Shown here one piece after another: positions 1 to 43,985 of a stretch of DNA of 43,985 nucleotides; positions within the stretch are counted from its first letter, which is position 1, and each line of letters begins with the position of its first letter. Source of the DNA: a virus. The position numbers were made by a program, and so were the translations under genes. The notes beneath the pieces are model-generated. The model made no database searches, was not told the DNA's origin, and saw only the letters and a list, made by a program, of their open reading frames with translations. Where the stretch lies: the IMG/VR virus record IMGVR_UViG_3300045988_075559. One strand, given 5' to 3'.

Positions 1-99
1 ATTTTTTTTGTCTCTTTCTCTGTGGCTTTTGCTTTATCTACGCTGAGTAACTTTTCAATTAAATTCCTATTCTTTCCTCCTATGCATCTATTGTGTTAA
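1..99. repeat. Terminal direct repeat, left copy (identical to 43887-43985)
   Basis: attttttttgtctctttctctgtggc...catctattgtgttaa occurs at both ends. This is most simply a circular-assembly overlap. Confidence 0.95.
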
Positions 100-514
100 G
101 TACTTCGAAGCTGCTGAAGTTAAACGGTATAGATTCCTCAAGCAGCTTACCTGCTTCCCAGTCCGCAAGTGTCAGCTCCGTGAACACGCAGTTATCTAAG
201 CGAATTCTTTCTGCTCCAAATGCTTCTGGATCTTCCAGGTTTGTGATGATCGTTGCTCTTGTTGCTTTTCCTTTTTTTAAATTCTCTGAAATCTTCTTTA
301 TGAAATAAGATGTCACTTTATTCAGCTTCAAGGTTCCAGATCCGCTAATCCCGGTTACCTTATACCCCTTTTCCAGCGTTCCGGTTCTCTTAACTTCTGT
401 CGTGTCAAGCTTCATTTTCGCCTGCAAAGCTGTCGTTTCTGCCATGTAGTCATTGTCTATCCAGCACTCTCCAAAAGTGCCGTTGACAACTCTGTCATCT
501 GTATAATTATTCCT
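80..514 (-). CDS. Tail tube protein (XkdM-like), proposed AGG start
   Basis: The ORF-track Met (445) is internal. The upstream in-frame codons NNYTDDRVVNGTFGECWIDNDY continue an XkdM-type N-terminus. There is no ATG/GTG/TTG in frame back to the sheath stop (527-529). AGG 512-514 lies 7 nt after GGAGG (522-526). Stop is TAG 80-82. Confidence 0.8.
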   Translation of the reverse strand, partial: RNNYTDDRVVNGTFGECWIDNDYMAETTALQAKMKLDTTEVKRTGTLEKGYKVTGISGSGTLKLNKVTSYFIKKISENLKKGKATRATIITNLEDPEAFGAERIRLDNCVFTELTLADWEAGKLLEESIPFNFSSFEVLNTIDA

Positions 515-526
515 TTTGTTTCCTCC

Positions 527-1606
527 TTACACAGCAATCTCCAGATTAATGTCTTCCATTACGTCCACGATCGTCACGTATGCCTTCAGAAAAACTTTAT
601 TATCGGTATACTGCTTTTTGATTTCCTCCTCTGACATTGCTTCTGCTTCGTCTCTGGAGACCTCCTTGTTTTCGATGATATATTCTTTTATCGCTTCTGT
701 ATCCAAGCCAATTTCATAGTCCTGTATCAGCCCGTTTCTTTCCAACTCTTTCAAGTAAGAATTGATCGCTGATATCAGGAGGCATTTGTTACTGTATGTG
801 TTTGGATACTTTCCGATATAGTTATCCTCGGCCAGCAGCACCAAATCGTCGTGGATCATATCCATTGTCTCTACAACACGGATTTTTTTCCACGAATCAG
901 CTTTTCCTTTCTGAACTGTCGTCAGAGAGTTGACGCCTTTTGCTACTTTTACTTTTTCTCCATCGTAGAACACAACAAATTTTCCTGAATCCACAGCAGT
1001 ATCCAGTGCATCTTTATCCAGTTTTTCACATGCGCTTACTTCTTCCAACACGGCAAATGTAGATGATATTTTATACGATGTTCCCGCAAGAAGTCCGGCG
1101 ATCCTGGAACAGAACGCCTCTGGCGTATATTTCTTATTGTTTACAATCACTTCGCTCGTTGCATAATTTATAATGCCTTCATTGTCCGCCGTATTATCAG
1201 GCAGAATTGCCTTTACCCTGTTCCTATTGCCATCTCTCTGCTCTTTTACCCATGTCAGGACGCTTTCTTCCTGTCCATCAGTCTTTACAGTCGGACAGCA
1301 CAGCCATGTTACTTTTTTGATTTCAAAGTATTCTAAAGCCTTGCTGTAATTTTCTTCTATTTTTTCAAGGACATATACAACTACCTTTCTTGGAGTTGTG
1401 TCATTTCCTTTCAGCGCAAATTTGATCTGTTCTTTGCTTTCTTCACTAAATGCTTCCGGGATATCTTTTTCACTGTAAATAACAGTCGGGTTTGCGGTTG
1501 GTACCGTTGTTTCTTTTATGATCATTCCAACCGTTCCACGTTCAGCTCGTCTTATTGTTTTTCTCGCCGCTGCCACAAAGACAACGTTCATTGTTGGTAA
1601 GCCCCT
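527..1606 (-). CDS. Contractile tail sheath protein (XkdK-like), proposed AGG start
   Basis: Sheath-like 354-aa ORF directly upstream of the tube gene. AGG 1604-1606 is 9 nt after GGAGG (1616-1620), overlaps the upstream stop TAG (1605-1607), and adds GLPT before the ORF-track Met (1591), which has no SD. Confidence 0.8.
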   Translation of the reverse strand, partial: RGLPTMNVVFVAAARKTIRRAERGTVGMIIKETTVPTANPTVIYSEKDIPEAFSEESKEQIKFALKGNDTTPRKVVVYVLEKIEENYSKALEYFEIKKVTWLCCPTVKTDGQEESVLTWVKEQRDGNRNRVKAILPDNTADNEGIINYATSEVIVNNKKYTPEAFCSRIAGLLAGTSYKISSTFAVLEEVSACEKLDKDALDTAVDSGKFVVFYDGEKVKVAKGVNSLTTVQKGKADSWKKIRVVETMDMIHDDLVLLAEDNYIGKYPNTYSNKCLLISAINSYLKELERNGLIQDYEIGLDTEAIKEYIIENKEVSRDEAEAMSEEEIKKQYTDNKVFLKAYVTIVDVMEDINLEIAV

Positions 1607-2039
1607 AGTCTTTTACCTCCTGTCCAAGCATAAGTATTTTCATTGTTTCAACATTTTCCTGTCTTTCAATCCGGTCCCAGAACTCTATGTCGAATCTACA
1701 CATTGGTACATTTGCATTTTCTCCCTGGAAGGTTAATTCCATGTCGCTTGTGTTTAAGCTTCTGCTGCCTACTGTCAGTTTCTGCCCGAACATTTCTTCC
1801 ATTATGGCGAAAAAATCTGTTCCATCTGCCTCGTTTGCCGCTTTTTGTATGTAATAGATTTCAGCCTCTACATTCTTATGTCTGGCATTTTTTGTTGATT
1901 CTAAAAAGGTCTGTGTTATATATACAAAAAAAGAAGGTCTGGTATAGCCTTCTATTGTATCGGCGCCATAGATTTTGTATTCCGGATATCTTTCTTTTAA
2001 AGCGGAATTGACCGCTTTCTTTATTTCTTTAAGAGTCAA
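1605..2039 (-). CDS. Head-tail joining / tail completion protein (family not recognised)
   Basis: TTG start 6 nt after AGGAGG; 144 aa. It occupies the slot between the gp10-like gene and the sheath. Confidence 0.6.
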   Translation of the reverse strand: MTLKEIKKAVNSALKERYPEYKIYGADTIEGYTRPSFFVYITQTFLESTKNARHKNVEAEIYYIQKAANEADGTDFFAIMEEMFGQKLTVGSRSLNTSDMELTFQGENANVPMCRFDIEFWDRIERQENVETMKILMLGQEVKD

Positions 2040-2529
2040 TTCCAGCCTCCTTTAATATTTTGTCAAGCAGTTCCTGTCCGATCAGCTCTGCGTAATCCGC
2101 ACGCTGCGCCATATATCTTGCAACTGTCTTTCTTCCTTTTACTTCTCCGACTTTCTTTCCAGTTCCTGCTTTTCCTCTTCCTTTCTTGTCCTTCCGATTA
2201 TGTGTAACCATATCATGGCCAAGTTCGTACAAATGATAATGAGGAGCTGATGACGTTACGGCGATTGTCATTTTACTTCCGGAACGGATTACTCTTCCCT
2301 GCCGGAAGCTCTTGCTTAATGGCTTCTGTGTTTCTTCGTCACTGCTGTTCTTTCCCCGCCGATAATGATGCCCTTTTGCTTCAGAATTTACTCGTTTTTG
2401 TAAATCCTTAGCAATATTTTTCGCTTCTTTCTTTAAAACTTTTTCCGCAGATGCAGGATATTGTTTTGTCGCCTTCTCCATTGCCTGGATCAGTTCCGAA
2501 GCGTCAAAATCAAAGTTGATACTTGACAC
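2029..2529 (-). CDS. HK97 gp10-family head-tail protein
   Basis: GTG 2527-2529 is 9 nt after AGGAGG. The ...SSAPHYHLYELGH... pattern fits the family. The ORF-track extension to 2601 overlaps the upstream gene and lacks an SD. Confidence 0.6.
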   Translation of the reverse strand: MSSINFDFDASELIQAMEKATKQYPASAEKVLKKEAKNIAKDLQKRVNSEAKGHHYRRGKNSSDEETQKPLSKSFRQGRVIRSGSKMTIAVTSSAPHYHLYELGHDMVTHNRKDKKGRGKAGTGKKVGEVKGRKTVARYMAQRADYAELIGQELLDKILKEAGIDS

Positions 2530-2854
2530 TTTCGAACACCTCCTCACATTGGATTTCCAGCATTCTGTGCGCATTATCCATATCAAGCGGTGGGCCTGCA
2601 ATGGAAAACATGTGTCCCTGATACAAAATCCTCATATCTGCAGTAATATCTTTTCGGAAGCGGATGTACATCCTGTGTGTAACCTCCGGCTTTAATTTGC
2701 TCATGAAATTGTATTCTGATGCTTTGTATGGTTTTACAGTTGCCCATACTGTCCGATATTTTTTCCACTCGGATTTGTCCTGACCCATTTCATCTTCTGA
2801 AGTGTTCAGGCGGAGAAATGTGATCCGCCTGTTTAGTTTTCCGATATCAACCAT
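2510..2854 (-). CDS. Head closure / head-tail adaptor protein (SPP1 gp16-like)
   Basis: ATG 2852-2854 is 6 nt after GGAGG. The MVDIGKLNRRITF...WATVKP...THRMYIRFR pattern fits the family. Confidence 0.65.
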   Translation of the reverse strand: MVDIGKLNRRITFLRLNTSEDEMGQDKSEWKKYRTVWATVKPYKASEYNFMSKLKPEVTHRMYIRFRKDITADMRILYQGHMFSIAGPPLDMDNAHRMLEIQCEEVFESVKYQL

Positions 2855-3131
2855 TTTCTTCCTCCAGTTGTGACGCCTGTAGCTGAAGAACCATTGATCC
2901 GACCACATGTGTCAGTCGTTGTTTGTCTGCTTCCTTTACTGTCAGCACACGATTTTCGTAGAGATCCTGTATGATAAGCATGAATAACATCTGCGTTTTT
3001 GGATTCTTCTCATCACATTTCCCGACAGCATCTTTTATGTACTCTTTTGCAGCGTTCATCATCAGTTCTATGGTCATGTCGTCTGCATCATCGTCGATTC
3101 GTAGATACTCTTTTACTGCATCAATATCCAC
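2847..3131 (-). CDS. gp6-like head-tail connector protein
   Basis: GTG start. MDIDAVKEYLRIDDDADD...AAKEYI matches the signature of head-tail connector proteins. Confidence 0.65.
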   Translation of the reverse strand: MDIDAVKEYLRIDDDADDMTIELMMNAAKEYIKDAVGKCDEKNPKTQMLFMLIIQDLYENRVLTVKEADKQRLTHVVGSMVLQLQASQLEEENG

Positions 3132-3147
3132 AGTTCACCGCCTTATC

Positions 3148-4302
3148 TCATACTCCTGTAACAGTTGCATCTTTAATTGTCAGCTGCCCGTTCACGAACG
3201 CTTCTTCGTCTTTCACCGTGCAGTCTTCCCTTTCGATTGCCCTGAAGATTGTAAGATCTTCTTCAAATGCATTCAGTTCTCCGATCTGGGCGATGTTAGA
3301 TGTCATAAGAGTCATCTGGTTTCTATCCCAGAATTTGATACCCTCTTTCAAATCTCCGATAATAACTGGTATCTTTCTACTTCCTGCTGTCTTTGTATCG
3401 GATGGCATATCGGAGTTTGGAATAACTTTGACAGGAACAATTGTTGATCCAGCGCAAAGTCTAAGCTGCATTGGATTTGCAGGATCCGGCTGGAGAAGAT
3501 ATCTTCCTTCGTTATCCTTTAATGTATCAAGCCACTGTAACCCATCGTCGTTTGTCACAATTGCAGAAGTAGGTTTAAATGCCTGTCCAAGCGTGATATT
3601 CAATGCTTTCTTGATATCATCAAGATCTTTCATTGCTGTTACATCCTTTGTCGCAATCTGCTCAAGAATCATTTTATTTCTTGTGACTCTTGACTCATCC
3701 GCAATCCATGTTGTCAAAGCTCCCGTAATATTTGCATCTGTATCCGCAAGAAGTTCATTTGTGCAAGGAAAATATCCTGCATATTTTTCAATCTCGTATG
3801 AGATTCTTTCGAACTGCGGGGTTGTTCCAGCTGTTATCTTTCCACCTTCTCCCACTTTCGCAAACCCAGTCTGCTGCGCACGTTTCTTATAGGTTCTCTG
3901 GCCTTTGTTTGTTGTTACATTTTCTACATCAACCAGGCTGATCAGAGAGAATTTTGCGCCTCTGTATGTATTGATCTGTGTCTGGATGTCTTCCGGGACT
4001 GTATATCCTCCATCTGCAGGTGTGCCTTCTACCATAGTTGCGTTTCGGAATCCTCTTCTTGCAGCATTAGCAAATTCTTTGATAGAGTTATTTTCTAACG
4101 GTTTCGGTTCCTGTGATGGATTGGCTGTTCCATCTCCGTCTGGATCCATGATGTCTTTCAGAAGGTCAAACTGTTCCTGCATATCTTTAAGTTCTTCCTT
4201 GGCTGTTCTTGCTTCTTCCAGCTTTCCCTGCTCTACCAGGGACTGTACCATTGTTTTTTTCTCATTAATAGAGTTTAAAAGTTCTAATAATTTTTTATTC
4301 CT
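3148..4302 (-). CDS. Major capsid protein (HK97 fold type), proposed AGG start
   Basis: Capsid-like 367-aa ORF downstream of the protease. AGG 4300-4302 is 5 nt after GGAGG (4308-4312) and adds NKKLLELLNSINEKKT, a coiled-coil N-terminus. No ATG/GTG/TTG lies in frame before 4251, and that ATG lacks an SD. Confidence 0.85.
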   Translation of the reverse strand, partial: RNKKLLELLNSINEKKTMVQSLVEQGKLEEARTAKEELKDMQEQFDLLKDIMDPDGDGTANPSQEPKPLENNSIKEFANAARRGFRNATMVEGTPADGGYTVPEDIQTQINTYRGAKFSLISLVDVENVTTNKGQRTYKKRAQQTGFAKVGEGGKITAGTTPQFERISYEIEKYAGYFPCTNELLADTDANITGALTTWIADESRVTRNKMILEQIATKDVTAMKDLDDIKKALNITLGQAFKPTSAIVTNDDGLQWLDTLKDNEGRYLLQPDPANPMQLRLCAGSTIVPVKVIPNSDMPSDTKTAGSRKIPVIIGDLKEGIKFWDRNQMTLMTSNIAQIGELNAFEEDLTIFRAIEREDCTVKDEEAFVNGQLTIKDATVTGV

Positions 4303-4319
4303 TATATCCTCCGTTCCGC

Positions 4320-4982
4320 TCAGATACCATACTGATCTAAGTCTCTTAATATTTCTTTTTTCTGCTGTTCTTTTGCTTCCTGGGCTTCTTTTTCCTGTTT
4401 TACTTTATTGCGTATTTCATCCGTCAGTCTGACTCCGCACACGCAATTAAAGAACTGCTGCCCTGAATTCTCGATCTTATCAATAAATCCAAGTTCAAGA
4501 GCCTTCTCTGCTGTGATCCATGTTTCCTTATCCATCATTTTCAGGATTTCATCTTTTGATCTTCCTGTTTTTTTTGCATACGCTTCCGAAAGCGCACTGT
4601 TCATTGTTTTCAGGATTTCTGCGTTCTTCTGCATATCATGATAATCTCCGGAAGCTCCTGACATTGAGACATTGTGGATCATTATAGTCGCAACAGGGCT
4701 CATTTTGCATGTGTTTGCCATTGCAATCACACTGGCTGCACTACCAGCAAGCGATTGAATGTTGATTTCCACGTCACTTCTTCCGGCAAGAATAGAATAG
4801 ATTTCCTGTCCTGCCATCACAGAGCCGCCGCCTGAGTTTATGTTTACCGTGAGTGTTTCTCCTGGTTGAAGAGAGGCAATTGCATTCCTGATATCATTCG
4901 GACATGTGGAATCCCAGTCCAGCCAGTCGTAAATCCATTTATCATCATTGCTGATGATATCCCCTCTTACATCAATCTCCAT
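4320..4982 (-). CDS. ClpP-family (S14) prohead maturation protease
   Basis: ATG 4980-4982 is 8 nt after GGAGG. Motifs: ...NINSGGGSVMAG...LAGSAASVIA...IMIHN. Confidence 0.85.
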   Translation of the reverse strand: MEIDVRGDIISNDDKWIYDWLDWDSTCPNDIRNAIASLQPGETLTVNINSGGGSVMAGQEIYSILAGRSDVEINIQSLAGSAASVIAMANTCKMSPVATIMIHNVSMSGASGDYHDMQKNAEILKTMNSALSEAYAKKTGRSKDEILKMMDKETWITAEKALELGFIDKIENSGQQFFNCVCGVRLTDEIRNKVKQEKEAQEAKEQQKKEILRDLDQYGI

Positions 4983-6252
4983 CTCCTTCACCTCCCTGTG
5001 TGTTAACTCCGTAAGCCGCGCCTATATGTGTTATTGGCTGATACGTTCCGTTTACCATGTTGACATCTCCTCCGTCCACGAAAGGAAGATCAAGGAGATC
5101 TCTCCCCTCATTGATCGTATAGATTCCGTTCTGCACGTATCCAGTTATTACTTCCTTCTGTGTCTTTGAATCCGTTCTCAATAATGCTTTTTCGTTGAAT
5201 TTAAAATAATATCCTTCTTTTTTCTCAGTATCAGAAAGACATTTATAGTTTATCTCCTGCTCGTACTGTGACAATCTATAGCTCATCGTGTCCACCAGGA
5301 ATGCCAACTGCTGGCTTTCAGAATTTGAATAGCTTGACTTATCATAATCGTTTAGCTGATTTGGTTTAATTCCGAATGCTGCTGCAATCTGCAATGCCGT
5401 ATATTTTTTTATCTCTGCATACTGCGCATCTGCCAGAGTTACGTTTAGTGGCTGCAGTGTCATACCAACTGGTACCGCCACCACTTTACCTGCGTTTTTA
5501 GCGCCTGAAAGTAATGCGTTGTATTCCTTTTGCAAGGCCATACGCTTTGGTTTATCAAGGTCTCCTGTATACTGCAACGCTGCCTTTGCGGTTAATCCGC
5601 TAGCATACAGCTGATTCAAGTATTTCTGTGACTCCACTGCGCCCGAAATTGAATCCTGTAAGATCTGCCTTACCGGTTTTCCCATGATTCCATTAAGTGT
5701 GCACCATGTTTTAAAGTGCATAACATTATCCTGTGAAAAAGTGTATGTCTTTCCGGTCTTAGGATCGCTGTATCGATAATACAGCCTTCCTGCGTCTCCG
5801 AACACTCCCACATCATCCATTAGCACATCCACATAATTGCTCTGCATAGGCCAGAATGAAAGAATGTTGTATTCTCCTCCATATCTTCCCTTTTTCTCGA
5901 ATTTCGTCTGTATCCATACATACGCATTTCCATAATGTTCACAATTATATTCTATCGTGCCCCAGAACGTCGCCGGAGTCATGATCTGATTTGGTCTGTT
6001 CATAAGGAGCCATGAAGCTCTCGTCGGATCTGCCCGTATTTTTCCCTTATCGGTCTGCTTATAAAATTTCAGTGGCATTTTCCCCATTGTTTCTGAAAGC
6101 ATTTTTAAGCATGTAAAATACGTTACTTCTCCAATTGCATTTCGTGGGGTTTTTGGATCAATTCCAAGCCACTCCATTAGCCTTTCATCATCTATTGATG
6201 TAGGCTCTCCAACAAGGGAATTCCACATTTCTTTAATTTTCTGTAGAATCCT
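4972..6252 (-). CDS. Portal protein (HK97 family), proposed AGG start
   Basis: Portal-like 418-aa ORF after TerL. AGG 6250-6252 is 7 nt after GAGGAG (6260-6265) and adds ILQKIKE. The ORF-track ATG 6226-6228 has no SD. Confidence 0.8.
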   Translation of the reverse strand, partial: RILQKIKEMWNSLVGEPTSIDDERLMEWLGIDPKTPRNAIGEVTYFTCLKMLSETMGKMPLKFYKQTDKGKIRADPTRASWLLMNRPNQIMTPATFWGTIEYNCEHYGNAYVWIQTKFEKKGRYGGEYNILSFWPMQSNYVDVLMDDVGVFGDAGRLYYRYSDPKTGKTYTFSQDNVMHFKTWCTLNGIMGKPVRQILQDSISGAVESQKYLNQLYASGLTAKAALQYTGDLDKPKRMALQKEYNALLSGAKNAGKVVAVPVGMTLQPLNVTLADAQYAEIKKYTALQIAAAFGIKPNQLNDYDKSSYSNSESQQLAFLVDTMSYRLSQYEQEINYKCLSDTEKKEGYYFKFNEKALLRTDSKTQKEVITGYVQNGIYTINEGRDLLDLPFVDGGDVNMVNGTYQPITHIGAAYGVNTQGGEGDGD

Positions 6253-7996
6253 TCAATATCTCCTCAATAAAATTATCAATGTAATCTCCGTAATCGTCTC
6301 CGAATGCATGAAACATTGCCAGCTTATACGCACATAGTGTTGCATCCACCGGGTCGATTCTCTTTGTTGTTGCATCTTTATCAATTTTGATCAATCCATT
6401 GTTCTGCCGGATTACCGCATTACTCATCGCATAATTCAGCAGAGGATTGTAAGTATATATAATATTTCTGCAAAATACCTGCTCTCTGAATCCCTGTGTT
6501 GCTTCGTTTAAATGTTTGTGGCTCTGAAATACTTCTTCGACATCGTATCCTTCATCTGACAGATCCATCATTAATTTACTTGCATTTGCAGGGTCAAAGC
6601 ACAGGCATTGTATTTTTAATTTCATTTTTTCGCAGGTCTCAAGAACATATCTCATAACTGCTCCCTGATCTACGATCGGAGTGTTTGTTACCTCCAGAAA
6701 TCCCATACGTTCCCACGCGTCATAGGCAACCTTGTCTTTTATAATATGTTCCTGAAGCTTCTCCCTTGTCGGGATAAAACTGTGTGACCAAAGAATATAC
6801 TTTACTATTTCTTTTCTATTCGCATCATATTCCCCGGATAAAAATGGAATCATAAACGCCACTGATGTAAGATCTGTCTTTGCGGACATATCGAAACCTA
6901 CATACACCGGATGTCCCGTTATATCAAATGGTAATTCATTCACCTGGCAGGCTTTCCATTTCGACATGTCCATATACCCATTCTCTTTCGCCTGCACCCA
7001 GACATCCAGACATTTTGTGAGGAAGGCCGTCATATGTTCTGGCTGTTCTCTGGCAATCTTATATTCACCGCGAATCTTATCGACACCTTCCGGATATGTC
7101 ATTCTAATCGGATTAGCTTTCTTCCAAGTCTCTTCGTTATCCAGATTTGAAATGTCTTCATAATCTTCCGGGTCCATCTCACAAATGTCGATTAGATATT
7201 CATCATTCTCCACGTCCGTGTTTGGATCCAACACCTTGGAACAATACTGATACTCAGTCACATAACAAGGATAAGTTAAATCCATTCCAGCTGTTGTTAT
7301 GATCATCAAGAGCGGCTCTTTTGTGTTTGATCCTATTCCTAAATCATAGAACTCCGTGGTTTTGTGCTGATGATACTCATCCAAAACCAGAAGTGCAGGG
7401 TTTGTACCATCCCCGGACTTTCCATCGTCTTTTGATAATGGTTTGATTGTGCTATTGCTTTTCAGATGTTTTATACAGTCCCTGGTTACCTTAAATTTCA
7501 TCCTCAAAGGTGATCCTTGAAGCATTAATCCGGCTTCCCCGAATACAATCTTGGACTGATCGCGTTTTGTGCCGGCGGTATAAATCTCGTATACTTCTCC
7601 GTTCTTGGTTGATGTAACTGCTGCCTCATAGAGTGCAATACCTGCCTCTTCCTGAGATTTCGCATTCTTTCTAGCCACTTCTGTGAAATATTTCTTAAAA
7701 CGTCGATATCCGGTATCTTTATGCACCCATCCGTACAGCTGGCAGATTCTAAATCTCTGCCATGGTGTTAGAATGATCGGTTGCTTTGCCAGAACTCCTT
7801 TACTATGTCGTAAGAGCGCAAACCATTCTACAATGTTCTCTGCCTGTCTTTCATTCCACACATACGGGAAATCCAATTGACCGATTCGGTCAATATCTTT
7901 CAACAATCTTTTGCAGGCCCATATGTGTTTCCTGCCGCTGATAATCTTTCCAGAGATACAATCTAATGCGTATTGTTTTAATTCATCAAGGATCAT
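6233..7996 (-). CDS. terL: Terminase large subunit
   Basis: 587 aa with ATPase and nuclease halves. The ATG overlaps the TerS stop (ATGA coupling). Confidence 0.9.
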   Translation of the reverse strand: MILDELKQYALDCISGKIISGRKHIWACKRLLKDIDRIGQLDFPYVWNERQAENIVEWFALLRHSKGVLAKQPIILTPWQRFRICQLYGWVHKDTGYRRFKKYFTEVARKNAKSQEEAGIALYEAAVTSTKNGEVYEIYTAGTKRDQSKIVFGEAGLMLQGSPLRMKFKVTRDCIKHLKSNSTIKPLSKDDGKSGDGTNPALLVLDEYHQHKTTEFYDLGIGSNTKEPLLMIITTAGMDLTYPCYVTEYQYCSKVLDPNTDVENDEYLIDICEMDPEDYEDISNLDNEETWKKANPIRMTYPEGVDKIRGEYKIAREQPEHMTAFLTKCLDVWVQAKENGYMDMSKWKACQVNELPFDITGHPVYVGFDMSAKTDLTSVAFMIPFLSGEYDANRKEIVKYILWSHSFIPTREKLQEHIIKDKVAYDAWERMGFLEVTNTPIVDQGAVMRYVLETCEKMKLKIQCLCFDPANASKLMMDLSDEGYDVEEVFQSHKHLNEATQGFREQVFCRNIIYTYNPLLNYAMSNAVIRQNNGLIKIDKDATTKRIDPVDATLCAYKLAMFHAFGDDYGDYIDNFIEEILKDSTEN

Positions 7997-8502
7997 ATTG
8001 CACCAAACCGGTTTTCAATTTCTTTCTGCTGCTTATTCACTTTTGCCGTGCCGGCTTTCAGTCTCGAATCAATTGTCAATCCACACAAGGCAGCAAAGCG
8101 TCGCATTTCTTCCGCATATCCTTTCTGAATGTCTACCATCGGATTCTTTACGACAATTACTCCGGTTCTGGTTTCTCTGTCAACATAATATGTCTGCTGA
8201 CTTAATATTTCTGTGGCTTTTACATAGTTTGCGAACGCATTACAATAGCCTCCGATATTATTCCTGTCCAGGTTTCCGACTATATTTAGTTTATCCAACT
8301 CTTTTATGATCCTGCGCCATTCTTTTTTTGCCACATCATCTATCAGCCATGTCGGAGGACGTTTGAGCTGGTTTTTCTCTGTTCTTACCTGGTCTTCTGC
8401 GTCTGCTTTCTTTTGTCCTTCTACTATTGTCAGGTGCTTTTTCTGCAAGCTGACTGGTTTCATTGGTCTTGCCCTTGTCCTCCCTCCTCTCTGGCCTGCC
8501 AA
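7993..8502 (-). CDS. terS: Terminase small subunit (P27 family)
   Basis: TTG 8500-8502 gives MAGQRGGRTRARP, the usual family N-terminus. ATG 8542-8544 is an alternative. Neither has a clear SD. Confidence 0.65.
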   Translation of the reverse strand: MAGQRGGRTRARPMKPVSLQKKHLTIVEGQKKADAEDQVRTEKNQLKRPPTWLIDDVAKKEWRRIIKELDKLNIVGNLDRNNIGGYCNAFANYVKATEILSQQTYYVDRETRTGVIVVKNPMVDIQKGYAEEMRRFAALCGLTIDSRLKAGTAKVNKQQKEIENRFGAI

Positions 8503-8578
8503 CTTTTTTATTGTTTTGGGAATTTTGCAGAAAGAAAGGGGCATACGTGGTCGTGGGAGATCCGTTCAAAACTTTTTT

Positions 8579-8980
8579 CTATCCCCCGGTGGTCTTGAAA
8601 CGCATCTGAAAGTCTCTCAATTCCTCCTGCACTACCGTCTTTCCCTCTTTCTCATATCGTTTATGTATCTCTTTATGTCCAGCTCTTGAGACTGGAATCA
8701 AATTTGAATCTGAATAGAACAAATCAGGTCTGTCTTGTGATAGCTCAATATGATGTGCCGTATCTGCTGTTACTATTCTGTTGTACTTGTACAATATATA
8801 GATATCCAGTCCATCATAACTGTTAAGTACAAACTGTCTCAGATTCTTCCATCGTTGTGTGTGATATTCTTTCTTTATTCCGGTCGGCTTCGCGTACTCT
8901 CTGATGTTGTTCTTTCTGCACGGGCAGGTAGTTCCTGCCGGTACCCTACCCCCACATCTACCACATCGTTTGTATATCAT
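8579..8980 (-). CDS. HNH endonuclease (packaging-associated)
   Basis: ATG 8978-8980 is 5 nt after GGAGGG. Zinc-knuckle Cys pairs plus HHIELSQ...NLIPVSRAGHKEIH. The ORF-track extension to 9028 would overlap a tRNA. Confidence 0.8.
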   Translation of the reverse strand: MIYKRCGRCGGRVPAGTTCPCRKNNIREYAKPTGIKKEYHTQRWKNLRQFVLNSYDGLDIYILYKYNRIVTADTAHHIELSQDRPDLFYSDSNLIPVSRAGHKEIHKRYEKEGKTVVQEELRDFQMRFKTTGG

Positions 8981-9001
8981 GCCATCCCTCCTGTTCTCTG
9001 A

Positions 9002-9072
9002 TAGCGGGAGACGGATTCGAACCGCCATTCCAGGCTAAGGAGGCCTGTAAGTTTCCGTTACTTTATCCCGCG
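9002..9072 (-). tRNA. Initiator-like tRNA with anticodon CCU (decodes AGG)
   Basis: 71-nt cloverleaf with acceptor CGCGGGA/UCCCGCU and C1 opposite U72. D stem AAGU/ACUU (A11:U24); anticodon arm CAGGC-CUCCUUA-GCCUG; T arm GGCGG-UUCGAAU-CCGUC; A73. No encoded CCA. Confidence 0.75.
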
Positions 9073-9079
9073 GTAATTA

Positions 9080-9153
9080 TGGACATTCTGAGATTTGAAC
9101 TCAGGACCGTCCGGTTATGAGCCGGATGCTCTGACCAGCTGAGCTAAATGTCC
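9080..9153 (-). tRNA. tRNA with anticodon CAU, elongator type (Met or Ile2)
   Basis: 74-nt canonical cloverleaf: GGACAUU/AAUGUCC (G1:C72 paired), D arm GCUC-AGCUGGUCA-GAGC, anticodon arm UCCGG-CUCAUAA-CCGGA, T arm CUGAG-UUCAAAU-CUCAG. Confidence 0.85.
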
Positions 9154-9160
9154 GTAGCGT

Positions 9161-9195
9161 AGGAGCCACCTGCTCATAAAGAACAGATGGCTCCT
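9161..9195. other. Long hairpin (15-bp stem, 5-nt loop) between the tRNA-like element and the tRNAs
   Basis: aggagccacctgctc / ataaa / gaacagatggctcct, with 13 Watson-Crick pairs and 2 wobble or mismatch positions. No flanking U tract. Confidence 0.6.
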
Positions 9196-9202
9196 ATGTC
9201 AA
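9173..9202 (-). promoter_or_regulatory. Putative sigma-70 promoter reading into the two tRNAs
   Basis: Minus strand TTGACA (9202-9197), N18, TATGAG (9178-9173). It overlaps the hairpin, and tRNA-CAU starts about 20 nt downstream. Confidence 0.3.
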
Positions 9203-9235
9203 GGAAAATCAATATGAGTCTGGTGTTAAACCGGA

Positions 9236-9303
9236 GCAGAACATCAGGATTCGAACCTGCGGCTCCATGGCTCACGCTCGCTCCTATTTGGCGAGATGTT
9301 CTG
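9236..9303 (-). other. Degenerate tRNA-like element (acceptor, D and T arms; no anticodon arm)
   Basis: CAGAACA/UGUUCUG acceptor, UCGC...GCGA D arm and GCAGG-UUCGAAU-CCUGA T arm. Only 17 nt (G CGUGAGCCAUGGAGCC) sit where about 23 nt of anticodon arm plus variable loop should be, and they do not pair. Confidence 0.4.
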
Positions 9304-9380
9304 GTAGTCTGCCAAGTGGGTACTGGCAGACAACTAAGGGAAGGAGAACTCTGTATGATCTTCCACTGAGTTCAGTTTAT

Positions 9381-9425
9381 ACTATAACATTTTGAATCGG
9401 GACATTTGGGACATTCGGGACAAAC
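9381..9425 (-). promoter_or_regulatory. Putative late promoter: three tandem 9-bp repeats plus extended -10
   Basis: Minus strand GTTTGTCCC GAATGTCCC AAATGTCCC (9425-9399), then GATTCAAAA, then TGTTATAGT (TGn-TATAGT, 9389-9381). It sits directly after the putative activator gene and upstream of the tRNA cluster. Confidence 0.4.
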
Positions 9426-9426
9426 T

Positions 9427-9849
9427 TTAATTTTCTTTAAAAAATCTTTGAAATTCTTTTTTTACGCTCTCTTCTGTGGCTTTTCTTCCCATCTTTCCAG
9501 CTACCTGCTGCCACGTCAGTTCTTCAAACACCTTGTATTTTATGATTCTCTGCATTCTTGGAGGAATTGTGTTTAGCCACCCTTCTACTTTTGTCTTTAG
9601 CTGCTCTGCCTGTTTTCTTCTCTCTTCCAGTACCTTCTGTCGATAGCGCAGTTGGCTGTCGTCCTTAATAGAAAATGTTGTTCCCTGCACCTTGAAATGT
9701 TTTGGGTTATAAGGAAATTCGGGGTTGCTTCCAGACACGTTTGTCTGTATCACTGTCTTTTTCTTTCTGTTAAGCTTTTTAATCTCCTGTTCCGTTTCCC
9801 TGATCAGTTCGCAGGCATCTACGTATTGATTCAAAATATTCTTATCCAT
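9427..9849 (-). CDS. Putative late-gene transcriptional activator (sigma region-4 / ArpU-RinA-like HTH)
   Basis: ATG is 8 nt after GGGGAG. The C-terminal ...LTWQQVAGKMGRKATEESVKKEF resembles a sigma-r4-type HTH. It sits just upstream of the packaging genes. Confidence 0.4.
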   Translation of the reverse strand: MDKNILNQYVDACELIRETEQEIKKLNRKKKTVIQTNVSGSNPEFPYNPKHFKVQGTTFSIKDDSQLRYRQKVLEERRKQAEQLKTKVEGWLNTIPPRMQRIIKYKVFEELTWQQVAGKMGRKATEESVKKEFQRFFKEN

Positions 9850-9934
9850 CGGTATCGCTCCCCTTTCCTTCTTTTCACACTTTCAGCCGGGAGCTTTGCG
9901 GTTCCCGGCTTTCCTTTCAATGTCTTTTATTTTT

Positions 9935-10198
9935 TCATGCCGCTCCATGGAGCATTAGATATAGTTTTGTGTATCCAGGAGAAGTGTATTGCCCGTTTTC
10001 CAGCTGTAATTGTACCACATAGGGATATAATTTTATAACAGTTGCTGTATGGTATATGATTCGTGTGCTGTTTCCATCATCTCTTACCCACGCTTTTAAT
10101 TTAATCTTTCTGCCTGGGCGGACTTTGAACGTTCTTTTGAGTGTCTTTCTTATGTCTCCCATTCTCATGAGAGGGATGTTGCTTTTGTCGTAATTCAT
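9935..10198 (-). CDS. Hypothetical protein (87 aa)
   Basis: ATG preceded by GGAAGGAG; the palindrome 10211-10225 abuts its SD. Confidence 0.6.
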   Translation of the reverse strand: MNYDKSNIPLMRMGDIRKTLKRTFKVRPGRKIKLKAWVRDDGNSTRIIYHTATVIKLYPYVVQLQLENGQYTSPGYTKLYLMLHGAA

Positions 10199-10210
10199 TT
10201 TTCTCCTTCC

Positions 10211-10225
10211 TGACCGATTCGGTCA
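10211..10225. repeat. Palindrome TGACCGATTCGGTCA, copy 1
   Basis: Exact 15-mer, also at 13382-13396 and 30902-30916. This copy is intergenic, directly upstream of an SD. Confidence 0.9.
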
Positions 10226-10305
10226 CTTTTTGTTCGTAGAATCTGTATTCCTTGCAATTCGTTCCGGCTGTAACATTTTTGTCTTTGATGATGTGCAATG
10301 TTCAT

Positions 10306-10659
10306 CTATTCATCCTCCAGATAGTTTTTCCCGAATATTTCCGTGAATTTATCCCTGCTGCCACACTTCTTCTCAAATGTTCTCTGGCCGATCCGCTGTA
10401 AAGTAATTCGGACTTCTTTATTTCTATGTACGGCTATATCTGATGTTCTGTGGCATTCCGGGCAAAGATATACGGTTAAGCCATATTGCTCGGAGTATTT
10501 GCGGTTTGCGCTGCCATAGATGTGATGGCGTTCTGTATAACCTGTTTTTCCGCAGATGAAACACTGACCTTTTGCATCTCTGTCTATGATACTTTTGTGG
10601 TGTTTCTTTCGTTTTTTTCTAATGGTTCCTTTTGGGAATAATAATCCTTCCTGATTCAT
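10306..10659 (-). CDS. Zinc-ribbon / HNH-like nuclease-family protein (NinG/Rap-like slot)
   Basis: ATGA-coupled start. Motifs CFICGKTG...RHHIYG...LCPECH. Confidence 0.4.
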   Translation of the reverse strand: MNQEGLLFPKGTIRKKRKKHHKSIIDRDAKGQCFICGKTGYTERHHIYGSANRKYSEQYGLTVYLCPECHRTSDIAVHRNKEVRITLQRIGQRTFEKKCGSRDKFTEIFGKNYLEDE

Positions 10660-10913
10660 ACCCAGCACCCTTTCATTGACGGTACATCAAATTCTGTTCT
10701 CTGGAAGAATATCCCTATCCAGTATGTCTGAATATCTTTCTGCAGTTCTTCCAGTGTATCTTTTACAATCACGGTATCTGTTGGTTTGGTTAATTCAAAT
10801 ATTCTGCCTATGGATTTCGTCGGATAATCTTCCGGGTGTTCAAATACTGCAATGATCGGGAATCTGATGTCCTCTAAATTTATCTCCTGTATCGATGTGA
10901 CGATCTTATCCAT
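10656..10913 (-). CDS. Hypothetical protein (85 aa)
   Basis: ATG is 6 nt after AAGGAG. Confidence 0.6.
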   Translation of the reverse strand: MDKIVTSIQEINLEDIRFPIIAVFEHPEDYPTKSIGRIFELTKPTDTVIVKDTLEELQKDIQTYWIGIFFQRTEFDVPSMKGCWV

Positions 10914-11104
10914 TCATTTCTCCTTGAAATATTCCAGTTAAAGTCTTCTACTGCTCTGGTGGCTTCCTGCTTCTTTAGGGCTGCCAGACCTCCCCAGGGC
11001 TTGCCGATAAAAACATGGTAGTCCAGGCTGGTGTAGATTAAACAGTCCGGAGGATTCCATCCCATGGTTTTTCGGAATAGTTTCTTTTTCTGTCTTTTAT
11101 TCAT
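10880..11104 (-). CDS. Hypothetical protein (74 aa)
   Basis: ATG is 9 nt after AAAGG. The 3' end overlaps the next gene by 34 nt, so the call is uncertain. Confidence 0.4.
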   Translation of the reverse strand: MNKRQKKKLFRKTMGWNPPDCLIYTSLDYHVFIGKPWGGLAALKKQEATRAVEDFNWNISRRNEWIRSSHRYRR

Positions 11105-11181
11105 TTCTTATCGCCTTTCTTATATCCCAGCAAGTGGAGACGGACGGTATCAAAATCCTGAAGCAATGTGATATCCTTCAC

Positions 11182-11541
11182 TCATACTTCCACCTCGCTA
11201 TCCGCTGGCATCTGGAACGTCATTCCTTTTTTGAGCATTTCTCCAAGTTCTCTTGCATGTTCTTTGTTTTCTTCCGTTTTTGGCTTCGTACTTAATATCC
11301 TACATACTTCTGGAATTATATATTTTGTGCATTCCGAATCTCCACAGGCTTCCTGAATCATATCCAGTACTTTCACGGCTTTTTCTTTTGTGGAATATCT
11401 TCCTAAAACAAAATATCCTCCACTTCTCTGTGCATCCTGCCAACTCCAACATATAACATTCAATAAATCTGGGAGTTTTAGATTGACTACAATGTTTTCA
11501 AACTTTACCAGTGCTGTTTTATCCTGACTTCTGATTAACAT
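11182..11541 (-). CDS. Hypothetical protein (119 aa)
   Basis: Start ATG 11539-11541 (MLIRSQDK...) is coupled to the upstream small ORF stop. The ORF-track start at 11583 is an extension. Confidence 0.55.
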   Translation of the reverse strand: MLIRSQDKTALVKFENIVVNLKLPDLLNVICWSWQDAQRSGGYFVLGRYSTKEKAVKVLDMIQEACGDSECTKYIIPEVCRILSTKPKTEENKEHARELGEMLKKGMTFQMPADSEVEV

Positions 11542-11681
11542 TTTGCTCTCTCCTTTACGATATCCATGTTTCCTGTGTACCAACGAATGTTTTCACATTT
11601 GTCTCTAATCTCTCCGGCAGTGGCATTTTCTATCACCAGATTCCCTGTTCTGTCTCTCACCTCATACAGTCTCTGGACCAT
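11535..11681 (-). CDS. Small hypothetical protein (48 aa, below the ORF-track cutoff)
   Basis: ATG 11679-11681 is 6 nt after AAGGAG. Sequence MVQRLYEVRDRTGNLVIENATAGEIRDKCENIRWYTGNMDIVKERAKC. Its stop overlaps the next start. Confidence 0.45.
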   Translation of the reverse strand: MVQRLYEVRDRTGNLVIENATAGEIRDKCENIRWYTGNMDIVKERAKC

Positions 11682-11743
11682 TTCATTCTCCTTGCTTTGT
11701 GTCCAAGTTGGACACGCTATATTACATATTTCTTATGGCTTCC

Positions 11744-11932
11744 TCAGTAGTCTAATTCTCCGACCTTACACGGCAATCTCACAAGTAAGCCCTGTTCTTC
11801 TAAGTCTTCATAGGTGGCAAGTTTTTCAGCCACTTTAAAATTTCCCTCATCCCAGTAATATGACGCATTATCGCCGCTATCCTGCTTCATCATTATGAGT
11901 CTGTCATTTACTCTTTCAGTTAATCTCTCCAT
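11744..11932 (-). CDS. Hypothetical protein (62 aa)
   Basis: ATG follows GAGGTGAAGTAG, the same junction sequence as at 12487/12488. Confidence 0.55.
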   Translation of the reverse strand: MERLTERVNDRLIMMKQDSGDNASYYWDEGNFKVAEKLATYEDLEEQGLLVRLPCKVGELDY

Positions 11933-12487
11933 CTACTTCACCTCTTTCAACTTCCCCACCGCCCACTTCAAAGACTCAACAAACTCATCGTTTAATGTTG
12001 AGCGATCTGGATTCTTGATAAATTTTTCAATAGTGCTAACTGCTTTCTCTTCTGAGTTAGGTACTGTAAATTCACCATTTTGTGCAATTTCAAGAAGCTC
12101 ATCAACGTTGTATTTCCAATTAAATATATTACACAAACACTTGTTACACCTGGTATTTCTTTCATACAGTACACATTCTGTGCATTCACGTCTGCTGCAT
12201 CTTCTTACATCTGATAGCCACTCAATAAATTTTCTTGCGGCCATTTCTTTTTCCCCGAGAAGTTCCGACGCTTCGTAAAAAGTACTATCCTTTGATTCGA
12301 TACGTGCGCTGTGCACCACGCTTTTGTCATTATAAAATTTTAAAATATCTGGAAAATATTGTGTTGGTAATGGTTTGCAATCGTATTTTGAGTACCAATG
12401 AAATCCCTGCTTTTCAGCTTCTTTAAGTAATTTCTCGTTTTCTTCTGGTGTTTTAATTAGAATACATGTGTTTATTAAATTAACCAT
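11933..12487 (-). CDS. Hypothetical protein, paralog A (184 aa)
   Basis: N- and C-terminal similarity to the adjacent 12488-12853 product (...QGFHWY.../...QGFTWA...; ...FVESLKWAVGKLKEVK / ...FVESLKLLTDAIE..EEVK). Confidence 0.65.
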   Translation of the reverse strand: MVNLINTCILIKTPEENEKLLKEAEKQGFHWYSKYDCKPLPTQYFPDILKFYNDKSVVHSARIESKDSTFYEASELLGEKEMAARKFIEWLSDVRRCSRRECTECVLYERNTRCNKCLCNIFNWKYNVDELLEIAQNGEFTVPNSEEKAVSTIEKFIKNPDRSTLNDEFVESLKWAVGKLKEVK

Positions 12488-12853
12488 CTACTTCACCTCT
12501 TCCATCTGACTCTCTATAGCGTCTGTGAGCAGCTTCAACGATTCAACGAATGTATCCGTCAATGCTGTTCTGTCTGGGTATTTAGCGAACGTTCTGACAA
12601 GTTTTACTGCATCCTTGATTTTTTCTTCATCTTCGACGATTTCGGATGCTTCATACACTGTCTTTTTAACATAGTTGTAAGTAACAATCTTACTGTCGTA
12701 AAAATTCAATATGTTTGGAAACGGAATTACGATAGGGTTTAAATGGTTTTCTCTCGCCCATGTGAATCCCTGAAGCTTTGCCATTTTCAGAACACTCAAA
12801 TATTCTTCCTGTGTCTTTACAAACACGATTTTTCCAGTTAAATTAATCATCAT
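12488..12853 (-). CDS. Hypothetical protein, paralog B (121 aa)
   Basis: ATG 12851-12853 is 5 nt after AAGGAGG. Tandem paralog of 11933-12487. Confidence 0.65.
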   Translation of the reverse strand: MMINLTGKIVFVKTQEEYLSVLKMAKLQGFTWARENHLNPIVIPFPNILNFYDSKIVTYNYVKKTVYEASEIVEDEEKIKDAVKLVRTFAKYPDRTALTDTFVESLKLLTDAIESQMEEVK

Positions 12854-13295
12854 AATTTCCTCCTTTAATCGCATCAACGCACTGATTTCGACCATCGACC
12901 ATCCCGCACTGATAATCCGTCATATCATTCTCGGTAGTGTTTTTCTCCGGCAGTGACTTCAATGGACACCATTCAGGAATTATTTCTGCTTCTTCGTCTA
13001 ATGCTGACTTTCCTGCAATCGGGCAATAAATGCAGATTTCCAGACAGTTACTGTGATTTCTCCCAATTAAGCAGGAAACGCAACCATGCTCTGGTGCATC
13101 TATCATTAATACTGACTTATCGTGTTTTTCTCCTTTTTCCTGACGGTTTTCGTATTCTCTTAATTTCTCAAGCCATTTAATGATGTTTTTCATCATCGGG
13201 CCATCTGGAAGGATACACGCCATATCATTGTTTCTTCTTGCTGTCTTAAACCATTTTATGGTATCATTGAGATCATCTATTTCTTTCTTCTGCAT
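12843..13295 (-). CDS. Hypothetical Cys-containing protein (150 aa)
   Basis: ATG 13293-13295 follows GGAGAAAGGAGAAACAAG. The ORF-track start at 13397 lies inside the palindrome and has no SD. Confidence 0.55.
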   Translation of the reverse strand: MQKKEIDDLNDTIKWFKTARRNNDMACILPDGPMMKNIIKWLEKLREYENRQEKGEKHDKSVLMIDAPEHGCVSCLIGRNHSNCLEICIYCPIAGKSALDEEAEIIPEWCPLKSLPEKNTTENDMTDYQCGMVDGRNQCVDAIKGGNYDD

Positions 13296-13381
13296 CTTGT
13301 TTCTCCTTTCTCCTTCCTGTGATCTGACAGGCTCACACAGGAAGGATGTATCTATGTGAATTTTAGGGCACCCTTTTTTAG

Positions 13382-13396
13382 TGACCGAATCGGTCA
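13382..13396. repeat. Palindrome TGACCGAATCGGTCA, copy 2
   Basis: Exact reverse-complement-identical copy. It is intergenic, immediately after the stop of 13398-13625. Confidence 0.9.
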
Positions 13397-13397
13397 T

Positions 13398-13625
13398 TTA
13401 TCTGTATTTGTAAATCTCTTTTATATTTTTGAGCTGTACTGTCTTAGGTCTTTTCCCTCCCTGGTTATACTGAAATCCGGTATCTGTAATCTTTGTAATT
13501 GTTGCACTTCCAAATCCACCGCCTTCATGTCCAGACGCTTTGTTGAAAGTTACTCCTACTGTATCTCCCACTTTGAATTTCTGTCCGTTGTCGTCAATTA
13601 TTATTTTTTCTGTTCTGTAATTCAT
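13398..13625 (-). CDS. Small hypothetical protein (75 aa)
   Basis: ATG 13623-13625 overlaps the ParB-like stop (ATGA). The ORF-track extension to 13778 lies inside the upstream gene. Confidence 0.55.
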   Translation of the reverse strand: MNYRTEKIIIDDNGQKFKVGDTVGVTFNKASGHEGGGFGSATITKITDTGFQYNQGGKRPKTVQLKNIKEIYKYR

Positions 13626-15745
13626 TTTTGAATCTCCTTCAAGAATTCCACAAGTTCTGTTTCGCTGTTTTGATATTTGTTGTATCTGGAATGGTAGTTC
13701 CATCCTTTGTCGTTCTTGCATTCCGGCTTTGGTCCTCCTACAAGGTGCATGTAATGGTGTTCCCCTGGCGTATACCACTGGCTTTTTTCTGATGGATCCG
13801 GAGCAAATTCTTCTACGATCAGGCGGGCGCCGTTCGCGAAATCGTATTTGTAGTATTTAATTCCTACGTTCTTGTCCTCGTACCAGAGTCCCCAGCTCTT
13901 ATAGTTCTTTAGCCATTCCTTGCGTTGATCATTATTCTTCATGATTGGCAATCCTGGCTGTTCCGGTTCCTCCTGACAGTCTTCTACAATATTTTTGAGA
14001 ATTCTGAGTCCTGCTACAAGCATTTGTTGTTTTTTAATCACCAACTCTGGAAATCCTGTTTCTTCTTTCTCAACTTCCGTCATCTGTTTTAACAGGTCTT
14101 CTTGTTTTTGCAGATATATTGATAGATCGCCCGTTGATGGAATCGGGATATCTTTTAATTCCTCCGGCCATGCATCTGGGATTTTATCTGCATTTCTCAG
14201 ATGTTTTACCATCTTGGTGGAATCGCCGGAATGGTCTTCCTGCTGCTTTTTGTCCGGCGTTTCTGCTGCCGGTTGGCAGCTCTCTTCTATCCATTCGCAG
14301 CGGCTATTGCAATCTTCCGGGCATTGTAAGCAACAATTATATGGGTTATCGCAATAAGCAGCTGCCCCGCATATTCCTGATCCAGATTTTCCAGTGATAC
14401 ATTTTGCCGGTTCGGTTTTTTCTTTCTGTTCCGGCTGTTTAGTCGGACGATGCGCGGATGAATCACACTCATACCCGCAATCTCCATGCTTTTTGCAGTT
14501 CCAGCAGCATTTTTCATTGCATTTCTCTCCGTCTCCCTCTGCTACCTTCTGGGCTTCTGAAAGAGTGCAGTGGAATCCTTTTCTGTGAATGCACTTTCCG
14601 GAATTGATTTCTTTCTTATCTGGCTTCTCCGGGGCGTCAATTGTGATCATTTTGACTGGTTTTTTGACAGAATAACGTTTGATCAGTTCCTCTGTCAGCT
14701 CCTGCCAGGACATTTCTACTTCTTCCTGGCTATCCGGATTGAAGGTAATCTTATCCTGATGTCCCTGGTAATTAAGATATCCGTTGCGGATTTTTACATA
14801 GCAATACAACATACTAAGCATTTTTACGCTCATTAGCTTGTCTCCGTTGCGAATCCGGGCTGTTGTATTCTTCTTTAAGCTTTCGAAGAATCTTTCTATC
14901 TGCAGGTCTACAGGAATAGGTGTTTCGTCTTCTTGTGGCTTCTGCTGCCTGATCGCCTGCTCTATTGTCATCTGTCCCGGAATGTCTGCATTTAATGCCT
15001 GCTGATCCTTCAGGAGTTGAATATCTGGAAGAGTCAGGATTTTGTTCTTCATGTACATCTCGTATGCCATCTTCTGCAGTTCCGGTTCCAGGGACGCTGC
15101 AGCATCTGCCACAGAAATGTTAATCTCTCCATCCTGAAACTCTTCCATCAGTTCCTCTGACAGATGATTGCTAATGTTCTTGTAACGACCGAACTGAGCG
15201 TTTGACACTCCAAGGAGTTCTTTTAAATTCTCTCTGACTGTTCCAGTGATTCCAACCTTCTCTTTCAGACCCTTAACAATCTTCTCCATCTCCAGAGCTT
15301 CCTGCATTCTTTCCCAATCATTCTTATCTCTGTAATTGTTTGCCTGAATCACCTTAAATTGTCTCAAGAATGGCGTGATTGCTTCTCTCTGCTCTGGTGT
15401 CAGTTCTTTGTCCTCTGAAACATTAATTTCCGCAGCATACATGCACGGAACCTTCTCGAATCTGGTGTCCCCTTCTTCGATTAACTCTATGCAGCACAAT
15501 CTTCTGCGATGGCCGGCAAGCACTTTGTCTTTTCCATCTACATTTTCTATCAGAATCGGCTGCATCAGGTACCCTGTGATCTTTATCGACGCTTTGAGTT
15601 TGCTAATGTTTTTTGTTGTGTAGAAGTTTTCCTGAGTCGGCACCAATTCTCTGGGATCCTTGTATATAATTGCCTGCTTCTCTTTTCTTTCCGGCAAGGA
15701 CCGCTTTGACAGCATGTCCAGCGCACTAAATTTCTCTCTTCCCAT
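13622..15745 (-). CDS. ParB/Srx-domain protein with HTH and Cys-rich insert (707 aa)
   Basis: N-terminal ...KVLAGHRRRLCC... ParB-type motif and ...LLGVSNAQFGRYKNI... HTH-like segment. It is adjacent to ParA. Confidence 0.7.
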   Translation of the reverse strand: MGREKFSALDMLSKRSLPERKEKQAIIYKDPRELVPTQENFYTTKNISKLKASIKITGYLMQPILIENVDGKDKVLAGHRRRLCCIELIEEGDTRFEKVPCMYAAEINVSEDKELTPEQREAITPFLRQFKVIQANNYRDKNDWERMQEALEMEKIVKGLKEKVGITGTVRENLKELLGVSNAQFGRYKNISNHLSEELMEEFQDGEINISVADAAASLEPELQKMAYEMYMKNKILTLPDIQLLKDQQALNADIPGQMTIEQAIRQQKPQEDETPIPVDLQIERFFESLKKNTTARIRNGDKLMSVKMLSMLYCYVKIRNGYLNYQGHQDKITFNPDSQEEVEMSWQELTEELIKRYSVKKPVKMITIDAPEKPDKKEINSGKCIHRKGFHCTLSEAQKVAEGDGEKCNEKCCWNCKKHGDCGYECDSSAHRPTKQPEQKEKTEPAKCITGKSGSGICGAAAYCDNPYNCCLQCPEDCNSRCEWIEESCQPAAETPDKKQQEDHSGDSTKMVKHLRNADKIPDAWPEELKDIPIPSTGDLSIYLQKQEDLLKQMTEVEKEETGFPELVIKKQQMLVAGLRILKNIVEDCQEEPEQPGLPIMKNNDQRKEWLKNYKSWGLWYEDKNVGIKYYKYDFANGARLIVEEFAPDPSEKSQWYTPGEHHYMHLVGGPKPECKNDKGWNYHSRYNKYQNSETELVEFLKEIQK

Positions 15746-15747
15746 TG

Positions 15748-16512
15748 TTACCTCCCTATCATCCGCAGATATTCCTCTACAAGTGTCTGATAGTCTTCTG
15801 CTGCCGCTGACCGCTTGCTATATAACACAACCGGTGTTCTGGCATATGTACTCTTTGCAACTGCCAGAGAATTTCTGATCACCGTCTCCATCGTCGGATA
15901 CCATTTCCTTATAATCTCCGCTCCCTGGCTATGCGCTTCGTTGTATTTGTTGTACTTGCTGATAAAGCACTTTACATTTTCCAGATCTGGGTTCAATTCA
16001 CATTTAATCTCATCGATCTGATCCAGAAGCTCATCCATGCCTTCTGTTGTGTTGTCGTCGACTTCTACCGGGATCAGAACATCATCTGCTGCCGTCAGCG
16101 CATTAATAACGGATACATTGATGTCCGGGGCATTATCGATCACACAGTAATCATAATTGTCTTTTACCTGTTGCAGGGCGTTCTTTAGTCTGGTCTGCTG
16201 AGGTCTTACACGGTCCATCGTCACCTCCATGTTTGCTGTCAGAAGGTTCAGATTCGCAGTGATCACATCTAAATTCTCGTAATCTGTTTTCTGGATCAGG
16301 CTTACCATGTCTGGTTTCTTGTCAACCATTATCTTGTCTATTCCTGCCCCTTCCTGGGTGCGTCGGTTCATCCCCCTCGAACAATCTCCCTGTTTGTCGT
16401 TATCTACAAGAAGGACTCTCTTTCCCTTTGTAGAAAGAATGTAAGCAATATTGATGCTTGAGGTGGTCTTTGCCACCCCTCCTTTTAAATTGATAATTGC
16501 AATTGTTCTCAT
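15748..16512 (-). CDS. ParA/Soj-type partition ATPase
   Basis: Walker A INLKGGVAKTT and ...LLVDNDKQGD.... ATG 16510-16512 (SD AAGGA) is preferred over the ORF-track start at 16584. Confidence 0.8.
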   Translation of the reverse strand: MRTIAIINLKGGVAKTTSSINIAYILSTKGKRVLLVDNDKQGDCSRGMNRRTQEGAGIDKIMVDKKPDMVSLIQKTDYENLDVITANLNLLTANMEVTMDRVRPQQTRLKNALQQVKDNYDYCVIDNAPDINVSVINALTAADDVLIPVEVDDNTTEGMDELLDQIDEIKCELNPDLENVKCFISKYNKYNEAHSQGAEIIRKWYPTMETVIRNSLAVAKSTYARTPVVLYSKRSAAAEDYQTLVEEYLRMIGR

Positions 16513-16531
16513 AATCGTTTTCCTTTTTTTG

Positions 16532-16942
16532 TCATTCTCTTTCTTTACCTCTGCTGCATCCTTCGTCTTCTTCCAGGCTTTCATCCAACCCTCTTGCGAG
16601 TCTGCACCAGTCTAATCCGGTTTCTTCGTGCGCTCTATATATACAGTCTTTGCAGAGTACAATTCTTCTGTACTTTTTCAACAACTTCCAAGCCTCACTC
16701 TGGGCGAAAGAATTGATTTCGTCATATTCTGCCTTTATTTTACTTATGTGCTTACTCATTTCGCACGAACTGCAGAAATAAAACTCAAGTGCTTCCTGGT
16801 TGGTCGTCTTCTCTCTGTATTGACAGATGTTGTTGCAGATGTAACTCTCCAAAGCTTCAATGTCTGTGTCTATTCCTTCGCTTTCGGTCTTCGTCAGCGC
16901 GGCGCATCCATTCAGGTTTTCCTCCTTCTGGTTCGCTTTCAA
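16532..16942 (-). CDS. Hypothetical Cys-rich protein (136 aa)
   Basis: TTG 16940-16942 is 7 nt after AAGGAGGG. It overlaps the alternative-frame ORF 16857-17081, so the boundaries are uncertain. Confidence 0.4.
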   Translation of the reverse strand: MKANQKEENLNGCAALTKTESEGIDTDIEALESYICNNICQYREKTTNQEALEFYFCSSCEMSKHISKIKAEYDEINSFAQSEAWKLLKKYRRIVLCKDCIYRAHEETGLDWCRLARGLDESLEEDEGCSRGKERE

Positions 16943-17001
16943 AGTAAATCCCTCCTTTCCGGTCTTTGTAGTACGTGAATCTGTATCCGGATTTAATGAT
17001 C

Positions 17002-17511
17002 TCACCCAGATACTCCATTTCTGCCGGGTTCTGTTCTGGTCTCAGGCTCCAGCCTTTGCCCCATAGTTCTTCTGCATTCATCTTTTCTCTTTTCCATCTC
17101 CTCCTGCAGCCACCCGGAGTAACTGTGTTTCTCAGTCTTTTCGGACAATTGATGTGCATCAGGAAGGGCATGGACGGCCGCATATACCCGCTTCCATTCT
17201 TCTGCATTCCTGATCGGTTCTCCTTTGGTGTCTTTCCATCCGGATCCGGCCAGCTCTTCCAACTTCAGGATCCTGCTGCTTACATATGCGTCCCGGGTAT
17301 GTACACAGATCTCCGAAGGTACTGTCATGCGTTCCAGGGCTTCTGCCAGTGTGAGCAGGACAGTCTGGTGATAGGTTCCCTTGTAATGTCCGAAACCCTC
17401 TCTGGTCTTTTCCTCATTGTGTACCAATACCGAGAGGACATATCCACATTTTCTGTCTGTAGTCCCCTGGAAAATACTGCTGGTCTCAAGATATATATCT
17501 ACATGTGTCAT
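17002..17511 (-). CDS. RNase H-like protein
   Basis: ATG is 5 nt after GGGGGG. The pattern VDIYLETSS...HQTVLLTLAEAL...HTRDAYV is reminiscent of the RNase HI fold. The C-terminal about 25 aa may be out-of-frame read-through. Confidence 0.4.
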   Translation of the reverse strand: MTHVDIYLETSSIFQGTTDRKCGYVLSVLVHNEEKTREGFGHYKGTYHQTVLLTLAEALERMTVPSEICVHTRDAYVSSRILKLEELAGSGWKDTKGEPIRNAEEWKRVYAAVHALPDAHQLSEKTEKHSYSGWLQEEMEKRKDECRRTMGQRLEPETRTEPGRNGVSG

Positions 17512-17512
17512 T

Positions 17513-18271
17513 TCATCCCCCCTTGTCTATCCTTATAAGGGTATAGTGCCGGTATGCATATCCTGTGTAGGGGTTAATCCCCATTTTCACAGACTCCGGA
17601 TCCACGTAATATCCTTTCGGAGCTTTCGGGTAGATTGGCCGTTTGTGCCGGTCCACCAGATTTCTTCTTTTTATCTCTTTTTGCTTAGGTTCTTTCCGGA
17701 TCAGGTTACGGGAGCAACTATATCTCTTAATTTCGTCCGGTTCATGTTCTTCCAGAGGCTTTGTGATATACTCTGAAAGTTTCACATATCCTCCGGCATC
17801 ATAGAGAGATGCGAAATATACATGCCCGTTCTCCCACAGTTCTGATATGATCCTGTCTGTTCCGGTCTCCTGATCTGCTTCTCTGTTTACCAGAAGGTGC
17901 ACATGGGGGCCGCCTTTCTTTCCAATTGCCAGGCGGTAAATATATTTCAGTTCCCATCCCTTTTTCTTATATTTCAGTCGGACTTTTCTGATCAGCTTCG
18001 CAAGATCTTTCTTCATCTGTTCCCACGCGGGGCGTTCCCCCTTCTTGTATGTGAGAGTCATCCAGTAATCGCCCGGAGAGAAATTCCACTTGATCAGTCT
18101 CCTGACATCTCTTTCCCTTCTCCACTGGTTCTGTTTGGCAATTTCTTCCGGAGTAGCTTTCTTTTTCTCTTCTCTTTCCTGTCCCCTGGCTCCATACCTT
18201 CCGGTATGCTTTTCCTCTATCTCCATGGTACTCCCAAAGTCCCATATCTCCCTTATGTATGCCCATCTCAT
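17513..18271 (-). CDS. Rolling-circle replication initiator (HUH endonuclease)
   Basis: ATG is 7 nt after AGGAG. Motif 1 is YWMTLTYKK, the HUH motif is GGPHVHLLVN, and the Tyr motif is YVKLSEYITKP. Confidence 0.65.
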   Translation of the reverse strand: MRWAYIREIWDFGSTMEIEEKHTGRYGARGQEREEKKKATPEEIAKQNQWRRERDVRRLIKWNFSPGDYWMTLTYKKGERPAWEQMKKDLAKLIRKVRLKYKKKGWELKYIYRLAIGKKGGPHVHLLVNREADQETGTDRIISELWENGHVYFASLYDAGGYVKLSEYITKPLEEHEPDEIKRYSCSRNLIRKEPKQKEIKRRNLVDRHKRPIYPKAPKGYYVDPESVKMGINPYTGYAYRHYTLIRIDKGG

Positions 18272-18464
18272 ATAAGTACTCCTGTCGCAAGTTTAATACC
18301 CCTAATCGAGCTTTTAAGAGACGTATTGTCTCGAAAAAAAGTTAAAAATATGGCAGGTCACTCCTGCCGGAATTGACATTCCGCCGCCTGAGTGTTATAC
18401 TTGTTGTATTGCAATTATCTCATGTGGCGGAAGCCAGGCTCATGCATTCCCGTGCATGGGCTTT

Positions 18465-18800
18465 TTATTTATTCTTGAATTCTTTGTATAATTCTCTTCC
18501 TGCTGCTTCGGTCATATTGCCGCTAATCATCTCTGACTTAGTCGTATATCTTAATCCGCTTAACAGTGCTTCTGCCGCTTGTGCTGCTTCTGGAATATCT
18601 TTCTTTATTCCTTCTGCGACTATGCTTAATGCAGCTATGACAAAAACTATGTCTCCCGCTGGAACAAATCCTACGATTTCCTGCAGTTCATTTACCCATA
18701 CCTTGGTGCGTTCTGTAGAAAGCTTTAAAAGTTCTATACCTTTTGCATTCATCAACTTTTTCTCAAATTCTTTGTAGCCATTAAAATCTGTTCTTAACAT
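18465..18800 (-). CDS. Hypothetical protein (111 aa)
   Basis: ATG 18798-18800 is 8 nt after AAGGAG. Confidence 0.55.
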   Translation of the reverse strand: MLRTDFNGYKEFEKKLMNAKGIELLKLSTERTKVWVNELQEIVGFVPAGDIVFVIAALSIVAEGIKKDIPEAAQAAEALLSGLRYTTKSEMISGNMTEAAGRELYKEFKNK

Positions 18801-18868
18801 TTCATTTTCTCCTTGATTTTTCGTTGGTTTTGTTTTATACTTTTTGTAAATCAAATTATTTTCTTTTT

Positions 18869-19069
18869 TTATAAGCCTCTCATGTTTGCAGACGTGAGGG
18901 CTTTTTTAATTACTTTTCTCTTCTCCTGCAGCCAGATCAGGATCACCAGGCACGTGATACTCAGCACTATTGTTCCGGCAAAGAGTTCTAATCTTGTGTT
19001 CCAGTCCCAGATCGGGAGCATGGCGGTTATGTATCCGATCAGCAGAGATATGATCATCTTGCGTTCCAA
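18869..19069 (-). CDS. Small membrane protein (66 aa, two hydrophobic segments)
   Basis: TTG is 8 nt after GGGAGG. Hydrophobic segments IISLLIGYITAML and LFAGTIVLSITCLVILIWL. Confidence 0.5.
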   Translation of the reverse strand: MERKMIISLLIGYITAMLPIWDWNTRLELFAGTIVLSITCLVILIWLQEKRKVIKKALTSANMRGL

Positions 19070-19117
19070 TTTTCTCGCCTCCCTTCATTTATGTATGCTT
19101 GTCCTACTGTCTCCGCC

Positions 19118-19285
19118 TTATTCGGCGGTTTTTCTTTCGTAATTCTTTCTTTGGTAATATCCGATTATAATCTTCGAAACATTATCTATAATTCTCTGAT
19201 TATCTTCCTTTGTGTTATTTTTACAGTAGTCGTCGTGGATTCGGATTAAGCCGGATCCGTATTTGATTTCTTTAATCACTGCCAT
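19118..19285 (-). CDS. Small hypothetical protein (55 aa, below the ORF-track cutoff)
   Basis: ATG 19283-19285 is 7 nt after GAGGTG. Sequence MAVIKEIKYGSGLIRIHDDYCKNNTKEDNQRIIDNVSKIIIGYYQRKNYERKTAE. Confidence 0.45.
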   Translation of the reverse strand: MAVIKEIKYGSGLIRIHDDYCKNNTKEDNQRIIDNVSKIIIGYYQRKNYERKTAE

Positions 19286-19350
19286 ATGTAATCACCTCTC
19301 TTGGATTATGTTATGTTGTGTGGTTGTACAGGGTTCCTTCCCTGCTCAAG

Positions 19351-19545
19351 TCACTTTTCTTCCCATTCCGCAAAATAATCCATACTTACATCAAAGTACT
19401 TTGCGACCTTTAAAATATTTTCAAATGTCGGAGATGCTTCGTTCCATTTGCCGATAGTCCCATTCCCGATATTTAACTTCTTCTCCAGCGAAGCAATTGA
19501 GATTCCCTCTTCTGCTGCCAGGCGCTTGATTTTTTCATAAATCAT
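19351..19545 (-). CDS. XRE-family HTH regulator (Cro-like, 64 aa)
   Basis: HTH ...ISIASLEKKLNIGNGTIGKWN.... The palindrome tcataga-N6-tctatga (19561-19580) abuts its SD. Confidence 0.75.
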   Translation of the reverse strand: MIYEKIKRLAAEEGISIASLEKKLNIGNGTIGKWNEASPTFENILKVAKYFDVSMDYFAEWEEK

Positions 19546-19879
19546 TTTTTTCTTCCTCTTCTCATAGACTTAAATCTATGAAAGTGTTATTATTGAATTG
19601 TTACTTTAGGTTTTAGTCTAATTTGGTACATAACCAGAAAGGAGTTGCCAAGGGGTAACAACTCAGGGACGCTTCCCAAGATGGGAGGTGTGGTTAAGGG
19701 ATTCTGTAAAAGATATCCTCGAATGTATCTTTCTTGTCCTGCAGATTATTTATCTAATCGACAAGTTTGATATGTAAAACCATTTTGCAGTGCTTTCGGC
19801 ACTCAGTTGGAAGCACTGTGAAATCCATTTTCACACCTCACGCATCTATTCCCAGACATTTCTGTCATTCCCACCCTTT

Positions 19880-20047
19880 TTATCCGGCTTTCTTCTGTTC
19901 TGCGCCTGCCAGAGCGATAACTGTATTCATACAGCCATCCAGGTAACCTTTCTGTCTCTCTGTAAGGCAGTCCCAGATTGCATTCATTTCTTCCATCTGC
20001 TGCCATCTCTGTTTTACTTTTTCTTCTGTAAGGATTTCTTTCATCAT
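19880..20047 (-). CDS. Small early protein (55 aa, below the ORF-track cutoff)
   Basis: ATG 20045-20047 follows GAGGTGAAACACA. It is the first gene downstream of the consensus early promoter. Sequence MMKEILTEEKVKQRWQQMEEMNAIWDCLTERQKGYLDGCMNTVIALAGAEQKKAG. Confidence 0.5.
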   Translation of the reverse strand: MMKEILTEEKVKQRWQQMEEMNAIWDCLTERQKGYLDGCMNTVIALAGAEQKKAG

Positions 20048-20082
20048 TGTGTTTCACCTCGCTTTCTGTTGTCTATGGTCAC

Positions 20083-20111
20083 ATTATATATTCCTATGGT
20101 AACTTTGTCAA
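20083..20111 (-). promoter_or_regulatory. Early (lytic-direction) sigma-70 promoter
   Basis: Minus strand TTGACA (20111-20106), N17, TATAAT (20088-20083), a perfect consensus. It is overlapped by the ATGGTMAC repeats at 20073-82 and 20094-103. Confidence 0.6.
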
Positions 20112-20143
20112 TAACTTTTTGTTTCCTTTGGTAACTTTTTGTA

Positions 20144-20172
20144 TTGACTTTATTTAATATAGGTGTTATTCT
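20144..20172 (+). promoter_or_regulatory. Putative repressor-gene promoter
   Basis: TTGACT (20144-20149), N17, TATTCT (20167-20172), 30 nt upstream of the CI-like start. Confidence 0.35.
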
Positions 20173-20202
20173 TTGATTAAAGAATTGCAAGGAGGTGAGC
20201 TA

Positions 20203-20577
20203 ATGACACAGGGTGAACGTGTAAAATCCGTCCGCGATAAAAAGCAGATGACAATGGAACAATTCGGGGAAAAGCTTGGTGTTACCAAAACAGCTATTTC
20301 TCGAATTGAAAAAGGTGATCGAAGTCTTACAGAACAAATGCTCAAGTCAATTTGTCGTGAGTTTAGTGTGAACGAGGACTGGTTGCGGACCGGAGCTGGT
20401 GGCCCTGAGAATATGTTTATTCCGGAAGATATGCGGTACCTTAACACCGTCGGCAGACTGGGAAACGAGCAGAACGAATTCAAAAAGTTCTGTATTAATA
20501 TGCTGATGGAGCTTCCGGACAAATACTGGGATTACATTTATGAAGAATTCAAGAAATTTGAGAAAAAAGAAGAGTAG
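20203..20577 (+). CDS. CI-like repressor (XRE HTH plus C-terminal domain)
   Basis: ATG 20203 is 7 nt after AAGGAGG. HTH MTMEQFGEKLGVTKTAISRIEKGDRSLT. It is divergent from the early promoter. Confidence 0.75.
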   Translation: MTQGERVKSVRDKKQMTMEQFGEKLGVTKTAISRIEKGDRSLTEQMLKSICREFSVNEDWLRTGAGGPENMFIPEDMRYLNTVGRLGNEQNEFKKFCINMLMELPDKYWDYIYEEFKKFEKKEE

Positions 20578-20912
20578 CCACTAAGGCTACTCCTTCCGAG
20601 GTTATCTGCAGATAAAATTGTAGATCATCTTTCCAGGAATCCGATAAGGAGATAATAGATCTCTTTTGCGCGGTTCCGGTTTCTTTCAAGTAATTTGATA
20701 ATAAGTGTAATGTATTTTTCGTTTTCCATGAGTATGTACCTCCTGTATCGAACATTCGTTTGTATTTAATATACAACAAGATTCTTTCGATTTCAAGAGG
20801 TGCTTTGTAGTATTTTCATAATCATCCCTCCCTGTGTATATTATGACATTTTTTCCAAAAAAATCATGCATTTAGAGGGAATCGTCCAGCATTCTGGACA
20901 CTTTTTTTGTTT

Positions 20913-21134
20913 TTACTTGTAATCCGACTCGAACAAGTCGGTAATCCGCACTTTTAGTGCTTTTGCAAGCAGCTCCATGTTTTCCATCGTTGGCGAATAT
21001 ACTTCGTTCATTATATTATCTATTGTGGACTTGGATATTCCCGATCTGACAGAGAGCTGCCGGACTGAAATGTTTTTGCTATACATAATTTCGCTTAACA
21101 ATATCTTCATAACCTTATTTCTTAGCAAAAGCAT
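20913..21134 (-). CDS. XRE-family HTH regulator (73 aa; start ambiguous, 21134 or 21110)
   Basis: HTH ...ISVRQLSVRSGISKSTIDNIMN.... A TATAAT lies 5 nt upstream of ATG 21134, so the transcript may be leaderless. Confidence 0.65.
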   Translation of the reverse strand: MLLLRNKVMKILLSEIMYSKNISVRQLSVRSGISKSTIDNIMNEVYSPTMENMELLAKALKVRITDLFESDYK

Positions 21135-21182
21135 TTCTATTATACTGGAAATTCATTCCATAAAAATCAGGAGGTTTTTCTT

Positions 21183-21683
21183 ATGAAAAAGAAATGGCTT
21201 TACGTAGTGCTTGCAGTATTAATAATTGGAGGAATCGGTTCTACAAGCCATAAAGATAGTTCTACCGATAGTTCTACTGATGCTTCTACTACTAATGTCG
21301 CAGATAATATTACGCCAACAGAAGCACCGGAACCAGAAGCAAATACTTCTGCAATGGTAGATAGCATCGTAAATAAAGCTAAATCTGATGCTGATGGTCA
21401 GTTGGATTTAGATACCTGCAAAGAAGCGCTTTCATACTTGAAGGACAATTATCCAAACTACTTTACAGATAATGAAACCATGGAAAAAGTCATGTATTAT
21501 GGAGCTTTTCTCGAATACTCATTTGAAGGTAAAGGGATTAACGATGTATGCGCAACTTTAGGTCAAGATGCTTTGCAGACAGTTAAATATGTATATCGTG
21601 GAGCCGATGCAATAGAAGATGAATCTACGCAATCAAATCTCAGACAGGTAAAAGAATCTCTCGATTCTGTATCATTAGAATAA
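21183..21683 (+). CDS. Secreted / membrane-anchored lysogeny-module protein (possible superinfection exclusion)
   Basis: ATG is 8 nt after AGGAGG. N-terminal anchor KKKWLYVVLAVLIIGGIG followed by a Ser/Thr/Asp-rich linker. Confidence 0.5.
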   Translation: MKKKWLYVVLAVLIIGGIGSTSHKDSSTDSSTDASTTNVADNITPTEAPEPEANTSAMVDSIVNKAKSDADGQLDLDTCKEALSYLKDNYPNYFTDNETMEKVMYYGAFLEYSFEGKGINDVCATLGQDALQTVKYVYRGADAIEDESTQSNLRQVKESLDSVSLE

Positions 21684-21842
21684 TAAAAACCGCCCCTGCT
21701 TAACAGAGACGGCTTTAAGAATCTTTGCAGTTGTGAATGCTCAATTCTTTCCTGGACAGTTAGAATTATAGCATATTTATTTACACCTGCAAAGGTGTAT
21801 TTTTTATACCCTTTTTTACATAAAATATCACGGAGGTGTGCT

Positions 21843-23417
21843 ATGAGTCTTGAAAATGTATGTATCTATTTAAGAAAGTCCCGTGCTGATCGGGAGGCTG
21901 AAGCAAGAGGTGAAGGTGAAACCCTGGCTAGGCACGAACGAATCCTTCTCGATCTTGCCAGAAGCCGTAATTATAATGTCGGTGCTATTTACAGGGAAAT
22001 TGTTTCCGGAGAAACTATCTCTGCCCGACCAGTTATGCAGCAGCTCCTTCGAGAAGTCGAAGCTGGTTCGTGGGATGGTGTTCTGGTTGTAGAGGTGGAA
22101 CGTCTGGCCAGAGGCGACACGATTGATCAGGGCGTTGTGTCCAGAGCTTTCCAATTTTCTGATACGAAGATTATTACTCCAACAAAAACTTATGATCCCG
22201 ATAACGAATTTGATGAGGAATACTTCGAGTTCGGTCTTTTTATGTCCAGACGTGAATATAAAACTATCAAGCGGCGTTTAAATGCCGGAAGGATTTCTTC
22301 TGTAAAAGAAGGAAAGTATTGCGGAAGCAGACCTCCGTATGGATACGAACGTGTCAAATTGCGTGGTGAAAAAGGTTTTACTCTCCAGCCGGTTCCGGAG
22401 CAGGCCGAAGTTATTAAAATGATCTATTCTTTGTACTCCGGAGCATCCGGTGACCGAATCGGTGTTTCAAAGATTGTCCGAAAACTCAACGATATGGGGA
22501 TCAAATCTCCTTCCGGAAAAAGCTGGGTTCCGATCAGTGTCCAGGATGTTCTTGCCAATCCTGTATACGCTGGAATGATCCGCTGGAATGGTCGAAAAAC
22601 TGTCAGGGCTATTCAGGATGGTGTGGTCACGCAGTCGCGTCCACGATCTAAAGAGGATGATATACTCTTATTTCCCGGCCGGCATCCGGCAATCGTGTCT
22701 AAAGAAATGTATGATTCCGTACAGCAGATCCGGAAGAAGAACCCTCCGCGTCCGATCAGTATCAAGAACACGATAAAAAATCCTCTTGCCGGAATTGTGT
22801 ACTGCAGCAAATGTGGTCGTGCCATGGTTCGGCGGCCTTATCAGAAACGCGGTCAGGATGACACACTTATGTGTTCTTACACCTCCTGCCCTACTGTAAG
22901 CAGCAAATTGTCGCTTGTGGAAAGAGCTGTGTTAAATGGCATTCAGGATCTTGTTGACGAATACCGGCTGAATGATGCTGTTCCCGGTCCGGACATTAAC
23001 AACGCTGTTAAATCTAAAGAGAAATTAATTGCAGAGAAAGAGCATGAACTGGAGAAATTGAATGTACAGAAGATGAAGCAGTATGATCTGCTCGAACAGG
23101 GAATCTATACGACTGAGGTTTTTCTGGAACGATCTAACTCAATCGCATCCTCCATTAATTCCTGTCAGGATTCTATAGAATGTCTAAAAGAAGAAATCAG
23201 GCATGACAAAGAGCTTATTGATCAACAGTCCTCTTTCATTCCAAGATGTGAGAACCTTCTTGAAATTTATTGGAGTTTAGACACTGCTGCGAAGAACAAG
23301 ATGTTAAAAGAACTGATCGAGAGGGTTAATTATACGAAGGATGTCAAAAATGCTTTCCGGATGGGGAACGAAGCCACCTTTGTCCTGGATATTTTCCCCA
23401 GAATTCAATCAAATTAA
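21843..23417 (+). CDS. Large serine recombinase (integrase)
   Basis: ATG 21843 is 6 nt after GGAGG. Resolvase-type N-terminus (VCIYLRKSRADRE, VVEVERLARGD), recombinase domain, zinc ribbon (CSKCGRAM...C..C) and coiled-coil C-terminus. Confidence 0.9.
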   Translation: MSLENVCIYLRKSRADREAEARGEGETLARHERILLDLARSRNYNVGAIYREIVSGETISARPVMQQLLREVEAGSWDGVLVVEVERLARGDTIDQGVVSRAFQFSDTKIITPTKTYDPDNEFDEEYFEFGLFMSRREYKTIKRRLNAGRISSVKEGKYCGSRPPYGYERVKLRGEKGFTLQPVPEQAEVIKMIYSLYSGASGDRIGVSKIVRKLNDMGIKSPSGKSWVPISVQDVLANPVYAGMIRWNGRKTVRAIQDGVVTQSRPRSKEDDILLFPGRHPAIVSKEMYDSVQQIRKKNPPRPISIKNTIKNPLAGIVYCSKCGRAMVRRPYQKRGQDDTLMCSYTSCPTVSSKLSLVERAVLNGIQDLVDEYRLNDAVPGPDINNAVKSKEKLIAEKEHELEKLNVQKMKQYDLLEQGIYTTEVFLERSNSIASSINSCQDSIECLKEEIRHDKELIDQQSSFIPRCENLLEIYWSLDTAAKNKMLKELIERVNYTKDVKNAFRMGNEATFVLDIFPRIQSN

Positions 23418-23540
23418 TTAATGATAACATCTATGTACAAACGAATCAGCTCATAGCTGTTGTCATTTTAATTATGCAATAAAGCTTTGACAATACCGCA
23501 CAATGTGTGGTATTGTTTCAATATGAAGGAGGTAACAATT

Positions 23541-23957
23541 GTGAATATTACAGAAATGAGAAATTATATAGGAGTCTCCAGAGCAGAGTTCTCCAGGCGC
23601 TATAACATTCCGCTCCGTACACTTGAATCGTGGGAATCCGAAGTCCGAACTCCACCGGAATATGTTCTGCGATTATTGGAAGAATCTGTTAGAAGAACAG
23701 ACATTGTAGAAGTAACATTCATGTATGACACGCTTCTGCAAGAAGATAAAATCCATCCATGGTCTAAAGATTTAGATGACCAATACGGAGCCGATCAAGC
23801 AGCGTATAAAACCGTGTTAAATATTGTCGATAGATTCCGGGAAAGGTATCCTAATTGTGAATGGGAGGATGAAGATATAGATTATATCGATGCGATAGAA
23901 GGCTTCGCTTCAGATTTCTTAATAAAGTCGTTGGGAAAAGGAGAGGGAAATGAGTAG
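23541..23957 (+). CDS. HTH (XRE/antitoxin-like) protein with acidic C-terminal domain
   Basis: GTG 23541 is 8 nt after AAGGAGG. HTH ...MRNYIGVSRAEFSRRYNIPLRTLESWESEVRTPPEYV.... Confidence 0.6.
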   Translation: MNITEMRNYIGVSRAEFSRRYNIPLRTLESWESEVRTPPEYVLRLLEESVRRTDIVEVTFMYDTLLQEDKIHPWSKDLDDQYGADQAAYKTVLNIVDRFRERYPNCEWEDEDIDYIDAIEGFASDFLIKSLGKGEGNE

Positions 23958-24651
23958 AGAACGAGGTGCTGGATACATTCCGGATAAAAGCAATTTAATG
24001 TCAAGCACTCTGGTTATGTTGAATTTTTTCAGGGACTGCGAGAAATCATTCTCTCGCTTTTCAGCTTTTTTAGAATCGAATTATAATATAAAATCCGCAA
24101 ACACTGTTCGAATGACTCTGGTTACACTGTGCAAATGGAAGTTATTGCGTGAAACGGATTTCAAAACTTACTCGCTCACAGATGCAGGCATCAATCTGTT
24201 AAATACGCCCTCCGAAATTTCACTGGGCAAACATATACAAGCCTGTACACTTTATTTCGCAGAGATTTTGCAAGAATTAGAAATAGAAGCAGGGGTGCTA
24301 ACCGGATCAGCACTAAAACAGGCGGCAAACCAGAAATACAGTATGTCGTTCAAGTCGAGCAGCGACTTATCATGTCGCACGCAATATTTAAGGGGGTTAG
24401 GTTTTATTGAGAGAAACTCGAAGAGATATAGAATAACTTCAAAAGGAAAAGATTTCTTGCAGTTACTAAGAGATGAAAGCTTACTTTCAGAGTGCAATAA
24501 CAAAAAATCATATAAAGAACCAGAATCAAATAATCACATCAGCCTTGAGTTGCCCAACAGCTTTTTGAAGAAATGTAAAAGGCGAAATTTATCACCAGAA
24601 TTTGTGTTATATAAACTTATGGCGCACTACGCAGACAATGAATTGTTTTAG
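23950..24651 (+). CDS. Hypothetical protein with two winged-helix-like repeats (233 aa)
   Basis: It overlaps the upstream gene by 8 nt. Repeated ...LLRETDFKTYSLTDAGINLL... and ...LGFIERNSKRYRITSKGKDFLQLL... segments. Confidence 0.55.
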   Translation: MSRERGAGYIPDKSNLMSSTLVMLNFFRDCEKSFSRFSAFLESNYNIKSANTVRMTLVTLCKWKLLRETDFKTYSLTDAGINLLNTPSEISLGKHIQACTLYFAEILQELEIEAGVLTGSALKQAANQKYSMSFKSSSDLSCRTQYLRGLGFIERNSKRYRITSKGKDFLQLLRDESLLSECNNKKSYKEPESNNHISLELPNSFLKKCKRRNLSPEFVLYKLMAHYADNELF

Positions 24652-24666
24652 AAGGTTTATTCAAAA

Positions 24667-24696
24667 GGAACTCTGTAACATAGAGTTCCTTTTTTT
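24667..24696. terminator. Rho-independent terminator between convergent genes
   Basis: ggaactct / gtaacat / agagttcc followed by ttttttt. The reverse orientation also has a short T run. Confidence 0.75.
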
Positions 24697-24702
24697 ATTC
24701 CT

Positions 24703-26136
24703 TTAAATCGCAATTAAATCTTTCCAAGTAGCAGATCCGCAAATACCATCCACTTCCAAAACTTCTTTTCTGGATTCCTGATAAGCTTTCAGAGCGTAAA
24801 TCGTGTTTGCATCTGCTGTCCATGTAAGTTTCAGGGCTTTGCCGTTTTTGCCTTTAAAGCCTCTGGCTCTTAAAATTTCCTGTAAGAGGAGCACAGATGT
24901 GTTTTTATCTCCTGCTTTTACTGTCTCTGGGTTAAACATGTAGCTGCCTCCTTCTGGGTTTGTTGTCTTGTCTGTTTCATCTTTATCTGCAGATAAAACA
25001 ATTGAATAGTCCGGTGTACAAAATTTTGTCCCTGGAAGATTACTATTGTAATAGCTCTTCTGGCACACCCCGCCACCATTTGCCACGATACCGGATGCTC
25101 CGGAAGTATTTCCCTCAATCGTCCAGAACCTGTCTCCGGCTACTTTTGTTACAAAGCCGGTGTGGGTAAATGTATCGCCGTGTTTAAAGATAACAATATC
25201 TCCAACTTTTGGATTGGCATTTTTTACAAATAAGACGCCTAAGGTTGGGCAATATACATACGGCCAGTGTTTTAAGAGTTTCTTTGCATTATCCAGACCA
25301 AAAGCTTTCATGAAACACCAGGAGATAAACGCTGCGCACCAGGGCTGCCCCTGATAGGATGGTTTTATATCTCTCCAATATTTTGTATAGTTTGCTGATC
25401 CGGCATTTCCAGTCTTGCTGTCAAGCTTACTGTTATTTTTCTTTTCCAAGTACCCGATCTCTTCTTCTGCAATTCCCAGAACTACGTTGATAGCTTCACT
25501 CTTTGTCATGACTGTGTTTTCCTTTTCTATATCTTTTGCTTCGTTATAATCTTTGTAAAATATATTTCTATCTACAGTTCCGCTGATGCCTGGTATCTTC
25601 GCTTTGCTGGAATACTGCCAGCCCACACCAAAGTCCGGCCGGAGTCGTTCCTGTAAGGTGCCGTTATCTGATGCCGGATAACGTGCGATCCAGAAATCAT
25701 ATTTTTTCAGATGGCTACAAATTACATTCAGGTACCAATCCACATTGCAATAAATACCAAATTTATATCCCGCTGCCGTGATAATCTTTTCGAATGCTTC
25801 TGCCAATTTATGGATCTGTTCAGCTCCGAGGCTTCTCTGATTATTCCATTCCAAATCCAGCCAGACCGGATACTGCAGTTTTCGCCCGTTCAGAACTTCC
25901 ACTACTTTTCTGGCTTCGCTCTGTATCTCCGCAACTGTCATGGCATAACTGTATTTATATGCTCCGGTTGGAATGTTATGTTTCTGACATCCGGAGTAAT
26001 TTTTCTCAAAGCAGCTATCAATCACGTTTCCGGCTTCTGTGATCCGGAGTATTGCAAAGTCCATTCCGTAGTTTGCTACGGTCTCCCAGTCGATTGTTCC
26101 TTGCCATGCCGAAACGTCTATTCCTCTTATTTCCAT
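24703..26136 (-). CDS. Endolysin: GH25 muramidase + CHAP + PG_binding_1-like domain
   Basis: ATG is 6 nt after AAGGAG. GH25 N-terminus GIDVSAWQGTIDW...; CHAP segment ...QPWCAAFISWC...HTGFV...EGN; C-terminal ...LQEILRARGF...DGICGSATW. Confidence 0.85.
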   Translation of the reverse strand: MEIRGIDVSAWQGTIDWETVANYGMDFAILRITEAGNVIDSCFEKNYSGCQKHNIPTGAYKYSYAMTVAEIQSEARKVVEVLNGRKLQYPVWLDLEWNNQRSLGAEQIHKLAEAFEKIITAAGYKFGIYCNVDWYLNVICSHLKKYDFWIARYPASDNGTLQERLRPDFGVGWQYSSKAKIPGISGTVDRNIFYKDYNEAKDIEKENTVMTKSEAINVVLGIAEEEIGYLEKKNNSKLDSKTGNAGSANYTKYWRDIKPSYQGQPWCAAFISWCFMKAFGLDNAKKLLKHWPYVYCPTLGVLFVKNANPKVGDIVIFKHGDTFTHTGFVTKVAGDRFWTIEGNTSGASGIVANGGGVCQKSYYNSNLPGTKFCTPDYSIVLSADKDETDKTTNPEGGSYMFNPETVKAGDKNTSVLLLQEILRARGFKGKNGKALKLTWTADANTIYALKAYQESRKEVLEVDGICGSATWKDLIAI

Positions 26137-26168
26137 GTCAGTCTCCTTTCATAGAGAAAAAGGGATGA

Positions 26169-26501
26169 TCACTCATCCCCTGAATCCTTATACTTTGTTC
26201 TGTCCCAGATCTCTTTTACCTTCTCCCAGCCGCCGGTTGCTACCAGATACACTACAAAAGCGGCTAGGAATGATGCGAACACATAATACCATGTGATCAC
26301 CGTTTTATAATATGTACACAATACAGCCAATGCCACCGGACACAGTACCAGGGACGCTGCAAGAGCTACAATGCTGGTCGGAATGTTTTTCAATCCCGGA
26401 AGCTCCTTAATCACCTGCACAACGATTGATACCATGAAAGCAAGCCCTCCGATCAGTGCCAGACCATAAGTTACATACTGCATCATTACTTTTACATCCA
26501 T
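26169..26501 (-). CDS. Holin (three predicted TM segments)
   Basis: ATG 26499-26501 is 6 nt after GGGGA. Three hydrophobic helices. It lies directly upstream of the endolysin. Confidence 0.6.
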   Translation of the reverse strand: MDVKVMMQYVTYGLALIGGLAFMVSIVVQVIKELPGLKNIPTSIVALAASLVLCPVALAVLCTYYKTVITWYYVFASFLAAFVVYLVATGGWEKVKEIWDRTKYKDSGDE

Positions 26502-26503
26502 AA

Positions 26504-26806
26504 TCATTCCCCTTTTCTTTTAATATGCAATTCTTCGATTTCCTGTTTCATTTTTGTTACCATGCCATTTCCACCCAACGCATGATATGCATCATACATC
26601 TCGCAGAAGTTCTGATATGCGTAGGAAGGGATATCTCCCAGTTTCATGTACTTTGCATGGTACTCGATCAGTTGAGTACGGAGCAGGAGCATAGTCCCCT
26701 TACTATTTGCATCCCGGTCTTTCTTCTGGTTCTTCAAGATCCAGACGATATACCCTAAAAGAACCGGTAACACAATAGTATATGTCTGCACGAGTATTTC
26801 TTTCAC
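26504..26806 (-). CDS. Lysis-cassette membrane protein (single N-terminal TM; possible holin/antiholin)
   Basis: GTG start. TM segment TIVLPVLLGYIVWIL. It lies adjacent to the holin. Confidence 0.4.
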   Translation of the reverse strand: MKEILVQTYTIVLPVLLGYIVWILKNQKKDRDANSKGTMLLLRTQLIEYHAKYMKLGDIPSYAYQNFCEMYDAYHALGGNGMVTKMKQEIEELHIKRKGE

Positions 26807-26810
26807 TGTT

Positions 26811-27047
26811 TCACTCTTTCTCCGGTTTGCGCCGGCACAATTTTAAAACGGTAATATGTCTTTCAGCGGCTCTTATATTCTCTGGCAGTTCATCATCGTC
26901 AACATCTGCGTATTTACGGCAATTAAATTCTACTAGATCAATGTCCTTTTCAATCTCCTGCAGAGTTTTATTGCTCTGGCCGTTTGCAAGCAGGACCAGG
27001 TCAAAGATGATGGACCAGAGTTTGCTTATAATCTGTAATTTTGTCAT
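26811..27047 (-). CDS. Hypothetical protein (78 aa)
   Basis: ATG is 5 nt after GAGGAG. Confidence 0.55.
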   Translation of the reverse strand: MTKLQIISKLWSIIFDLVLLANGQSNKTLQEIEKDIDLVEFNCRKYADVDDDELPENIRAAERHITVLKLCRRKPEKE

Positions 27048-27146
27048 TTATTCTCCTCTGGCAAAGAAATGAGTTCCTGGTACTCTTTATCTGTAAGTTT
27101 TCCACGTTCCTTTGCCTGTTCTACCATTTTCAGCCAATTTTCGTGG

Positions 27147-27353
27147 TTATACATTTTCTTCATTTTCAATAAAATTCTGTACATCTTCTTCCTCCTCTGT
27201 TTCTTCTGGAATATAAACGTCTGTCATTGCTGCCAGATACTGAATTGTTACGTTCTGGTTTTCAATGATTTTTTTCTGCTTTTCTACGGTTGCTCTGAGG
27301 TTCTCGTCCTCTGCCGCTTCCGCAGGTGTCTGAGTCATTTTTCTTACTTCCAT
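27147..27353 (-). CDS. Hypothetical acidic protein (68 aa)
   Basis: ATG 27351-27353 follows AAAGGGTGAAGAAC. It overlaps the RT ORF 3' end by about 90 nt. Confidence 0.4.
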   Translation of the reverse strand: MEVRKMTQTPAEAAEDENLRATVEKQKKIIENQNVTIQYLAAMTDVYIPEETEEEEDVQNFIENEENV

Positions 27354-28383
27354 GTTCTTCACCCTTTCTTAACTGTTTTAAATATTTCTGAGTCCTTTGT
27401 TTTACTTTATACGAATTTCCTTTATCAGCATTATTTTCCCAGGAATTGTGATGTTCATCTACTTTTTCCGGTTCAAGTTCTCCTCTCTGTGATTTATGAA
27501 CCATCCTCACAAGAGTTTTTCTTTCATGCTTTACACTATCTGAGTTAAGCGTCATGATTATCCTTCCTGTTTCTGTCAGCCGATAGTCGAATCCCAAAAA
27601 TGTAAATCCTTTTTCAAGCGGTGTTATGTGTGATTTCTTTTCATTTGCTTCCAGCCCGTATATCTGCAATTGCTTCATTATCTCACCGAAAACTCTCTCA
27701 GCCTGTTTTCTTGTTTTAACAAGAATCCAGAAATCATCCATGTATCTGATATTGTATTTTACATGCAACTGTTCTTTGATGTAATGATCTAATGGATTCA
27801 GAAGCGAAATACCGGCAATCTGTACCATTTGAGATCCTGGATTGTATCCGGTTTCTCCTGCGTACTGGTCTCGTAAAACTCCACACGACATTTCTGTTGT
27901 ATCCTTATCCGTCAGATTCCTTATTTGCCTTTCCACATCACTGTGCCGCATGTTTAGGTAGTATCCATGTATGTCAACCTGAACTATCCATCCTTTTGTG
28001 CCGTATCTGCAGTAATAATTCCATAGATATTTTTTAACCAGTGCTCTTGCAAAGTCTGTTCCCTTTCCTGTCTGGCAGGCGCAATTTGAATAAGTGAATC
28101 CCTTTGTCATTTGAGGATAAAGAGAATTATCATTAATGCTCCTTTGATATACCCGATCCTTAAACGGAATACTGAGAGCTTCCCGGCGTTTCGGATATGT
28201 TATCAAGACTGTTTTAGGCTTCCCATTCTTCCATGTTCCGTCTTGATGCTGATGTTTCATCCGGAGTATATTTTCTTCTCCATTTAACAAAAACGACTTA
28301 ACTGATGGTTTCCATGTTACTCCATTCTTACATTTCAGCATTGATTCGTATAAACTATCATAGCTTGTTATATGATCTTTCAT
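27262..28383 (-). CDS. DGR reverse transcriptase
   Basis: YMDD box (IRYMDDFWIL) and a DGR-type ...NPGSQMVQIAG... motif. It lies downstream of the TR. The last about 30 aa may be non-native read-through. Confidence 0.85.
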   Translation of the reverse strand: MKDHITSYDSLYESMLKCKNGVTWKPSVKSFLLNGEENILRMKHQHQDGTWKNGKPKTVLITYPKRREALSIPFKDRVYQRSINDNSLYPQMTKGFTYSNCACQTGKGTDFARALVKKYLWNYYCRYGTKGWIVQVDIHGYYLNMRHSDVERQIRNLTDKDTTEMSCGVLRDQYAGETGYNPGSQMVQIAGISLLNPLDHYIKEQLHVKYNIRYMDDFWILVKTRKQAERVFGEIMKQLQIYGLEANEKKSHITPLEKGFTFLGFDYRLTETGRIIMTLNSDSVKHERKTLVRMVHKSQRGELEPEKVDEHHNSWENNADKGNSYKVKQRTQKYLKQLRKGEEHGSKKNDSDTCGSGRGREPQSNRRKAEKNH

Positions 28384-28548
28384 CTTTTGTGCTTCCGCAG
28401 TTTCTCAGTGCTGGCAGGCTTATGTAAGTCACGCACTGTCTCTTTCGATTATCCGCGGTATTGTTTAGGCTTATGCCAGGGATTTCGGCTCCTTGTCTAT
28501 ATCTTCAAGGCGATCATTGCTATGCAATAACCATAATGCTTTTAGGAA

Positions 28549-28675
28549 GACAATCGGGGCATACACATTCGAGTTCCATGCGTTCGTGTTGTTGACGTTG
28601 CCGGATGTGTTCACATTCATGACGTTGTTAGCGTTGCCGCGGTTAGCCGAACGAGAAAACACATTCTGAGGTGTT
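28549..28675 (-). repeat. DGR template repeat (TR)
   Basis: 127 bp aligned to the VR at an offset of +641. There are 14 mismatches, every one at a TR adenine in the coding sense (T on the plus strand). Confidence 0.9.
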
Positions 28676-28694
28676 AGCCTACGTCCCATGTAAT

Positions 28695-29126
28695 TTAAGA
28701 GTATCTTTCTATGTCAGATTCCCGCCATTTTTTAATATAATTTCTCACTTTTACTGTTTGTTCTGACCAATATTCTACCCTTTTTCCTTTCAGGTGAAAG
28801 AGTGGATGCGCAAGCCCAATCAGTGCAAGTAAGTTGTTACAATCCAGAATCGCCTGACGCTGCAGTTTGCTTCTCCAGGCCCATAGCTCTTTCTTATTCT
28901 TTTCTGTTACCCGGATATTGTTTGCGGTCCAGGCATTTATATAAATGTCTTTCGCTGTCCGGATGATATCGTCCGTGAGCGCAGATTGATATTCCGGAAG
29001 AAATACCTTTTTATTCTTGCAGATCTGAATCGTGTAGACCGCCAGCTCTCTTGCGTACCATACTGCATTTAACTGTCTATTCTGCGGTGTGTCCGGTACA
29101 TTTCTCTTACCTGCTTTAACTGCCAT
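28695..29126 (-). CDS. avd: DGR accessory variability determinant (Avd-like)
   Basis: 143-aa basic helical protein between the target gene and the TR. ATG follows AAAGGAAAAGAA. Confidence 0.7.
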   Translation of the reverse strand: MAVKAGKRNVPDTPQNRQLNAVWYARELAVYTIQICKNKKVFLPEYQSALTDDIIRTAKDIYINAWTANNIRVTEKNKKELWAWRSKLQRQAILDCNNLLALIGLAHPLFHLKGKRVEYWSEQTVKVRNYIKKWRESDIERYS

Positions 29127-29140
29127 TTCTTTTCCTTTCT

Positions 29141-29166
29141 ATCCCTGCATCCGCGGGTGCAGGGAT
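29141..29166. promoter_or_regulatory. GC-rich hairpin downstream of the VR (DGR target-recognition element candidate)
   Basis: atccctgca / tccgcggg / tgcagggat. It lies 15-40 nt beyond the target-gene stop, 3' of the VR. Confidence 0.6.
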
Positions 29167-29180
29167 TATTTGATTGCTGA

Positions 29181-30377
29181 TTATACGACGACAAGCGGGG
29201 CATACACATTCGAGTACCATGCGCTCGTGTCGTCGACGGAGCCGGATGTGTTCACATTCATGACGCTGTAAGCGTTGCCGCGGCCAGCCGAACGAGAAAA
29301 CACACCCTGAGGTGATGTGTGGTTCGCAGCTGAATATCTAATCATAATCGGATAGGTTTTCCATGGTTCAATCGGTGTTTTGGAATTTGTTCTCCGCTGC
29401 CAGTATTCGTGAACTGCTCCCTCCTCTTTGCTCATGTTTACGTTCATCTGAGACATGGATGCAAGGAATACTCTGTCGTATGTGATATCTGTCACGCCAC
29501 CATCATTGACGGTATTCGCAAGGGTAGTTACTTTGACCGTCTTTAATGCTGCCAGCATATCCGCAGGCATTCCGCAGAGGAAACCGTCTTTTGTGGCTAA
29601 CTGACTCGGCGCAATATCCCAGTCGTCCTGTTTTGTCCACCATTTGCCCTTTGGTTGTGTTGAATTGAGCCACTGACGGGCCGCTGAGTATTTCCAGCGA
29701 TTCCAGCCGTATGCTGATTCCTGCATACTGTTAAGATTTCCGTTTCTGGTTGCGTACTGCATGGTTCCCAGATCTGTTCCGTCTGATCCGGATGTAACTG
29801 CCACGGTTTCAATTGTGGTGATTCCGTCTGCAGCGTAAGAGGTTGCTTTCCAGTTGCTCGGCACAATGTCCGGCATCTGTGTGAATCCATATACTGATCC
29901 ACCTGCAGGTACGGCCTTGGTCAAAGTAAACTGCCAGTATGTGTCTGCTTTTGCATTATTTCCCCAATCCTTTTCTAATTTGAGGTGATAAGTTCCTGCT
30001 GCCAGTCCATCCGGACAGCGCAAGAATGCACGGTTGCTAAACTGTAATCCGAATGGGGTTGTGTAATGCGCTTCCAGGAATGTTCCTGAAATGACTTCTC
30101 CGTCCTCCAGTTCTACATTTTCAAAATGTGTAACCTGCCACGGGAAATCATATTCCTGGCCGGCGGCAGTATCTGTCCATTTCTCAAGAATCTGGTCTCC
30201 GAAATCAAAAATTTTCTGAGCGTACCCATTTCTGGAAAGCCCGCTGATCTGGTCCCACGTTGATATGTTTTCCAGGTTTGCCGCCTGTGTAAATGCCATT
30301 GTCTGCAATGCCTGTGAAATTTCTTTCATAGTGCTTTCGCGTGGAAAATTAATGAGTGTCTGGTCTCCTGTTGCCAT
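29181..30377 (-). CDS. DGR target protein (putative receptor-binding tail protein with C-terminal variable region)
   Basis: ATG is 7 nt after AAGGAGG. The C-terminus ...GVFSRSAGRGNAYSVMNVNTSGSVDDTSAWYSNVYAPLVVV carries the VR. Confidence 0.85.
   Translation of the reverse strand: MATGDQTLINFPRESTMKEISQALQTMAFTQAANLENISTWDQISGLSRNGYAQKIFDFGDQILEKWTDTAAGQEYDFPWQVTHFENVELEDGEVISGTFLEAHYTTPFGLQFSNRAFLRCPDGLAAGTYHLKLEKDWGNNAKADTYWQFTLTKAVPAGGSVYGFTQMPDIVPSNWKATSYAADGITTIETVAVTSGSDGTDLGTMQYATRNGNLNSMQESAYGWNRWKYSAARQWLNSTQPKGKWWTKQDDWDIAPSQLATKDGFLCGMPADMLAALKTVKVTTLANTVNDGGVTDITYDRVFLASMSQMNVNMSKEEGAVHEYWQRRTNSKTPIEPWKTYPIMIRYSAANHTSPQGVFSRSAGRGNAYSVMNVNTSGSVDDTSAWYSNVYAPLVVV
29190..29316 (-). 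repeat. DGR variable repeat (VR)
   Basis: The last about 43 codons of the target gene. TR Asn codons correspond to G/Y/S/D in the VR. Confidence 0.9.
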
Positions 30378-30407
30378 TTCTGTTCCTCCTTTATTTATAA
30401 TCTCTAG

Positions 30408-31418
30408 TTATTCTGTATAGACAATATCAAGTCCACCGTCTTCACTATTTATTGCCAAAGTTATATGTTGTGTCTGAGCAATCAGTGCATCTGTTGCGGA
30501 CTTGGCGGCAGCCGCCTGGTCTTTAGCAGCTTTTGTGGCGGTATTTGCATTTGTTGCCGCGGTTTCGGCTGTAGTCGTGGCAGTTTTGACAGCTTCTAAG
30601 GATTTTCCAATTTCTGTGCTTAAATTTGCCGCGTCCGAAATCGTTTTTTTGAGTGTCGTATCCTTTGCAGTTGCATCCGCAATTGTCTTGTTCAGATTAT
30701 CTTTCGCTGTCTCTATGTTTACATCAAATCTTCCAATCTCCTGATTAGTATGTTCTGTAATTCCTTGCTGTGCTTCTGATTCTTTCAGTGCAATATAATC
30801 TTCTGTCTGACTCTTTACATTCTTTACGGATATCTCCTGCTGACTGGTTATAGTCTGTATCGCCTGTTTTCTTGTCTTATCAATTTCTGTCTGAGTCAAA
30901 GTGACCGATTCGGTCACTTTTTCATCAAATCCGGTGATCTGCGCATTGATATTCTGTTCAGACTCTGATGCTGCCTTTCTGGACTGCTCCGCGCTCTGGG
31001 CGTAGCCTGCGGCACTGTCTCTGCTATTCTCAGTTTCCTGCGCTGCTTGCACAGTGTTGGAATGTAACTGCTGTATATCCGTGTGAGCTGATTCTATTTC
31101 CTGTTGTGACAGCTCTACTGCTGCTCTGGATGTCTCAACCTGTTTGGCTTTATTAATCACATCATCATAGGCTGCAATATATTCCGGTGTCATATCTCCT
31201 GGAAGGGCTATCATCTGCCAATACTCTGAATTATGACCCGGATCAGGAGCGATTCCTGTGATTGTTGTCTCCAGCTCTGCCAGGCAGAAGTATGAGCCGC
31301 CTTGATAGCTTACTGTGTCAAGATATTCGTAGGATGCTCCTGGATCGTACTCTCCTCCTGGATTCAAGGAGACGTTTCCGAGATCTGTTTCTTGATAGTT
31401 GTTCTCTGTCGTGCTCAT
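30408..31418 (-). CDS. Tail fibre protein (N-terminal binding-like domain plus long Ala/Gln/Thr-rich coiled coil)
   Basis: ATG is 7 nt after GAGGAG. It contains palindrome copy 3 (30902-30916). Confidence 0.55.
   Translation of the reverse strand: MSTTENNYQETDLGNVSLNPGGEYDPGASYEYLDTVSYQGGSYFCLAELETTITGIAPDPGHNSEYWQMIALPGDMTPEYIAAYDDVINKAKQVETSRAAVELSQQEIESAHTDIQQLHSNTVQAAQETENSRDSAAGYAQSAEQSRKAASESEQNINAQITGFDEKVTESVTLTQTEIDKTRKQAIQTITSQQEISVKNVKSQTEDYIALKESEAQQGITEHTNQEIGRFDVNIETAKDNLNKTIADATAKDTTLKKTISDAANLSTEIGKSLEAVKTATTTAETAATNANTATKAAKDQAAAAKSATDALIAQTQHITLAINSEDGGLDIVYTE
30902..30916. repeat. Palindrome TGACCGATTCGGTCA, copy 3 (17-bp perfect: gTGACCGATTCGGTCAc)
   Basis: Exact copy inside the fibre CDS, where it encodes VTESVT. 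Confidence 0.9.
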
Positions 31419-31429
31419 TTTTCTTCTCC

Positions 31430-31726
31430 TCAGTCGATTCGGTCTATATTGTATTCCACCGCACAGATGTGCTCAATTCTGCATCCTCTGGCCTCATTCC
31501 ATCCCTCGGCAAAATACGCCACATCTGCAGTTGCTAACAATTCCAGAGACTTTCCAAGGAACCATAAAGGCTTTGCGTCTGCTGGTGCTGCCTGAAAGAA
31601 TGAATCAATCACTTCCACTGGTTCACCTATTCGTTTTTCTGCGCTTTCAATTGCTTCCTTTCTTACTGCAAGGATCTCTTCATCCGTTTTTCCTCTCATT
31701 GGCTGACTAATGAATAATTTCTTCAT
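31430..31726 (-). CDS. Small conserved protein (resembles nucleoside 2-deoxyribosyltransferase-like / DUF4406 proteins, from memory)
   Basis: ATG is 6 nt after AAGGAGG. Motifs MKKLFISQPMRGKTDEEI...IDSF...PLWFLGKSLELLATADVAYFAEGWNEARGCRIEH. Confidence 0.45.
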   Translation of the reverse strand: MKKLFISQPMRGKTDEEILAVRKEAIESAEKRIGEPVEVIDSFFQAAPADAKPLWFLGKSLELLATADVAYFAEGWNEARGCRIEHICAVEYNIDRID

Positions 31727-31737
31727 TTTCTTCCTCC

Positions 31738-32478
31738 TTAAAATTTTAATCTGTATTTCAATCGGCTTCTTTTTCTGCTAAAACGCACCTTATCTACGGT
31801 TGGATCAGAATACATTTTGAGTCTGCCCTTTACAACCTTAAAGGCGGCAAAATGGACGTTTCCGGTTTCGCCTTTAAGTTCAGTTTCTTTCTGGTGGACA
31901 TAATTATCAATGTCTTTCTTTCCCTCTTCTACTCTGCCGGGAATAGATGCTGCAACTTTCTGTGCTTCTCCGGCATAGTATTTCGCATTGTCTTCTTTTT
32001 GCTCCGGATAATCTCCTCTTCCGTGTGCCCAGGCCTCTGCCTGGTCTCTGGCTTTTTCTGACCGGTCGGCTGCCTGATTGACTGCCTCGACCGTCTCTCT
32101 GAAAATCTCCGGTTCTTCCGGCGATCCGGGAACCTCCGGTTTTGGTCTTGCTTTTATTGGTATGGTTATTTTATGTTCTGTATTTCCAGAATTATTTTCA
32201 CTCAGGTATATGAATGCGTATATTTTGTAATTTTGGTCGATTTCTTCGTTCTCCAGCATGGAATCCGGAATTGGCACATCTGTTACAGAATCTTTCGTTG
32301 TTCCTATTCTTGTTACAGATGTTCCGCCTGTTTCTTCCAATGAGAAATGTATCTCAATAGCCGGCCGTAGAGTAAGTCCCTGAATTCTTAAAATTTGTCC
32401 ATAATCCCACTGCCACGCTGTTTCGGCCCGAATATTTGTTTCTGCTTCTGAAAAAACAGCAGTGATTATATTATTCCT
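31738..32478 (-). CDS. Fibre-module virion protein (family not recognised), proposed AGG start
   Basis: The frame is open for 46 codons upstream of the ORF-track TTG (32340, no SD). AGG 32476-32478 is 6 nt after GGAGG (32485-32489) and overlaps the rSAM 3' end. Confidence 0.6.
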   Translation of the reverse strand, partial: RNNIITAVFSEAETNIRAETAWQWDYGQILRIQGLTLRPAIEIHFSLEETGGTSVTRIGTTKDSVTDVPIPDSMLENEEIDQNYKIYAFIYLSENNSGNTEHKITIPIKARPKPEVPGSPEEPEIFRETVEAVNQAADRSEKARDQAEAWAHGRGDYPEQKEDNAKYYAGEAQKVAASIPGRVEEGKKDIDNYVHQKETELKGETGNVHFAAFKVVKGRLKMYSDPTVDKVRFSRKRSRLKYRLKF

Positions 32479-33796
32479 CTTCTGCCTCCTTCTTTAGCAA
32501 ATTCCATTCTTTTTCCGTGATAATATCCAATGCCCATTCTTTCGGGATGTATAGTTTCATTCTTTTATTGATTTTATTTTTTCTGTAATATCTGTTCCAG
32601 AAATAGGCATTCGCCAGTGCTCTTGCTTTGTGCATAATGCAAATATATGTCGCCCTGGCGTCCGGTGTTCCGAAAATCTGGTAATTGTATGCAGTGCACC
32701 AGCTGCAGCCTTCTGCGATAGGACAGTTAAAGCACTCGTCTGTGCTCTGTGTTCTCCTGTCAATTTTTTTCAAGCGCTCTACGCGGCATCTGTCGCATTC
32801 CGTCTGACAGATTCCATAATCTACATCTCCGATTGAATAAGGTTCCTGTTGATTTCCCAGAGAGCTTTCCATGTAGCGCAAACACGGATATATAATGCCT
32901 GCCGGATCTACGGCCAGCATCACTCCGTTTCCGCCACACCAATTCTCCAGATCGTCCTCCTGTTTCGGATGGAAGAACTCCTCTTCAAACAGCGAACAAA
33001 AATAATCATTTTCGAAGTCCATGTTGTTTTCCAAAATGTAGTCTGCGAGACGCTTCATTTCGTTATATAGTACGGTGGCGTGAATTGGTTTCCATCCATC
33101 CTCGTATACGCAGTTCGCATTTATTTCGCAATATCCCAGCTCAAACATATGGACGATCGCATCGTATGTATGCATGACATTGGCCGGCGCGATAGTGATC
33201 TTTGAACCCATGTAATTTCCTTTGTCCATCCAATCTTTCGCCGCAGATACTGCCAAGTCATACGAAGGGCTTCCATCTGAGAATATGCGGCAGGAATCAT
33301 GCAGTTCTTGATTCCCGTCAACTGTGACTGAGAAAGACAATCTGTTCTTCCATTTATCAAGTACTCTTCCGACTTCCGGATCATGATATAGTGTTCCGTT
33401 TGAGCATATAGAAAACATCGTTTTATCAAGCCACGGGTGATTAAGTTCTATCATTCTGTCAATTGCGTATGAGCATATCTGGTCTATTAATTTCGCTTCT
33501 AACAATGGCTCACCGCCAATGAAATCAATGATCAATCCCGGAGATTTATGGGGGTTGATATATTCTTTCATCCCTTTTTCTCCGGTTAACAATAAATCTA
33601 TCATTTTCTCAGCCGTTTCAAGGCTCATTTTGCGTTTTCCTTTTTTGATCTGGTAGCAGTATGTGCACGCCAGATTACAATCATCGGTGACCTGAAATGT
33701 CACTGTCTGTGTTAAAATTTTTTCTTTTTCATTTGCCTGATGAAGTTCCGGATATAATCGGCTTAATTGTTCTGTGTACTGCTCAGTTCTTTTCAT
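32471..33796 (-). CDS. Radical SAM / SPASM-domain peptide maturase (CXXX-repeat-target type)
   Basis: ATG 33794-33796 is 8 nt after GAAGG. CNLACTYC (CX3CX2C), GGEPLL, and C-terminal Cys clusters (CGGNG...YPC, CFNCPIAEGCSWC). Confidence 0.85.
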   Translation of the reverse strand: MKRTEQYTEQLSRLYPELHQANEKEKILTQTVTFQVTDDCNLACTYCYQIKKGKRKMSLETAEKMIDLLLTGEKGMKEYINPHKSPGLIIDFIGGEPLLEAKLIDQICSYAIDRMIELNHPWLDKTMFSICSNGTLYHDPEVGRVLDKWKNRLSFSVTVDGNQELHDSCRIFSDGSPSYDLAVSAAKDWMDKGNYMGSKITIAPANVMHTYDAIVHMFELGYCEINANCVYEDGWKPIHATVLYNEMKRLADYILENNMDFENDYFCSLFEEEFFHPKQEDDLENWCGGNGVMLAVDPAGIIYPCLRYMESSLGNQQEPYSIGDVDYGICQTECDRCRVERLKKIDRRTQSTDECFNCPIAEGCSWCTAYNYQIFGTPDARATYICIMHKARALANAYFWNRYYRKNKINKRMKLYIPKEWALDIITEKEWNLLKKEAEEE

Positions 33797-34124
33797 TTTC
33801 AATACCTTCGATTTCACAATTGCACATTATGTTGATCTCAAGTTTCGTCGAATTGTTTGGAAGCATCCAATTATATTTATGTTTCTTTATTGCTCCCGGT
33901 ATATACAACTTTTCAATTTCCTGAACTGCCAGTTTGTACTCCGCTTCCAGTTCTACTCCTTTTTTTTGATATGCTTTGAATGCATCAGAATTAATAATAT
34001 CCGGATCGTTCGGATGTGATTCAATAATTCTCTGGATAACATCTTTTGCAAATCCCAGTTCAAAGTTTAATCTTTCAATGTATTCTGCCTTTTCTCGTTC
34101 GATTTCTACAATTATCTTTCTCAT
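33783..34124 (-). CDS. Small helical protein, candidate rSAM accessory partner (113 aa)
   Basis: ATG 34122-34124 is 5 nt after AAGGGAG. It overlaps the rSAM start by 14 nt. Confidence 0.55.
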   Translation of the reverse strand: MRKIIVEIEREKAEYIERLNFELGFAKDVIQRIIESHPNDPDIINSDAFKAYQKKGVELEAEYKLAVQEIEKLYIPGAIKKHKYNWMLPNNSTKLEINIMCNCEIEGIENEKN

Positions 34125-34138
34125 AGTTTCTCCCTTCT

Positions 34139-34444
34139 TTAGATCGCTCCAAGTTTTATTGTGATCACACTTCCTCTGTCTGACAAATCCTCTGTAATCA
34201 CGTCCACTTTCCATCCTGGGAAGTCCCTTTTTGTTTTCCCAACGCTTAATGTGAATTCCGAGTCGTTTCCGTCTGATAATTTTTTCTTAACTGATTCAAA
34301 AGTTTCATTTTCTCCCACATACATGGTGATAAGGCTGTTGTAACTTAATTCATTTCCTTTTCCATCCTTAAATTTTTCAAATGAGAATGAATTGTTCATT
34401 CCTGCTATTTCTATTTCCTGTTTATTTTTTAAAACTAACTTCAT
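34139..34444 (-). CDS. Hypothetical protein (101 aa)
   Basis: ATG is 6 nt after AGGAGG. Confidence 0.6.
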   Translation of the reverse strand: MKLVLKNKQEIEIAGMNNSFSFEKFKDGKGNELSYNSLITMYVGENETFESVKKKLSDGNDSEFTLSVGKTKRDFPGWKVDVITEDLSDRGSVITIKLGAI

Positions 34445-34482
34445 TTTTCTTCCTCCTGTTTTTCAAAAAATGACCAAGTCGG

Positions 34483-35142
34483 TCATTTTACCGCAGATGA
34501 AACCTGCCCATAGCATGTATCTTTGCATGTATTTCCGCAATTAGTAGAACAATTTGACGAGCATGAAGTACTGCATCCTCCGCAAATCGTAGAACAGCTA
34601 TTTGAACACGATTCCGCGCATCCTCCCATGCATGAAGATGTACATTCGGATCCGCATGAACTTCCGCATGAGCTGCATCCAGAACAGCCAGTGCATGATG
34701 TCGAACACGATGCTGTGCATCTATTGTCGCATCCAGTACAGTATCCTGAACATGTCCCAGAGCATCCAGAGCAATCGTATGAACAACTGTACCCGCATCC
34801 AGTACATCCATTTTTGCAGCCGCCCGAACAGTCATCTGCGCATGTTGCAAAGCAATTGCCTCCGCATGCATTTGTGCAGTCTGCGCAAGTCTGCGCACAA
34901 TTTGTCGTGCAGGTCTGGAAGCAATCCGTTTTGCAGCCACCCGAACAGTCATCTGCACATGTTGCCTGACAACCCGTACATTCATCCTCACATGCTCTGT
35001 TGCATAGCCTATCACAATTCCCACTGCATCCAGTTTTACAGCTGGTTGAGCATGCGGTTCCGCATGAGCTTCCGCAATTTCCTTTCGTCGTATTTTGACA
35101 ACTTGTCGCGCACTGAGTTCCGCAACTAGATGTACAAGCCCT
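34483..35142 (-). CDS. CXXX-repeat Cys-rich protein (219 codons, 54 Cys), proposed AGG start
   Basis: Absent from the ORF track. This 660-nt open frame, (AGG)ACTSSCGTQCATSCQN...CKDTCYGQVSSAVK, has no N-terminal ATG/GTG/TTG. AGG 35140-35142 is 8 nt after AGGAGG (35151-35156). Stop is TGA 34483-34485. Confidence 0.7.
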   Translation of the reverse strand, partial: RACTSSCGTQCATSCQNTTKGNCGSSCGTACSTSCKTGCSGNCDRLCNRACEDECTGCQATCADDCSGGCKTDCFQTCTTNCAQTCADCTNACGGNCFATCADDCSGGCKNGCTGCGYSCSYDCSGCSGTCSGYCTGCDNRCTASCSTSCTGCSGCSSCGSSCGSECTSSCMGGCAESCSNSCSTICGGCSTSCSSNCSTNCGNTCKDTCYGQVSSAVK

Positions 35143-35163
35143 TTTGTTTTCCTCCTTTTAATT

Positions 35164-35691
35164 TTAAGCTTTTATTGATGTAGTGCATCCCGCGCCGCAT
35201 GTATGTGTGCAGCCGCTCGAACAGCCGCCTGTGCAGCCGCCACAGCCGCCTGAACAGCCATCTGAGCACTGTTTTCCACATGTAGTGCTACAGTTTCCAG
35301 AGCACGAAGCGCACCCCATACAGGCAGATGCACAGGCCAGTTCGCATAGACCTGTGCAATTCCCCCTACACCCCGATACCTTTGCATCTTTCTGTATGTT
35401 CAGCATTTTGTCTGCGAAATTTTCCGCTCTTTCCAAAGTCATTTCAAGAGCAGTTCTTTCTTTTCTCAGACTGTTATCTTGCAGGAAATCATTGATTTCC
35501 AGAAGTGGATCAATAATCTTTTGAATGTGCTCATCTGAAACCTGTTTTCCATTCTGCGGCATGAAATCAAAATCATATTCCTGCGATGCATATTTCTTCA
35601 GTGAACCTCCCATTTGTTCTGCTGTTCTGCTCATCATTGTTTTTTTTACTTTTTCTTTGATCCGTTTCAAAGATTCAGCTGTTATAATCCT
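35164..35691 (-). CDS. Protein with helical N-domain and C-terminal CXXX-repeat tail (17 Cys), proposed AGG start
   Basis: AGG 35689-35691 is 7 nt after AGGAG (35699-35703). The ORF-track TTG 35670 lacks an SD. C-terminus: CRGNCTGLCELACASACMGCASCSGNCSTTCGKQCSDGCSGGCGGCTGGCSSGCTHTCGAGC. Confidence 0.7.
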   Translation of the reverse strand, partial: RIITAESLKRIKEKVKKTMMSRTAEQMGGSLKKYASQEYDFDFMPQNGKQVSDEHIQKIIDPLLEINDFLQDNSLRKERTALEMTLERAENFADKMLNIQKDAKVSGCRGNCTGLCELACASACMGCASCSGNCSTTCGKQCSDGCSGGCGGCTGGCSSGCTHTCGAGCTTSIKA

Positions 35692-35701
35692 TATTCTTCT
35701 C

Positions 35702-36268
35702 CTATACTGCTGACACTGACGTGTAAGCCGGGTTCACGAGCATATAGTCAATTGTTACTATTTCCATTATTGTCGTCTTCATGATCGACGCTTCAATGTA
35801 CATTTTCGTACCTTTTTTTACTTCTCCGAAATCTACAATAGTTCCCAAAATCTTATATTTATTATTTTCGTCAAACATACTTGGCGAAATGCGGATTTCT
35901 TTAATGATCTCTCCGGTATATGATCCTTTTCTGATTTTTACAGATATAACAGAATCTGTTTTTGATATATCTGAAACCTTCATTCGAATCATGACTGAAT
36001 ATGTCCCTATTTTCAGTGCAAGGTTTTTCGAAAACAGTGGCGTCTCGGATATAGCACTTGTACTTTTACTCAGAGCAAGATACTCCGCATCTTCATCGTT
36101 AATCGTAGCTTCTGCAGAAAGGTTTGTTCCTCCAACATAAATTCCACCGGCATTCTCTACTTTCGCAAGTGTTTCATCAACCTTGTCCATCATATCTGCG
36201 AAATCTTTTACGTTGAAGAAGTCATCATCCTCCGGCTTCGGAAATCCATAATTAATTGTTTTTTGCAA
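35702..36268 (-). CDS. Tail fibre-associated protein
   Basis: TTG is 6 nt after AGGAGG. The N-terminal ...YGFPKPEDDDFFNVKDFADMMDKVD... resembles a tail-fibre N-terminal motif. Confidence 0.5.
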   Translation of the reverse strand: MQKTINYGFPKPEDDDFFNVKDFADMMDKVDETLAKVENAGGIYVGGTNLSAEATINDEDAEYLALSKSTSAISETPLFSKNLALKIGTYSVMIRMKVSDISKTDSVISVKIRKGSYTGEIIKEIRISPSMFDENNKYKILGTIVDFGEVKKGTKMYIEASIMKTTIMEIVTIDYMLVNPAYTSVSAV

Positions 36269-36803
36269 ATGTTACCTCCTCATTCCGCAGCTGGTAATAT
36301 GTCTTTTCTTTTAGCTGCTTATATGTATAAGGTTTATATTTTTTGTATTGATTGTATCTAAGAGTTATTTCTAGTAGATAATCGAGCGGAACCATCTGTT
36401 CAAACAGATCTTCTACTCCCTTGATCATATACTTACGCGTCACTTCAACCTGACATGATACCTGTTTTTTATCCAGTTCAATGTCCAGTATATAGTTTTC
36501 TCTTCCAAGCACTGCGTCCAGTTTCTGGCGTAGTGTTGTTTCTGTGTATACAGGACTGGACCACCACCTCAGCAGCACTTCCACTTTTCGGTCTTCCAGG
36601 CTAGCGGTATCTAACGGCTGAATTCCGAGGATCTTTTCTCTGCGCTGTATTCCTGATTCTTCAGCTGTTTTGATCGTAATATTACGGTCAATTTCTTCCA
36701 GATAATTTTCAAGAACCCTTCCAACGTTGTCTCCTGCATCAACGCACGCTTTTATCTCTCTTATATCTATTACAACATCCGGGTACTCCACATTTATATG
36801 CAT
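36252..36803 (-). CDS. XkdU-like (DUF2313-type) baseplate/tail protein
   Basis: ATG overlaps the upstream stop. It occupies the position after the baseplate J gene. Confidence 0.55.
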   Translation of the reverse strand: MHINVEYPDVVIDIREIKACVDAGDNVGRVLENYLEEIDRNITIKTAEESGIQRREKILGIQPLDTASLEDRKVEVLLRWWSSPVYTETTLRQKLDAVLGRENYILDIELDKKQVSCQVEVTRKYMIKGVEDLFEQMVPLDYLLEITLRYNQYKKYKPYTYKQLKEKTYYQLRNEEVTFAKNN

Positions 36804-37864
36804 GTGATATCCCCCTTTACCGGCACGGTTCCATCTGTTATCTGTAGATTCTCCGCTTTCCCATTAATTTTAGTGTCTGCCACATCAATGATTCCTTTGA
36901 TATTTACAACTGCTGCCTCAATTTGTAGTATTCTCACAATGATTGTTTCTTTATTTTCCCATTCTTTTCTCAGATTTAGTAAATATTCATCGATAGTCTG
37001 GTTAATATAGCTTTTCAGGGCTTCCGCAGTATATCCGGATTCGCATGTGATTGTTGTCTCTATATTTACGGTAGTTTCTTCTACGCCAGTGATCGTCACC
37101 CTATGCCCGATGGGTGCAAATCCCTCACCTTCTCCGCTGTTTACAATCGGATCAACAGCCGTCTGAGTTGCAGTTATAACATCCTGTGACGGTTTTCTGT
37201 AATCCTGCCCTATGATAGTTATGGCAATTCTGTCCGATGGTGCCTTTACACGTTTCAGCTTGCATCCATATACACCGCTTAATTCTTTTATACGGCTTTT
37301 GTAATATTCCCTATTTCCCGCAAACCCTCTGTAATTATATGTCGCAAGTAATCTCGCGCGATAGCTCTCCGTCTCTTCCTGATCTTTTCCTTCTAATGTA
37401 CACTTAATAATTCTTCCCCATTCAAAATTATCTACGTATCCGATCGGGTCGAGGTCTCCCATTATGTGATTCGGTTCTGCACCCGGGCTATCACAGCCAA
37501 GTCGGTATGTGTGTTCTTTTTCATCAATCACATTGTATACTGTGTAATTGTATTCGTCGAGATTCCAGCGCGATCCAAGTGGTACTTCACAGTTAAATTG
37601 AGCAGTCATTTCTGCATATGTTGCCTGGTTGATATAACATCCTCTGTCGTTTCCATTCCTGATCAAGTGTTCCAGGTCCGCTGTGTCTGCATACATATTC
37701 TGTTCTATTCCAGCAAGCATCAGATAAGCTTCCTCAAGTCTTACCGCCTGTTTTGCGCATGCGTTAAAAATCAAGCTGCCTTCTGATGTATCAATGTCGT
37801 CTGGCATGTCCCTCATCATTGATCGCATGATTGCTTCGTATGTCATTTCTTCAAACCTCTGCAT
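36794..37864 (-). CDS. Baseplate J-like protein (XkdT-like)
   Basis: ...MTYEAIMRSMMRDMPDDIDTSEGSLIFNA... is a J-family N-terminus. The start is ambiguous between ATG 37864, in-frame AGG 37856-58 and ATG 37846. Confidence 0.75.
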   Translation of the reverse strand: MQRFEEMTYEAIMRSMMRDMPDDIDTSEGSLIFNACAKQAVRLEEAYLMLAGIEQNMYADTADLEHLIRNGNDRGCYINQATYAEMTAQFNCEVPLGSRWNLDEYNYTVYNVIDEKEHTYRLGCDSPGAEPNHIMGDLDPIGYVDNFEWGRIIKCTLEGKDQEETESYRARLLATYNYRGFAGNREYYKSRIKELSGVYGCKLKRVKAPSDRIAITIIGQDYRKPSQDVITATQTAVDPIVNSGEGEGFAPIGHRVTITGVEETTVNIETTITCESGYTAEALKSYINQTIDEYLLNLRKEWENKETIIVRILQIEAAVVNIKGIIDVADTKINGKAENLQITDGTVPVKGDITCI

Positions 37865-38258
37865 TCACCTCCCCGTCTCCAAGCTCTGTTATCAATCGAA
37901 ATGAAACCGTTACTTTTCCTTCATCTTTTGTACACGTAAAATTTTCAATTCCCGTTATGTACGGATTTTCTGTCAGGCACTCCTCTGTCATCCGTTCCAG
38001 TTCGGAATCTGTCAGTTCTTTTGAGTAGCTTTTTCCGATAAGTTCTTCATATTCCTGTCCATAGTCCTCTGAATAAATATAGTATCTATATCTTGGCGTT
38101 TTTAATGCCAGCCATACCCACACAAGAAGTGCATCGTATCCTTCCACTATCTTTCCGGAAAGCTGGCCGGTTTCAAAATTGATTCCATATTCCCGTGGAA
38201 TATATAAATTTTCTTCTTTCTCATCATCTTCTTCGTTGTCCACGAACGGAAACATCAT
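37851..38258 (-). CDS. XkdS-like (DUF2634-type) baseplate protein
   Basis: ATGA-coupled start. Segment ...WLALKTPRYRYYIYSEDYGQEYEELIG.... Confidence 0.55.
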   Translation of the reverse strand: MMFPFVDNEEDDEKEENLYIPREYGINFETGQLSGKIVEGYDALLVWVWLALKTPRYRYYIYSEDYGQEYEELIGKSYSKELTDSELERMTEECLTENPYITGIENFTCTKDEGKVTVSFRLITELGDGEVNAEV

Positions 38259-38578
38259 TCTGGCACCACCACCTTTGCTATCACCACATATTTTTCATGT
38301 TTATTAAGTTTTATAAGAAGGACTCTGTCTCCTTCCTGTAGAATATTTTTCTTGTATTCTTCCAGTGTTGCATTATGTGAAGAATCCGTCATATATTCTG
38401 CTGATTGTGGCTTCGAATTATGTATGAATATTTTTTTCTTATTGTCCAATCTTAGATTACAATTTATTAGATAATCATTTTTGTCCAGCGTCATGGTATC
38501 TATTTTAATCTTTCCCGCATCCATCATAATTCCCAGTTGAGGCGGCTGAGCATTGTAATATCGCCCAGCTCTTCTCAT
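38255..38578 (-). CDS. XkdR-like (DUF2577-type) baseplate protein
   Basis: C-terminal ...EGDRVLLIKLNKHEKYVVIAKVV pattern. The start is uncertain. Confidence 0.5.
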   Translation of the reverse strand: MRRAGRYYNAQPPQLGIMMDAGKIKIDTMTLDKNDYLINCNLRLDNKKKIFIHNSKPQSAEYMTDSSHNATLEEYKKNILQEGDRVLLIKLNKHEKYVVIAKVVVPE

Positions 38579-38604
38579 TTGCTCTACGTAACGTTCGTAT
38601 ATGT

Positions 38605-40536
38605 TTATAGACCTTTGTATCTTCCTCCGTTAACAGCTGCTGTCACTTTCTTTCCCTTCCATTGGCTTACATTAAGCAATGCTCCGGAATTTGAGTAATC
38701 ACTTCCACCCATGCTCTCAAATTCTATGATTGACCATCCAGACGATGGATAATCCTGCCAATGTCCGTATGCGCTTCCATTTTTATCTCCCGCGTTCTTT
38801 TCGTCCGCGACAAGGCAGTTTAACTTTATTCCTCCTTCCAGAGTAAAGCTCACAAGGTCTCCGCAGGATCCGAAGTATTCCCCAACTGCAACAAGATAAT
38901 ACCCATCTATTGTCGCAATTCCGTGATCGCTTGCCCGTCCTTTAGCATTCCACACATTCGCGACTCTTCTTTGCATAGAGTCTCCATTCCACCTGCTGTA
39001 CCAATATGGATATATTGTGTAATCCCATGGGCATATCCCAGATTGCTGCAGTCCTGCTGGTATTGGTTTCGATGTCCCGGATATTGTTGTGTCATTTCCT
39101 GTCGAAGCCGTCGTAGTAGGATAATCTATATAGCAAAATCCAAGGACTGTGCTGCAGGATGGACCGTTACTTCTTTTTACGGTATCGCTCAGATTGCCTT
39201 CTATGGAAACCCAGTTGTTTCCGGACATACTTTCGATGATTCCAATGTGTCCAGATCCTCCGTAGATAACCAGTGCTCCAAGTCGTGGCGAACTTCCAAA
39301 CTTTCCCCTATCCTTATACCAGTCCATGACATTAAAACAATATGCTTCTTTTCCTCCTCCCATGAAGAGATCGCCGTGTCCTGTTTTATTGAATATGGCC
39401 CAAATGAACATACAGCACCATGCCGCATCCCACCCATAATAGGTCGTTATTTCATTATGATTGCTTCCTGGCGGGTTCTCGCCCACTCCAATCCAGGCTC
39501 TTGCCTGATTTAGCACATCCTCTAATGCGTTACTTGTCCCTGATCCGAAAGAACCTTCCGATGTTTCCTGTTCTTCATCCTCTTCCTGGATGTCCATAAT
39601 ATTTTTAAAAGCCAGTTCCAGTTTTGTGGTGTATAAACCGCCACTCCATTCATGGCTGTCATTTTCTATCCAAAACTTTCCCTTGAGGCCGGTTCTGGAA
39701 TCTTCTATGATCACTCCTAATCCGGAGATGCATCTGCAGTCTCCTATCATTGTCAGGCTTGATGTTTTATCAATCCCATGAAGTTCTGTCTTCGCTTCTG
39801 CTTTTCCATTCCCCGAATCTACAGATATAGAATTTTGAAAGATTCCGAATTTATCAGCCCACTTTGAATTACTTATGCTTCCTATCTTTCTATTATCCGA
39901 ATTGTATATGTACACTCGGTTTACCATGCTGTCAATGTTTTCAGAATAAGAGGATTCTACAATTCTTTCCCCCTGGCAAATGTGGAAATTGGGGATAACT
40001 TTTCCTTTTTGTATAACCTCCAATTTATCTCTGTTCATCTGGGCTATATATGGCTTTTTATTCTTCCTGTACGCTTTTGTATATGCAGCCATGATGATTT
40101 CATAATACGATCTTTCCTGGAAGAATATTTTTGGAATGTTTATTTTGGTTTTAGCCAGGTCTCCCGTTTTTACTTTTACATCCTTGCATACCAAGGATGT
40201 AATCTTTTCAGGCGTCTTGTTTGCAAATTTGTAGGTTCCCGACGATCTGAGTAAATGAATCATTCCGTCCTGTGCGGTATACGAAAGTTCCCCTGCCTCT
40301 GATTTTCTTTCCCTGCATGTTACCATCCCAATGAATTTTGTCTTTTTATCATCCGGATATCCTGGGTAAAATGTTATTTTATCTCCCAGTTTAATTCCCA
40401 GGTTCTTTACGTTTTTGTCATTTGGGCTATATGCAACATTAAATACTACTGATCTGGCCGCTTGTTTTGCGCTTCCCGACCAGCTTACCGATGTAACGTA
40501 CCCAGTTATATTCGTATCTTTCCAATTCAGTTTCAT
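38605..40536 (-). CDS. XkdQ-like baseplate hub protein fused to CHAP peptidase and a further C-terminal lytic-like domain (tail lysin)
   Basis: ATG 40534-40536 overlaps the upstream TGA. CHAP signature ...DAAWCCMFIWAIF...GHIGII...EGN. Confidence 0.65.
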   Translation of the reverse strand: MKLNWKDTNITGYVTSVSWSGSAKQAARSVVFNVAYSPNDKNVKNLGIKLGDKITFYPGYPDDKKTKFIGMVTCRERKSEAGELSYTAQDGMIHLLRSSGTYKFANKTPEKITSLVCKDVKVKTGDLAKTKINIPKIFFQERSYYEIIMAAYTKAYRKNKKPYIAQMNRDKLEVIQKGKVIPNFHICQGERIVESSYSENIDSMVNRVYIYNSDNRKIGSISNSKWADKFGIFQNSISVDSGNGKAEAKTELHGIDKTSSLTMIGDCRCISGLGVIIEDSRTGLKGKFWIENDSHEWSGGLYTTKLELAFKNIMDIQEEDEEQETSEGSFGSGTSNALEDVLNQARAWIGVGENPPGSNHNEITTYYGWDAAWCCMFIWAIFNKTGHGDLFMGGGKEAYCFNVMDWYKDRGKFGSSPRLGALVIYGGSGHIGIIESMSGNNWVSIEGNLSDTVKRSNGPSCSTVLGFCYIDYPTTTASTGNDTTISGTSKPIPAGLQQSGICPWDYTIYPYWYSRWNGDSMQRRVANVWNAKGRASDHGIATIDGYYLVAVGEYFGSCGDLVSFTLEGGIKLNCLVADEKNAGDKNGSAYGHWQDYPSSGWSIIEFESMGGSDYSNSGALLNVSQWKGKKVTAAVNGGRYKGL

Positions 40537-41222
40537 GGGATCACCAGTTTCGTTCCATTGTAGAGCCACCAGCCTTTCACTCCATTGTGTGAGCTGCTCG
40601 TGTGGCCATGTTTCTTTGCTTCTTTTTCTATTACCGTTTTATTCGCATTATATATCTTGCTGCTATAGCTTCCTGAACCGTAATATTTCTTCGCAATGCT
40701 CCGAAGCGTTTCCTTGCCTGATACCGTATGTGTCTTCTTTTTCGGTTTATTGTCTGGCCGGTTATTCTCCTTCTCTGGTTTCTTTTTATCTGATTCGACT
40801 GGTTCAAGAACAGCTTTTGCCGGCTTAGTGTACTTAGGTGGTCTGTAATCGTCCATAGTAAGCGAGTATTTTATATCCCCAGTTCCATCTTCTTCCCCGA
40901 ACTGAAATGATTTTATGATTACTTTTTTATTCAGTTTTGTTTTCGTGACAATAAACTGGATAGGCGTTTCCTGCCATTTAAGAATTTCTTTTACATATTC
41001 CCACGGATTTCTGTCTTTTGCATAATCTGCAAAGGGATAATCATTTTCCGGGAAAAAGGACTCGAATGCATATGTCTTGAGTCCCTTTTTTCCAAGAATT
41101 GTTACATCCCCTTTTGTCTGCACATTTACTGTCTGATGCGTATTTTCGAACGTCACGCTAAATGATTCGGGTCTGATCGGAAGCTGGATTGATTTATTTC
41201 CATTTTTTAACCAATATTCCAT
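40533..41222 (-). CDS. LysM-domain tail protein (XkdP-like)
   Basis: ATG is 5 nt after AGGAG. C-terminal LysM: HTVSGKETLRSIAKKYYGSGSYSSKIYNANK. Confidence 0.75.
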   Translation of the reverse strand: MEYWLKNGNKSIQLPIRPESFSVTFENTHQTVNVQTKGDVTILGKKGLKTYAFESFFPENDYPFADYAKDRNPWEYVKEILKWQETPIQFIVTKTKLNKKVIIKSFQFGEEDGTGDIKYSLTMDDYRPPKYTKPAKAVLEPVESDKKKPEKENNRPDNKPKKKTHTVSGKETLRSIAKKYYGSGSYSSKIYNANKTVIEKEAKKHGHTSSSHNGVKGWWLYNGTKLVIP

Positions 41223-41230
41223 CTTGTCTC

Positions 41231-43396
41231 CTACGCTGTTTGTGGCATGTTGTCACTTGCCTCTTCGATTTTCCTTACAATCGCTTCTGCTATTTTATCA
41301 ATATCAGAATCATCTCGCACTACGATACTGTCTGCAAGCTTCGCAATTTTGACTATAAAGTTCTTCTTTGCCTCCTGGCGTGCCTTCTGTACAGATTCGT
41401 CGTGTGGATACACTCTGCTTCCAGATGGAAGATCTACAATCTCTCCACCTTTTTCACTGATCTGTACGATACCTCCCTGCCAGTTATCTGTGCCTTTCGC
41501 AAGAGTTGGGATTTGTGGTATGTTAAGGCCCTCCCAGCCTTTTCCTCCTATTCCGGGTACCCACTCAGGAACTGTAAAATGAATTGAATTAATCTTGCTG
41601 ATCGCTCCATTGACGATTGATATCACAGCATTAATTGGAACTTTTACCATATCAGCCAGTCCTGAGAATGCAGTTCCTACAAACTCCTTGCATCCATTCC
41701 ATACAGATTCCCAGTCTGTTTTAAACACACCGTTCAAAAAGGAGATAATTCCTTCGAACATAGTGAGTAACGCATCAATGGCAACTCCAATCGTATCAAA
41801 TGTTCCGACGATAAATTCTCCGGCGAAATTAAAGATTTCTTCGACTACCGGTCCGAATGTCTCTTTCAGGTATGATGCTATTTTTTCCACAAATTCTATG
41901 AACGGTTCTAATTGCGGTTTTACTGTCTGCCAGAATTCCACAAATCTATCTCCTATCTTCTGCAAAATAGGTGCGATTCTGTCCCAGTTTTTATAGATCA
42001 GCAGAGCCGCTGCTGCCACTGCTGCTGCCGCAATTCCAAATGGTCCTGTCATTATCTTCGCAATTCCCGAGAATCCTGAAGCACCCGTCAGTTTTGTAAT
42101 CGCACCACCTATTTTTCCAAAATTTGAGATTACTGTTCCGATTCCGGAGGACACTTTCCCGAACCCAAGTAAAACAGGTCCTACTGATGCCGCTACTGCT
42201 GCAAATTTGACTATCGTCTTCTGAGTTGCCGGTCCTAATTTATTCCATTTGTCCGTAAATTTCTGTATGGCATTAATCCCTTTTGTAACATACGGAATCA
42301 ACTGGTTCCCAATTGGTTGCAGCACATCTACCTGTATCGTTCTCCAAAGTCCTCCCAGAGCGCCTGATAATGTATCGTATTTTACATTTACCAGTTCTTC
42401 GACAGACTCCTTGCTTTTATCTATTGCATCACTCGCCGTCGACATAGAGGTTATAACCTGAGGTCCCAAATCTTCCCACATGGTTCCGAATAGGTTTACT
42501 CCAGCTGCACTCTGTGCTACCGGATCATCCATGGAAGCAAGTCCTTCTATGACTTCGTTGAATGCTTCTTTTGCAGTTTTCCCTCCAGCTCCAAACTTTT
42601 GTGCCATTTCGTCTGCATTCATCCCGAGAGCCTCGAATCCCTGTTTCGTCGTGTCTGATCCATCTATCGCTCTGATTGAGAATTCTTTTACCGCATCTCC
42701 GATCTTATCCAGATTGAAAGCTCCGTTCTGTGCACCGTTTGCGAATACAGAAAACATATCCTCTGCATCCAGTCCCAGCTTCTTGAACTGTACGGAGTAT
42801 TCGTCAATGTTGTCGAAGAGTTCATCTGAGAAATTCAATCCTGATTGCATGCCCTGAGTCATGAGATTGAATGCTTCTCTTGCTGATACCCCATAGTGCT
42901 TTATAAGTGCGTCGGCTGCTCTTGTGCTTTCTGCTACATCTACGTCAAACGTATCTGACAGCGTATATGCGTATTCCGTGCATCTCTGCAGGGCAGAATC
43001 GTCCAGATAGGACATATTCTGGTTGACAGTTGCCATTGCTTCCGCAACATCATTGATGGACTCACCAAAATTATCTTTATAGACATTGTTGATCATGTCT
43101 TTATATTTGCCCATCTCATCTGTTGCGGTACCTGTTGCCGCCGCAAACTGCTGAAATGCGTCCTGTGAATCAGAGGAAAATTTAATTGCTGCAGTTCCGA
43201 CTGCTGCCAGTGGTGCAGTGACCGACTTGGTCAATGTTTCTCCGGCAGATGTAAATGCATCTCCGGCATGAGAGAACACATCAGCAACATTGTTAAAACG
43301 TTTTTCCAGGTCACGAGCCTGGGCCGCCACCTGTTTTGATGGATCGCTGAAATCATCTATTAACTTAACAACTGCTGCAACCGTCTTACCTGCCCT
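41231..43396 (-). CDS. Tape measure protein, proposed AGG start
   Basis: AGG 43394-43396 is 10 nt after GAGGAG (43407-43412) and adds AGKTVAAVVKLIDDFSDPSKQ before the ORF-track GTG (43330, no SD). Helical and Gly/Ala-rich hydrophobic segments. Confidence 0.8.
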   Translation of the reverse strand, partial: RAGKTVAAVVKLIDDFSDPSKQVAAQARDLEKRFNNVADVFSHAGDAFTSAGETLTKSVTAPLAAVGTAAIKFSSDSQDAFQQFAAATGTATDEMGKYKDMINNVYKDNFGESINDVAEAMATVNQNMSYLDDSALQRCTEYAYTLSDTFDVDVAESTRAADALIKHYGVSAREAFNLMTQGMQSGLNFSDELFDNIDEYSVQFKKLGLDAEDMFSVFANGAQNGAFNLDKIGDAVKEFSIRAIDGSDTTKQGFEALGMNADEMAQKFGAGGKTAKEAFNEVIEGLASMDDPVAQSAAGVNLFGTMWEDLGPQVITSMSTASDAIDKSKESVEELVNVKYDTLSGALGGLWRTIQVDVLQPIGNQLIPYVTKGINAIQKFTDKWNKLGPATQKTIVKFAAVAASVGPVLLGFGKVSSGIGTVISNFGKIGGAITKLTGASGFSGIAKIMTGPFGIAAAAVAAAALLIYKNWDRIAPILQKIGDRFVEFWQTVKPQLEPFIEFVEKIASYLKETFGPVVEEIFNFAGEFIVGTFDTIGVAIDALLTMFEGIISFLNGVFKTDWESVWNGCKEFVGTAFSGLADMVKVPINAVISIVNGAISKINSIHFTVPEWVPGIGGKGWEGLNIPQIPTLAKGTDNWQGGIVQISEKGGEIVDLPSGSRVYPHDESVQKARQEAKKNFIVKIAKLADSIVVRDDSDIDKIAEAIVRKIEEASDNMPQTA

Positions 43397-43562
43397 TGTT
43401 TTTCATCTCCTCTTTTAAGTCTTGCATTTCCTGTTTCAAAAAAGCGCGGGTGATTAATCGTTCACCCGCGCCCATATTGTAATATTTCGATGGCTTCCAT
43501 TTTTTCAGGCGGAACAATGCGTAAGCAACGCTTGCTTCGCTGTCCACCTTTATAAGTTTTTT
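43386..43562 (-). CDS. -1 frameshift extension of the tail assembly chaperone
   Basis: After the A-AAA-AAC slip the -1 frame stays open for 56 codons (LIKVDSEASVAYALFRLKKWKPSKYYNMG...KNKGR), ending at TAA 43386-88. Confidence 0.7.
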   Translation of the reverse strand, partial: KKLIKVDSEASVAYALFRLKKWKPSKYYNMGAGERLITRAFLKQEMQDLKEEMKNKGR

Positions 43563-43954
43563 ACTTCTTCTTCAGCGTCTTCTCCAAGTCCTGAGAGCTT
43601 TACGATTTCTGATGCAATGCTTCCAGTTTCCATTCCGAACAGAATCGCCGCAAGATCCTTTGGCGTAGAAGCCCCAAAATGTTCCATCAATTTCTGATCA
43701 GTCAGACATGGATCCACGACACCGTATACACAGCACATTAAATTAAAATCATATGTGGCATTCATGTCACGGTTTCCCTTTTTGTCATACAGCATGGCCT
43801 GAAGGGTGTTGTATCTTTTTCCTGATAATTCTCTAATCGTAATCTCTGCGTCTTCGCCTACCAGTTTGGCCAGCTTCTTTGATTTAATTTTTTTTGTCTC
43901 TTTCTCTGTGGCTTTTGCTTTATCTACGCTGAGTAACTTTTCAATTAAATTCCT
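43550..43954 (-). CDS. Tail assembly chaperone (XkdN-like), proposed AGG start
   Basis: Open frame of 52 codons upstream of the ORF-track ATG (43795) with no ATG/GTG/TTG. AGG 43952-43954 (= 66-68 in the left repeat copy) is 7 nt after GGAGG (43962-43966). Confidence 0.7.
   Translation of the reverse strand, partial: RNLIEKLLSVDKAKATEKETKKIKSKKLAKLVGEDAEITIRELSGKRYNTLQAMLYDKKGNRDMNATYDFNLMCCVYGVVDPCLTDQKLMEHFGASTPKDLAAILFGMETGSIASEIVKLSGLGEDAEEEVKNL
43556..43562 (-). promoter_or_regulatory. Slippery heptamer A AAA AAC
   Basis: It is in the zero frame (GT)A AAA AAC, two codons before the chaperone stop. Confidence 0.7.
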
Positions 43955-43985
43955 ATTCTTTCCTCCTATGCATCTATTGTGTTAA
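43887..43985. repeat. Terminal direct repeat, right copy (identical to 1-99)
   Basis: Exact 99-bp match to the window start. Genes read through the junction: tube stop, chaperone SD and chaperone start. Confidence 0.95.

Follow-up and report, generated by a model that had tools for sequence, protein, structure and literature searches.

A radical-SAM/SPASM maturase and two Cys-repeat proteins in the tail module of a phage, with candidate AGG start codons

Organization of the cassette

The window is the whole stretch of viral DNA that was analysed (43,985 nt; IMG/VR record IMGVR_UViG_3300045988_075559). It derives from a temperate phage of gut bacteria, with a contractile tail, that infects anaerobic Firmicutes, with Blautia as the probable host. 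In the baseplate-to-fibre part of its late operon it carries a TIGR04115 system, a cassette that lies entirely on the minus strand and consists of ORF1, ORF2, two genes for small proteins and the gene for an rSAM/SPASM enzyme.

35702..37864, minus strand: block of upstream baseplate genes, which includes the next three
36794–37858/37864, minus strand: baseplate J
36252–36803, minus strand: Mu-gp48/XkdU-like protein
35702–36268, minus strand: short fibre-like protein, 188 aa
35164..35691, minus strand: ORF1, Cys-repeat protein 1, 175 codons, N-domain and CXXX/CXX tail
34483..35142, minus strand: ORF2, Cys-repeat protein 2, 219 aa, 54 Cys, without the N-domain
34812..34965, minus strand: internal duplication in ORF2, 37-nt copies 34812–34848 and 34929–34965
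34139..34444, minus strand: accessory protein, 101 aa, ATG start with a good SD
33783..34124, minus strand: partner protein, 113 aa, 3' end overlapping the rSAM start
32471..33796, minus strand: rSAM/SPASM maturase, 441 aa, TIGR04115
31738..32478, minus strand: next gene after the rSAM, fibre/baseplate-distal type, phrog_16164 N-terminal region

All five cassette genes listed by a first-pass annotation of this DNA are present on the minus strand, and the sizes and Cys counts that it gave for ORF1 (17 Cys in the tail) and ORF2 (54) are correct. It had also placed baseplate genes upstream and fibres and a DGR target downstream, and this agrees with the flanking genes: baseplate J and the Mu-gp48/XkdU-like gene on the 5' side; fibre, DGR target, Avd and RT on the 3' side. 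The gene that follows the rSAM starts at AGG 32478 and overlaps the rSAM stop. The DGR and a DUF4406 gene are accessory genes in the same region as the cassette.

The radical-SAM enzyme and the small proteins

The enzyme has the motifs CNLACTYC (CX3CX2C) and IGGEPLL, and its C-terminal SPASM region holds seven cysteines that are invariant. The start is most likely ATG 33796, as in homologues; these match the 441-aa form, and GTG 33817 is disfavoured. The family that the first-pass annotation had named is TIGR04115, the NCBIfam "radical SAM peptide maturase, CXXX-repeat target family", and the rSAM matches the whole model with 576.8 bits (cut-off 350). It is followed by PapB with 170 bits, QhpD with 112 and the SCIFF maturase with 98, scores that are far below the cut-offs of 340–453 for models of the PapB, QhpD and SCIFF/CteB types. 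Membership of a housekeeping family without Cys-repeat neighbours had also been considered; an anSME identity was rejected (46.9 bits against a cut-off of 349), and the link to Cys repeats is present in nearly all of the ~160 related loci. The closest solved relative is CteB (5WGG; E 6e-19, query residues 25–374), and the N-terminal RRE domain of SCIFF-type maturases is missing from the phage enzyme. No biochemical characterization of the TIGR04115 family was found in the literature searched.

For the 113-aa partner protein there is a confident predicted model (a strand, a long helical hairpin and a beta-hairpin). Residues H37, H82, C101 and C103 are invariant, and a homologue adjoins the rSAM in 17 of the 80 genome loci (tblastn). 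The suggestion that it belongs to a CXXX-repeat-system family was not borne out, as there was no match to NCBIfam, Pfam or PHROG models even at E ≤ 10. The partner does not have a PqqD/RRE fold, and its role is therefore a guess. The 101-aa protein, which had no family match in NCBIfam, Pfam or PHROG, is found in the window clade and in the related locus L065 (136 aa there) and is missing from the 78–80% clade.

The Cys-repeat proteins

ORF1 starts with a conserved, helical N-domain of ~105 aa (residues 1 to ~100 are predicted to be helical, and the AF2 pLDDT is 85–88 for residues 1–60) and carries the invariant motif C(R/K)xxCTGLC. Its last 68 aa hold the 17 Cys, with a spacing of 4 thirteen times and of 3 three times, and this tail has a pLDDT of <40 in the AF2 model. 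Almost all Cys of ORF2 are likewise in CXXX/CXX (spacing 4, 43 times; 3, nine times; 8, once). Over 99 related Cys-rich segments, 3906 Cys-Cys intervals have a spacing of 4 and 1207 a spacing of 3, with almost nothing else, which is far above chance. Cys makes up 25% of the tracts, the spacers are small and polar, and no acceptor residue is conserved at a fixed offset. There is no signal peptide on ORF1 or ORF2, and both fall below the cut-offs of the target models TIGR04114 and TIGR04117 (14.7 against 20; 19.6 against 50).

ORF1 and ORF2 are halves of a gene that is single in more distant phages, where one fused ORF takes their place. The N-domain is not an obligatory leader, because it is absent from ORF2 and from a fusion protein in L065. 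ORF2 is under strong purifying selection: among 21 distinct alleles the median pN/pS is 0.084, none of the 54 Cys is lost, there is no frameshift or stop, and 33 Cys columns vary synonymously (TGT/TGC). It also contains two 37-nt copies, 117 nt apart and identical at 35 of 37 positions, that encode ATCADDCSGGCK. This two-mismatch direct repeat had been noticed earlier and is real, but its first copy had been placed 9 nt away from 34812–34848.

AGG start codons and a phage tRNA(CCU)

The first codon of both ORF1 (35691) and ORF2 (35142) is AGG, with no ATG, GTG or TTG there; the automated ORF list starts ORF1 at TTG 35670 and misses ORF2. The ORF1 codon (35691–35689) is 7 nt after the SD AGGAG (35703–35699) and the ORF2 codon (35142–35140) is 8 nt after the SD AAAGGAGG (35158–35151). 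Across clade members the AGG of ORF1 is invariant and the codon that follows varies (ATT/ATC), and all 21 distinct ORF2 alleles begin with AGG. There is an ATG at the ORF1 start position in the homologues P0125 and L003 and at the ORF2 start codon in a sister clade (M-A-C-S-K-G-C); one and the same codon is thus ATG in some relatives and AGG in others. On the coding strand the first codon after an SD is ATG in 13 cases and AGG in 11, and each other codon occurs at most four times. About ten late genes start with AGG, namely both Cys genes and about eight tail and head structural genes. Full-length profile coverage of the tail tube, the XkdN-like chaperone and the phrog_16164 gene is obtained only from AGG; for the last of these the match covers profile positions 2–227 (269.5 bits) from AGG and begins at position 46 (211.8 bits) from the first canonical TTG. 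These data suggest, and in part show, that ORF1 and ORF2 are translated from SD-spaced AGG codons. Neither the missing canonical starts of the two Cys genes nor an explanation by AGG and an initiator-like tRNA figured in the first-pass annotation, which also did not mention the single gene of distant relatives.

9002..9072, minus strand: phage tRNA with anticodon CCU and initiator hallmarks, candidate decoder of the AGG starts

The hallmarks are a C1xU72 mismatch, G2:C71, C3:G70, A73, A11:U24 and three G/C pairs closing the anticodon stem. Departures from the pattern are a third anticodon-stem pair of C:G or U:G in place of G:C and, in the window, a U at position 37. An ordinary tRNA-Arg could also have A20, C35 and U36, and ARAGORN calls the gene Arg; the best match of a 76-nt orthologue is to the E. 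coli metZWV initiator genes. Across relatives, AGG starts and this tRNA occur together. Only where the phage has the tRNA does the portal gene begin with AGG, and the AGG and ATG start counts are 114 and 105 in the window clade versus 12 and 173 in the ATG clade. We propose that tRNA(CCU) may decode the AGG start codons; the starting amino acid of AGG-initiated proteins is one that we infer.

Distribution among relatives

The first-pass annotation had called for a survey of synteny, and we found the same arrangement in the tail modules of many Firmicutes prophages and in >100 viral contigs. A Cys-repeat ORF adjoins the rSAM in nearly all loci (80 viral and 80 genome loci), the largest such protein having 650 aa and 145 Cys. 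The tail setting is also seen in prophages of Brevibacillus, Faecalibacterium and Vallitalea and in a Tenericutes MAG, and the baseplate-to-fibre position is kept in prophages of myo and sipho type that differ widely. In L065 two glycine-rich domains of fibre type (PF12810, E 5e-90) are joined to the Cys repeat in one protein, and its gene comes after four fibre-like genes and before the endolysin. A virion role of the Cys-repeat proteins is therefore likely, because the cassette recurs in tail modules and the repeat is joined in L065 to fibre-type domains; conserved synteny and this one fusion back the earlier view that they are probably virion-distal parts. A Bacteroidales branch, ~40% identical, is not phage-borne and has a Cys protein with a TAT/lipoprotein signal (L222), so the family as a whole is not confined to virions.

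Proposed mechanism and alternatives

Our best overall explanation, which we hold with about even confidence, is that the rSAM cross-links two long Cys-repeat proteins for the distal tail and that these are started at AGG and served by tRNA(CCU). The rSAM would be made from a normal ATG, translationally coupled with the 113-aa partner, and its substrates, in a host cytoplasm that is reducing and anoxic, would be the two signal-less C-x-x-x/C-x-x proteins. It would most probably install many intramolecular Cys thioethers of the ranthipeptide/QhpC type, a chemistry suggested only by analogy with the nearest enzymes, PapB, QhpD and CteB. The Cys-X3-Asp pattern of PapB would not apply as such, because i+4 in a CXXX repeat is the next Cys. 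The Gly/Ser/Thr/Cys tract might thereby become a covalently stapled rod or knob, resistant to reductant and protease. Gene position and the single domain fusion point to incorporation of ORF1 and ORF2 into the virion, and the distal tail would carry the product, to which ORF1 would contribute a helical adaptor domain at its N-terminus and ORF2 most of the repeat.

The modified Cys proteins could instead be RiPP-like or "moron" cargo that stays outside the virion, either released at lysis or intracellular (a toxin, signalling, anti-defence or adhesion matrix). TIGR04115 is defined as a peptide-maturase family whose nearest characterized relatives mature RiPPs, an exported, non-phage version exists in Bacteroidales, and the DGR and DUF4406 accessory genes share the region. 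We nevertheless consider cargo unlikely: the substrates have 175–650 aa, no leader-protease, transporter or immunity gene is nearby, and the substrate genes share the AGG-start regime with structural genes, to which the conserved baseplate/fibre position and the fibre-type fusion can be added. Rather doubtful, too, is the idea that the repeats bind metal or Fe–S in the manner of metallothionein, or that the rSAM performs other chemistry (formylglycine formation, C-methylation, epimerization or C–C links). Lambda gpL is an example of a phage tail-tip protein that binds an Fe–S cluster. A Cys content of 25% with small polar spacers, the lack of an acceptor at a fixed offset and the distance of the rSAM from PapB, QhpD and CteB (98–170 bits against 340–453) would all fit. 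Simple metal binding, however, needs no dedicated SPASM maturase, and one accompanies the repeats in nearly every locus; the three best-scoring characterized families all form Cys-S-to-carbon bonds, and the anSME model gives only 46.9 bits.

Two further alternatives concern the AGG starts. ORF1 and ORF2 might be one protein made by read-through of TAA, with no AGG initiation of ORF2, given that they share a frame in the window clade, the 78–80% clade and L075, that distant relatives have a single fused ORF, and that the spacer codon is Cys in some alleles, which extends the CXXX register upstream. We think this very improbable, since there are two TAA stops in the window, the sister clade has two stops and its own SD and ATG at the window's AGG codon, and the two ORFs are in different frames in other lineages; about ten further genes, for which there is no ORF upstream to be read through, also show the pattern of an AGG 8 nt after a perfect SD. 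It is scarcely credible that loss of the start codon has left ORF2, and perhaps also ORF1, as a decaying pseudogene and that tRNA(CCU) is an ordinary elongator tRNA-Arg for a rare codon. Selection on ORF2, with all 54 Cys kept and 21 alleles intact, contradicts decay, and the essential tail tube, tail chaperone and portal genes show the same AGG pattern. In favour of this reading, canonical starts are missing from both Cys genes, gene callers pass over ORF2 or shorten ORF1, and the Arg call and the A20, C35 and U36 that fit ArgRS identity would suit an elongator; but the 1:72 mismatch and A11:U24 are marks of an initiator that are incompatible with elongation, and AGG makes up only 38 of the 281 internal Arg codons.

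Comparison with known systems

The systems that NCBIfam defines bioinformatically by TIGR04115 with TIGR04114/TIGR04117 resemble the phage enzyme in CX3CX2C, the SPASM Cys and a CXXX-repeat neighbour. The phage case differs in its very long substrates, which lie below the target cut-offs, and in its conserved helical N-domain, tail-module setting and AGG start. PapB, QhpD and the SCIFF maturase CteB all form Cys thioethers (PMC10114670). PapB (freyrasin), which we group with the NxxcB ranthipeptide maturases, is the best-scoring characterized family; this SPASM enzyme makes several Cys-S-to-C-beta thioethers in repeated short motifs. The phage score is, however, below the PapB cut-off of 340, and PapB links Cys to Asp at i+4, where the phage repeat has Cys. 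RiPP precursors are short, exported leader-core peptides, whereas the phage proteins have no leader protease or transporter. QhpD, the third-best model (far below its cut-off of 453), acts in maturation of the quinohemoprotein amine dehydrogenase gamma-subunit and is a SPASM enzyme that puts multiple intra-protein Cys thioethers into QhpC, a structural subunit and not a secreted peptide (PMC10114670). QhpC has four specific links, no periodic repeat and no viral setting, whereas the phage substrates are periodic. CteB has the same rSAM and SPASM architecture as the phage enzyme, but the latter lacks its ~85-residue N-terminal RRE domain, the alignment beginning at CteB residue 92, and SCIFF peptides are far shorter than the phage substrates (~45 aa, six Cys).

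The isopeptide chainmail of the HK97 capsid is likewise a post-translational covalent stabilization of a phage particle, although its links are autocatalytic Lys–Asn isopeptides in the capsid, whereas in the present phage an enzyme would make radical cross-links, and the site would be a tail appendage. An engineered E. coli initiator tRNA(CCU) with AGG was the best-performing non-canonical initiation pair (bioRxiv 10.64898/2026.04.16.719103). Like the amber initiator, it resembles the phage tRNA in having an initiator-type body with an altered anticodon, and CCU pairs with an SD-spaced AGG. The engineered tRNAs are synthetic and work in E. coli, whereas the phage tRNA would be a natural gene serving about ten late genes.

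The cassette and its radical SAM enzyme

All the genes that the first-pass annotation placed in a cluster at 32471-35691 on the minus strand are present, in the following order:

35164-35691, minus strand: ORF1, Cys-repeat protein of 175 codons; about 105 residues predicted to be helical (containing the N-domain), then a 68-residue tail with 17 Cys
34483-35142, minus strand: ORF2, Cys-repeat protein of 219 residues with 54 Cys
34139-34444, minus strand: p101, a 101-aa protein
33783-34124, minus strand: p113, a 113-aa protein
32471-33796, minus strand: rSAM, the radical SAM protein

The start first described for rSAM is less likely than the ATG at 33796, which gives a protein of 441 aa, matching the homologues. 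The enzyme is a bona fide member of TIGR04115, 'radical SAM peptide maturase, CXXX-repeat target family', as had been supposed from the sequence. It scores 576.8 bits (E 2.2e-173) against this NCBIfam equivalog HMM, over model positions 1-359 of 359, and the curated cut-off is 350 bits. The next-best models all score under their own cut-offs: PapB, 170.2 bits (family NF047865, cut-off 340 bits); QhpD, 112 bits; and the SCIFF maturase, 98 bits. The alternative that rSAM is an anaerobic sulfatase maturase, a housekeeping enzyme, is not supported, as TIGR03942 gives 46.9 bits against a cut-off of 349 and covers the N-terminal half alone. The enzyme has the motif CNLACTYC, in which C40, C44 and C47 form CX3CX2C, and IGGEPLL, with GGEP at residues 94-97. 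There are seven SPASM-type Cys (C287, C305, C355, C358, C364, C367 and C386), all of which, together with CX3CX2C and GGEP, are invariant in 11 diverse homologues. The closest solved structure is CteB (5WGG, 6e-19). The N-terminal RRE domain of about 85 residues is missing from rSAM; the alignments to CteB and to the SCIFF model both begin after it. In PHROGs the enzyme corresponds to phrog_1802, 'radical SAM domain-containing protein'.

The TIGR04115-type family is large: there are 3,460 clusters at E <= 1e-30, and members occur in at least 123 viral contigs and in 571 or more genome loci. A Cys-repeat ORF adjoins the rSAM gene in the window (ORF1 and ORF2) and in nearly all related loci. Among GenBank phages there was no blastn match to the cassette, and tblastn found only relatives of at most 39% identity in unannotated faecal phage records, together with jumbo-phage rSAMs. 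Many rSAM homologues of 549-778 aa (P0040-P0047, P0064-P0079 and similar proteins) contain intein (Hint) and LAGLIDADG domains and the rSAM gene is therefore a frequent intein host.

The Cys-repeat proteins

The spacing between successive Cys in the ORF1 tail is 4 in 13 cases and 3 in three; in ORF2 it is 4 in 43 cases, 3 in nine and 8 in one. The same periodicity is seen in 99 related Cys-rich segments (4, 3906 cases; 3, 1207 cases; other values almost never), where the spacer residues are Ser, Gly, Thr, Ala, Asn and Asp. Although this CXXX periodicity is present, neither protein passes the curated models: ORF1 scores 14.7 bits on TIGR04114 (cut-off 20) and ORF2 scores 19.6 bits on TIGR04117 (cut-off 50). 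Neither has a signal peptide. The direct repeat of 37 nt reported in ORF2 exists, but its coordinates have been corrected to 34812-34848 and 34929-34965.

The Cys gene is divided into two ORFs in the clade of the window, in the sister clade with 78-80% identity and in some others. In more distant relatives a single ORF of 361-501 aa, with as many as 105 Cys, encodes the N-domain together with a long repeat; at one locus (L198) the single ORF reaches 650 aa and 145 Cys. An invariant entry motif, C(R/K)xxCTGLC, marks the N-domain family, and ORF2-type proteins have the N-terminus A-C-[ST]-x-x-C-G-T-x-C-A in common. Residues 1-60 of ORF1 are modelled by AF2 with a pLDDT of 85-88; a Foldseek search of the ORF1 model against the PDB gave nothing significant. 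Using the N-domain alone, phmmer found just 29 cluster representatives, with the domain N-terminal in all and no informative fusion. Some ORF1 homologues (P0125, P0154 and others) are assigned to PF27846 in precomputed annotation, and this recent Pfam family may already cover the N-domain or the repeat. At a further locus (L215, 7205-7969) the Cys repeat comes first and a domain resembling the ORF1 N-domain (ELKNAMDNEYRRRGKE...) is C-terminal, so that the domain order is apparently swapped.

ORF2 is clearly under selection, judging from its alleles. There are 21 distinct alleles, every one of 657 nt, with a median pN/pS of 0.084; no Cys is lost in any of them and there is synonymous TGT/TGC variation at 33 Cys codons. 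On these data we rejected the reading of ORF2 as a pseudogene.

Searches of NCBIfam, Pfam and PHROG with p113 and p101 gave no match even at E <= 10, so the suggested tie between p113 and the CXXX-repeat family models was not borne out. The p113 model is confident (pLDDT 90); Foldseek found no significant match to it in the PDB and no PqqD/RRE fold. Residues H37, H82, C101 and C103 are invariant and p113 is translationally coupled to rSAM. The protein may present the substrate or bind metal.

Position of the cassette in the tail module

The genes on the minus strand of the window run from two tRNAs through terminase, portal and head genes to the sheath and tube. The order continues across the window ends with the XkdN-like chaperone, followed by the tape measure and a baseplate group made up of DUF2577, W, J and Mu-gp48-like genes; a short fibre-like protein of 188 aa comes next. 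The cassette (ORF1, ORF2, p101, p113 and rSAM) then leads into genes for phrog_16164 and DUF4406 proteins and a fibre, and the series closes with the DGR target, Avd, TR, RT and endolysin. The late operon leaves the window at position 80, the end of the tube gene, and resumes at 43954 with the XkdN-like chaperone. It is thus continuous across the window ends and the window therefore looks like a complete, circularly permuted genome of a contractile-tail phage, about 44 kb in size. The features around the fibre genes are:

31430-31726, minus strand: DUF4406 / nucleoside 2-deoxyribosyltransferase-like gene, 98 aa, flanked by the phrog_16164 and tail-fibre genes
27262-30377, minus strand: complete DGR, with RT at 27262-28383, TR at 28537-28673, Avd at 28695-29126 and VR at 29178-29314

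The VR lies at the 3' end of the 398-aa target gene and is 88% identical to the TR over 137 nt. A nucleotide-metabolism fold, as in the DUF4406 gene, is oddly located amid tail genes.

ORF1 and ORF2 lie within the baseplate-fibre block of the late operon, and this placement is kept across relatives. It is seen in contigs whose rSAMs are 86% and 78% identical, in 80 IMG/VR loci and in unrelated prophages of Brevibacillus, Faecalibacterium, Vallitalea and a Tenericutes MAG. The hosts of the relatives are mainly Lachnospiraceae and Oscillospiraceae, the closest named one being Blautia wexlerae. A Bacteroidales branch, about 40% identical, is not phage-borne and has a Cys protein with a TAT/lipoprotein signal. 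It is represented by L222 (5232-7173), a Paludibacteraceae MAG locus, in which a Cys-repeat protein is followed by a second rSAM-like gene. The neighbours there are a sigma/anti-sigma pair, a caspase-like protein and a TPR protein.

One related locus (L065) encodes a fusion in which about 210 aa of ORF2-type repeat are joined to a pair of glycine-rich PF12810 domains (E 5e-90). The fusion gene is preceded by four fibre-like genes and followed by p101-like, p113-like, rSAM and endolysin genes. It is the best evidence that the Cys repeat would belong to a tail appendage; a scan for further domain fusions of the repeat found none besides this one.

Proposed chemistry and role

Taken together, the data make it very probable that the Cys proteins are the substrates of rSAM. 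The enzymes PapB, QhpD and CteB all install Cys thioethers (PMC10114670). By analogy, rSAM would put in many intramolecular Cys thioethers, and on balance we favour thioether formation as its chemistry. Cross-links of this kind would be well matched to strict anaerobes, since a reducing gut milieu neither lets disulfides form nor lets them persist. The end product would be a distal tail element that is covalently stapled. From gene position and the fusion, a structural interpretation of the Cys proteins is plausible, and we give an even chance to the cross-linked product being a virion component.

The cassette differs in several respects from the sactipeptide and ranthipeptide RiPPs. Those systems have a short leader-core precursor, whereas the phage substrates are of 175-219 aa and reach 650 aa elsewhere. 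They have a PqqD-like RRE in or beside the enzyme, but the phage rSAM is without one and the p113 model has no PqqD-like match. They also have a protease or exporter, and the phage cassette has neither protease nor transporter. We found no coverage of CXXX-repeat rSAM systems in phages in the literature searched; the matches for cysteine-rich repeats and bacteriophage were to unrelated beta-defensin-like repeats.

The phage tail context and the giant substrates are new, while the underlying TIGR04115 kind is known but uncharacterized, being a large family without known chemistry or role. With most Firmicutes members placed in phage tail modules, what was an 'orphan RiPP system' can be tested as a means by which phages that infect strict anaerobes stabilize extracellular appendages without disulfides; very long natural substrates for a SPASM enzyme are pinpointed as well. 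Should rSAM indeed staple virion proteins, these would be the first phage structural proteins cross-linked by a radical enzyme, and TIGR04115 would gain its first assigned role.

AGG start codons

The codons at the starts given for ORF1 (35691) and ORF2 (35142) are both AGG and not start codons of the usual kind. In ORF2 there is no ATG, GTG or TTG start before residue 160. The AGG is 8 nt after the Shine-Dalgarno (SD) sequence AAAGGAGG in 21/21 alleles and the 78-80% clade has ATG at the same codon. In ORF1 the AGG is 7 nt after AGGAG and relatives have ATG there. The ATT at 35688 was rejected as the ORF1 start since this codon alternates between ATT and ATC while the AGG is invariant; the TTG at 35670 has no SD and would lose conserved N-terminal residues. 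Read-through of TAA joining ORF1 and ORF2 was also rejected. A 6-nt duplication (TAAAAT/TTAAAA) at 35151-35166 sets the window apart from all its close relatives, as seen against L001 and L008, and adds a second in-frame TAA between the two ORFs. Some relatives have Cys (TGT or TGC) rather than Asn as the spacer codon ahead of the ORF2 AGG.

We counted codons on the coding strand of the window that have a strong SD 5-10 nt upstream, lie at most 20 codons from a stop and open at least 100 codons. ATG was found 13 times, AGG 11 times and any other codon at most four times (AGA, 1; AAG, 1). Ten of the 11 AGG starts were judged genuine; the remaining one, at 17523, probably belongs to the SD of an ATG four codons downstream. 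The ten belong to about ten late structural genes, all on the minus strand:

43954: tail chaperone
43396: tape measure
38614: DUF2577
37858: baseplate J
35691 and 35142: the two Cys proteins
32478: phrog_16164
6252: portal
1606: sheath
514: tube

Read from the AGG, the tail tube aligns with PF09393 positions 5-138 of 139 and the XkdN-like chaperone with PF08890 positions 2-132 of 135. The phrog_16164 gene covers profile positions 2-227 from the AGG, compared with 46-227 from the first canonical start. The sheath, portal, tape measure and baseplate J behave alike, and the related locus L001 has an ATG at the exact position of the baseplate J AGG. AGG makes up only 38 of the 281 internal Arg codons.

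Public gene calls for this phage clade (L001 4813-5310; P0121-P0127) are systematically wrong because of the AGG starts. Gene callers put an off-frame ORF in place of ORF2, ORF1 is shortened to 149-157 aa and the gene after rSAM is missed. AGG initiation is needed for correct annotation of these abundant gut phages, in which current gene callers lose or shorten the tube, chaperone, portal, fibre and Cys-repeat genes.

A phage tRNA(CCU) with initiator hallmarks

Two tRNA genes lie in the window:

9002-9072, minus strand: tRNA(CCU), just upstream of the packaging genes, with initiator hallmarks
9080-9153, minus strand: second tRNA, anticodon CAT

The anticodon of the first is CCU in every copy, not the CAU standard for initiators, and is complementary to the AGG starts. 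The tRNA has a C1xU72 mismatch (a non-pair by Infernal), G2:C71, C3:G70 and A73. Positions 1 and 72 are unpaired in all variants, being A1xA72 in a 76-nt orthologue. The purine11:pyrimidine24 pair is A11:U24; the D stem reads AAGU/ACUU in the window, and in the related locus L120 it reads GAGC/GCUC. Bacterial initiators are expected to have three consecutive G:C pairs at 29-31:39-41 of the anticodon stem; the window has G29:C41, G30:C40 and C31:G39, variant 3 has U31:G39 and L120 has A29:U41. T-stem changes between variants are compensatory. The 76-nt orthologue, found in a clade whose terminase is 70% identical, differs little from tRNAfMet and its best E. coli match is the metZWV initiator operon; by blastn the 71-nt window tRNA itself matches nothing in E. 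coli. IMG/VR loci contain identical copies of tRNA(CCU), although a pattern scan of that database gave 0 matches.

In 45 terminase-anchored loci the portal gene starts with an SD-spaced AGG only in phages that carry tRNA(CCU), and with ATG or TTG in every phage that lacks it. The ratio of AGG to ATG starts is 44/82 in tRNA-positive loci compared with 6/49 in tRNA-negative loci, and 114/105 in the clade of the window compared with 12/173 in the ATG clade. An engineered E. coli initiator tRNA(CCU) with AGG is reported to be the most robust non-canonical initiation pair (bioRxiv 10.64898/2026.04.16.719103). We found no report of a natural AGG initiator tRNA in the literature searched and, as far as we can tell, the system is undescribed in nature. 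Taken together, the data make it probable that AGG initiation proceeds through the phage tRNA(CCU).

If confirmed, AGG would be a start codon that a virus has naturally reassigned by means of an initiator tRNA of its own. A phage could in this way make the translation of its late genes hinge on a tRNA that it encodes, and the tRNA with its AGG codon amounts to an orthogonal initiation pair ready for use. The system is worth follow-up in its own right. The combined scheme is a tentative one: rSAM would staple distal-tail virion proteins with dozens of thioethers, and the making of these and of some eight further late structural proteins would depend on a phage initiator tRNA whose anticodon has changed from CAU to CCU and which thereby lets AGG act as a start codon.

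The second tRNA is paired at 1:72 and has C11:G24, so it is of the elongator type. We presume that it is more like tRNA-Ile2 (lysidine, reading AUA) than tRNA-Met.

Follow-up and report, generated by a model that had tools for sequence, protein, structure and literature searches.

The window, by which we mean the whole 43,985-nucleotide stretch of viral DNA analysed here, carries two tandem CXXX-repeat genes, A and B, in its tail/baseplate module, next to a radical SAM/SPASM peptide maturase of the CXXX-repeat target family (32471..33817; TIGR04115, 576.8 bits, cut-off 350); these and the other annotated genes and signals lie on the minus strand. Gene A (35164..35691, 175 codons from its AGG) encodes a helical N-terminal domain and, in the C-terminal third of the protein, 17 Cys spaced as CXXX. 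The AGG (35689..35691) lies 7 nt downstream of a Shine-Dalgarno (SD) sequence, AGGAG (35699..35703), that shares bases with the TAG ending the gene before it, and the spacing is 5–8 nt in relatives; the TTG at 35670, chosen as the start by the ORF finder, has no SD. Gene B (34483..35142) is a stop-free frame of 219 codons with 54 Cys and without a canonical start. It is preceded by TAA AAT TAA (35158..35166), which comprises the stop of gene A and a second in-frame stop and is replaced by a single TAA in relatives. From the second TAA (35160-35158) the frame reads AAG GAG GAA AAC AAA AGG GCT TGT ACA, and it ends at the TGA at 34485-34483. The AGG of gene B (35140..35142) is placed 8 nt downstream of AAGGAGG (35151..35157), and there is no ATT, ATC, ATA or CTG among the six codons preceding the first Cys. 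The first ATG, GTG or TTG of the frame in the ORF listing is the ATG at 34629, which is codon 172 from the AGG and codon 177 from the stop. An earlier note on this DNA had proposed AGG starts for both genes; its positions for the AGGs, SDs and stops were all confirmed on the minus strand, as were the length and Cys content of the gene B frame and the lack of an SD at the TTG of gene A, and its placement of the in-frame ATG at about codon 178 was close.

As in the known CXXX-repeat/radical SAM system (TIGR04115; PF27846), the maturase adjoins two tandem C-x-x-x repeat proteins, and the CXXX genes would be ordinary targets of this adjacent TIGR04115 enzyme. Only the start codon is unusual here, along with the absence or mis-framing of gene B in the gene calls of this clade. 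PF27846, which covers the targets, is on record for the gene A relatives P0006, P0007, P0027 and P0029, and one gene A cluster holds 586 member sequences. A Pfam scan of genes A and B themselves gave no match, and their sole NCBIfam hit was that of gene B to TIGR04117, at 19.6 bits below the cut-off of 50. A literature search on CXXX repeats and radical SAM found no paper in the library searched.

Comparison with related loci supported the AGG starts, since the codons align with ATG in more distant relatives. The AGG of gene A corresponds to the ATG of locus L002, and that of gene B to the ATG of a conserved 'M-A-C-[ST]' beginning in L002 and in 28 sister-clade loci within L034-L062. Among the close relatives the AGG was kept in 32/32 cases for gene A and was likewise invariant in 32/32 for gene B, where the two codons preceding it vary. 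The suggestion in the earlier note that gene B was unlikely to be non-coding can be put more strongly, as it is clearly coding: all 32 alleles are 660 nt long, their variable sites are distributed 19/16/110 over the three codon positions, 95 variable codons are synonymous-only compared with 29 that change the amino acid, and 54/54 Cys are invariant. Gene A shows the same third-position variation (24/17/80), again with invariant Cys codons. Its homologues begin with M-(I)ITAE.L.., either at the position of the AGG or at the next codon, and some relatives have an ATG one codon after the AGG of the window. The next codon is ATT/ATC, which for gene A alone might be an alternative start, a possibility that the earlier note had not seen and that cannot hold for gene B or for the majority of the remaining AGG genes. 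An out-of-frame ATG found in some relatives (GGAGGAATGCGAAAGG or ...ATGTAA...) was rejected as a hidden start, as it lies in another frame at 1 nt from the SD and is missing from the window.

AGG starts are not peculiar to the CXXX genes but are a property of the late genes genome-wide, which the earlier note had likewise not seen. The tail assembly chaperone (43550..43954) starts at the AGG at 43952-43954, its Pfam match to Phage_TAC_5 beginning at residue 5 and its first ATG being residue 54; most close relatives have ATG at the start position, and AGG is found in the window and in L024. For the tail tube protein (80..514), the Pfam model DUF2001 covers residues 6-139 (profile 5-138 of 139) and the first ATG is residue 24. 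The Pfam models of both proteins require residues upstream of the first ATG. The tape measure gene (41231..43396) has an SD followed by AGG in all relatives, with the first canonical codon 22 codons downstream, and in the fibre-like gene that follows the maturase (31738..32478) this distance is 46 codons. Here L033 has ATG where L009 has AGG, with identical sequence following. The AGG of the portal gene (4972..6252) is kept across 85%-identical alleles, and an ATG 8 codons downstream lacks an SD. Similarly, the major capsid gene (3148..4302) has the SD GGAGG 5 nt upstream of an AGG that is kept in an 82%-identical allele, and its first ATG, 17 codons downstream, is without an SD. The AGG of the HK97 gp10-like tail component (2029..2619) aligns with ATG in the diverged alleles L079 and L095. 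An AGG start is probable, if ambiguous, for the tail sheath (527..1606; SD GGAGGT 9 nt upstream in two 80%-identical alleles, ATG 5 codons downstream) and possible for the small terminase (7993..8475; ATG 4 codons downstream in the window, missing in L110, L117 and L119) and, ambiguously, for a DUF2577 protein (38255..38614; ATG 12 codons downstream). At these three AGG sites (1606, 8475 and 38614) the ATG within 4–12 codons could serve as the start. Two further AGG candidates were rejected: the one at 17523 belongs to the SD of an ATG, and the one at 4997 precedes a protease that begins at the ATG at 4982. In L075, however, this protease start codon is AGG.

In total, nine to twelve late genes of the window have AGG after an SD. 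When the codons that follow an SD and open a frame of 100 codons or more were counted in the window, AGG was the commonest (11 sites, compared with 7 for ATG). Internal AGG codons occur in late genes at 4.7 per 1000 codons, and given this frequency the probability of finding AGG at 9 or more of the 29 late-gene starts is about 1e-14 (binomial). The AGG starts are confined to the block from TerS to the fibre genes, and the early genes and the endolysin start with ATG. A reassigned stop codon was also considered, and no in-frame stops were found within the genes of the window.

Directly upstream of HNH-TerS, at the head of the packaging/structural block, lies a tRNA gene with the anticodon CCU (9002..9072). 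A role of this tRNA had been hinted at in the earlier note, which did not see its initiator-type body, and the comparative data support such a role. The acceptor stem, CGCGGG/CCCGC, is an initiator stem, with G2-G6:C67-C71, A73 and a mismatch, C1xU72, which is the sole non-standard pair detected by Infernal. This mismatch is kept in 12/12 sequence variants of the tRNA, and six other pairs show compensatory changes. In E. coli, the formyltransferase determinants in the acceptor arm are G2:C71, C3:G70, G4:C69 and A73, and all of these are the same in tRNA(CCU) as in E. coli metY and invariant in all variants. Initiators have a purine at position 11 and a pyrimidine at position 24 of the D stem, and elongators have the reverse. 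All 12 variants carry A11:U24, compared with U11:A24 in E. coli argW and C11:G24 in both the elongator tRNA-Arg(CCU) of phage L130 and the neighbouring tRNA(CAU) of the window (9080..9153), which is of the elongator type (G1:C72; elongator Met or Ile2). The paired 1:72 and the Y11:R24 of elongators, present in these three tRNAs, are absent in tRNA(CCU). The unpaired 1:72 acts as a formyltransferase determinant and an EF-Tu antideterminant (PMC2268962), and the initiator class has three consecutive G:C pairs in the anticodon stem (29:41, 30:40 and 31:39; PMC2268962, PMC3643588). In tRNA(CCU), every variant has G29:C41 and 11/12 have G30:C40 (A30:U40 in lineage L109/L125), and pair 31:39 is C:G in six variants and U.G in six, never G:C, which leaves the set of three incomplete. 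Several variants also have an unusual U at nucleotide 37.

Compared with the bacterial tRNA-fMet metY, tRNA(CCU) is the same in C1 G2 C3 G4 G5 G6 / C67-C71, the unpaired 1:72 and A73 as well as in A11:U24, G12:C23, G29:C41 and G30:C40. It differs in its anticodon (CCU instead of CAU), in pair 31:39, in its short D and variable loops (71 nt in total), and in having U72 instead of A72, a residue also found in 25 phage initiator-type tRNA(CAU). Its identity is 79% to the initiator-type tRNA(CAU) of phage L144, 65% to metY and 56% to argW; a BLAST search against E. coli genomes and phages gave no useful match. The acceptor design of tRNA(CCU) was found with any anticodon on 79 viral contigs, 54 with CCU and the remaining 25 all with CAU. 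The initiator-type tRNA(CCU) itself is borne by these 54 viral contigs, 54/54 with the CCU anticodon, plus 4 bacterial genomes; Blautia aquisgranensis CLA-JM-H16 and Ruminococcus sp. AF41-9 are bacterial carriers. We rejected the possibility that it is tRNA-fMet proper, a class defined by a CAU anticodon and methionine identity, given its CCU anticodon. We also rejected codon compensation, as AGG accounts for 36/297 internal Arg codons in the late genes and is no commoner there than in the early genes. Judging from these features, tRNA(CCU) is probably an initiator-derived tRNA that works like an initiator.

The presence of tRNA(CCU) follows that of AGG starts among phages. In 31 loci of the AGG clade we counted 168 AGG, 124 ATG, 31 TTG and 2 GTG starts, compared with 3 AGG, 168 ATG, 25 GTG and 24 TTG starts in 29 loci of the ATG (sister) clade (Fisher P of about 1e-43, for related loci whose sampling is not independent). 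Of the AGG-clade contigs with a length of 24.9 kb or more, 25/25 carry the tRNA, compared with 0/29 contigs of the ATG clade, where 18 reach 36 kb or more. A second phage group (L109, L121, L125, L127 and L128), which has either no protein similarity or about 23% to the group of the window, carries the same type of tRNA and uses AGG to start TerS, TerL, portal, protease and capsid. ATG and AGG are swapped between its own members, for example alternating among the small terminase orthologues. The compared genomes are mostly close relatives, which means that the counts are not independent and that the real replication consists of two unrelated phage groups, both of them Blautia/Lachnospiraceae phages. 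Some tRNA-bearing phages are poor in AGG starts; L125 had one in the stretch examined. A distant DNA search of the CXXX locus against GenBank phages gave no match.

Taken together, these observations make it quite likely that AGG is a working start codon of this temperate Blautia/Lachnospiraceae phage, serving both CXXX-repeat tail genes and about ten further structural genes and most likely decoded by the phage tRNA(CCU). The tRNA would be an initiator in which one anticodon base has changed, CAU to CCU, mirroring the change from ATG to AGG in the genes, and it may be transcribed at the head of the packaging/structural block (tRNA, HNH, TerS, TerL, portal and so on). Under E. coli rules the ArgRS identity elements are C35, U36 and A20. 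All variants of tRNA(CCU) have C35 and U36, and position 20 is A in seven of them and U in five. Because C35 and U36 are identity elements of ArgRS, the tRNA would probably be charged with Arg. The 1:72 mismatch is predicted to exclude it from EF-Tu and to make it a substrate of formyltransferase and IF2. On 30S subunits placed by the SD it would then pair fully with AGG in the P site, and we infer that the AGG-started proteins carry an N-terminal (formyl-)Arg instead of Met. In E. coli, formyltransferase acts poorly on an initiator tRNA that carries a basic amino acid, which makes initiation with formyl-Arg less than certain.

The best-surviving alternative, which we nevertheless regard as unlikely, is that AGG is read inefficiently by the host fMet-tRNA through a second-position mismatch, and that tRNA(CCU) is an elongator tRNA-Arg supplying a rare codon. 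Many non-canonical codons do initiate detectably in E. coli (10.1101/063800), tRNA-Arg genes are often carried by phages, and the G:C run in the anticodon stem of tRNA(CCU) is imperfect; moreover, the ATG/AGG polymorphism is by itself silent on which tRNA decodes AGG. However, outside seven canonical or near-cognate start codons, the native E. coli initiator reaches only about 0.01–1% of the AUG level (10.1101/063800), which makes its reading of AGG inadequate for the capsid, sheath and tube proteins, and the portal likewise relies on AGG. The elongator role is further opposed by the initiator acceptor stem, the conserved mismatch at 1:72 and A11:U24, features that set the tRNA apart from the elongator tRNA-Arg(CCU) of E. 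coli or L130, and by the CAU anticodon of every other viral tRNA of the same acceptor design. Internal AGG is also rare and not enriched in late genes, and the sister phages that lack the tRNA have essentially no AGG starts.

Considerably less probable still is the absence of any AGG initiation, with gene A starting from the ATT at 35688 (or the TTG at 35670) and gene B being made as a read-through A-B fusion or by start-independent reinitiation. Genes A and B do share one reading frame in the window and in every relative, the ATG one codon after the AGG in some gene A relatives fits this reading as well, and non-AUG codons are usable in reinitiation (PMC2268962). Yet reinitiation still requires a codon-matching initiator tRNA (PMC2268962), and the chaperone, capsid, tube and portal AGG starts as well as the ATG/AGG swaps would be left unexplained. 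The fusion by stop read-through was rejected, as the window has two stops between the genes, the sister clades separate them by TAA TGA or TGA TGA, and gene B is served by an invariant AAGGAGG of its own, 8 nt from an AGG that is exactly aligned with ATG in relatives. Finally, although ATG and AGG differ by one base and the window comes from metagenomic-type data, the idea that the AGGs are inactivating start mutations (in pseudogenes or a decaying prophage) or assembly or sequencing artefacts has a negligible probability and is effectively refuted by conservation, given that more than 30 assemblies, independent of one another and made from different samples, share these AGGs, that the frames are intact, their variation being strongly biased to the third position and their Cys invariant, that essential virion genes are hit, and that the pattern repeats in an unrelated phage group.

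Decoding of AGG by tRNA(CCU) would be in line with previous work on engineered initiators, where it was shown that initiator tRNAs with mutant anticodons initiate at the matching non-AUG codons (PMC2268962, PMC11744186). Those constructs (amber CUA and others) share with tRNA(CCU) the initiator body, a changed anticodon and a complementary non-AUG start, and the amino acid they carry is set by the identity of the new anticodon (PMC2268962, PMC11744186, 10.1101/2024.07.29.605542), as presumably in tRNA(CCU), which would carry Arg where bacterial tRNA-fMet carries Met. They are laboratory constructs, whereas tRNA(CCU) is natural, phage-encoded and compensatorily conserved, and is accompanied by a dozen recoded starts in essential genes. 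The recoding of stop codons by suppressor tRNAs in phages (PMC11210395, PMC10879173) likewise involves a phage-borne tRNA, affects late or structural genes and defeats standard gene callers; here, in contrast, a sense codon would gain a start meaning without reassignment of a stop, and the tRNA would be an initiator rather than an elongator suppressor. Regulatory starts such as the AUU of infC and the GTC of Streptomyces sigR (PMC5472188) are also genuine starts other than ATG, GTG or TTG, but in these cases weak pairing with tRNA-fMet and IF3 discrimination keep expression low, whereas here a cognate tRNA would serve highly expressed structural genes. No natural non-CAU initiator tRNA and no AGG start in phages came up in a literature search.

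Decoding of this kind, once confirmed, would be a naturally occurring example of a sense codon acquiring a start meaning through a dedicated, virus-encoded non-methionine initiator tRNA, so far only built in the laboratory, and start-codon recoding would join the stop-codon recodings of phages as a new deviation of the genetic code. It would also provide a ready orthogonal pair of initiator and start codon for synthetic biology, and it raises the question why phages would make the initiation of late genes independent of the host initiator tRNA. One tentative answer, which we consider somewhat less than evenly probable, is that the tRNA(CCU)-HNH cassette is a mobile 'private initiation channel' common to structurally unrelated Lachnospiraceae phages, which would free late genes from the host tRNA-fMet by starting them on AGG with Arg. 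Such a channel could allow virion synthesis to continue under a shutdown of host initiation or an attack on the initiator tRNA by toxins or defence systems, or could hold the structural genes of a prophage untranslatable until the tRNA-bearing late transcript is made; this would then be the first time that a dedicated non-methionine initiator tRNA is seen to widen the set of start codons in nature.

A practical consequence concerns annotation, as a third of the structural genes in this common group of human-gut phages are called too short or in the wrong frame. Gene calls of the AGG clade list an ORF from the wrong frame in place of the true CXXX-repeat protein B. In L001, for example, the gene caller missed gene B and reported a shadow ORF in the wrong frame (5644-6141), the counterpart of which in the window lies at 34488-35024.

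Genes A and B, the two CXXX-repeat (Cys-rich) genes, lie in one reading frame on the minus strand of the window with two stops between them, and the strand at their junction reads ...ACA TCA ATA AAA GCT TAA AAT TAA AAG GAG GAA AAC AAA AGG GCT TGT ACA TCT AGT TGC.... Gene B spans AGG 35142-35140 to TGA 34485-34483 (219 codons, 54 Cys), with the Shine-Dalgarno (SD) sequence AGGAGG (35156-35151) 8 nt ahead of the AGG, and gene A starts at AGG 35691-35689, 7 nt past AGGAG (35703-35699). Re-reading the minus strand bore out the earlier note's account of these starts, SDs, gene B codons and Cys residues, and equally its remark that the window has no SD for the TTG at 35670 in gene A. The ORF listing of the window contains no ATG, GTG or TTG in the gene B frame upstream of ATG 34629 (codon 172), and ATT, ATC, ATA and CTG are all absent there from the stop to the first Cys. 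That gene B is invisible to ORF finders, as had been claimed, is literally true: in the related locus L001 the gene caller skipped it and gave a wrong-frame ORF. Gene callers report a 178-aa shadow ORF with a GTG start in another frame of gene B (window 34488-35024, minus strand; L001 5644-6141) instead of the actual CXXX protein, so gene B of the window clade is probably missing from protein databases.

A protein search with gene A returned 35 relatives. Database calls for the close ones begin at an internal ATG (157 aa); the distant ones (175-178 aa) carry the N-terminus M-(I)ITAE.L..LK.KVK, which matches window residues ahead of the TTG. The start regions of both genes were then read in the relatives' own DNA, fetched for comparison. 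Gene A of 32 close relatives, 90-100% identical in amino acids, opens with an SD, 5-8 nt and AGG ATY ATA ACA, and gene B with TAA AAG GAG GAA NNN RAA AGG GCT TGY ACA, where the AGG is invariant and the two codons before it are variable. The relative L002 (67% identity) has ATG exactly at the AGG position in both genes. In the sister clade L034-L062 (the ATG clade, ~52-56% identity), the start region of gene B is GAGGAGGTGATATCT ATG GCG TGT, its ATG aligned to the window AGG; in gene A, the ATG lies one codon past the window AGG in the alignment. Coding selection acts on gene B, as its 32 alleles are all 660 nt long, vary at 19/16/110 sites by codon position, have 95 synonymous-only versus 29 amino-acid-changing variable codons and keep 54 of 54 Cys codons invariant; the corresponding site counts for gene A are 24/17/80. 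Both genes share a frame in every relative, sister clades included (there with TAA TGA or TGA TGA between them). A single TAA separates them in all 32 close relatives, and the TAA AAT TAA at window 35158-35166 (minus strand) is a 6-nt insertion unique to the window. Many relatives also have an out-of-frame ATG in the gene B leader (L001 5477-5500, equivalents in L006-L031), either as GGAGGA ATG CGA AAG GGC... (a 7-codon ORF) or as the start-stop GGAGGA ATG TAA; it is perhaps a small regulatory uORF, perhaps mere noise, and the window has AAC AAA there and no such ATG.

The two genes are flanked by baseplate genes (Baseplate_J, Mu gp48-like) and a fibre-like gene, and downstream of them follow two small ORFs and a radical SAM/SPASM maturase matching TIGR04115 ('CXXX-repeat target family', 576.8 bits). 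The CXXX/maturase system is already known, the start codon being its sole oddity. The maturase (window 32471-33817, minus strand) has an ambiguous start of its own, GTG 33817 in the ORF listing (448 aa) versus a 441-aa call in L001; the SD-based map favoured internal ATG 33628, but a start there would remove part of the TIGR04115 match, which begins at residue 36.

AGG starts occur genome-wide. We scanned the window for any codon located 4-10 nt after an SD and opening a frame, 100 codons or longer, that has no canonical start further upstream. The scan returned AGG 11 times and ATG 7 times, and beyond these only codons adjoining the same sites. Besides genes A (35691) and B (35142), credible AGG starts were found for the tail assembly chaperone (43954), tape measure (43396), fibre-like gene (32478), portal (6252), major capsid (4302), gp10-like protein (2619) and tail tube (514); those of the sheath (1606), DUF2577 protein (38614) and small terminase (8475) are ambiguous, each being followed within a few codons by an ATG. 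In early genes and the endolysin the start is ATG. Counted from the AGG, Pfam DUF2001 covers residues 6-139 of the tail tube, whose first ATG is residue 24, and the Phage_TAC_5 alignment begins at residue 5 of the chaperone, whose first ATG is residue 54. AGG and ATG also replace each other between close relatives: the chaperone has AGG in the window and L024 and ATG in most relatives, the fibre-like gene has ATG in L033 versus AGG in L009 with identical sequence after it, diverged alleles of the gp10-like gene have ATG, and the protease start ATG 4982 of the window is AGG in L075. Internal AGG is rare (4.7 per 1000 codons in late genes, 6.3 in early genes), and its presence at at least 9 of 29 late starts has P ~1e-14. 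We consider it nearly certain that these phages truly use AGG as a start codon.

ARAGORN places tRNA(CCU) at 9002-9072 and tRNA(CAU) at 9080-9153 (both minus strand), immediately upstream of HNH, TerS, TerL and portal. tRNA(CCU) scores 48.8 bits in Infernal, its sole non-standard pair being 1:72. It has C1-G6/C67-C71, A73, A11:U24, G12:C23, G29:C41 and G30:C40 in common with the annotated E. coli initiator metY; a paired 1:72 and Y11:R24 are found in the E. coli elongator argW, the neighbouring tRNA(CAU) and the phage elongator tRNA-Arg(CCU) of L130. Its identity is 79% to the phage tRNA(CAU) of L144, with which it shares C31:G39, 65% to metY and 56% to argW. Among 12 sequence variants, six pairs show compensatory changes, 94.8% of cells are paired and C1xU72 is always kept. 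Eight variants, the window's among them, have the anticodon loop CUCCUUA (U37; window nt 9036), with a pyrimidine at position 37 that would be unusual in any tRNA, and the other four have CUCCUAA (A37). The neighbouring tRNA(CAU), 7 nt upstream, belongs to the elongator type (G1:C72, C11:G24), being perhaps an elongator Met, perhaps a lysidine-modified tRNA-Ile2; most phages with tRNA(CCU) carry it too, but L121, L126 and L127 do not. Directly upstream of the pair, an 11-bp hairpin (GGAGCCATCTG...CAGGTGGCTCC; window 9161-9193, minus strand) without a T-run, found in some relatives, might serve in processing or regulation where the late transcript starts.

A generic sequence pattern for the tRNA(CCU) design, searched against viral contigs and bacterial assemblies, matched 54 viral contigs and four assemblies (Blautia aquisgranensis, an uncultured Blautia MAG, a Lachnospiraceae MAG and Ruminococcus sp. 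AF41-9). An acceptor-only pattern (CGCGGG...CCCGC, U72, A73; anticodon free) matched 79 viral contigs, the extra 25 all being CAU. These (L129-L153) carry initiator-type tRNAs in which C1xU72 replaces the textbook C1xA72, several of them in large phage tRNA arrays with a second, elongator tRNA-Met, and that of L138 is nearly the canonical bacterial initiator except for U72. In the AGG clade, the close relatives of the window phage, tRNA(CCU) is present on all contigs that are long enough to include its position, 25 of 25 with a length of 24.9 kb or more (the six without it are 7-23 kb), and on none of 29 ATG-clade contigs, 18 of them at least 36 kb. SD-preceded frame-opening codons were AGG 168, ATG 124, TTG 31 and GTG 2 in 31 AGG-clade loci, and AGG 3, ATG 168, GTG 25 and TTG 24 in 29 ATG-clade loci. 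As these genomes are related to each other, a second phage group (L109, L121, L125, L127 and L128) provides a stronger test of co-occurrence; its terminase, portal, protease and capsid are ~23% identical to their counterparts in the window phage or not similar at all. There, AGG opens TerS in L121 and L127 (ATG in L109, L125 and L128), TerL in L127 and the portal in L109, L125 and L127 (ATG in L128), and protease and capsid also have AGG starts.

Taken together, it is likely, judging from sequence features, that the phage tRNA(CCU) is an initiator reading AGG. In its simplest history it would derive from an initiator tRNA by one anticodon change, A35 to C, mirroring ATG to AGG in the start codons. 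By E. coli rules, it would be charged with Arg, formylated and used by IF2 and the P site, giving an N-terminal Arg. Several points count against this reading: the third anticodon-stem pair (31:39) is not G:C, one lineage has A30:U40, some variants have U37, position 20 is A or U depending on the variant, and a basic residue may be formylated poorly. The main rival, in which host fMet-tRNA reads AGG leakily, fits poorly, because such initiation reaches efficiencies of 0.01-1% in E. coli (10.1101/063800), AGG opens the genes of the most abundant virion proteins, and the initiator features of tRNA(CCU) would be left unexplained. The double stop, the dedicated SDs, the ATG/AGG swaps and the conservation contradict any reading of the AGG genes as read-through or reinitiation products or as pseudogenes.

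By its anticodon and 31:39 pair, tRNA(CCU) falls outside the canonical initiator tRNAs. In these, formylation is specified by the terminal acceptor mismatch and P-site binding by anticodon-stem G:C pairs, and initiators with a mutated anticodon start translation at matching non-AUG codons (PMC2268962). Engineered anticodon mutants share the putative working principle of tRNA(CCU) (PMC2268962, PMC11744186). Phages that recode stop codons with suppressor tRNAs offer a comparable case, though for another codon class and another translation step (PMC11210395, PMC10879173). Since the literature searched yielded neither a natural non-CAU initiator tRNA nor an AGG start codon system, we rate AGG starts together with tRNA(CCU) as a putative new kind of natural code deviation, anticipated by laboratory constructs.

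A small Cys-rich ORF with an ATG start always follows tRNA(CCU) (window 8579-8980, minus strand; L109, L121, L125, L127 and L128). It begins MIYKRCGRCG... in the window and MLKSCKYCGKIHDSKYDCG... in the second group and by its sequence looks like an HNH endonuclease, with no Pfam match for the window copy. The tRNA-HNH arrangement is the same in the second group, and its occurrence in phages with unrelated structural genes suggests that the pair is a mobile cassette.

Follow-up and report, generated by a model that had tools for sequence, protein, structure and literature searches.

To our knowledge, bacteria and their viruses naturally start translation only at AUG or one of its near-cognates, with a single initiator tRNA(CAU) reading them all. 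Stop codons in the late genes of some phages are reportedly recoded with phage-encoded suppressor tRNAs, as Ivanova in 2014 and Borges in 2022 are said to have described. In uncultivated Bacilli, a tRNA(CCU) with A73, G2:C71 and C3:G70, often without A20, was inferred to be charged with Met, in a study that did not model initiation (Shulgina and Eddy 2021, PMC8629427). Orthogonal initiator tRNAs have been engineered (i-tRNA(CCU)/AGG, an amber initiator, i-tRNA(AAC)) that combine a tRNAfMet body and a changed anticodon with a complementary non-AUG start codon past a Shine-Dalgarno (SD) sequence (see also PMC11744186). One preprint quotes 6 strains; in 5 of them the largest fold-change increase came from pairing an AGG start with an engineered E. 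coli initiator tRNA(CCU), and in Nissle 1917 fluorescence from the AGG start was above that from AUG (bioRxiv 10.64898/2026.04.16.719103). Our literature search for a natural AGG start or a non-CAU initiator tRNA in phages found engineered systems only.

Here we describe a phage in which, with a probability that we put at about 85%, AGG is the true initiation codon of many late genes and is read via a phage initiator-type tRNA(CCU). As in phages that recode stop codons, a phage tRNA would give a codon of late or structural genes a new meaning and make these genes dependent on that tRNA; stop-codon recoding, however, acts in elongation, whereas this phage would add a start codon and leave elongation standard. 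The arrangement likewise resembles that of the engineered initiators, but these are man-made and plasmid-borne, whereas the phage tRNA(CCU) is natural, virus-encoded, present in several types and coupled to the starts of essential structural genes. Since engineered CCU initiators work efficiently at AGG in E. coli, the scheme is feasible.

The window, i.e. the whole stretch of DNA analyzed (IMGVR_UViG_3300045988_075559, 43,985 nt), has a 99-bp terminal repeat at its ends, indicating a complete circular genome. It is that of a temperate myovirus-like gut phage whose host is probably Blautia or other Lachnospiraceae; searches of GenBank phages for the late region and for the tRNA(CCU) found no close relative. 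The late genes studied and the tRNA(CCU) all lie on the minus strand, on which coordinates were checked, and all ORFs are intact. The gene order is that of the PBSX-like tail module (XkdK/M/N/O), with sheath, tube, tail assembly chaperone (TAC, PF08890) and tape measure protein (TMP, PF10145) followed by LysM and XkdQ-like genes, and both share the −1 frameshift extension of the TAC via A_AAA_AAC. In contrast to that module, the sheath, tube, TAC and TMP of the window start with AGG. The features of the TAC–TMP region are as follows:

43550..43954, minus strand: TAC, XkdN-like, 134 aa; AGG 43954-43952, SD GGAGG 43966-43962, 7-nt spacer
43556..43562, minus strand: slippery heptamer A_AAA_AAC, −1 programmed frameshift of the TAC; invariant in 54 of 54 relatives examined
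43386..43562, minus strand: −1 frame extension of the TAC (...LIKVDSEASVAY...KEEMKNKGR*), its end overlapping the TMP start
41231..43396, minus strand: TMP, 721 aa; AGG 43396-43394, SD GAGGAG 43412-43407, 10-nt spacer

The initial annotation had proposed that both proteins begin at an SD-spaced AGG. For the TAC, the SD, the spacer (AAAGAAT) and the AGG were correctly placed; the AGG lies only 11 nt past the stop codon of the tube gene. The reading frame is open from TAA 43984-82, AGG being codon 9 and ATG 43795 codon 62 of the open stretch, and the 52 codons said to be free of in-frame ATG, GTG and TTG are indeed so. The AGG-started protein matches the Pfam domain Phage_TAC_5 (PF08890) over profile positions 2-132 of 135 (E=4.6e-15), and a start at Met43795 would cut ~ 40% of this domain; the match requires the 52 upstream codons, in support of a start at AGG. 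The protein is identified as an XkdN-like chaperone by the full length of this match, by the heptamer near the 3' end of the gene and by a −1 ORF that terminates where the TMP begins. In a comparison with homologues, the codon orthologous to AGG 43954 was ATG in 60 of 61 relatives and AGG in one, in agreement with the proposed start. The SD duplex energy is −10.2 kcal/mol for AGG versus +0.6 kcal/mol for ATG 43795, which has no SD, and the SD of the TAC is stronger than that of relatives with an ATG start.

The proposal held for the TMP as well, a protein recognized by its PF10145 match (E=1.2e-26) and its position 3' of the TAC gene. The frame opens past TGA 43405-03, and 22 codons separate the AGG, correctly located by the initial annotation 10 nt past GAGGAG (duplex energy −9.4 kcal/mol), from GTG 43330-28, the first canonical start, which lacks an SD as had been reported. 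The AGG also overlaps the end of the −1 frame extension of the chaperone (AAG GGC AGG TAA), as claimed. This codon is AGG in 58 of 58 and 50 of 54 relatives in two comparisons, within a sequence AGG GCA GGT AAG that is conserved in 50-58 relatives, and the related element L239 carries ATG exactly at this position (its protein P0002 opens MAGKTVAAVVKLIDDFS). The position of GTG 43330 is GTA in most relatives, hence it cannot serve as the start for the TMP family. The L288-L290 sublineage counts against our explanation: at the TMP codon it has GGG, and we saw no well-spaced start there.

Alternatively, the nearest canonical codons downstream (ATG 43795, GTG 43330) could be the true starts, with the upstream stretches untranslated and AGG part of a purine-rich, SD-like leader. 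Some in-frame AGG near gene starts is expected, as AGG lies within the SD consensus, and gene callers picked downstream starts in database entries. However, the Pfam domains of TAC and tube (see below) reach the AGG, homologue N-termini align to it, relatives carry ATG at the same codon, and an outgroup contained 0 comparable SD-AGG sites per 277 kb; ATG 43795 is moreover without SD. On the Pfam coverage, the homologue N-termini and the non-conserved GTG 43330, we rejected the downstream starts, which we regard as highly improbable.

The pair of genes in the initial annotation is one part of a larger system that includes further AGG-started genes, the tRNA(CCU) and unrelated phages. About nine further late genes of the window start with AGG, namely those for the portal, capsid, sheath, tube and baseplate J, three unnamed ORFs and probably the small terminase (terS):

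80..514, minus strand: tail tube (DUF2001/XkdM-like), 144 aa; AGG 514-512, SD GGAGG, 7-nt spacer
527..1606, minus strand: tail sheath; AGG 1606-1604, SD AGGAGG, 9-nt spacer
3148..4302, minus strand: HK97-type major capsid protein (MCP), PF05065; AGG 4302-4300, SD GGAGG, 5-nt spacer
4972..6252, minus strand: portal protein, PF04860; AGG 6252-6250, SD GAGGAG, 7-nt spacer
7993..8475, minus strand: terS, Terminase_4; probable AGG 8475-8473, GGAGG, 7-nt spacer; alternative ATG 8463
31738..32478, minus strand: ORF of 246 aa; AGG 32478-32476, SD AGGAGG, 6-nt spacer
34483..35142, minus strand: Cys-rich ORF, 219 aa; AGG 35142-35140, SD AAGGAGG, 8-nt spacer
35164..35691, minus strand: ORF of 175 aa, tail-fibre region; AGG 35691-35689, SD AGGAG, 7-nt spacer
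36794..37858, minus strand: baseplate J, PF04865; AGG 37858-37856

The tube matches its Pfam profile over positions 5-138 of 139 (residues 6-139), the AGG codon lines up with the Met of full-length homologues (142-147 aa), and the start codon in relatives is AGG in 56 and ATG in one. Similar interchange was found for the sheath (AGG 49, ATG 3, GTG 1; duplex energy −12.0 kcal/mol for AGG versus −5.6 for ATG 1591), the MCP (AGG 26, ATG 3; first ATG 17 codons downstream, without SD) and baseplate J (ATG 27, AGG 12, GTG 1; the window also has an unconserved ATG 37864). The portal has AGG in 22 relatives and, in 3, an ATG one codon upstream. The 175-aa ORF keeps its AGG in 27/27 relatives, and the Cys-rich ORF, which has no canonical start codon for 176 codons, in 26/26. 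The start of terS at AGG 8475-8473 is less certain than those of the other genes; its AGG is present in 25/25 relatives and the downstream ATG is not conserved. The 246-aa ORF (first canonical start 46 codons downstream, duplex energy −12.6 kcal/mol) lies outside the related loci, so its AGG start is read from the window alone. The start positions and the interchange of ATG, AGG and GTG at orthologous starts are thus directly supported.

Two other candidates did not stand. AGG 38614 of the XkdR-like gene is probably no start (the DUF2577 profile opens at ATG 38578, and three relatives have CGG), and AGG 40575 of the XkdQ-like gene was rejected, being TGG or CGG in relatives. Lone AGG start variants occur in the protease gene of L246 and the LysM gene of L284.

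The AGG codons might stem from faulty sequencing or assembly or, if the prophage is decaying, be ATG-to-AGG mutations that inactivate its genes. A single T-to-G change suffices, and the AGG of the chaperone is in the minority (2 of 62). Nevertheless, about ten genes are affected, at start codons only, and these AGG codons are shared by more than 50 contigs that were assembled independently; the ORFs are intact, the genome is circular and complete, and the chaperone SD outdoes that of its ATG-start relatives. We consider error or decay to have a very small probability.

In order to count such starts, we defined an orphan SD site as GGAGG, AGGAG or GAGGA followed after 5-10 nt by the first codon of an ORF that is 80 codons or longer; canonical starts had to be absent both upstream in frame and from the 10 codons downstream. 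On its coding strand, the window has 7 orphan SD-AGG starts versus 9 with ATG. The tRNA(CCU) was found in all 40 related loci reaching far enough upstream, and each of these 40 tRNA-positive loci contains orphan SD-AGG starts (181 in 770 kb), although the loci are closely akin and their counts are non-independent events. In contrast, 23 outgroup loci without tRNA(CCU) have 0 orphan SD-AGG versus 119 ATG sites in 277 kb, a background which indicates that the AGG starts are not due to chance. In L239 the 12.9 kb read include no tRNA, and the tube, TAC and TMP genes start with ATG. The pattern of tRNA(CCU) and AGG starts recurs in three other types of phage, each having an initiator-like tRNA(CCU) of its own. 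In these independent lineages, the tRNA(CCU) is encoded just upstream of the terminase genes, and SD-AGG starts are those of the T7-like TerL of L026, the P22-like portal of L028, and terS, TerL, portal, protease and MCP of the Blautia prophage L191.

Within genes, AGG retains its ordinary meaning. For 24 internal AGG codons of the tested genes with aligned codons, the alternatives in relatives were AGA, CGA, CGG, CGC, CGT, AAG and AAA, with a few AAT, GGA, GAA and GAG in the portal, and never ATG. Exchanges mainly with codons for Arg or Lys, none of them with ATG, indicate elongation on the standard code with AGG as Arg, a meaning that is directly supported. An altered code in phage or host, with AGG as Met everywhere as proposed for the uncultivated Bacilli clade, could draw on the Met-charged tRNA(CCU) inferred there, which has the same acceptor features (PMC8629427). 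It is contradicted by the absence of ATG opposite internal AGG, by the abundance of ATG for internal Met and by a 1x72 mismatch in the phage tRNA that is incompatible with efficient elongation. AGG as Met in elongation was rejected on the substitution tallies, and we hold an altered code to be extremely improbable. The two tRNAs share a Met-type acceptor identity, but that of the Bacilli is an elongator reading AGG as Met throughout (PMC8629427), whereas the phage tRNA is of the initiator type and internal AGG is Arg.

Two tRNA genes lie near the terminase genes:

9002..9072, minus strand: initiator-type tRNA, anticodon CCU (ARAGORN; Rfam tRNA, 48.8 bits)
9080..9153, minus strand: neighbouring tRNA(CAU), elongator type (G1:C72), Met or Ile2 (ARAGORN, Rfam)

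The tRNA(CCU) heads the late operon at its 5' end, with the HNH, terS and terL genes next downstream. A promoter/terminator scan around the tRNA genes gave chance-level hits only, and a T-loop-like motif upstream of them had no Rfam match. The 1:72 pair was flagged as non-standard (cmscan, Rfam tRNA): the window tRNA has a C1xU72 mismatch, followed by G2:C71, C3:G70, G4:C69 and G5:C68, with A73, A11:U24, G29:C41, G30:C40, an anticodon loop CUCCUUA and no encoded CCA end. An alignment of 10 variants supported the cloverleaf, with 13 of 20 pairs covarying. The C1 mismatch (facing U72 or A72 in 10/10), the four following pairs and A73 are invariant, so that the unpaired 1:72 of initiators and the formylation determinants G2:C71, C3:G70, G4:C69 and A73 are present throughout; R11:Y24 (A:U or G:C), another initiator feature, occurs in 9/10. 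Two of the three canonical G:C pairs of the anticodon stem are kept, 31:39 being C:G in the window and U:G or G:C elsewhere, and the full GGG/CCC stem is found only in L132 and L159. The window subtype has an unusual U37, and it alone has A20, all others having U20.

The tRNA(CCU) thus shares with bacterial tRNAfMet(CAU) the 1x72 mismatch, G2:C71, C3:G70, G4:C69, A73 and A11:U24, and its 3' end (...CCCGCUA) is that of 65 of 119 CAU initiator tRNAs sampled from IMG/VR (U72). It differs in its anticodon (CCU, not CAU), short D loop (7 nt), U37 and two instead of three anticodon-stem G:C pairs. Canonical-body initiator tRNAs with other anticodons were sought in IMG/VR, and 120 of 120 among the matches listed were CAU, which gave no sign of a wider pattern among them. 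Compared with an elongator tRNA-Arg(CCU), 1:72 is mismatched, 11:24 is R:Y and A20 is confined to the window subtype; ordinary genomic tRNA-Arg(CCU) genes, e.g. GGGCCCGTAGCTCAG..., look different. The initiator features of the tRNA and its strict co-occurrence with AGG starts are directly supported.

These features also bear on the idea that the AGG starts are real but inefficiently read by the host initiator tRNA(CAU), with a second-position mismatch, the tRNA(CCU) being an elongator for rare AGG Arg codons. ARAGORN labelled it tRNA-Arg(cct), the A20, C35 and U36 of the window subtype are ArgRS elements, and native initiator tRNAs were earlier reported, according to the preprint, to show some initiation at many of the 64 codons, AGG included (bioRxiv 10.64898/2026.04.16.719103). 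Yet an elongator needs a paired 1:72, whereas the mismatch, the tRNAfMet acceptor stem and R11:Y24 are kept across four diverged tRNA types, and A20 is missing from all other types. Furthermore, MCP, sheath and tube need high-level synthesis, which mismatch initiation would not supply; related phages without tRNA(CCU) have no AGG starts, and where the sequence read of an element contains no such tRNA, ATG occupies these positions. Initiation by the host tRNA is therefore unlikely.

We propose instead that the tRNA(CCU) decodes the AGG start codons, which would explain how AGG can start translation; its expression, charging, formylation and P-site use are predicted. Once transcribed and provided with CCA, the tRNA would be aminoacylated, either with Met by way of its conserved set of tRNAfMet acceptor identity elements or with Arg through C35/U36 and, in the window subtype, A20. 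The 1x72 mismatch with G2:C71, C3:G70 and G4:C69 would allow acceptance by the host formyltransferase and IF2, and the mismatch would keep the tRNA off EF-Tu. In the 30S P site, it would pair perfectly with an AGG located 5-10 nt past a strong SD, where translation would start; internal AGG would still be read as Arg by host tRNAs because the tRNA(CCU) is kept out of elongation. Since C35/U36 and, in the window subtype, A20 fit ArgRS, the tRNA may carry Met or Arg as the N-terminal residue, and formylation of a non-Met residue may be inefficient.

As to purpose, we would guess that dependence on a phage-made tRNA serves to gate or insulate the synthesis of late proteins. The tRNA(CCU) is co-directional with its target genes, however, which does not readily suggest a simple temporal switch. 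Tentatively, the tRNA may provide a private initiation channel, through which structural and packaging proteins are made only with the phage tRNA. If so, late expression would be gated, stray transcripts would be silenced in the lysogen, phage translation could continue under a shut-off of, or an attack on, host tRNAfMet or canonical initiation, proteins may begin with a non-Met residue such as formyl-Arg, and four or more unrelated phage morphotypes would have evolved or acquired the device.

A virus initiator tRNA with another anticodon would expand the initiation code by natural means, and AGG initiation would parallel phage stop-codon recoding and match purpose-built synthetic-biology systems. 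The tRNA(CCU)/AGG combination would then be a naturally optimized orthogonal initiator/start-codon pair, ready as a tool. Late-gene control or host insulation via the tRNA(CCU) is a directly testable mechanism, and experiments are within reach, since a host, Blautia aquisgranensis CLA-JM-H16 (L146), is in culture. In these gut phages, gene callers clip major structural genes or overlook their starts, and the database entries of close relatives are N-terminally clipped.

The initial annotation had placed the starts of the XkdN-like tail assembly chaperone and of the tape measure protein (TMP) at AGG codons spaced behind Shine-Dalgarno (SD) sites. A check of the minus-strand coordinates and a frame scan reproduced every detail, including the 52 open codons of the chaperone and, for the TMP, the overlap with the frameshifted chaperone extension and the SD-less GTG at 43330. 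The features concerned are as follows.

43954-43952, minus strand: AGG start of the chaperone, behind SD GGAGG (43966-43962) and spacer AAAGAAT
43396-43394, minus strand: AGG start of the TMP, 10 nt behind SD GAGGAG (43412-43407)
43562-43556, minus strand: A_AAA_AAC heptamer, entry to the chaperone -1 frame extension, invariant in 54 relatives

The window carries a direct terminal repeat of 99 bp (1-99 and 43887-43985), which shows that the genome is complete and circular, with 43,886 bp, and that the chaperone start also lies at 68-66. The tube gene (514..80) is immediately 5' of the chaperone gene; its TAG stop overlaps the chaperone SD, and the AGG lies 11 nt past this stop codon. No ATG, GTG, or TTG occurs in the 52 codons between AGG 43954 and ATG 43795. 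Translated from the AGG, the chaperone has 134 aa and matches positions 2-132 of the 135 in the Pfam profile Phage_TAC_5, about 40% of which would be lost if the protein began at Met43795. IMG/VR relatives (81-99% identical) have ATG at the position orthologous to AGG 43954 in 60 cases and AGG in 1. This codon comparison and the profile coverage both support initiation of the chaperone at AGG. The SD of the window chaperone (43955-43966) reads AGGAGG, versus AGGGG(A) in the closest relatives with an ATG start (loci L065-L078), i.e. the stronger SD goes along with the AGG start.

For the TMP, the first canonical start in frame is GTG 43330, 22 codons past the AGG, which itself overlaps the final codons (AAG GGC AGG TAA) of the chaperone -1 frame extension. 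Relatives share the sequence AGG GCA GGT AAG at the TMP start in 58/58 and 50/54 cases. The position of GTG 43330 is GTA in most relatives and therefore cannot be the start of the TMP family; together with the conservation of the AGG, this replacement supports the AGG as the TMP start. A sublineage of three loci (L288, L289, and L290) has GGG aligned with the TMP AGG (e.g. L288 ~10,980-11,010). There, the next 48 or so codons contain neither ATG, GTG, nor TTG, and no convincing start can be made out; an in-frame AGG AGG lies 4-5 codons upstream of the GGG, without a well-spaced SD.

A scan of all open frames for long ORFs beginning at an SD-spaced AGG gave further AGG starts, listed with the codons at the orthologous positions of relatives.

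8475, minus strand: terS, probable AGG start; AGG 25/25
6252, minus strand: portal; AGG 22, ATG one codon upstream in 3
4302, minus strand: major capsid protein (MCP); AGG 26, ATG 3
1606, minus strand: sheath; AGG 49, ATG 3, GTG 1
514, minus strand: tube; AGG 56, ATG 1
37858, minus strand: baseplate J; AGG 12, ATG 27, GTG 1
35691, minus strand: ORF of 175 aa; AGG 27/27
35142, minus strand: Cys-rich ORF of 219 aa; AGG 26/26
32478, minus strand: ORF of 246 aa; outside the coverage of related loci

These counts show that ATG, GTG, and AGG interchange at orthologous starts. The tube protein read from its AGG matches positions 5-138 of 139 of the DUF2001 profile, and the initiator Met of full-length tube homologues aligns with the window AGG codon. 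AGG also replaces ATG in single relatives, namely in a protease gene (locus L246) and a LysM gene (locus L284). The early genes, the integrase, and the lysis gene of the window start with ATG, GTG, or TTG. Two other candidates are probably not starts: AGG 38614, judged by Pfam coverage and codon comparison in relatives, and AGG 40575, judged by codon comparison in relatives. The Cys-rich ORF (34483-35171, minus strand) has CxxxC-type repeats and is overlapped by a second, fully open frame; a radical-SAM protein (32471-33817, minus strand) is encoded two genes downstream, and the ORF possibly encodes a tail-fibre component that is crosslinked or RiPP-like.

ARAGORN and Rfam identified two tRNAs (9002-9153), which head the late operon and immediately precede the HNH, terS, and terL genes. 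One of them, tRNA(CCU) (9002-9072, minus strand), is labelled tRNA-Arg(cct), yet it is built like a bacterial initiator tRNA. In E. coli tRNAfMet, formylation and the exclusion of EF-Tu depend on the 1x72 mismatch together with the pairs 2:71, 3:70, and 4:69, and A11:U24 and the anticodon-stem G:C pairs are initiator marks. The ends of tRNA(CCU) are 5'-CGCGGGA...UCCCGCU-A, with C1 unpaired and facing U72, an acceptor stem containing G2:C71, C3:G70, G4:C69, and G5:C68, and discriminator A73. It also has A11:U24, G29:C41, and G30:C40, i.e. only two of the three canonical anticodon-stem G:C pairs, and an anticodon loop CUCCUUA with an unusual U37. In a sample of bona fide CAU initiators from IMG/VR, the ending ...CCCCGCU-A is the commonest natural form (65/119). 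An alignment of ten tRNA(CCU) variants gave a cloverleaf in which 13 of 20 pairs covary and the initiator features vary little or not at all. A pattern scan detected CCU-type tRNAs in 64 viral contigs, about 56 of the window's type, as well as in Blautia aquisgranensis (strain CLA-JM-H16, contig NZ_JBBMEJ010000056.1, locus L146), an uncultured Blautia, and MAGs of Lachnospiraceae and Clostridia (one each).

The second tRNA (9080-9153, minus strand), directly upstream, is of elongator type with anticodon CAU and G1:C72 and would serve either Met or, with lysidine, Ile2; most relatives have two tRNA genes. Further upstream (~9230-9300, minus strand) is a GGTTCGAATCC motif that resembles a T loop and has a short inverted repeat around it. 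It had no Rfam match and may be what is left of a tRNA. Otherwise canonical initiator tRNAs with anticodon CCU and a full GGG/CCC anticodon stem occur in distant phyla, in a Parcubacteria MAG (L132, 41-114) and an Actinomycetota MAG (L159); SD-AGG starts were not visible around them in these short loci.

We collected loci of +-10 kb around tube homologues and counted orphan SD-AGG starts (GGAGG, AGGAG, or GAGGA, 5-10 nt, then an AGG opening an ORF of at least 80 codons, with no canonical start in frame upstream or in the 10 codons downstream). tRNA(CCU) was present in all 40 loci reaching at least 9 kb upstream, some 8.5 kb upstream of the tube gene, and these loci contain 181 orphan SD-AGG versus 157 SD-ATG starts in 770 kb. 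Another 40 orphan SD-AGG starts were found in 17 family loci without that upstream reach; the family loci are closely related, so these counts are not independent events. The 23 outgroup loci (tube identity of 65% or less, without the tRNA) gave 0 orphan SD-AGG versus 119 SD-ATG starts in 277 kb. Independent support for the association comes from other lineages with different initiator-like tRNA(CCU) types, in which the tRNA lies just upstream of packaging genes that start at SD-AGG.

L026, phage with a T7-like TerL: initiator-like tRNA(CCU) upstream, SD-AGG starts of packaging genes
L028 (with L181), phage with a P22-like portal: initiator-like tRNA(CCU) upstream, SD-AGG starts of packaging genes
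L191, Blautia prophage: AGG starts in terS, TerL, portal, S78 protease, and MCP

An AGG-to-Met sense reassignment has been described for a Bacilli clade. A tally of orthologous codons in relatives, covering the 24 internal AGG codons with aligned counterparts, showed alternation with AGA, CGN, AAG, and AAA, and in the portal gene also with some other codons, and ATG was never opposite any of the 24; sense reassignment is thereby ruled out and the standard code operates in elongation. The authors of the Bacilli study state that initiation was outside their model (PMC8629427).

On the present evidence, the phage tRNA(CCU) is best read as an initiator that decodes AGG. IF2 would bring it to the P site, where it would pair perfectly with the SD-positioned AGG, and its mismatched 1x72 end would bar it from elongation, which we propose as the explanation for internal AGG remaining Arg. 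The acceptor set, of Met/fMet type, favours Met as the amino acid carried by this putative initiator, and work cited in PMC8629427 holds that MetRS depends less on C35 than on the other anticodon bases. C35/U36, plus A20 in the window subtype only, would argue for Arg.

Such initiation is feasible in E. coli, as shown experimentally by others with an engineered initiator tRNA(CCU) and an AGG start: this pair ranked first in fold-change increase in five of the six quoted strains and gave, per the authors, consistently the highest expression across strains, and AGG-start fluorescence exceeded AUG-start fluorescence in Nissle 1917 (bioRxiv 10.64898/2026.04.16.719103). Engineered anticodon mutants share the mechanism of the phage system but are artificial, and canonical tRNAfMet shares the tRNA body but differs in anticodon. 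Phage stop-codon recoding with suppressor tRNAs follows the same logic at a different step of translation. The Bacilli code, whose tRNA has a similar acceptor identity, acts in elongation and is ruled out here by the codon tally. No natural precedent was found in the GenBank phage records and literature searched, the latter short of all journals, and on this basis we regard the arrangement as a new kind of system. The AGG starts and tRNA(CCU) point to a natural expansion, encoded by the phage, of the start-codon repertoire; the initial annotation was correct as an observation, and its interpretation is supported. As to purpose, our preferred guess is that the phage gates or insulates the synthesis of its late proteins by making it depend on a tRNA of its own; a role against shutoff or defence is another possible candidate.

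In public annotations, gene callers have systematically cut the proteins of this phage family short at the N-terminus. The called starts of TMP and tube proteins of close relatives (P0001, P0003, P0005, and P0085) lie downstream, at MVKLIDD..., MIDDFS..., MAAQARD..., and MINGTFGE.... Protein P0002 of a related element begins MAGKTVAAVVKLIDDFS, and its contig, L239, has ATG in its tube, chaperone, and TMP genes at the very positions that this family fills with AGG. The part read, 12.9 kb of this 14.8-kb contig (Logan SRR32277463), yielded no tRNA and no terminase or portal gene; the tail genes are intact, all with ATG starts, and the capsid and sheath gene calls are short. L239 may be a domesticated tailocin-like remnant. 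It contains a diversity-generating retroelement (bAvd and RVT_1), and the window has a module resembling such an element (27262-30377, minus strand), in which an RVT_1 reverse transcriptase (27262-28383) adjoins a DUF6273 protein (29181-30377).
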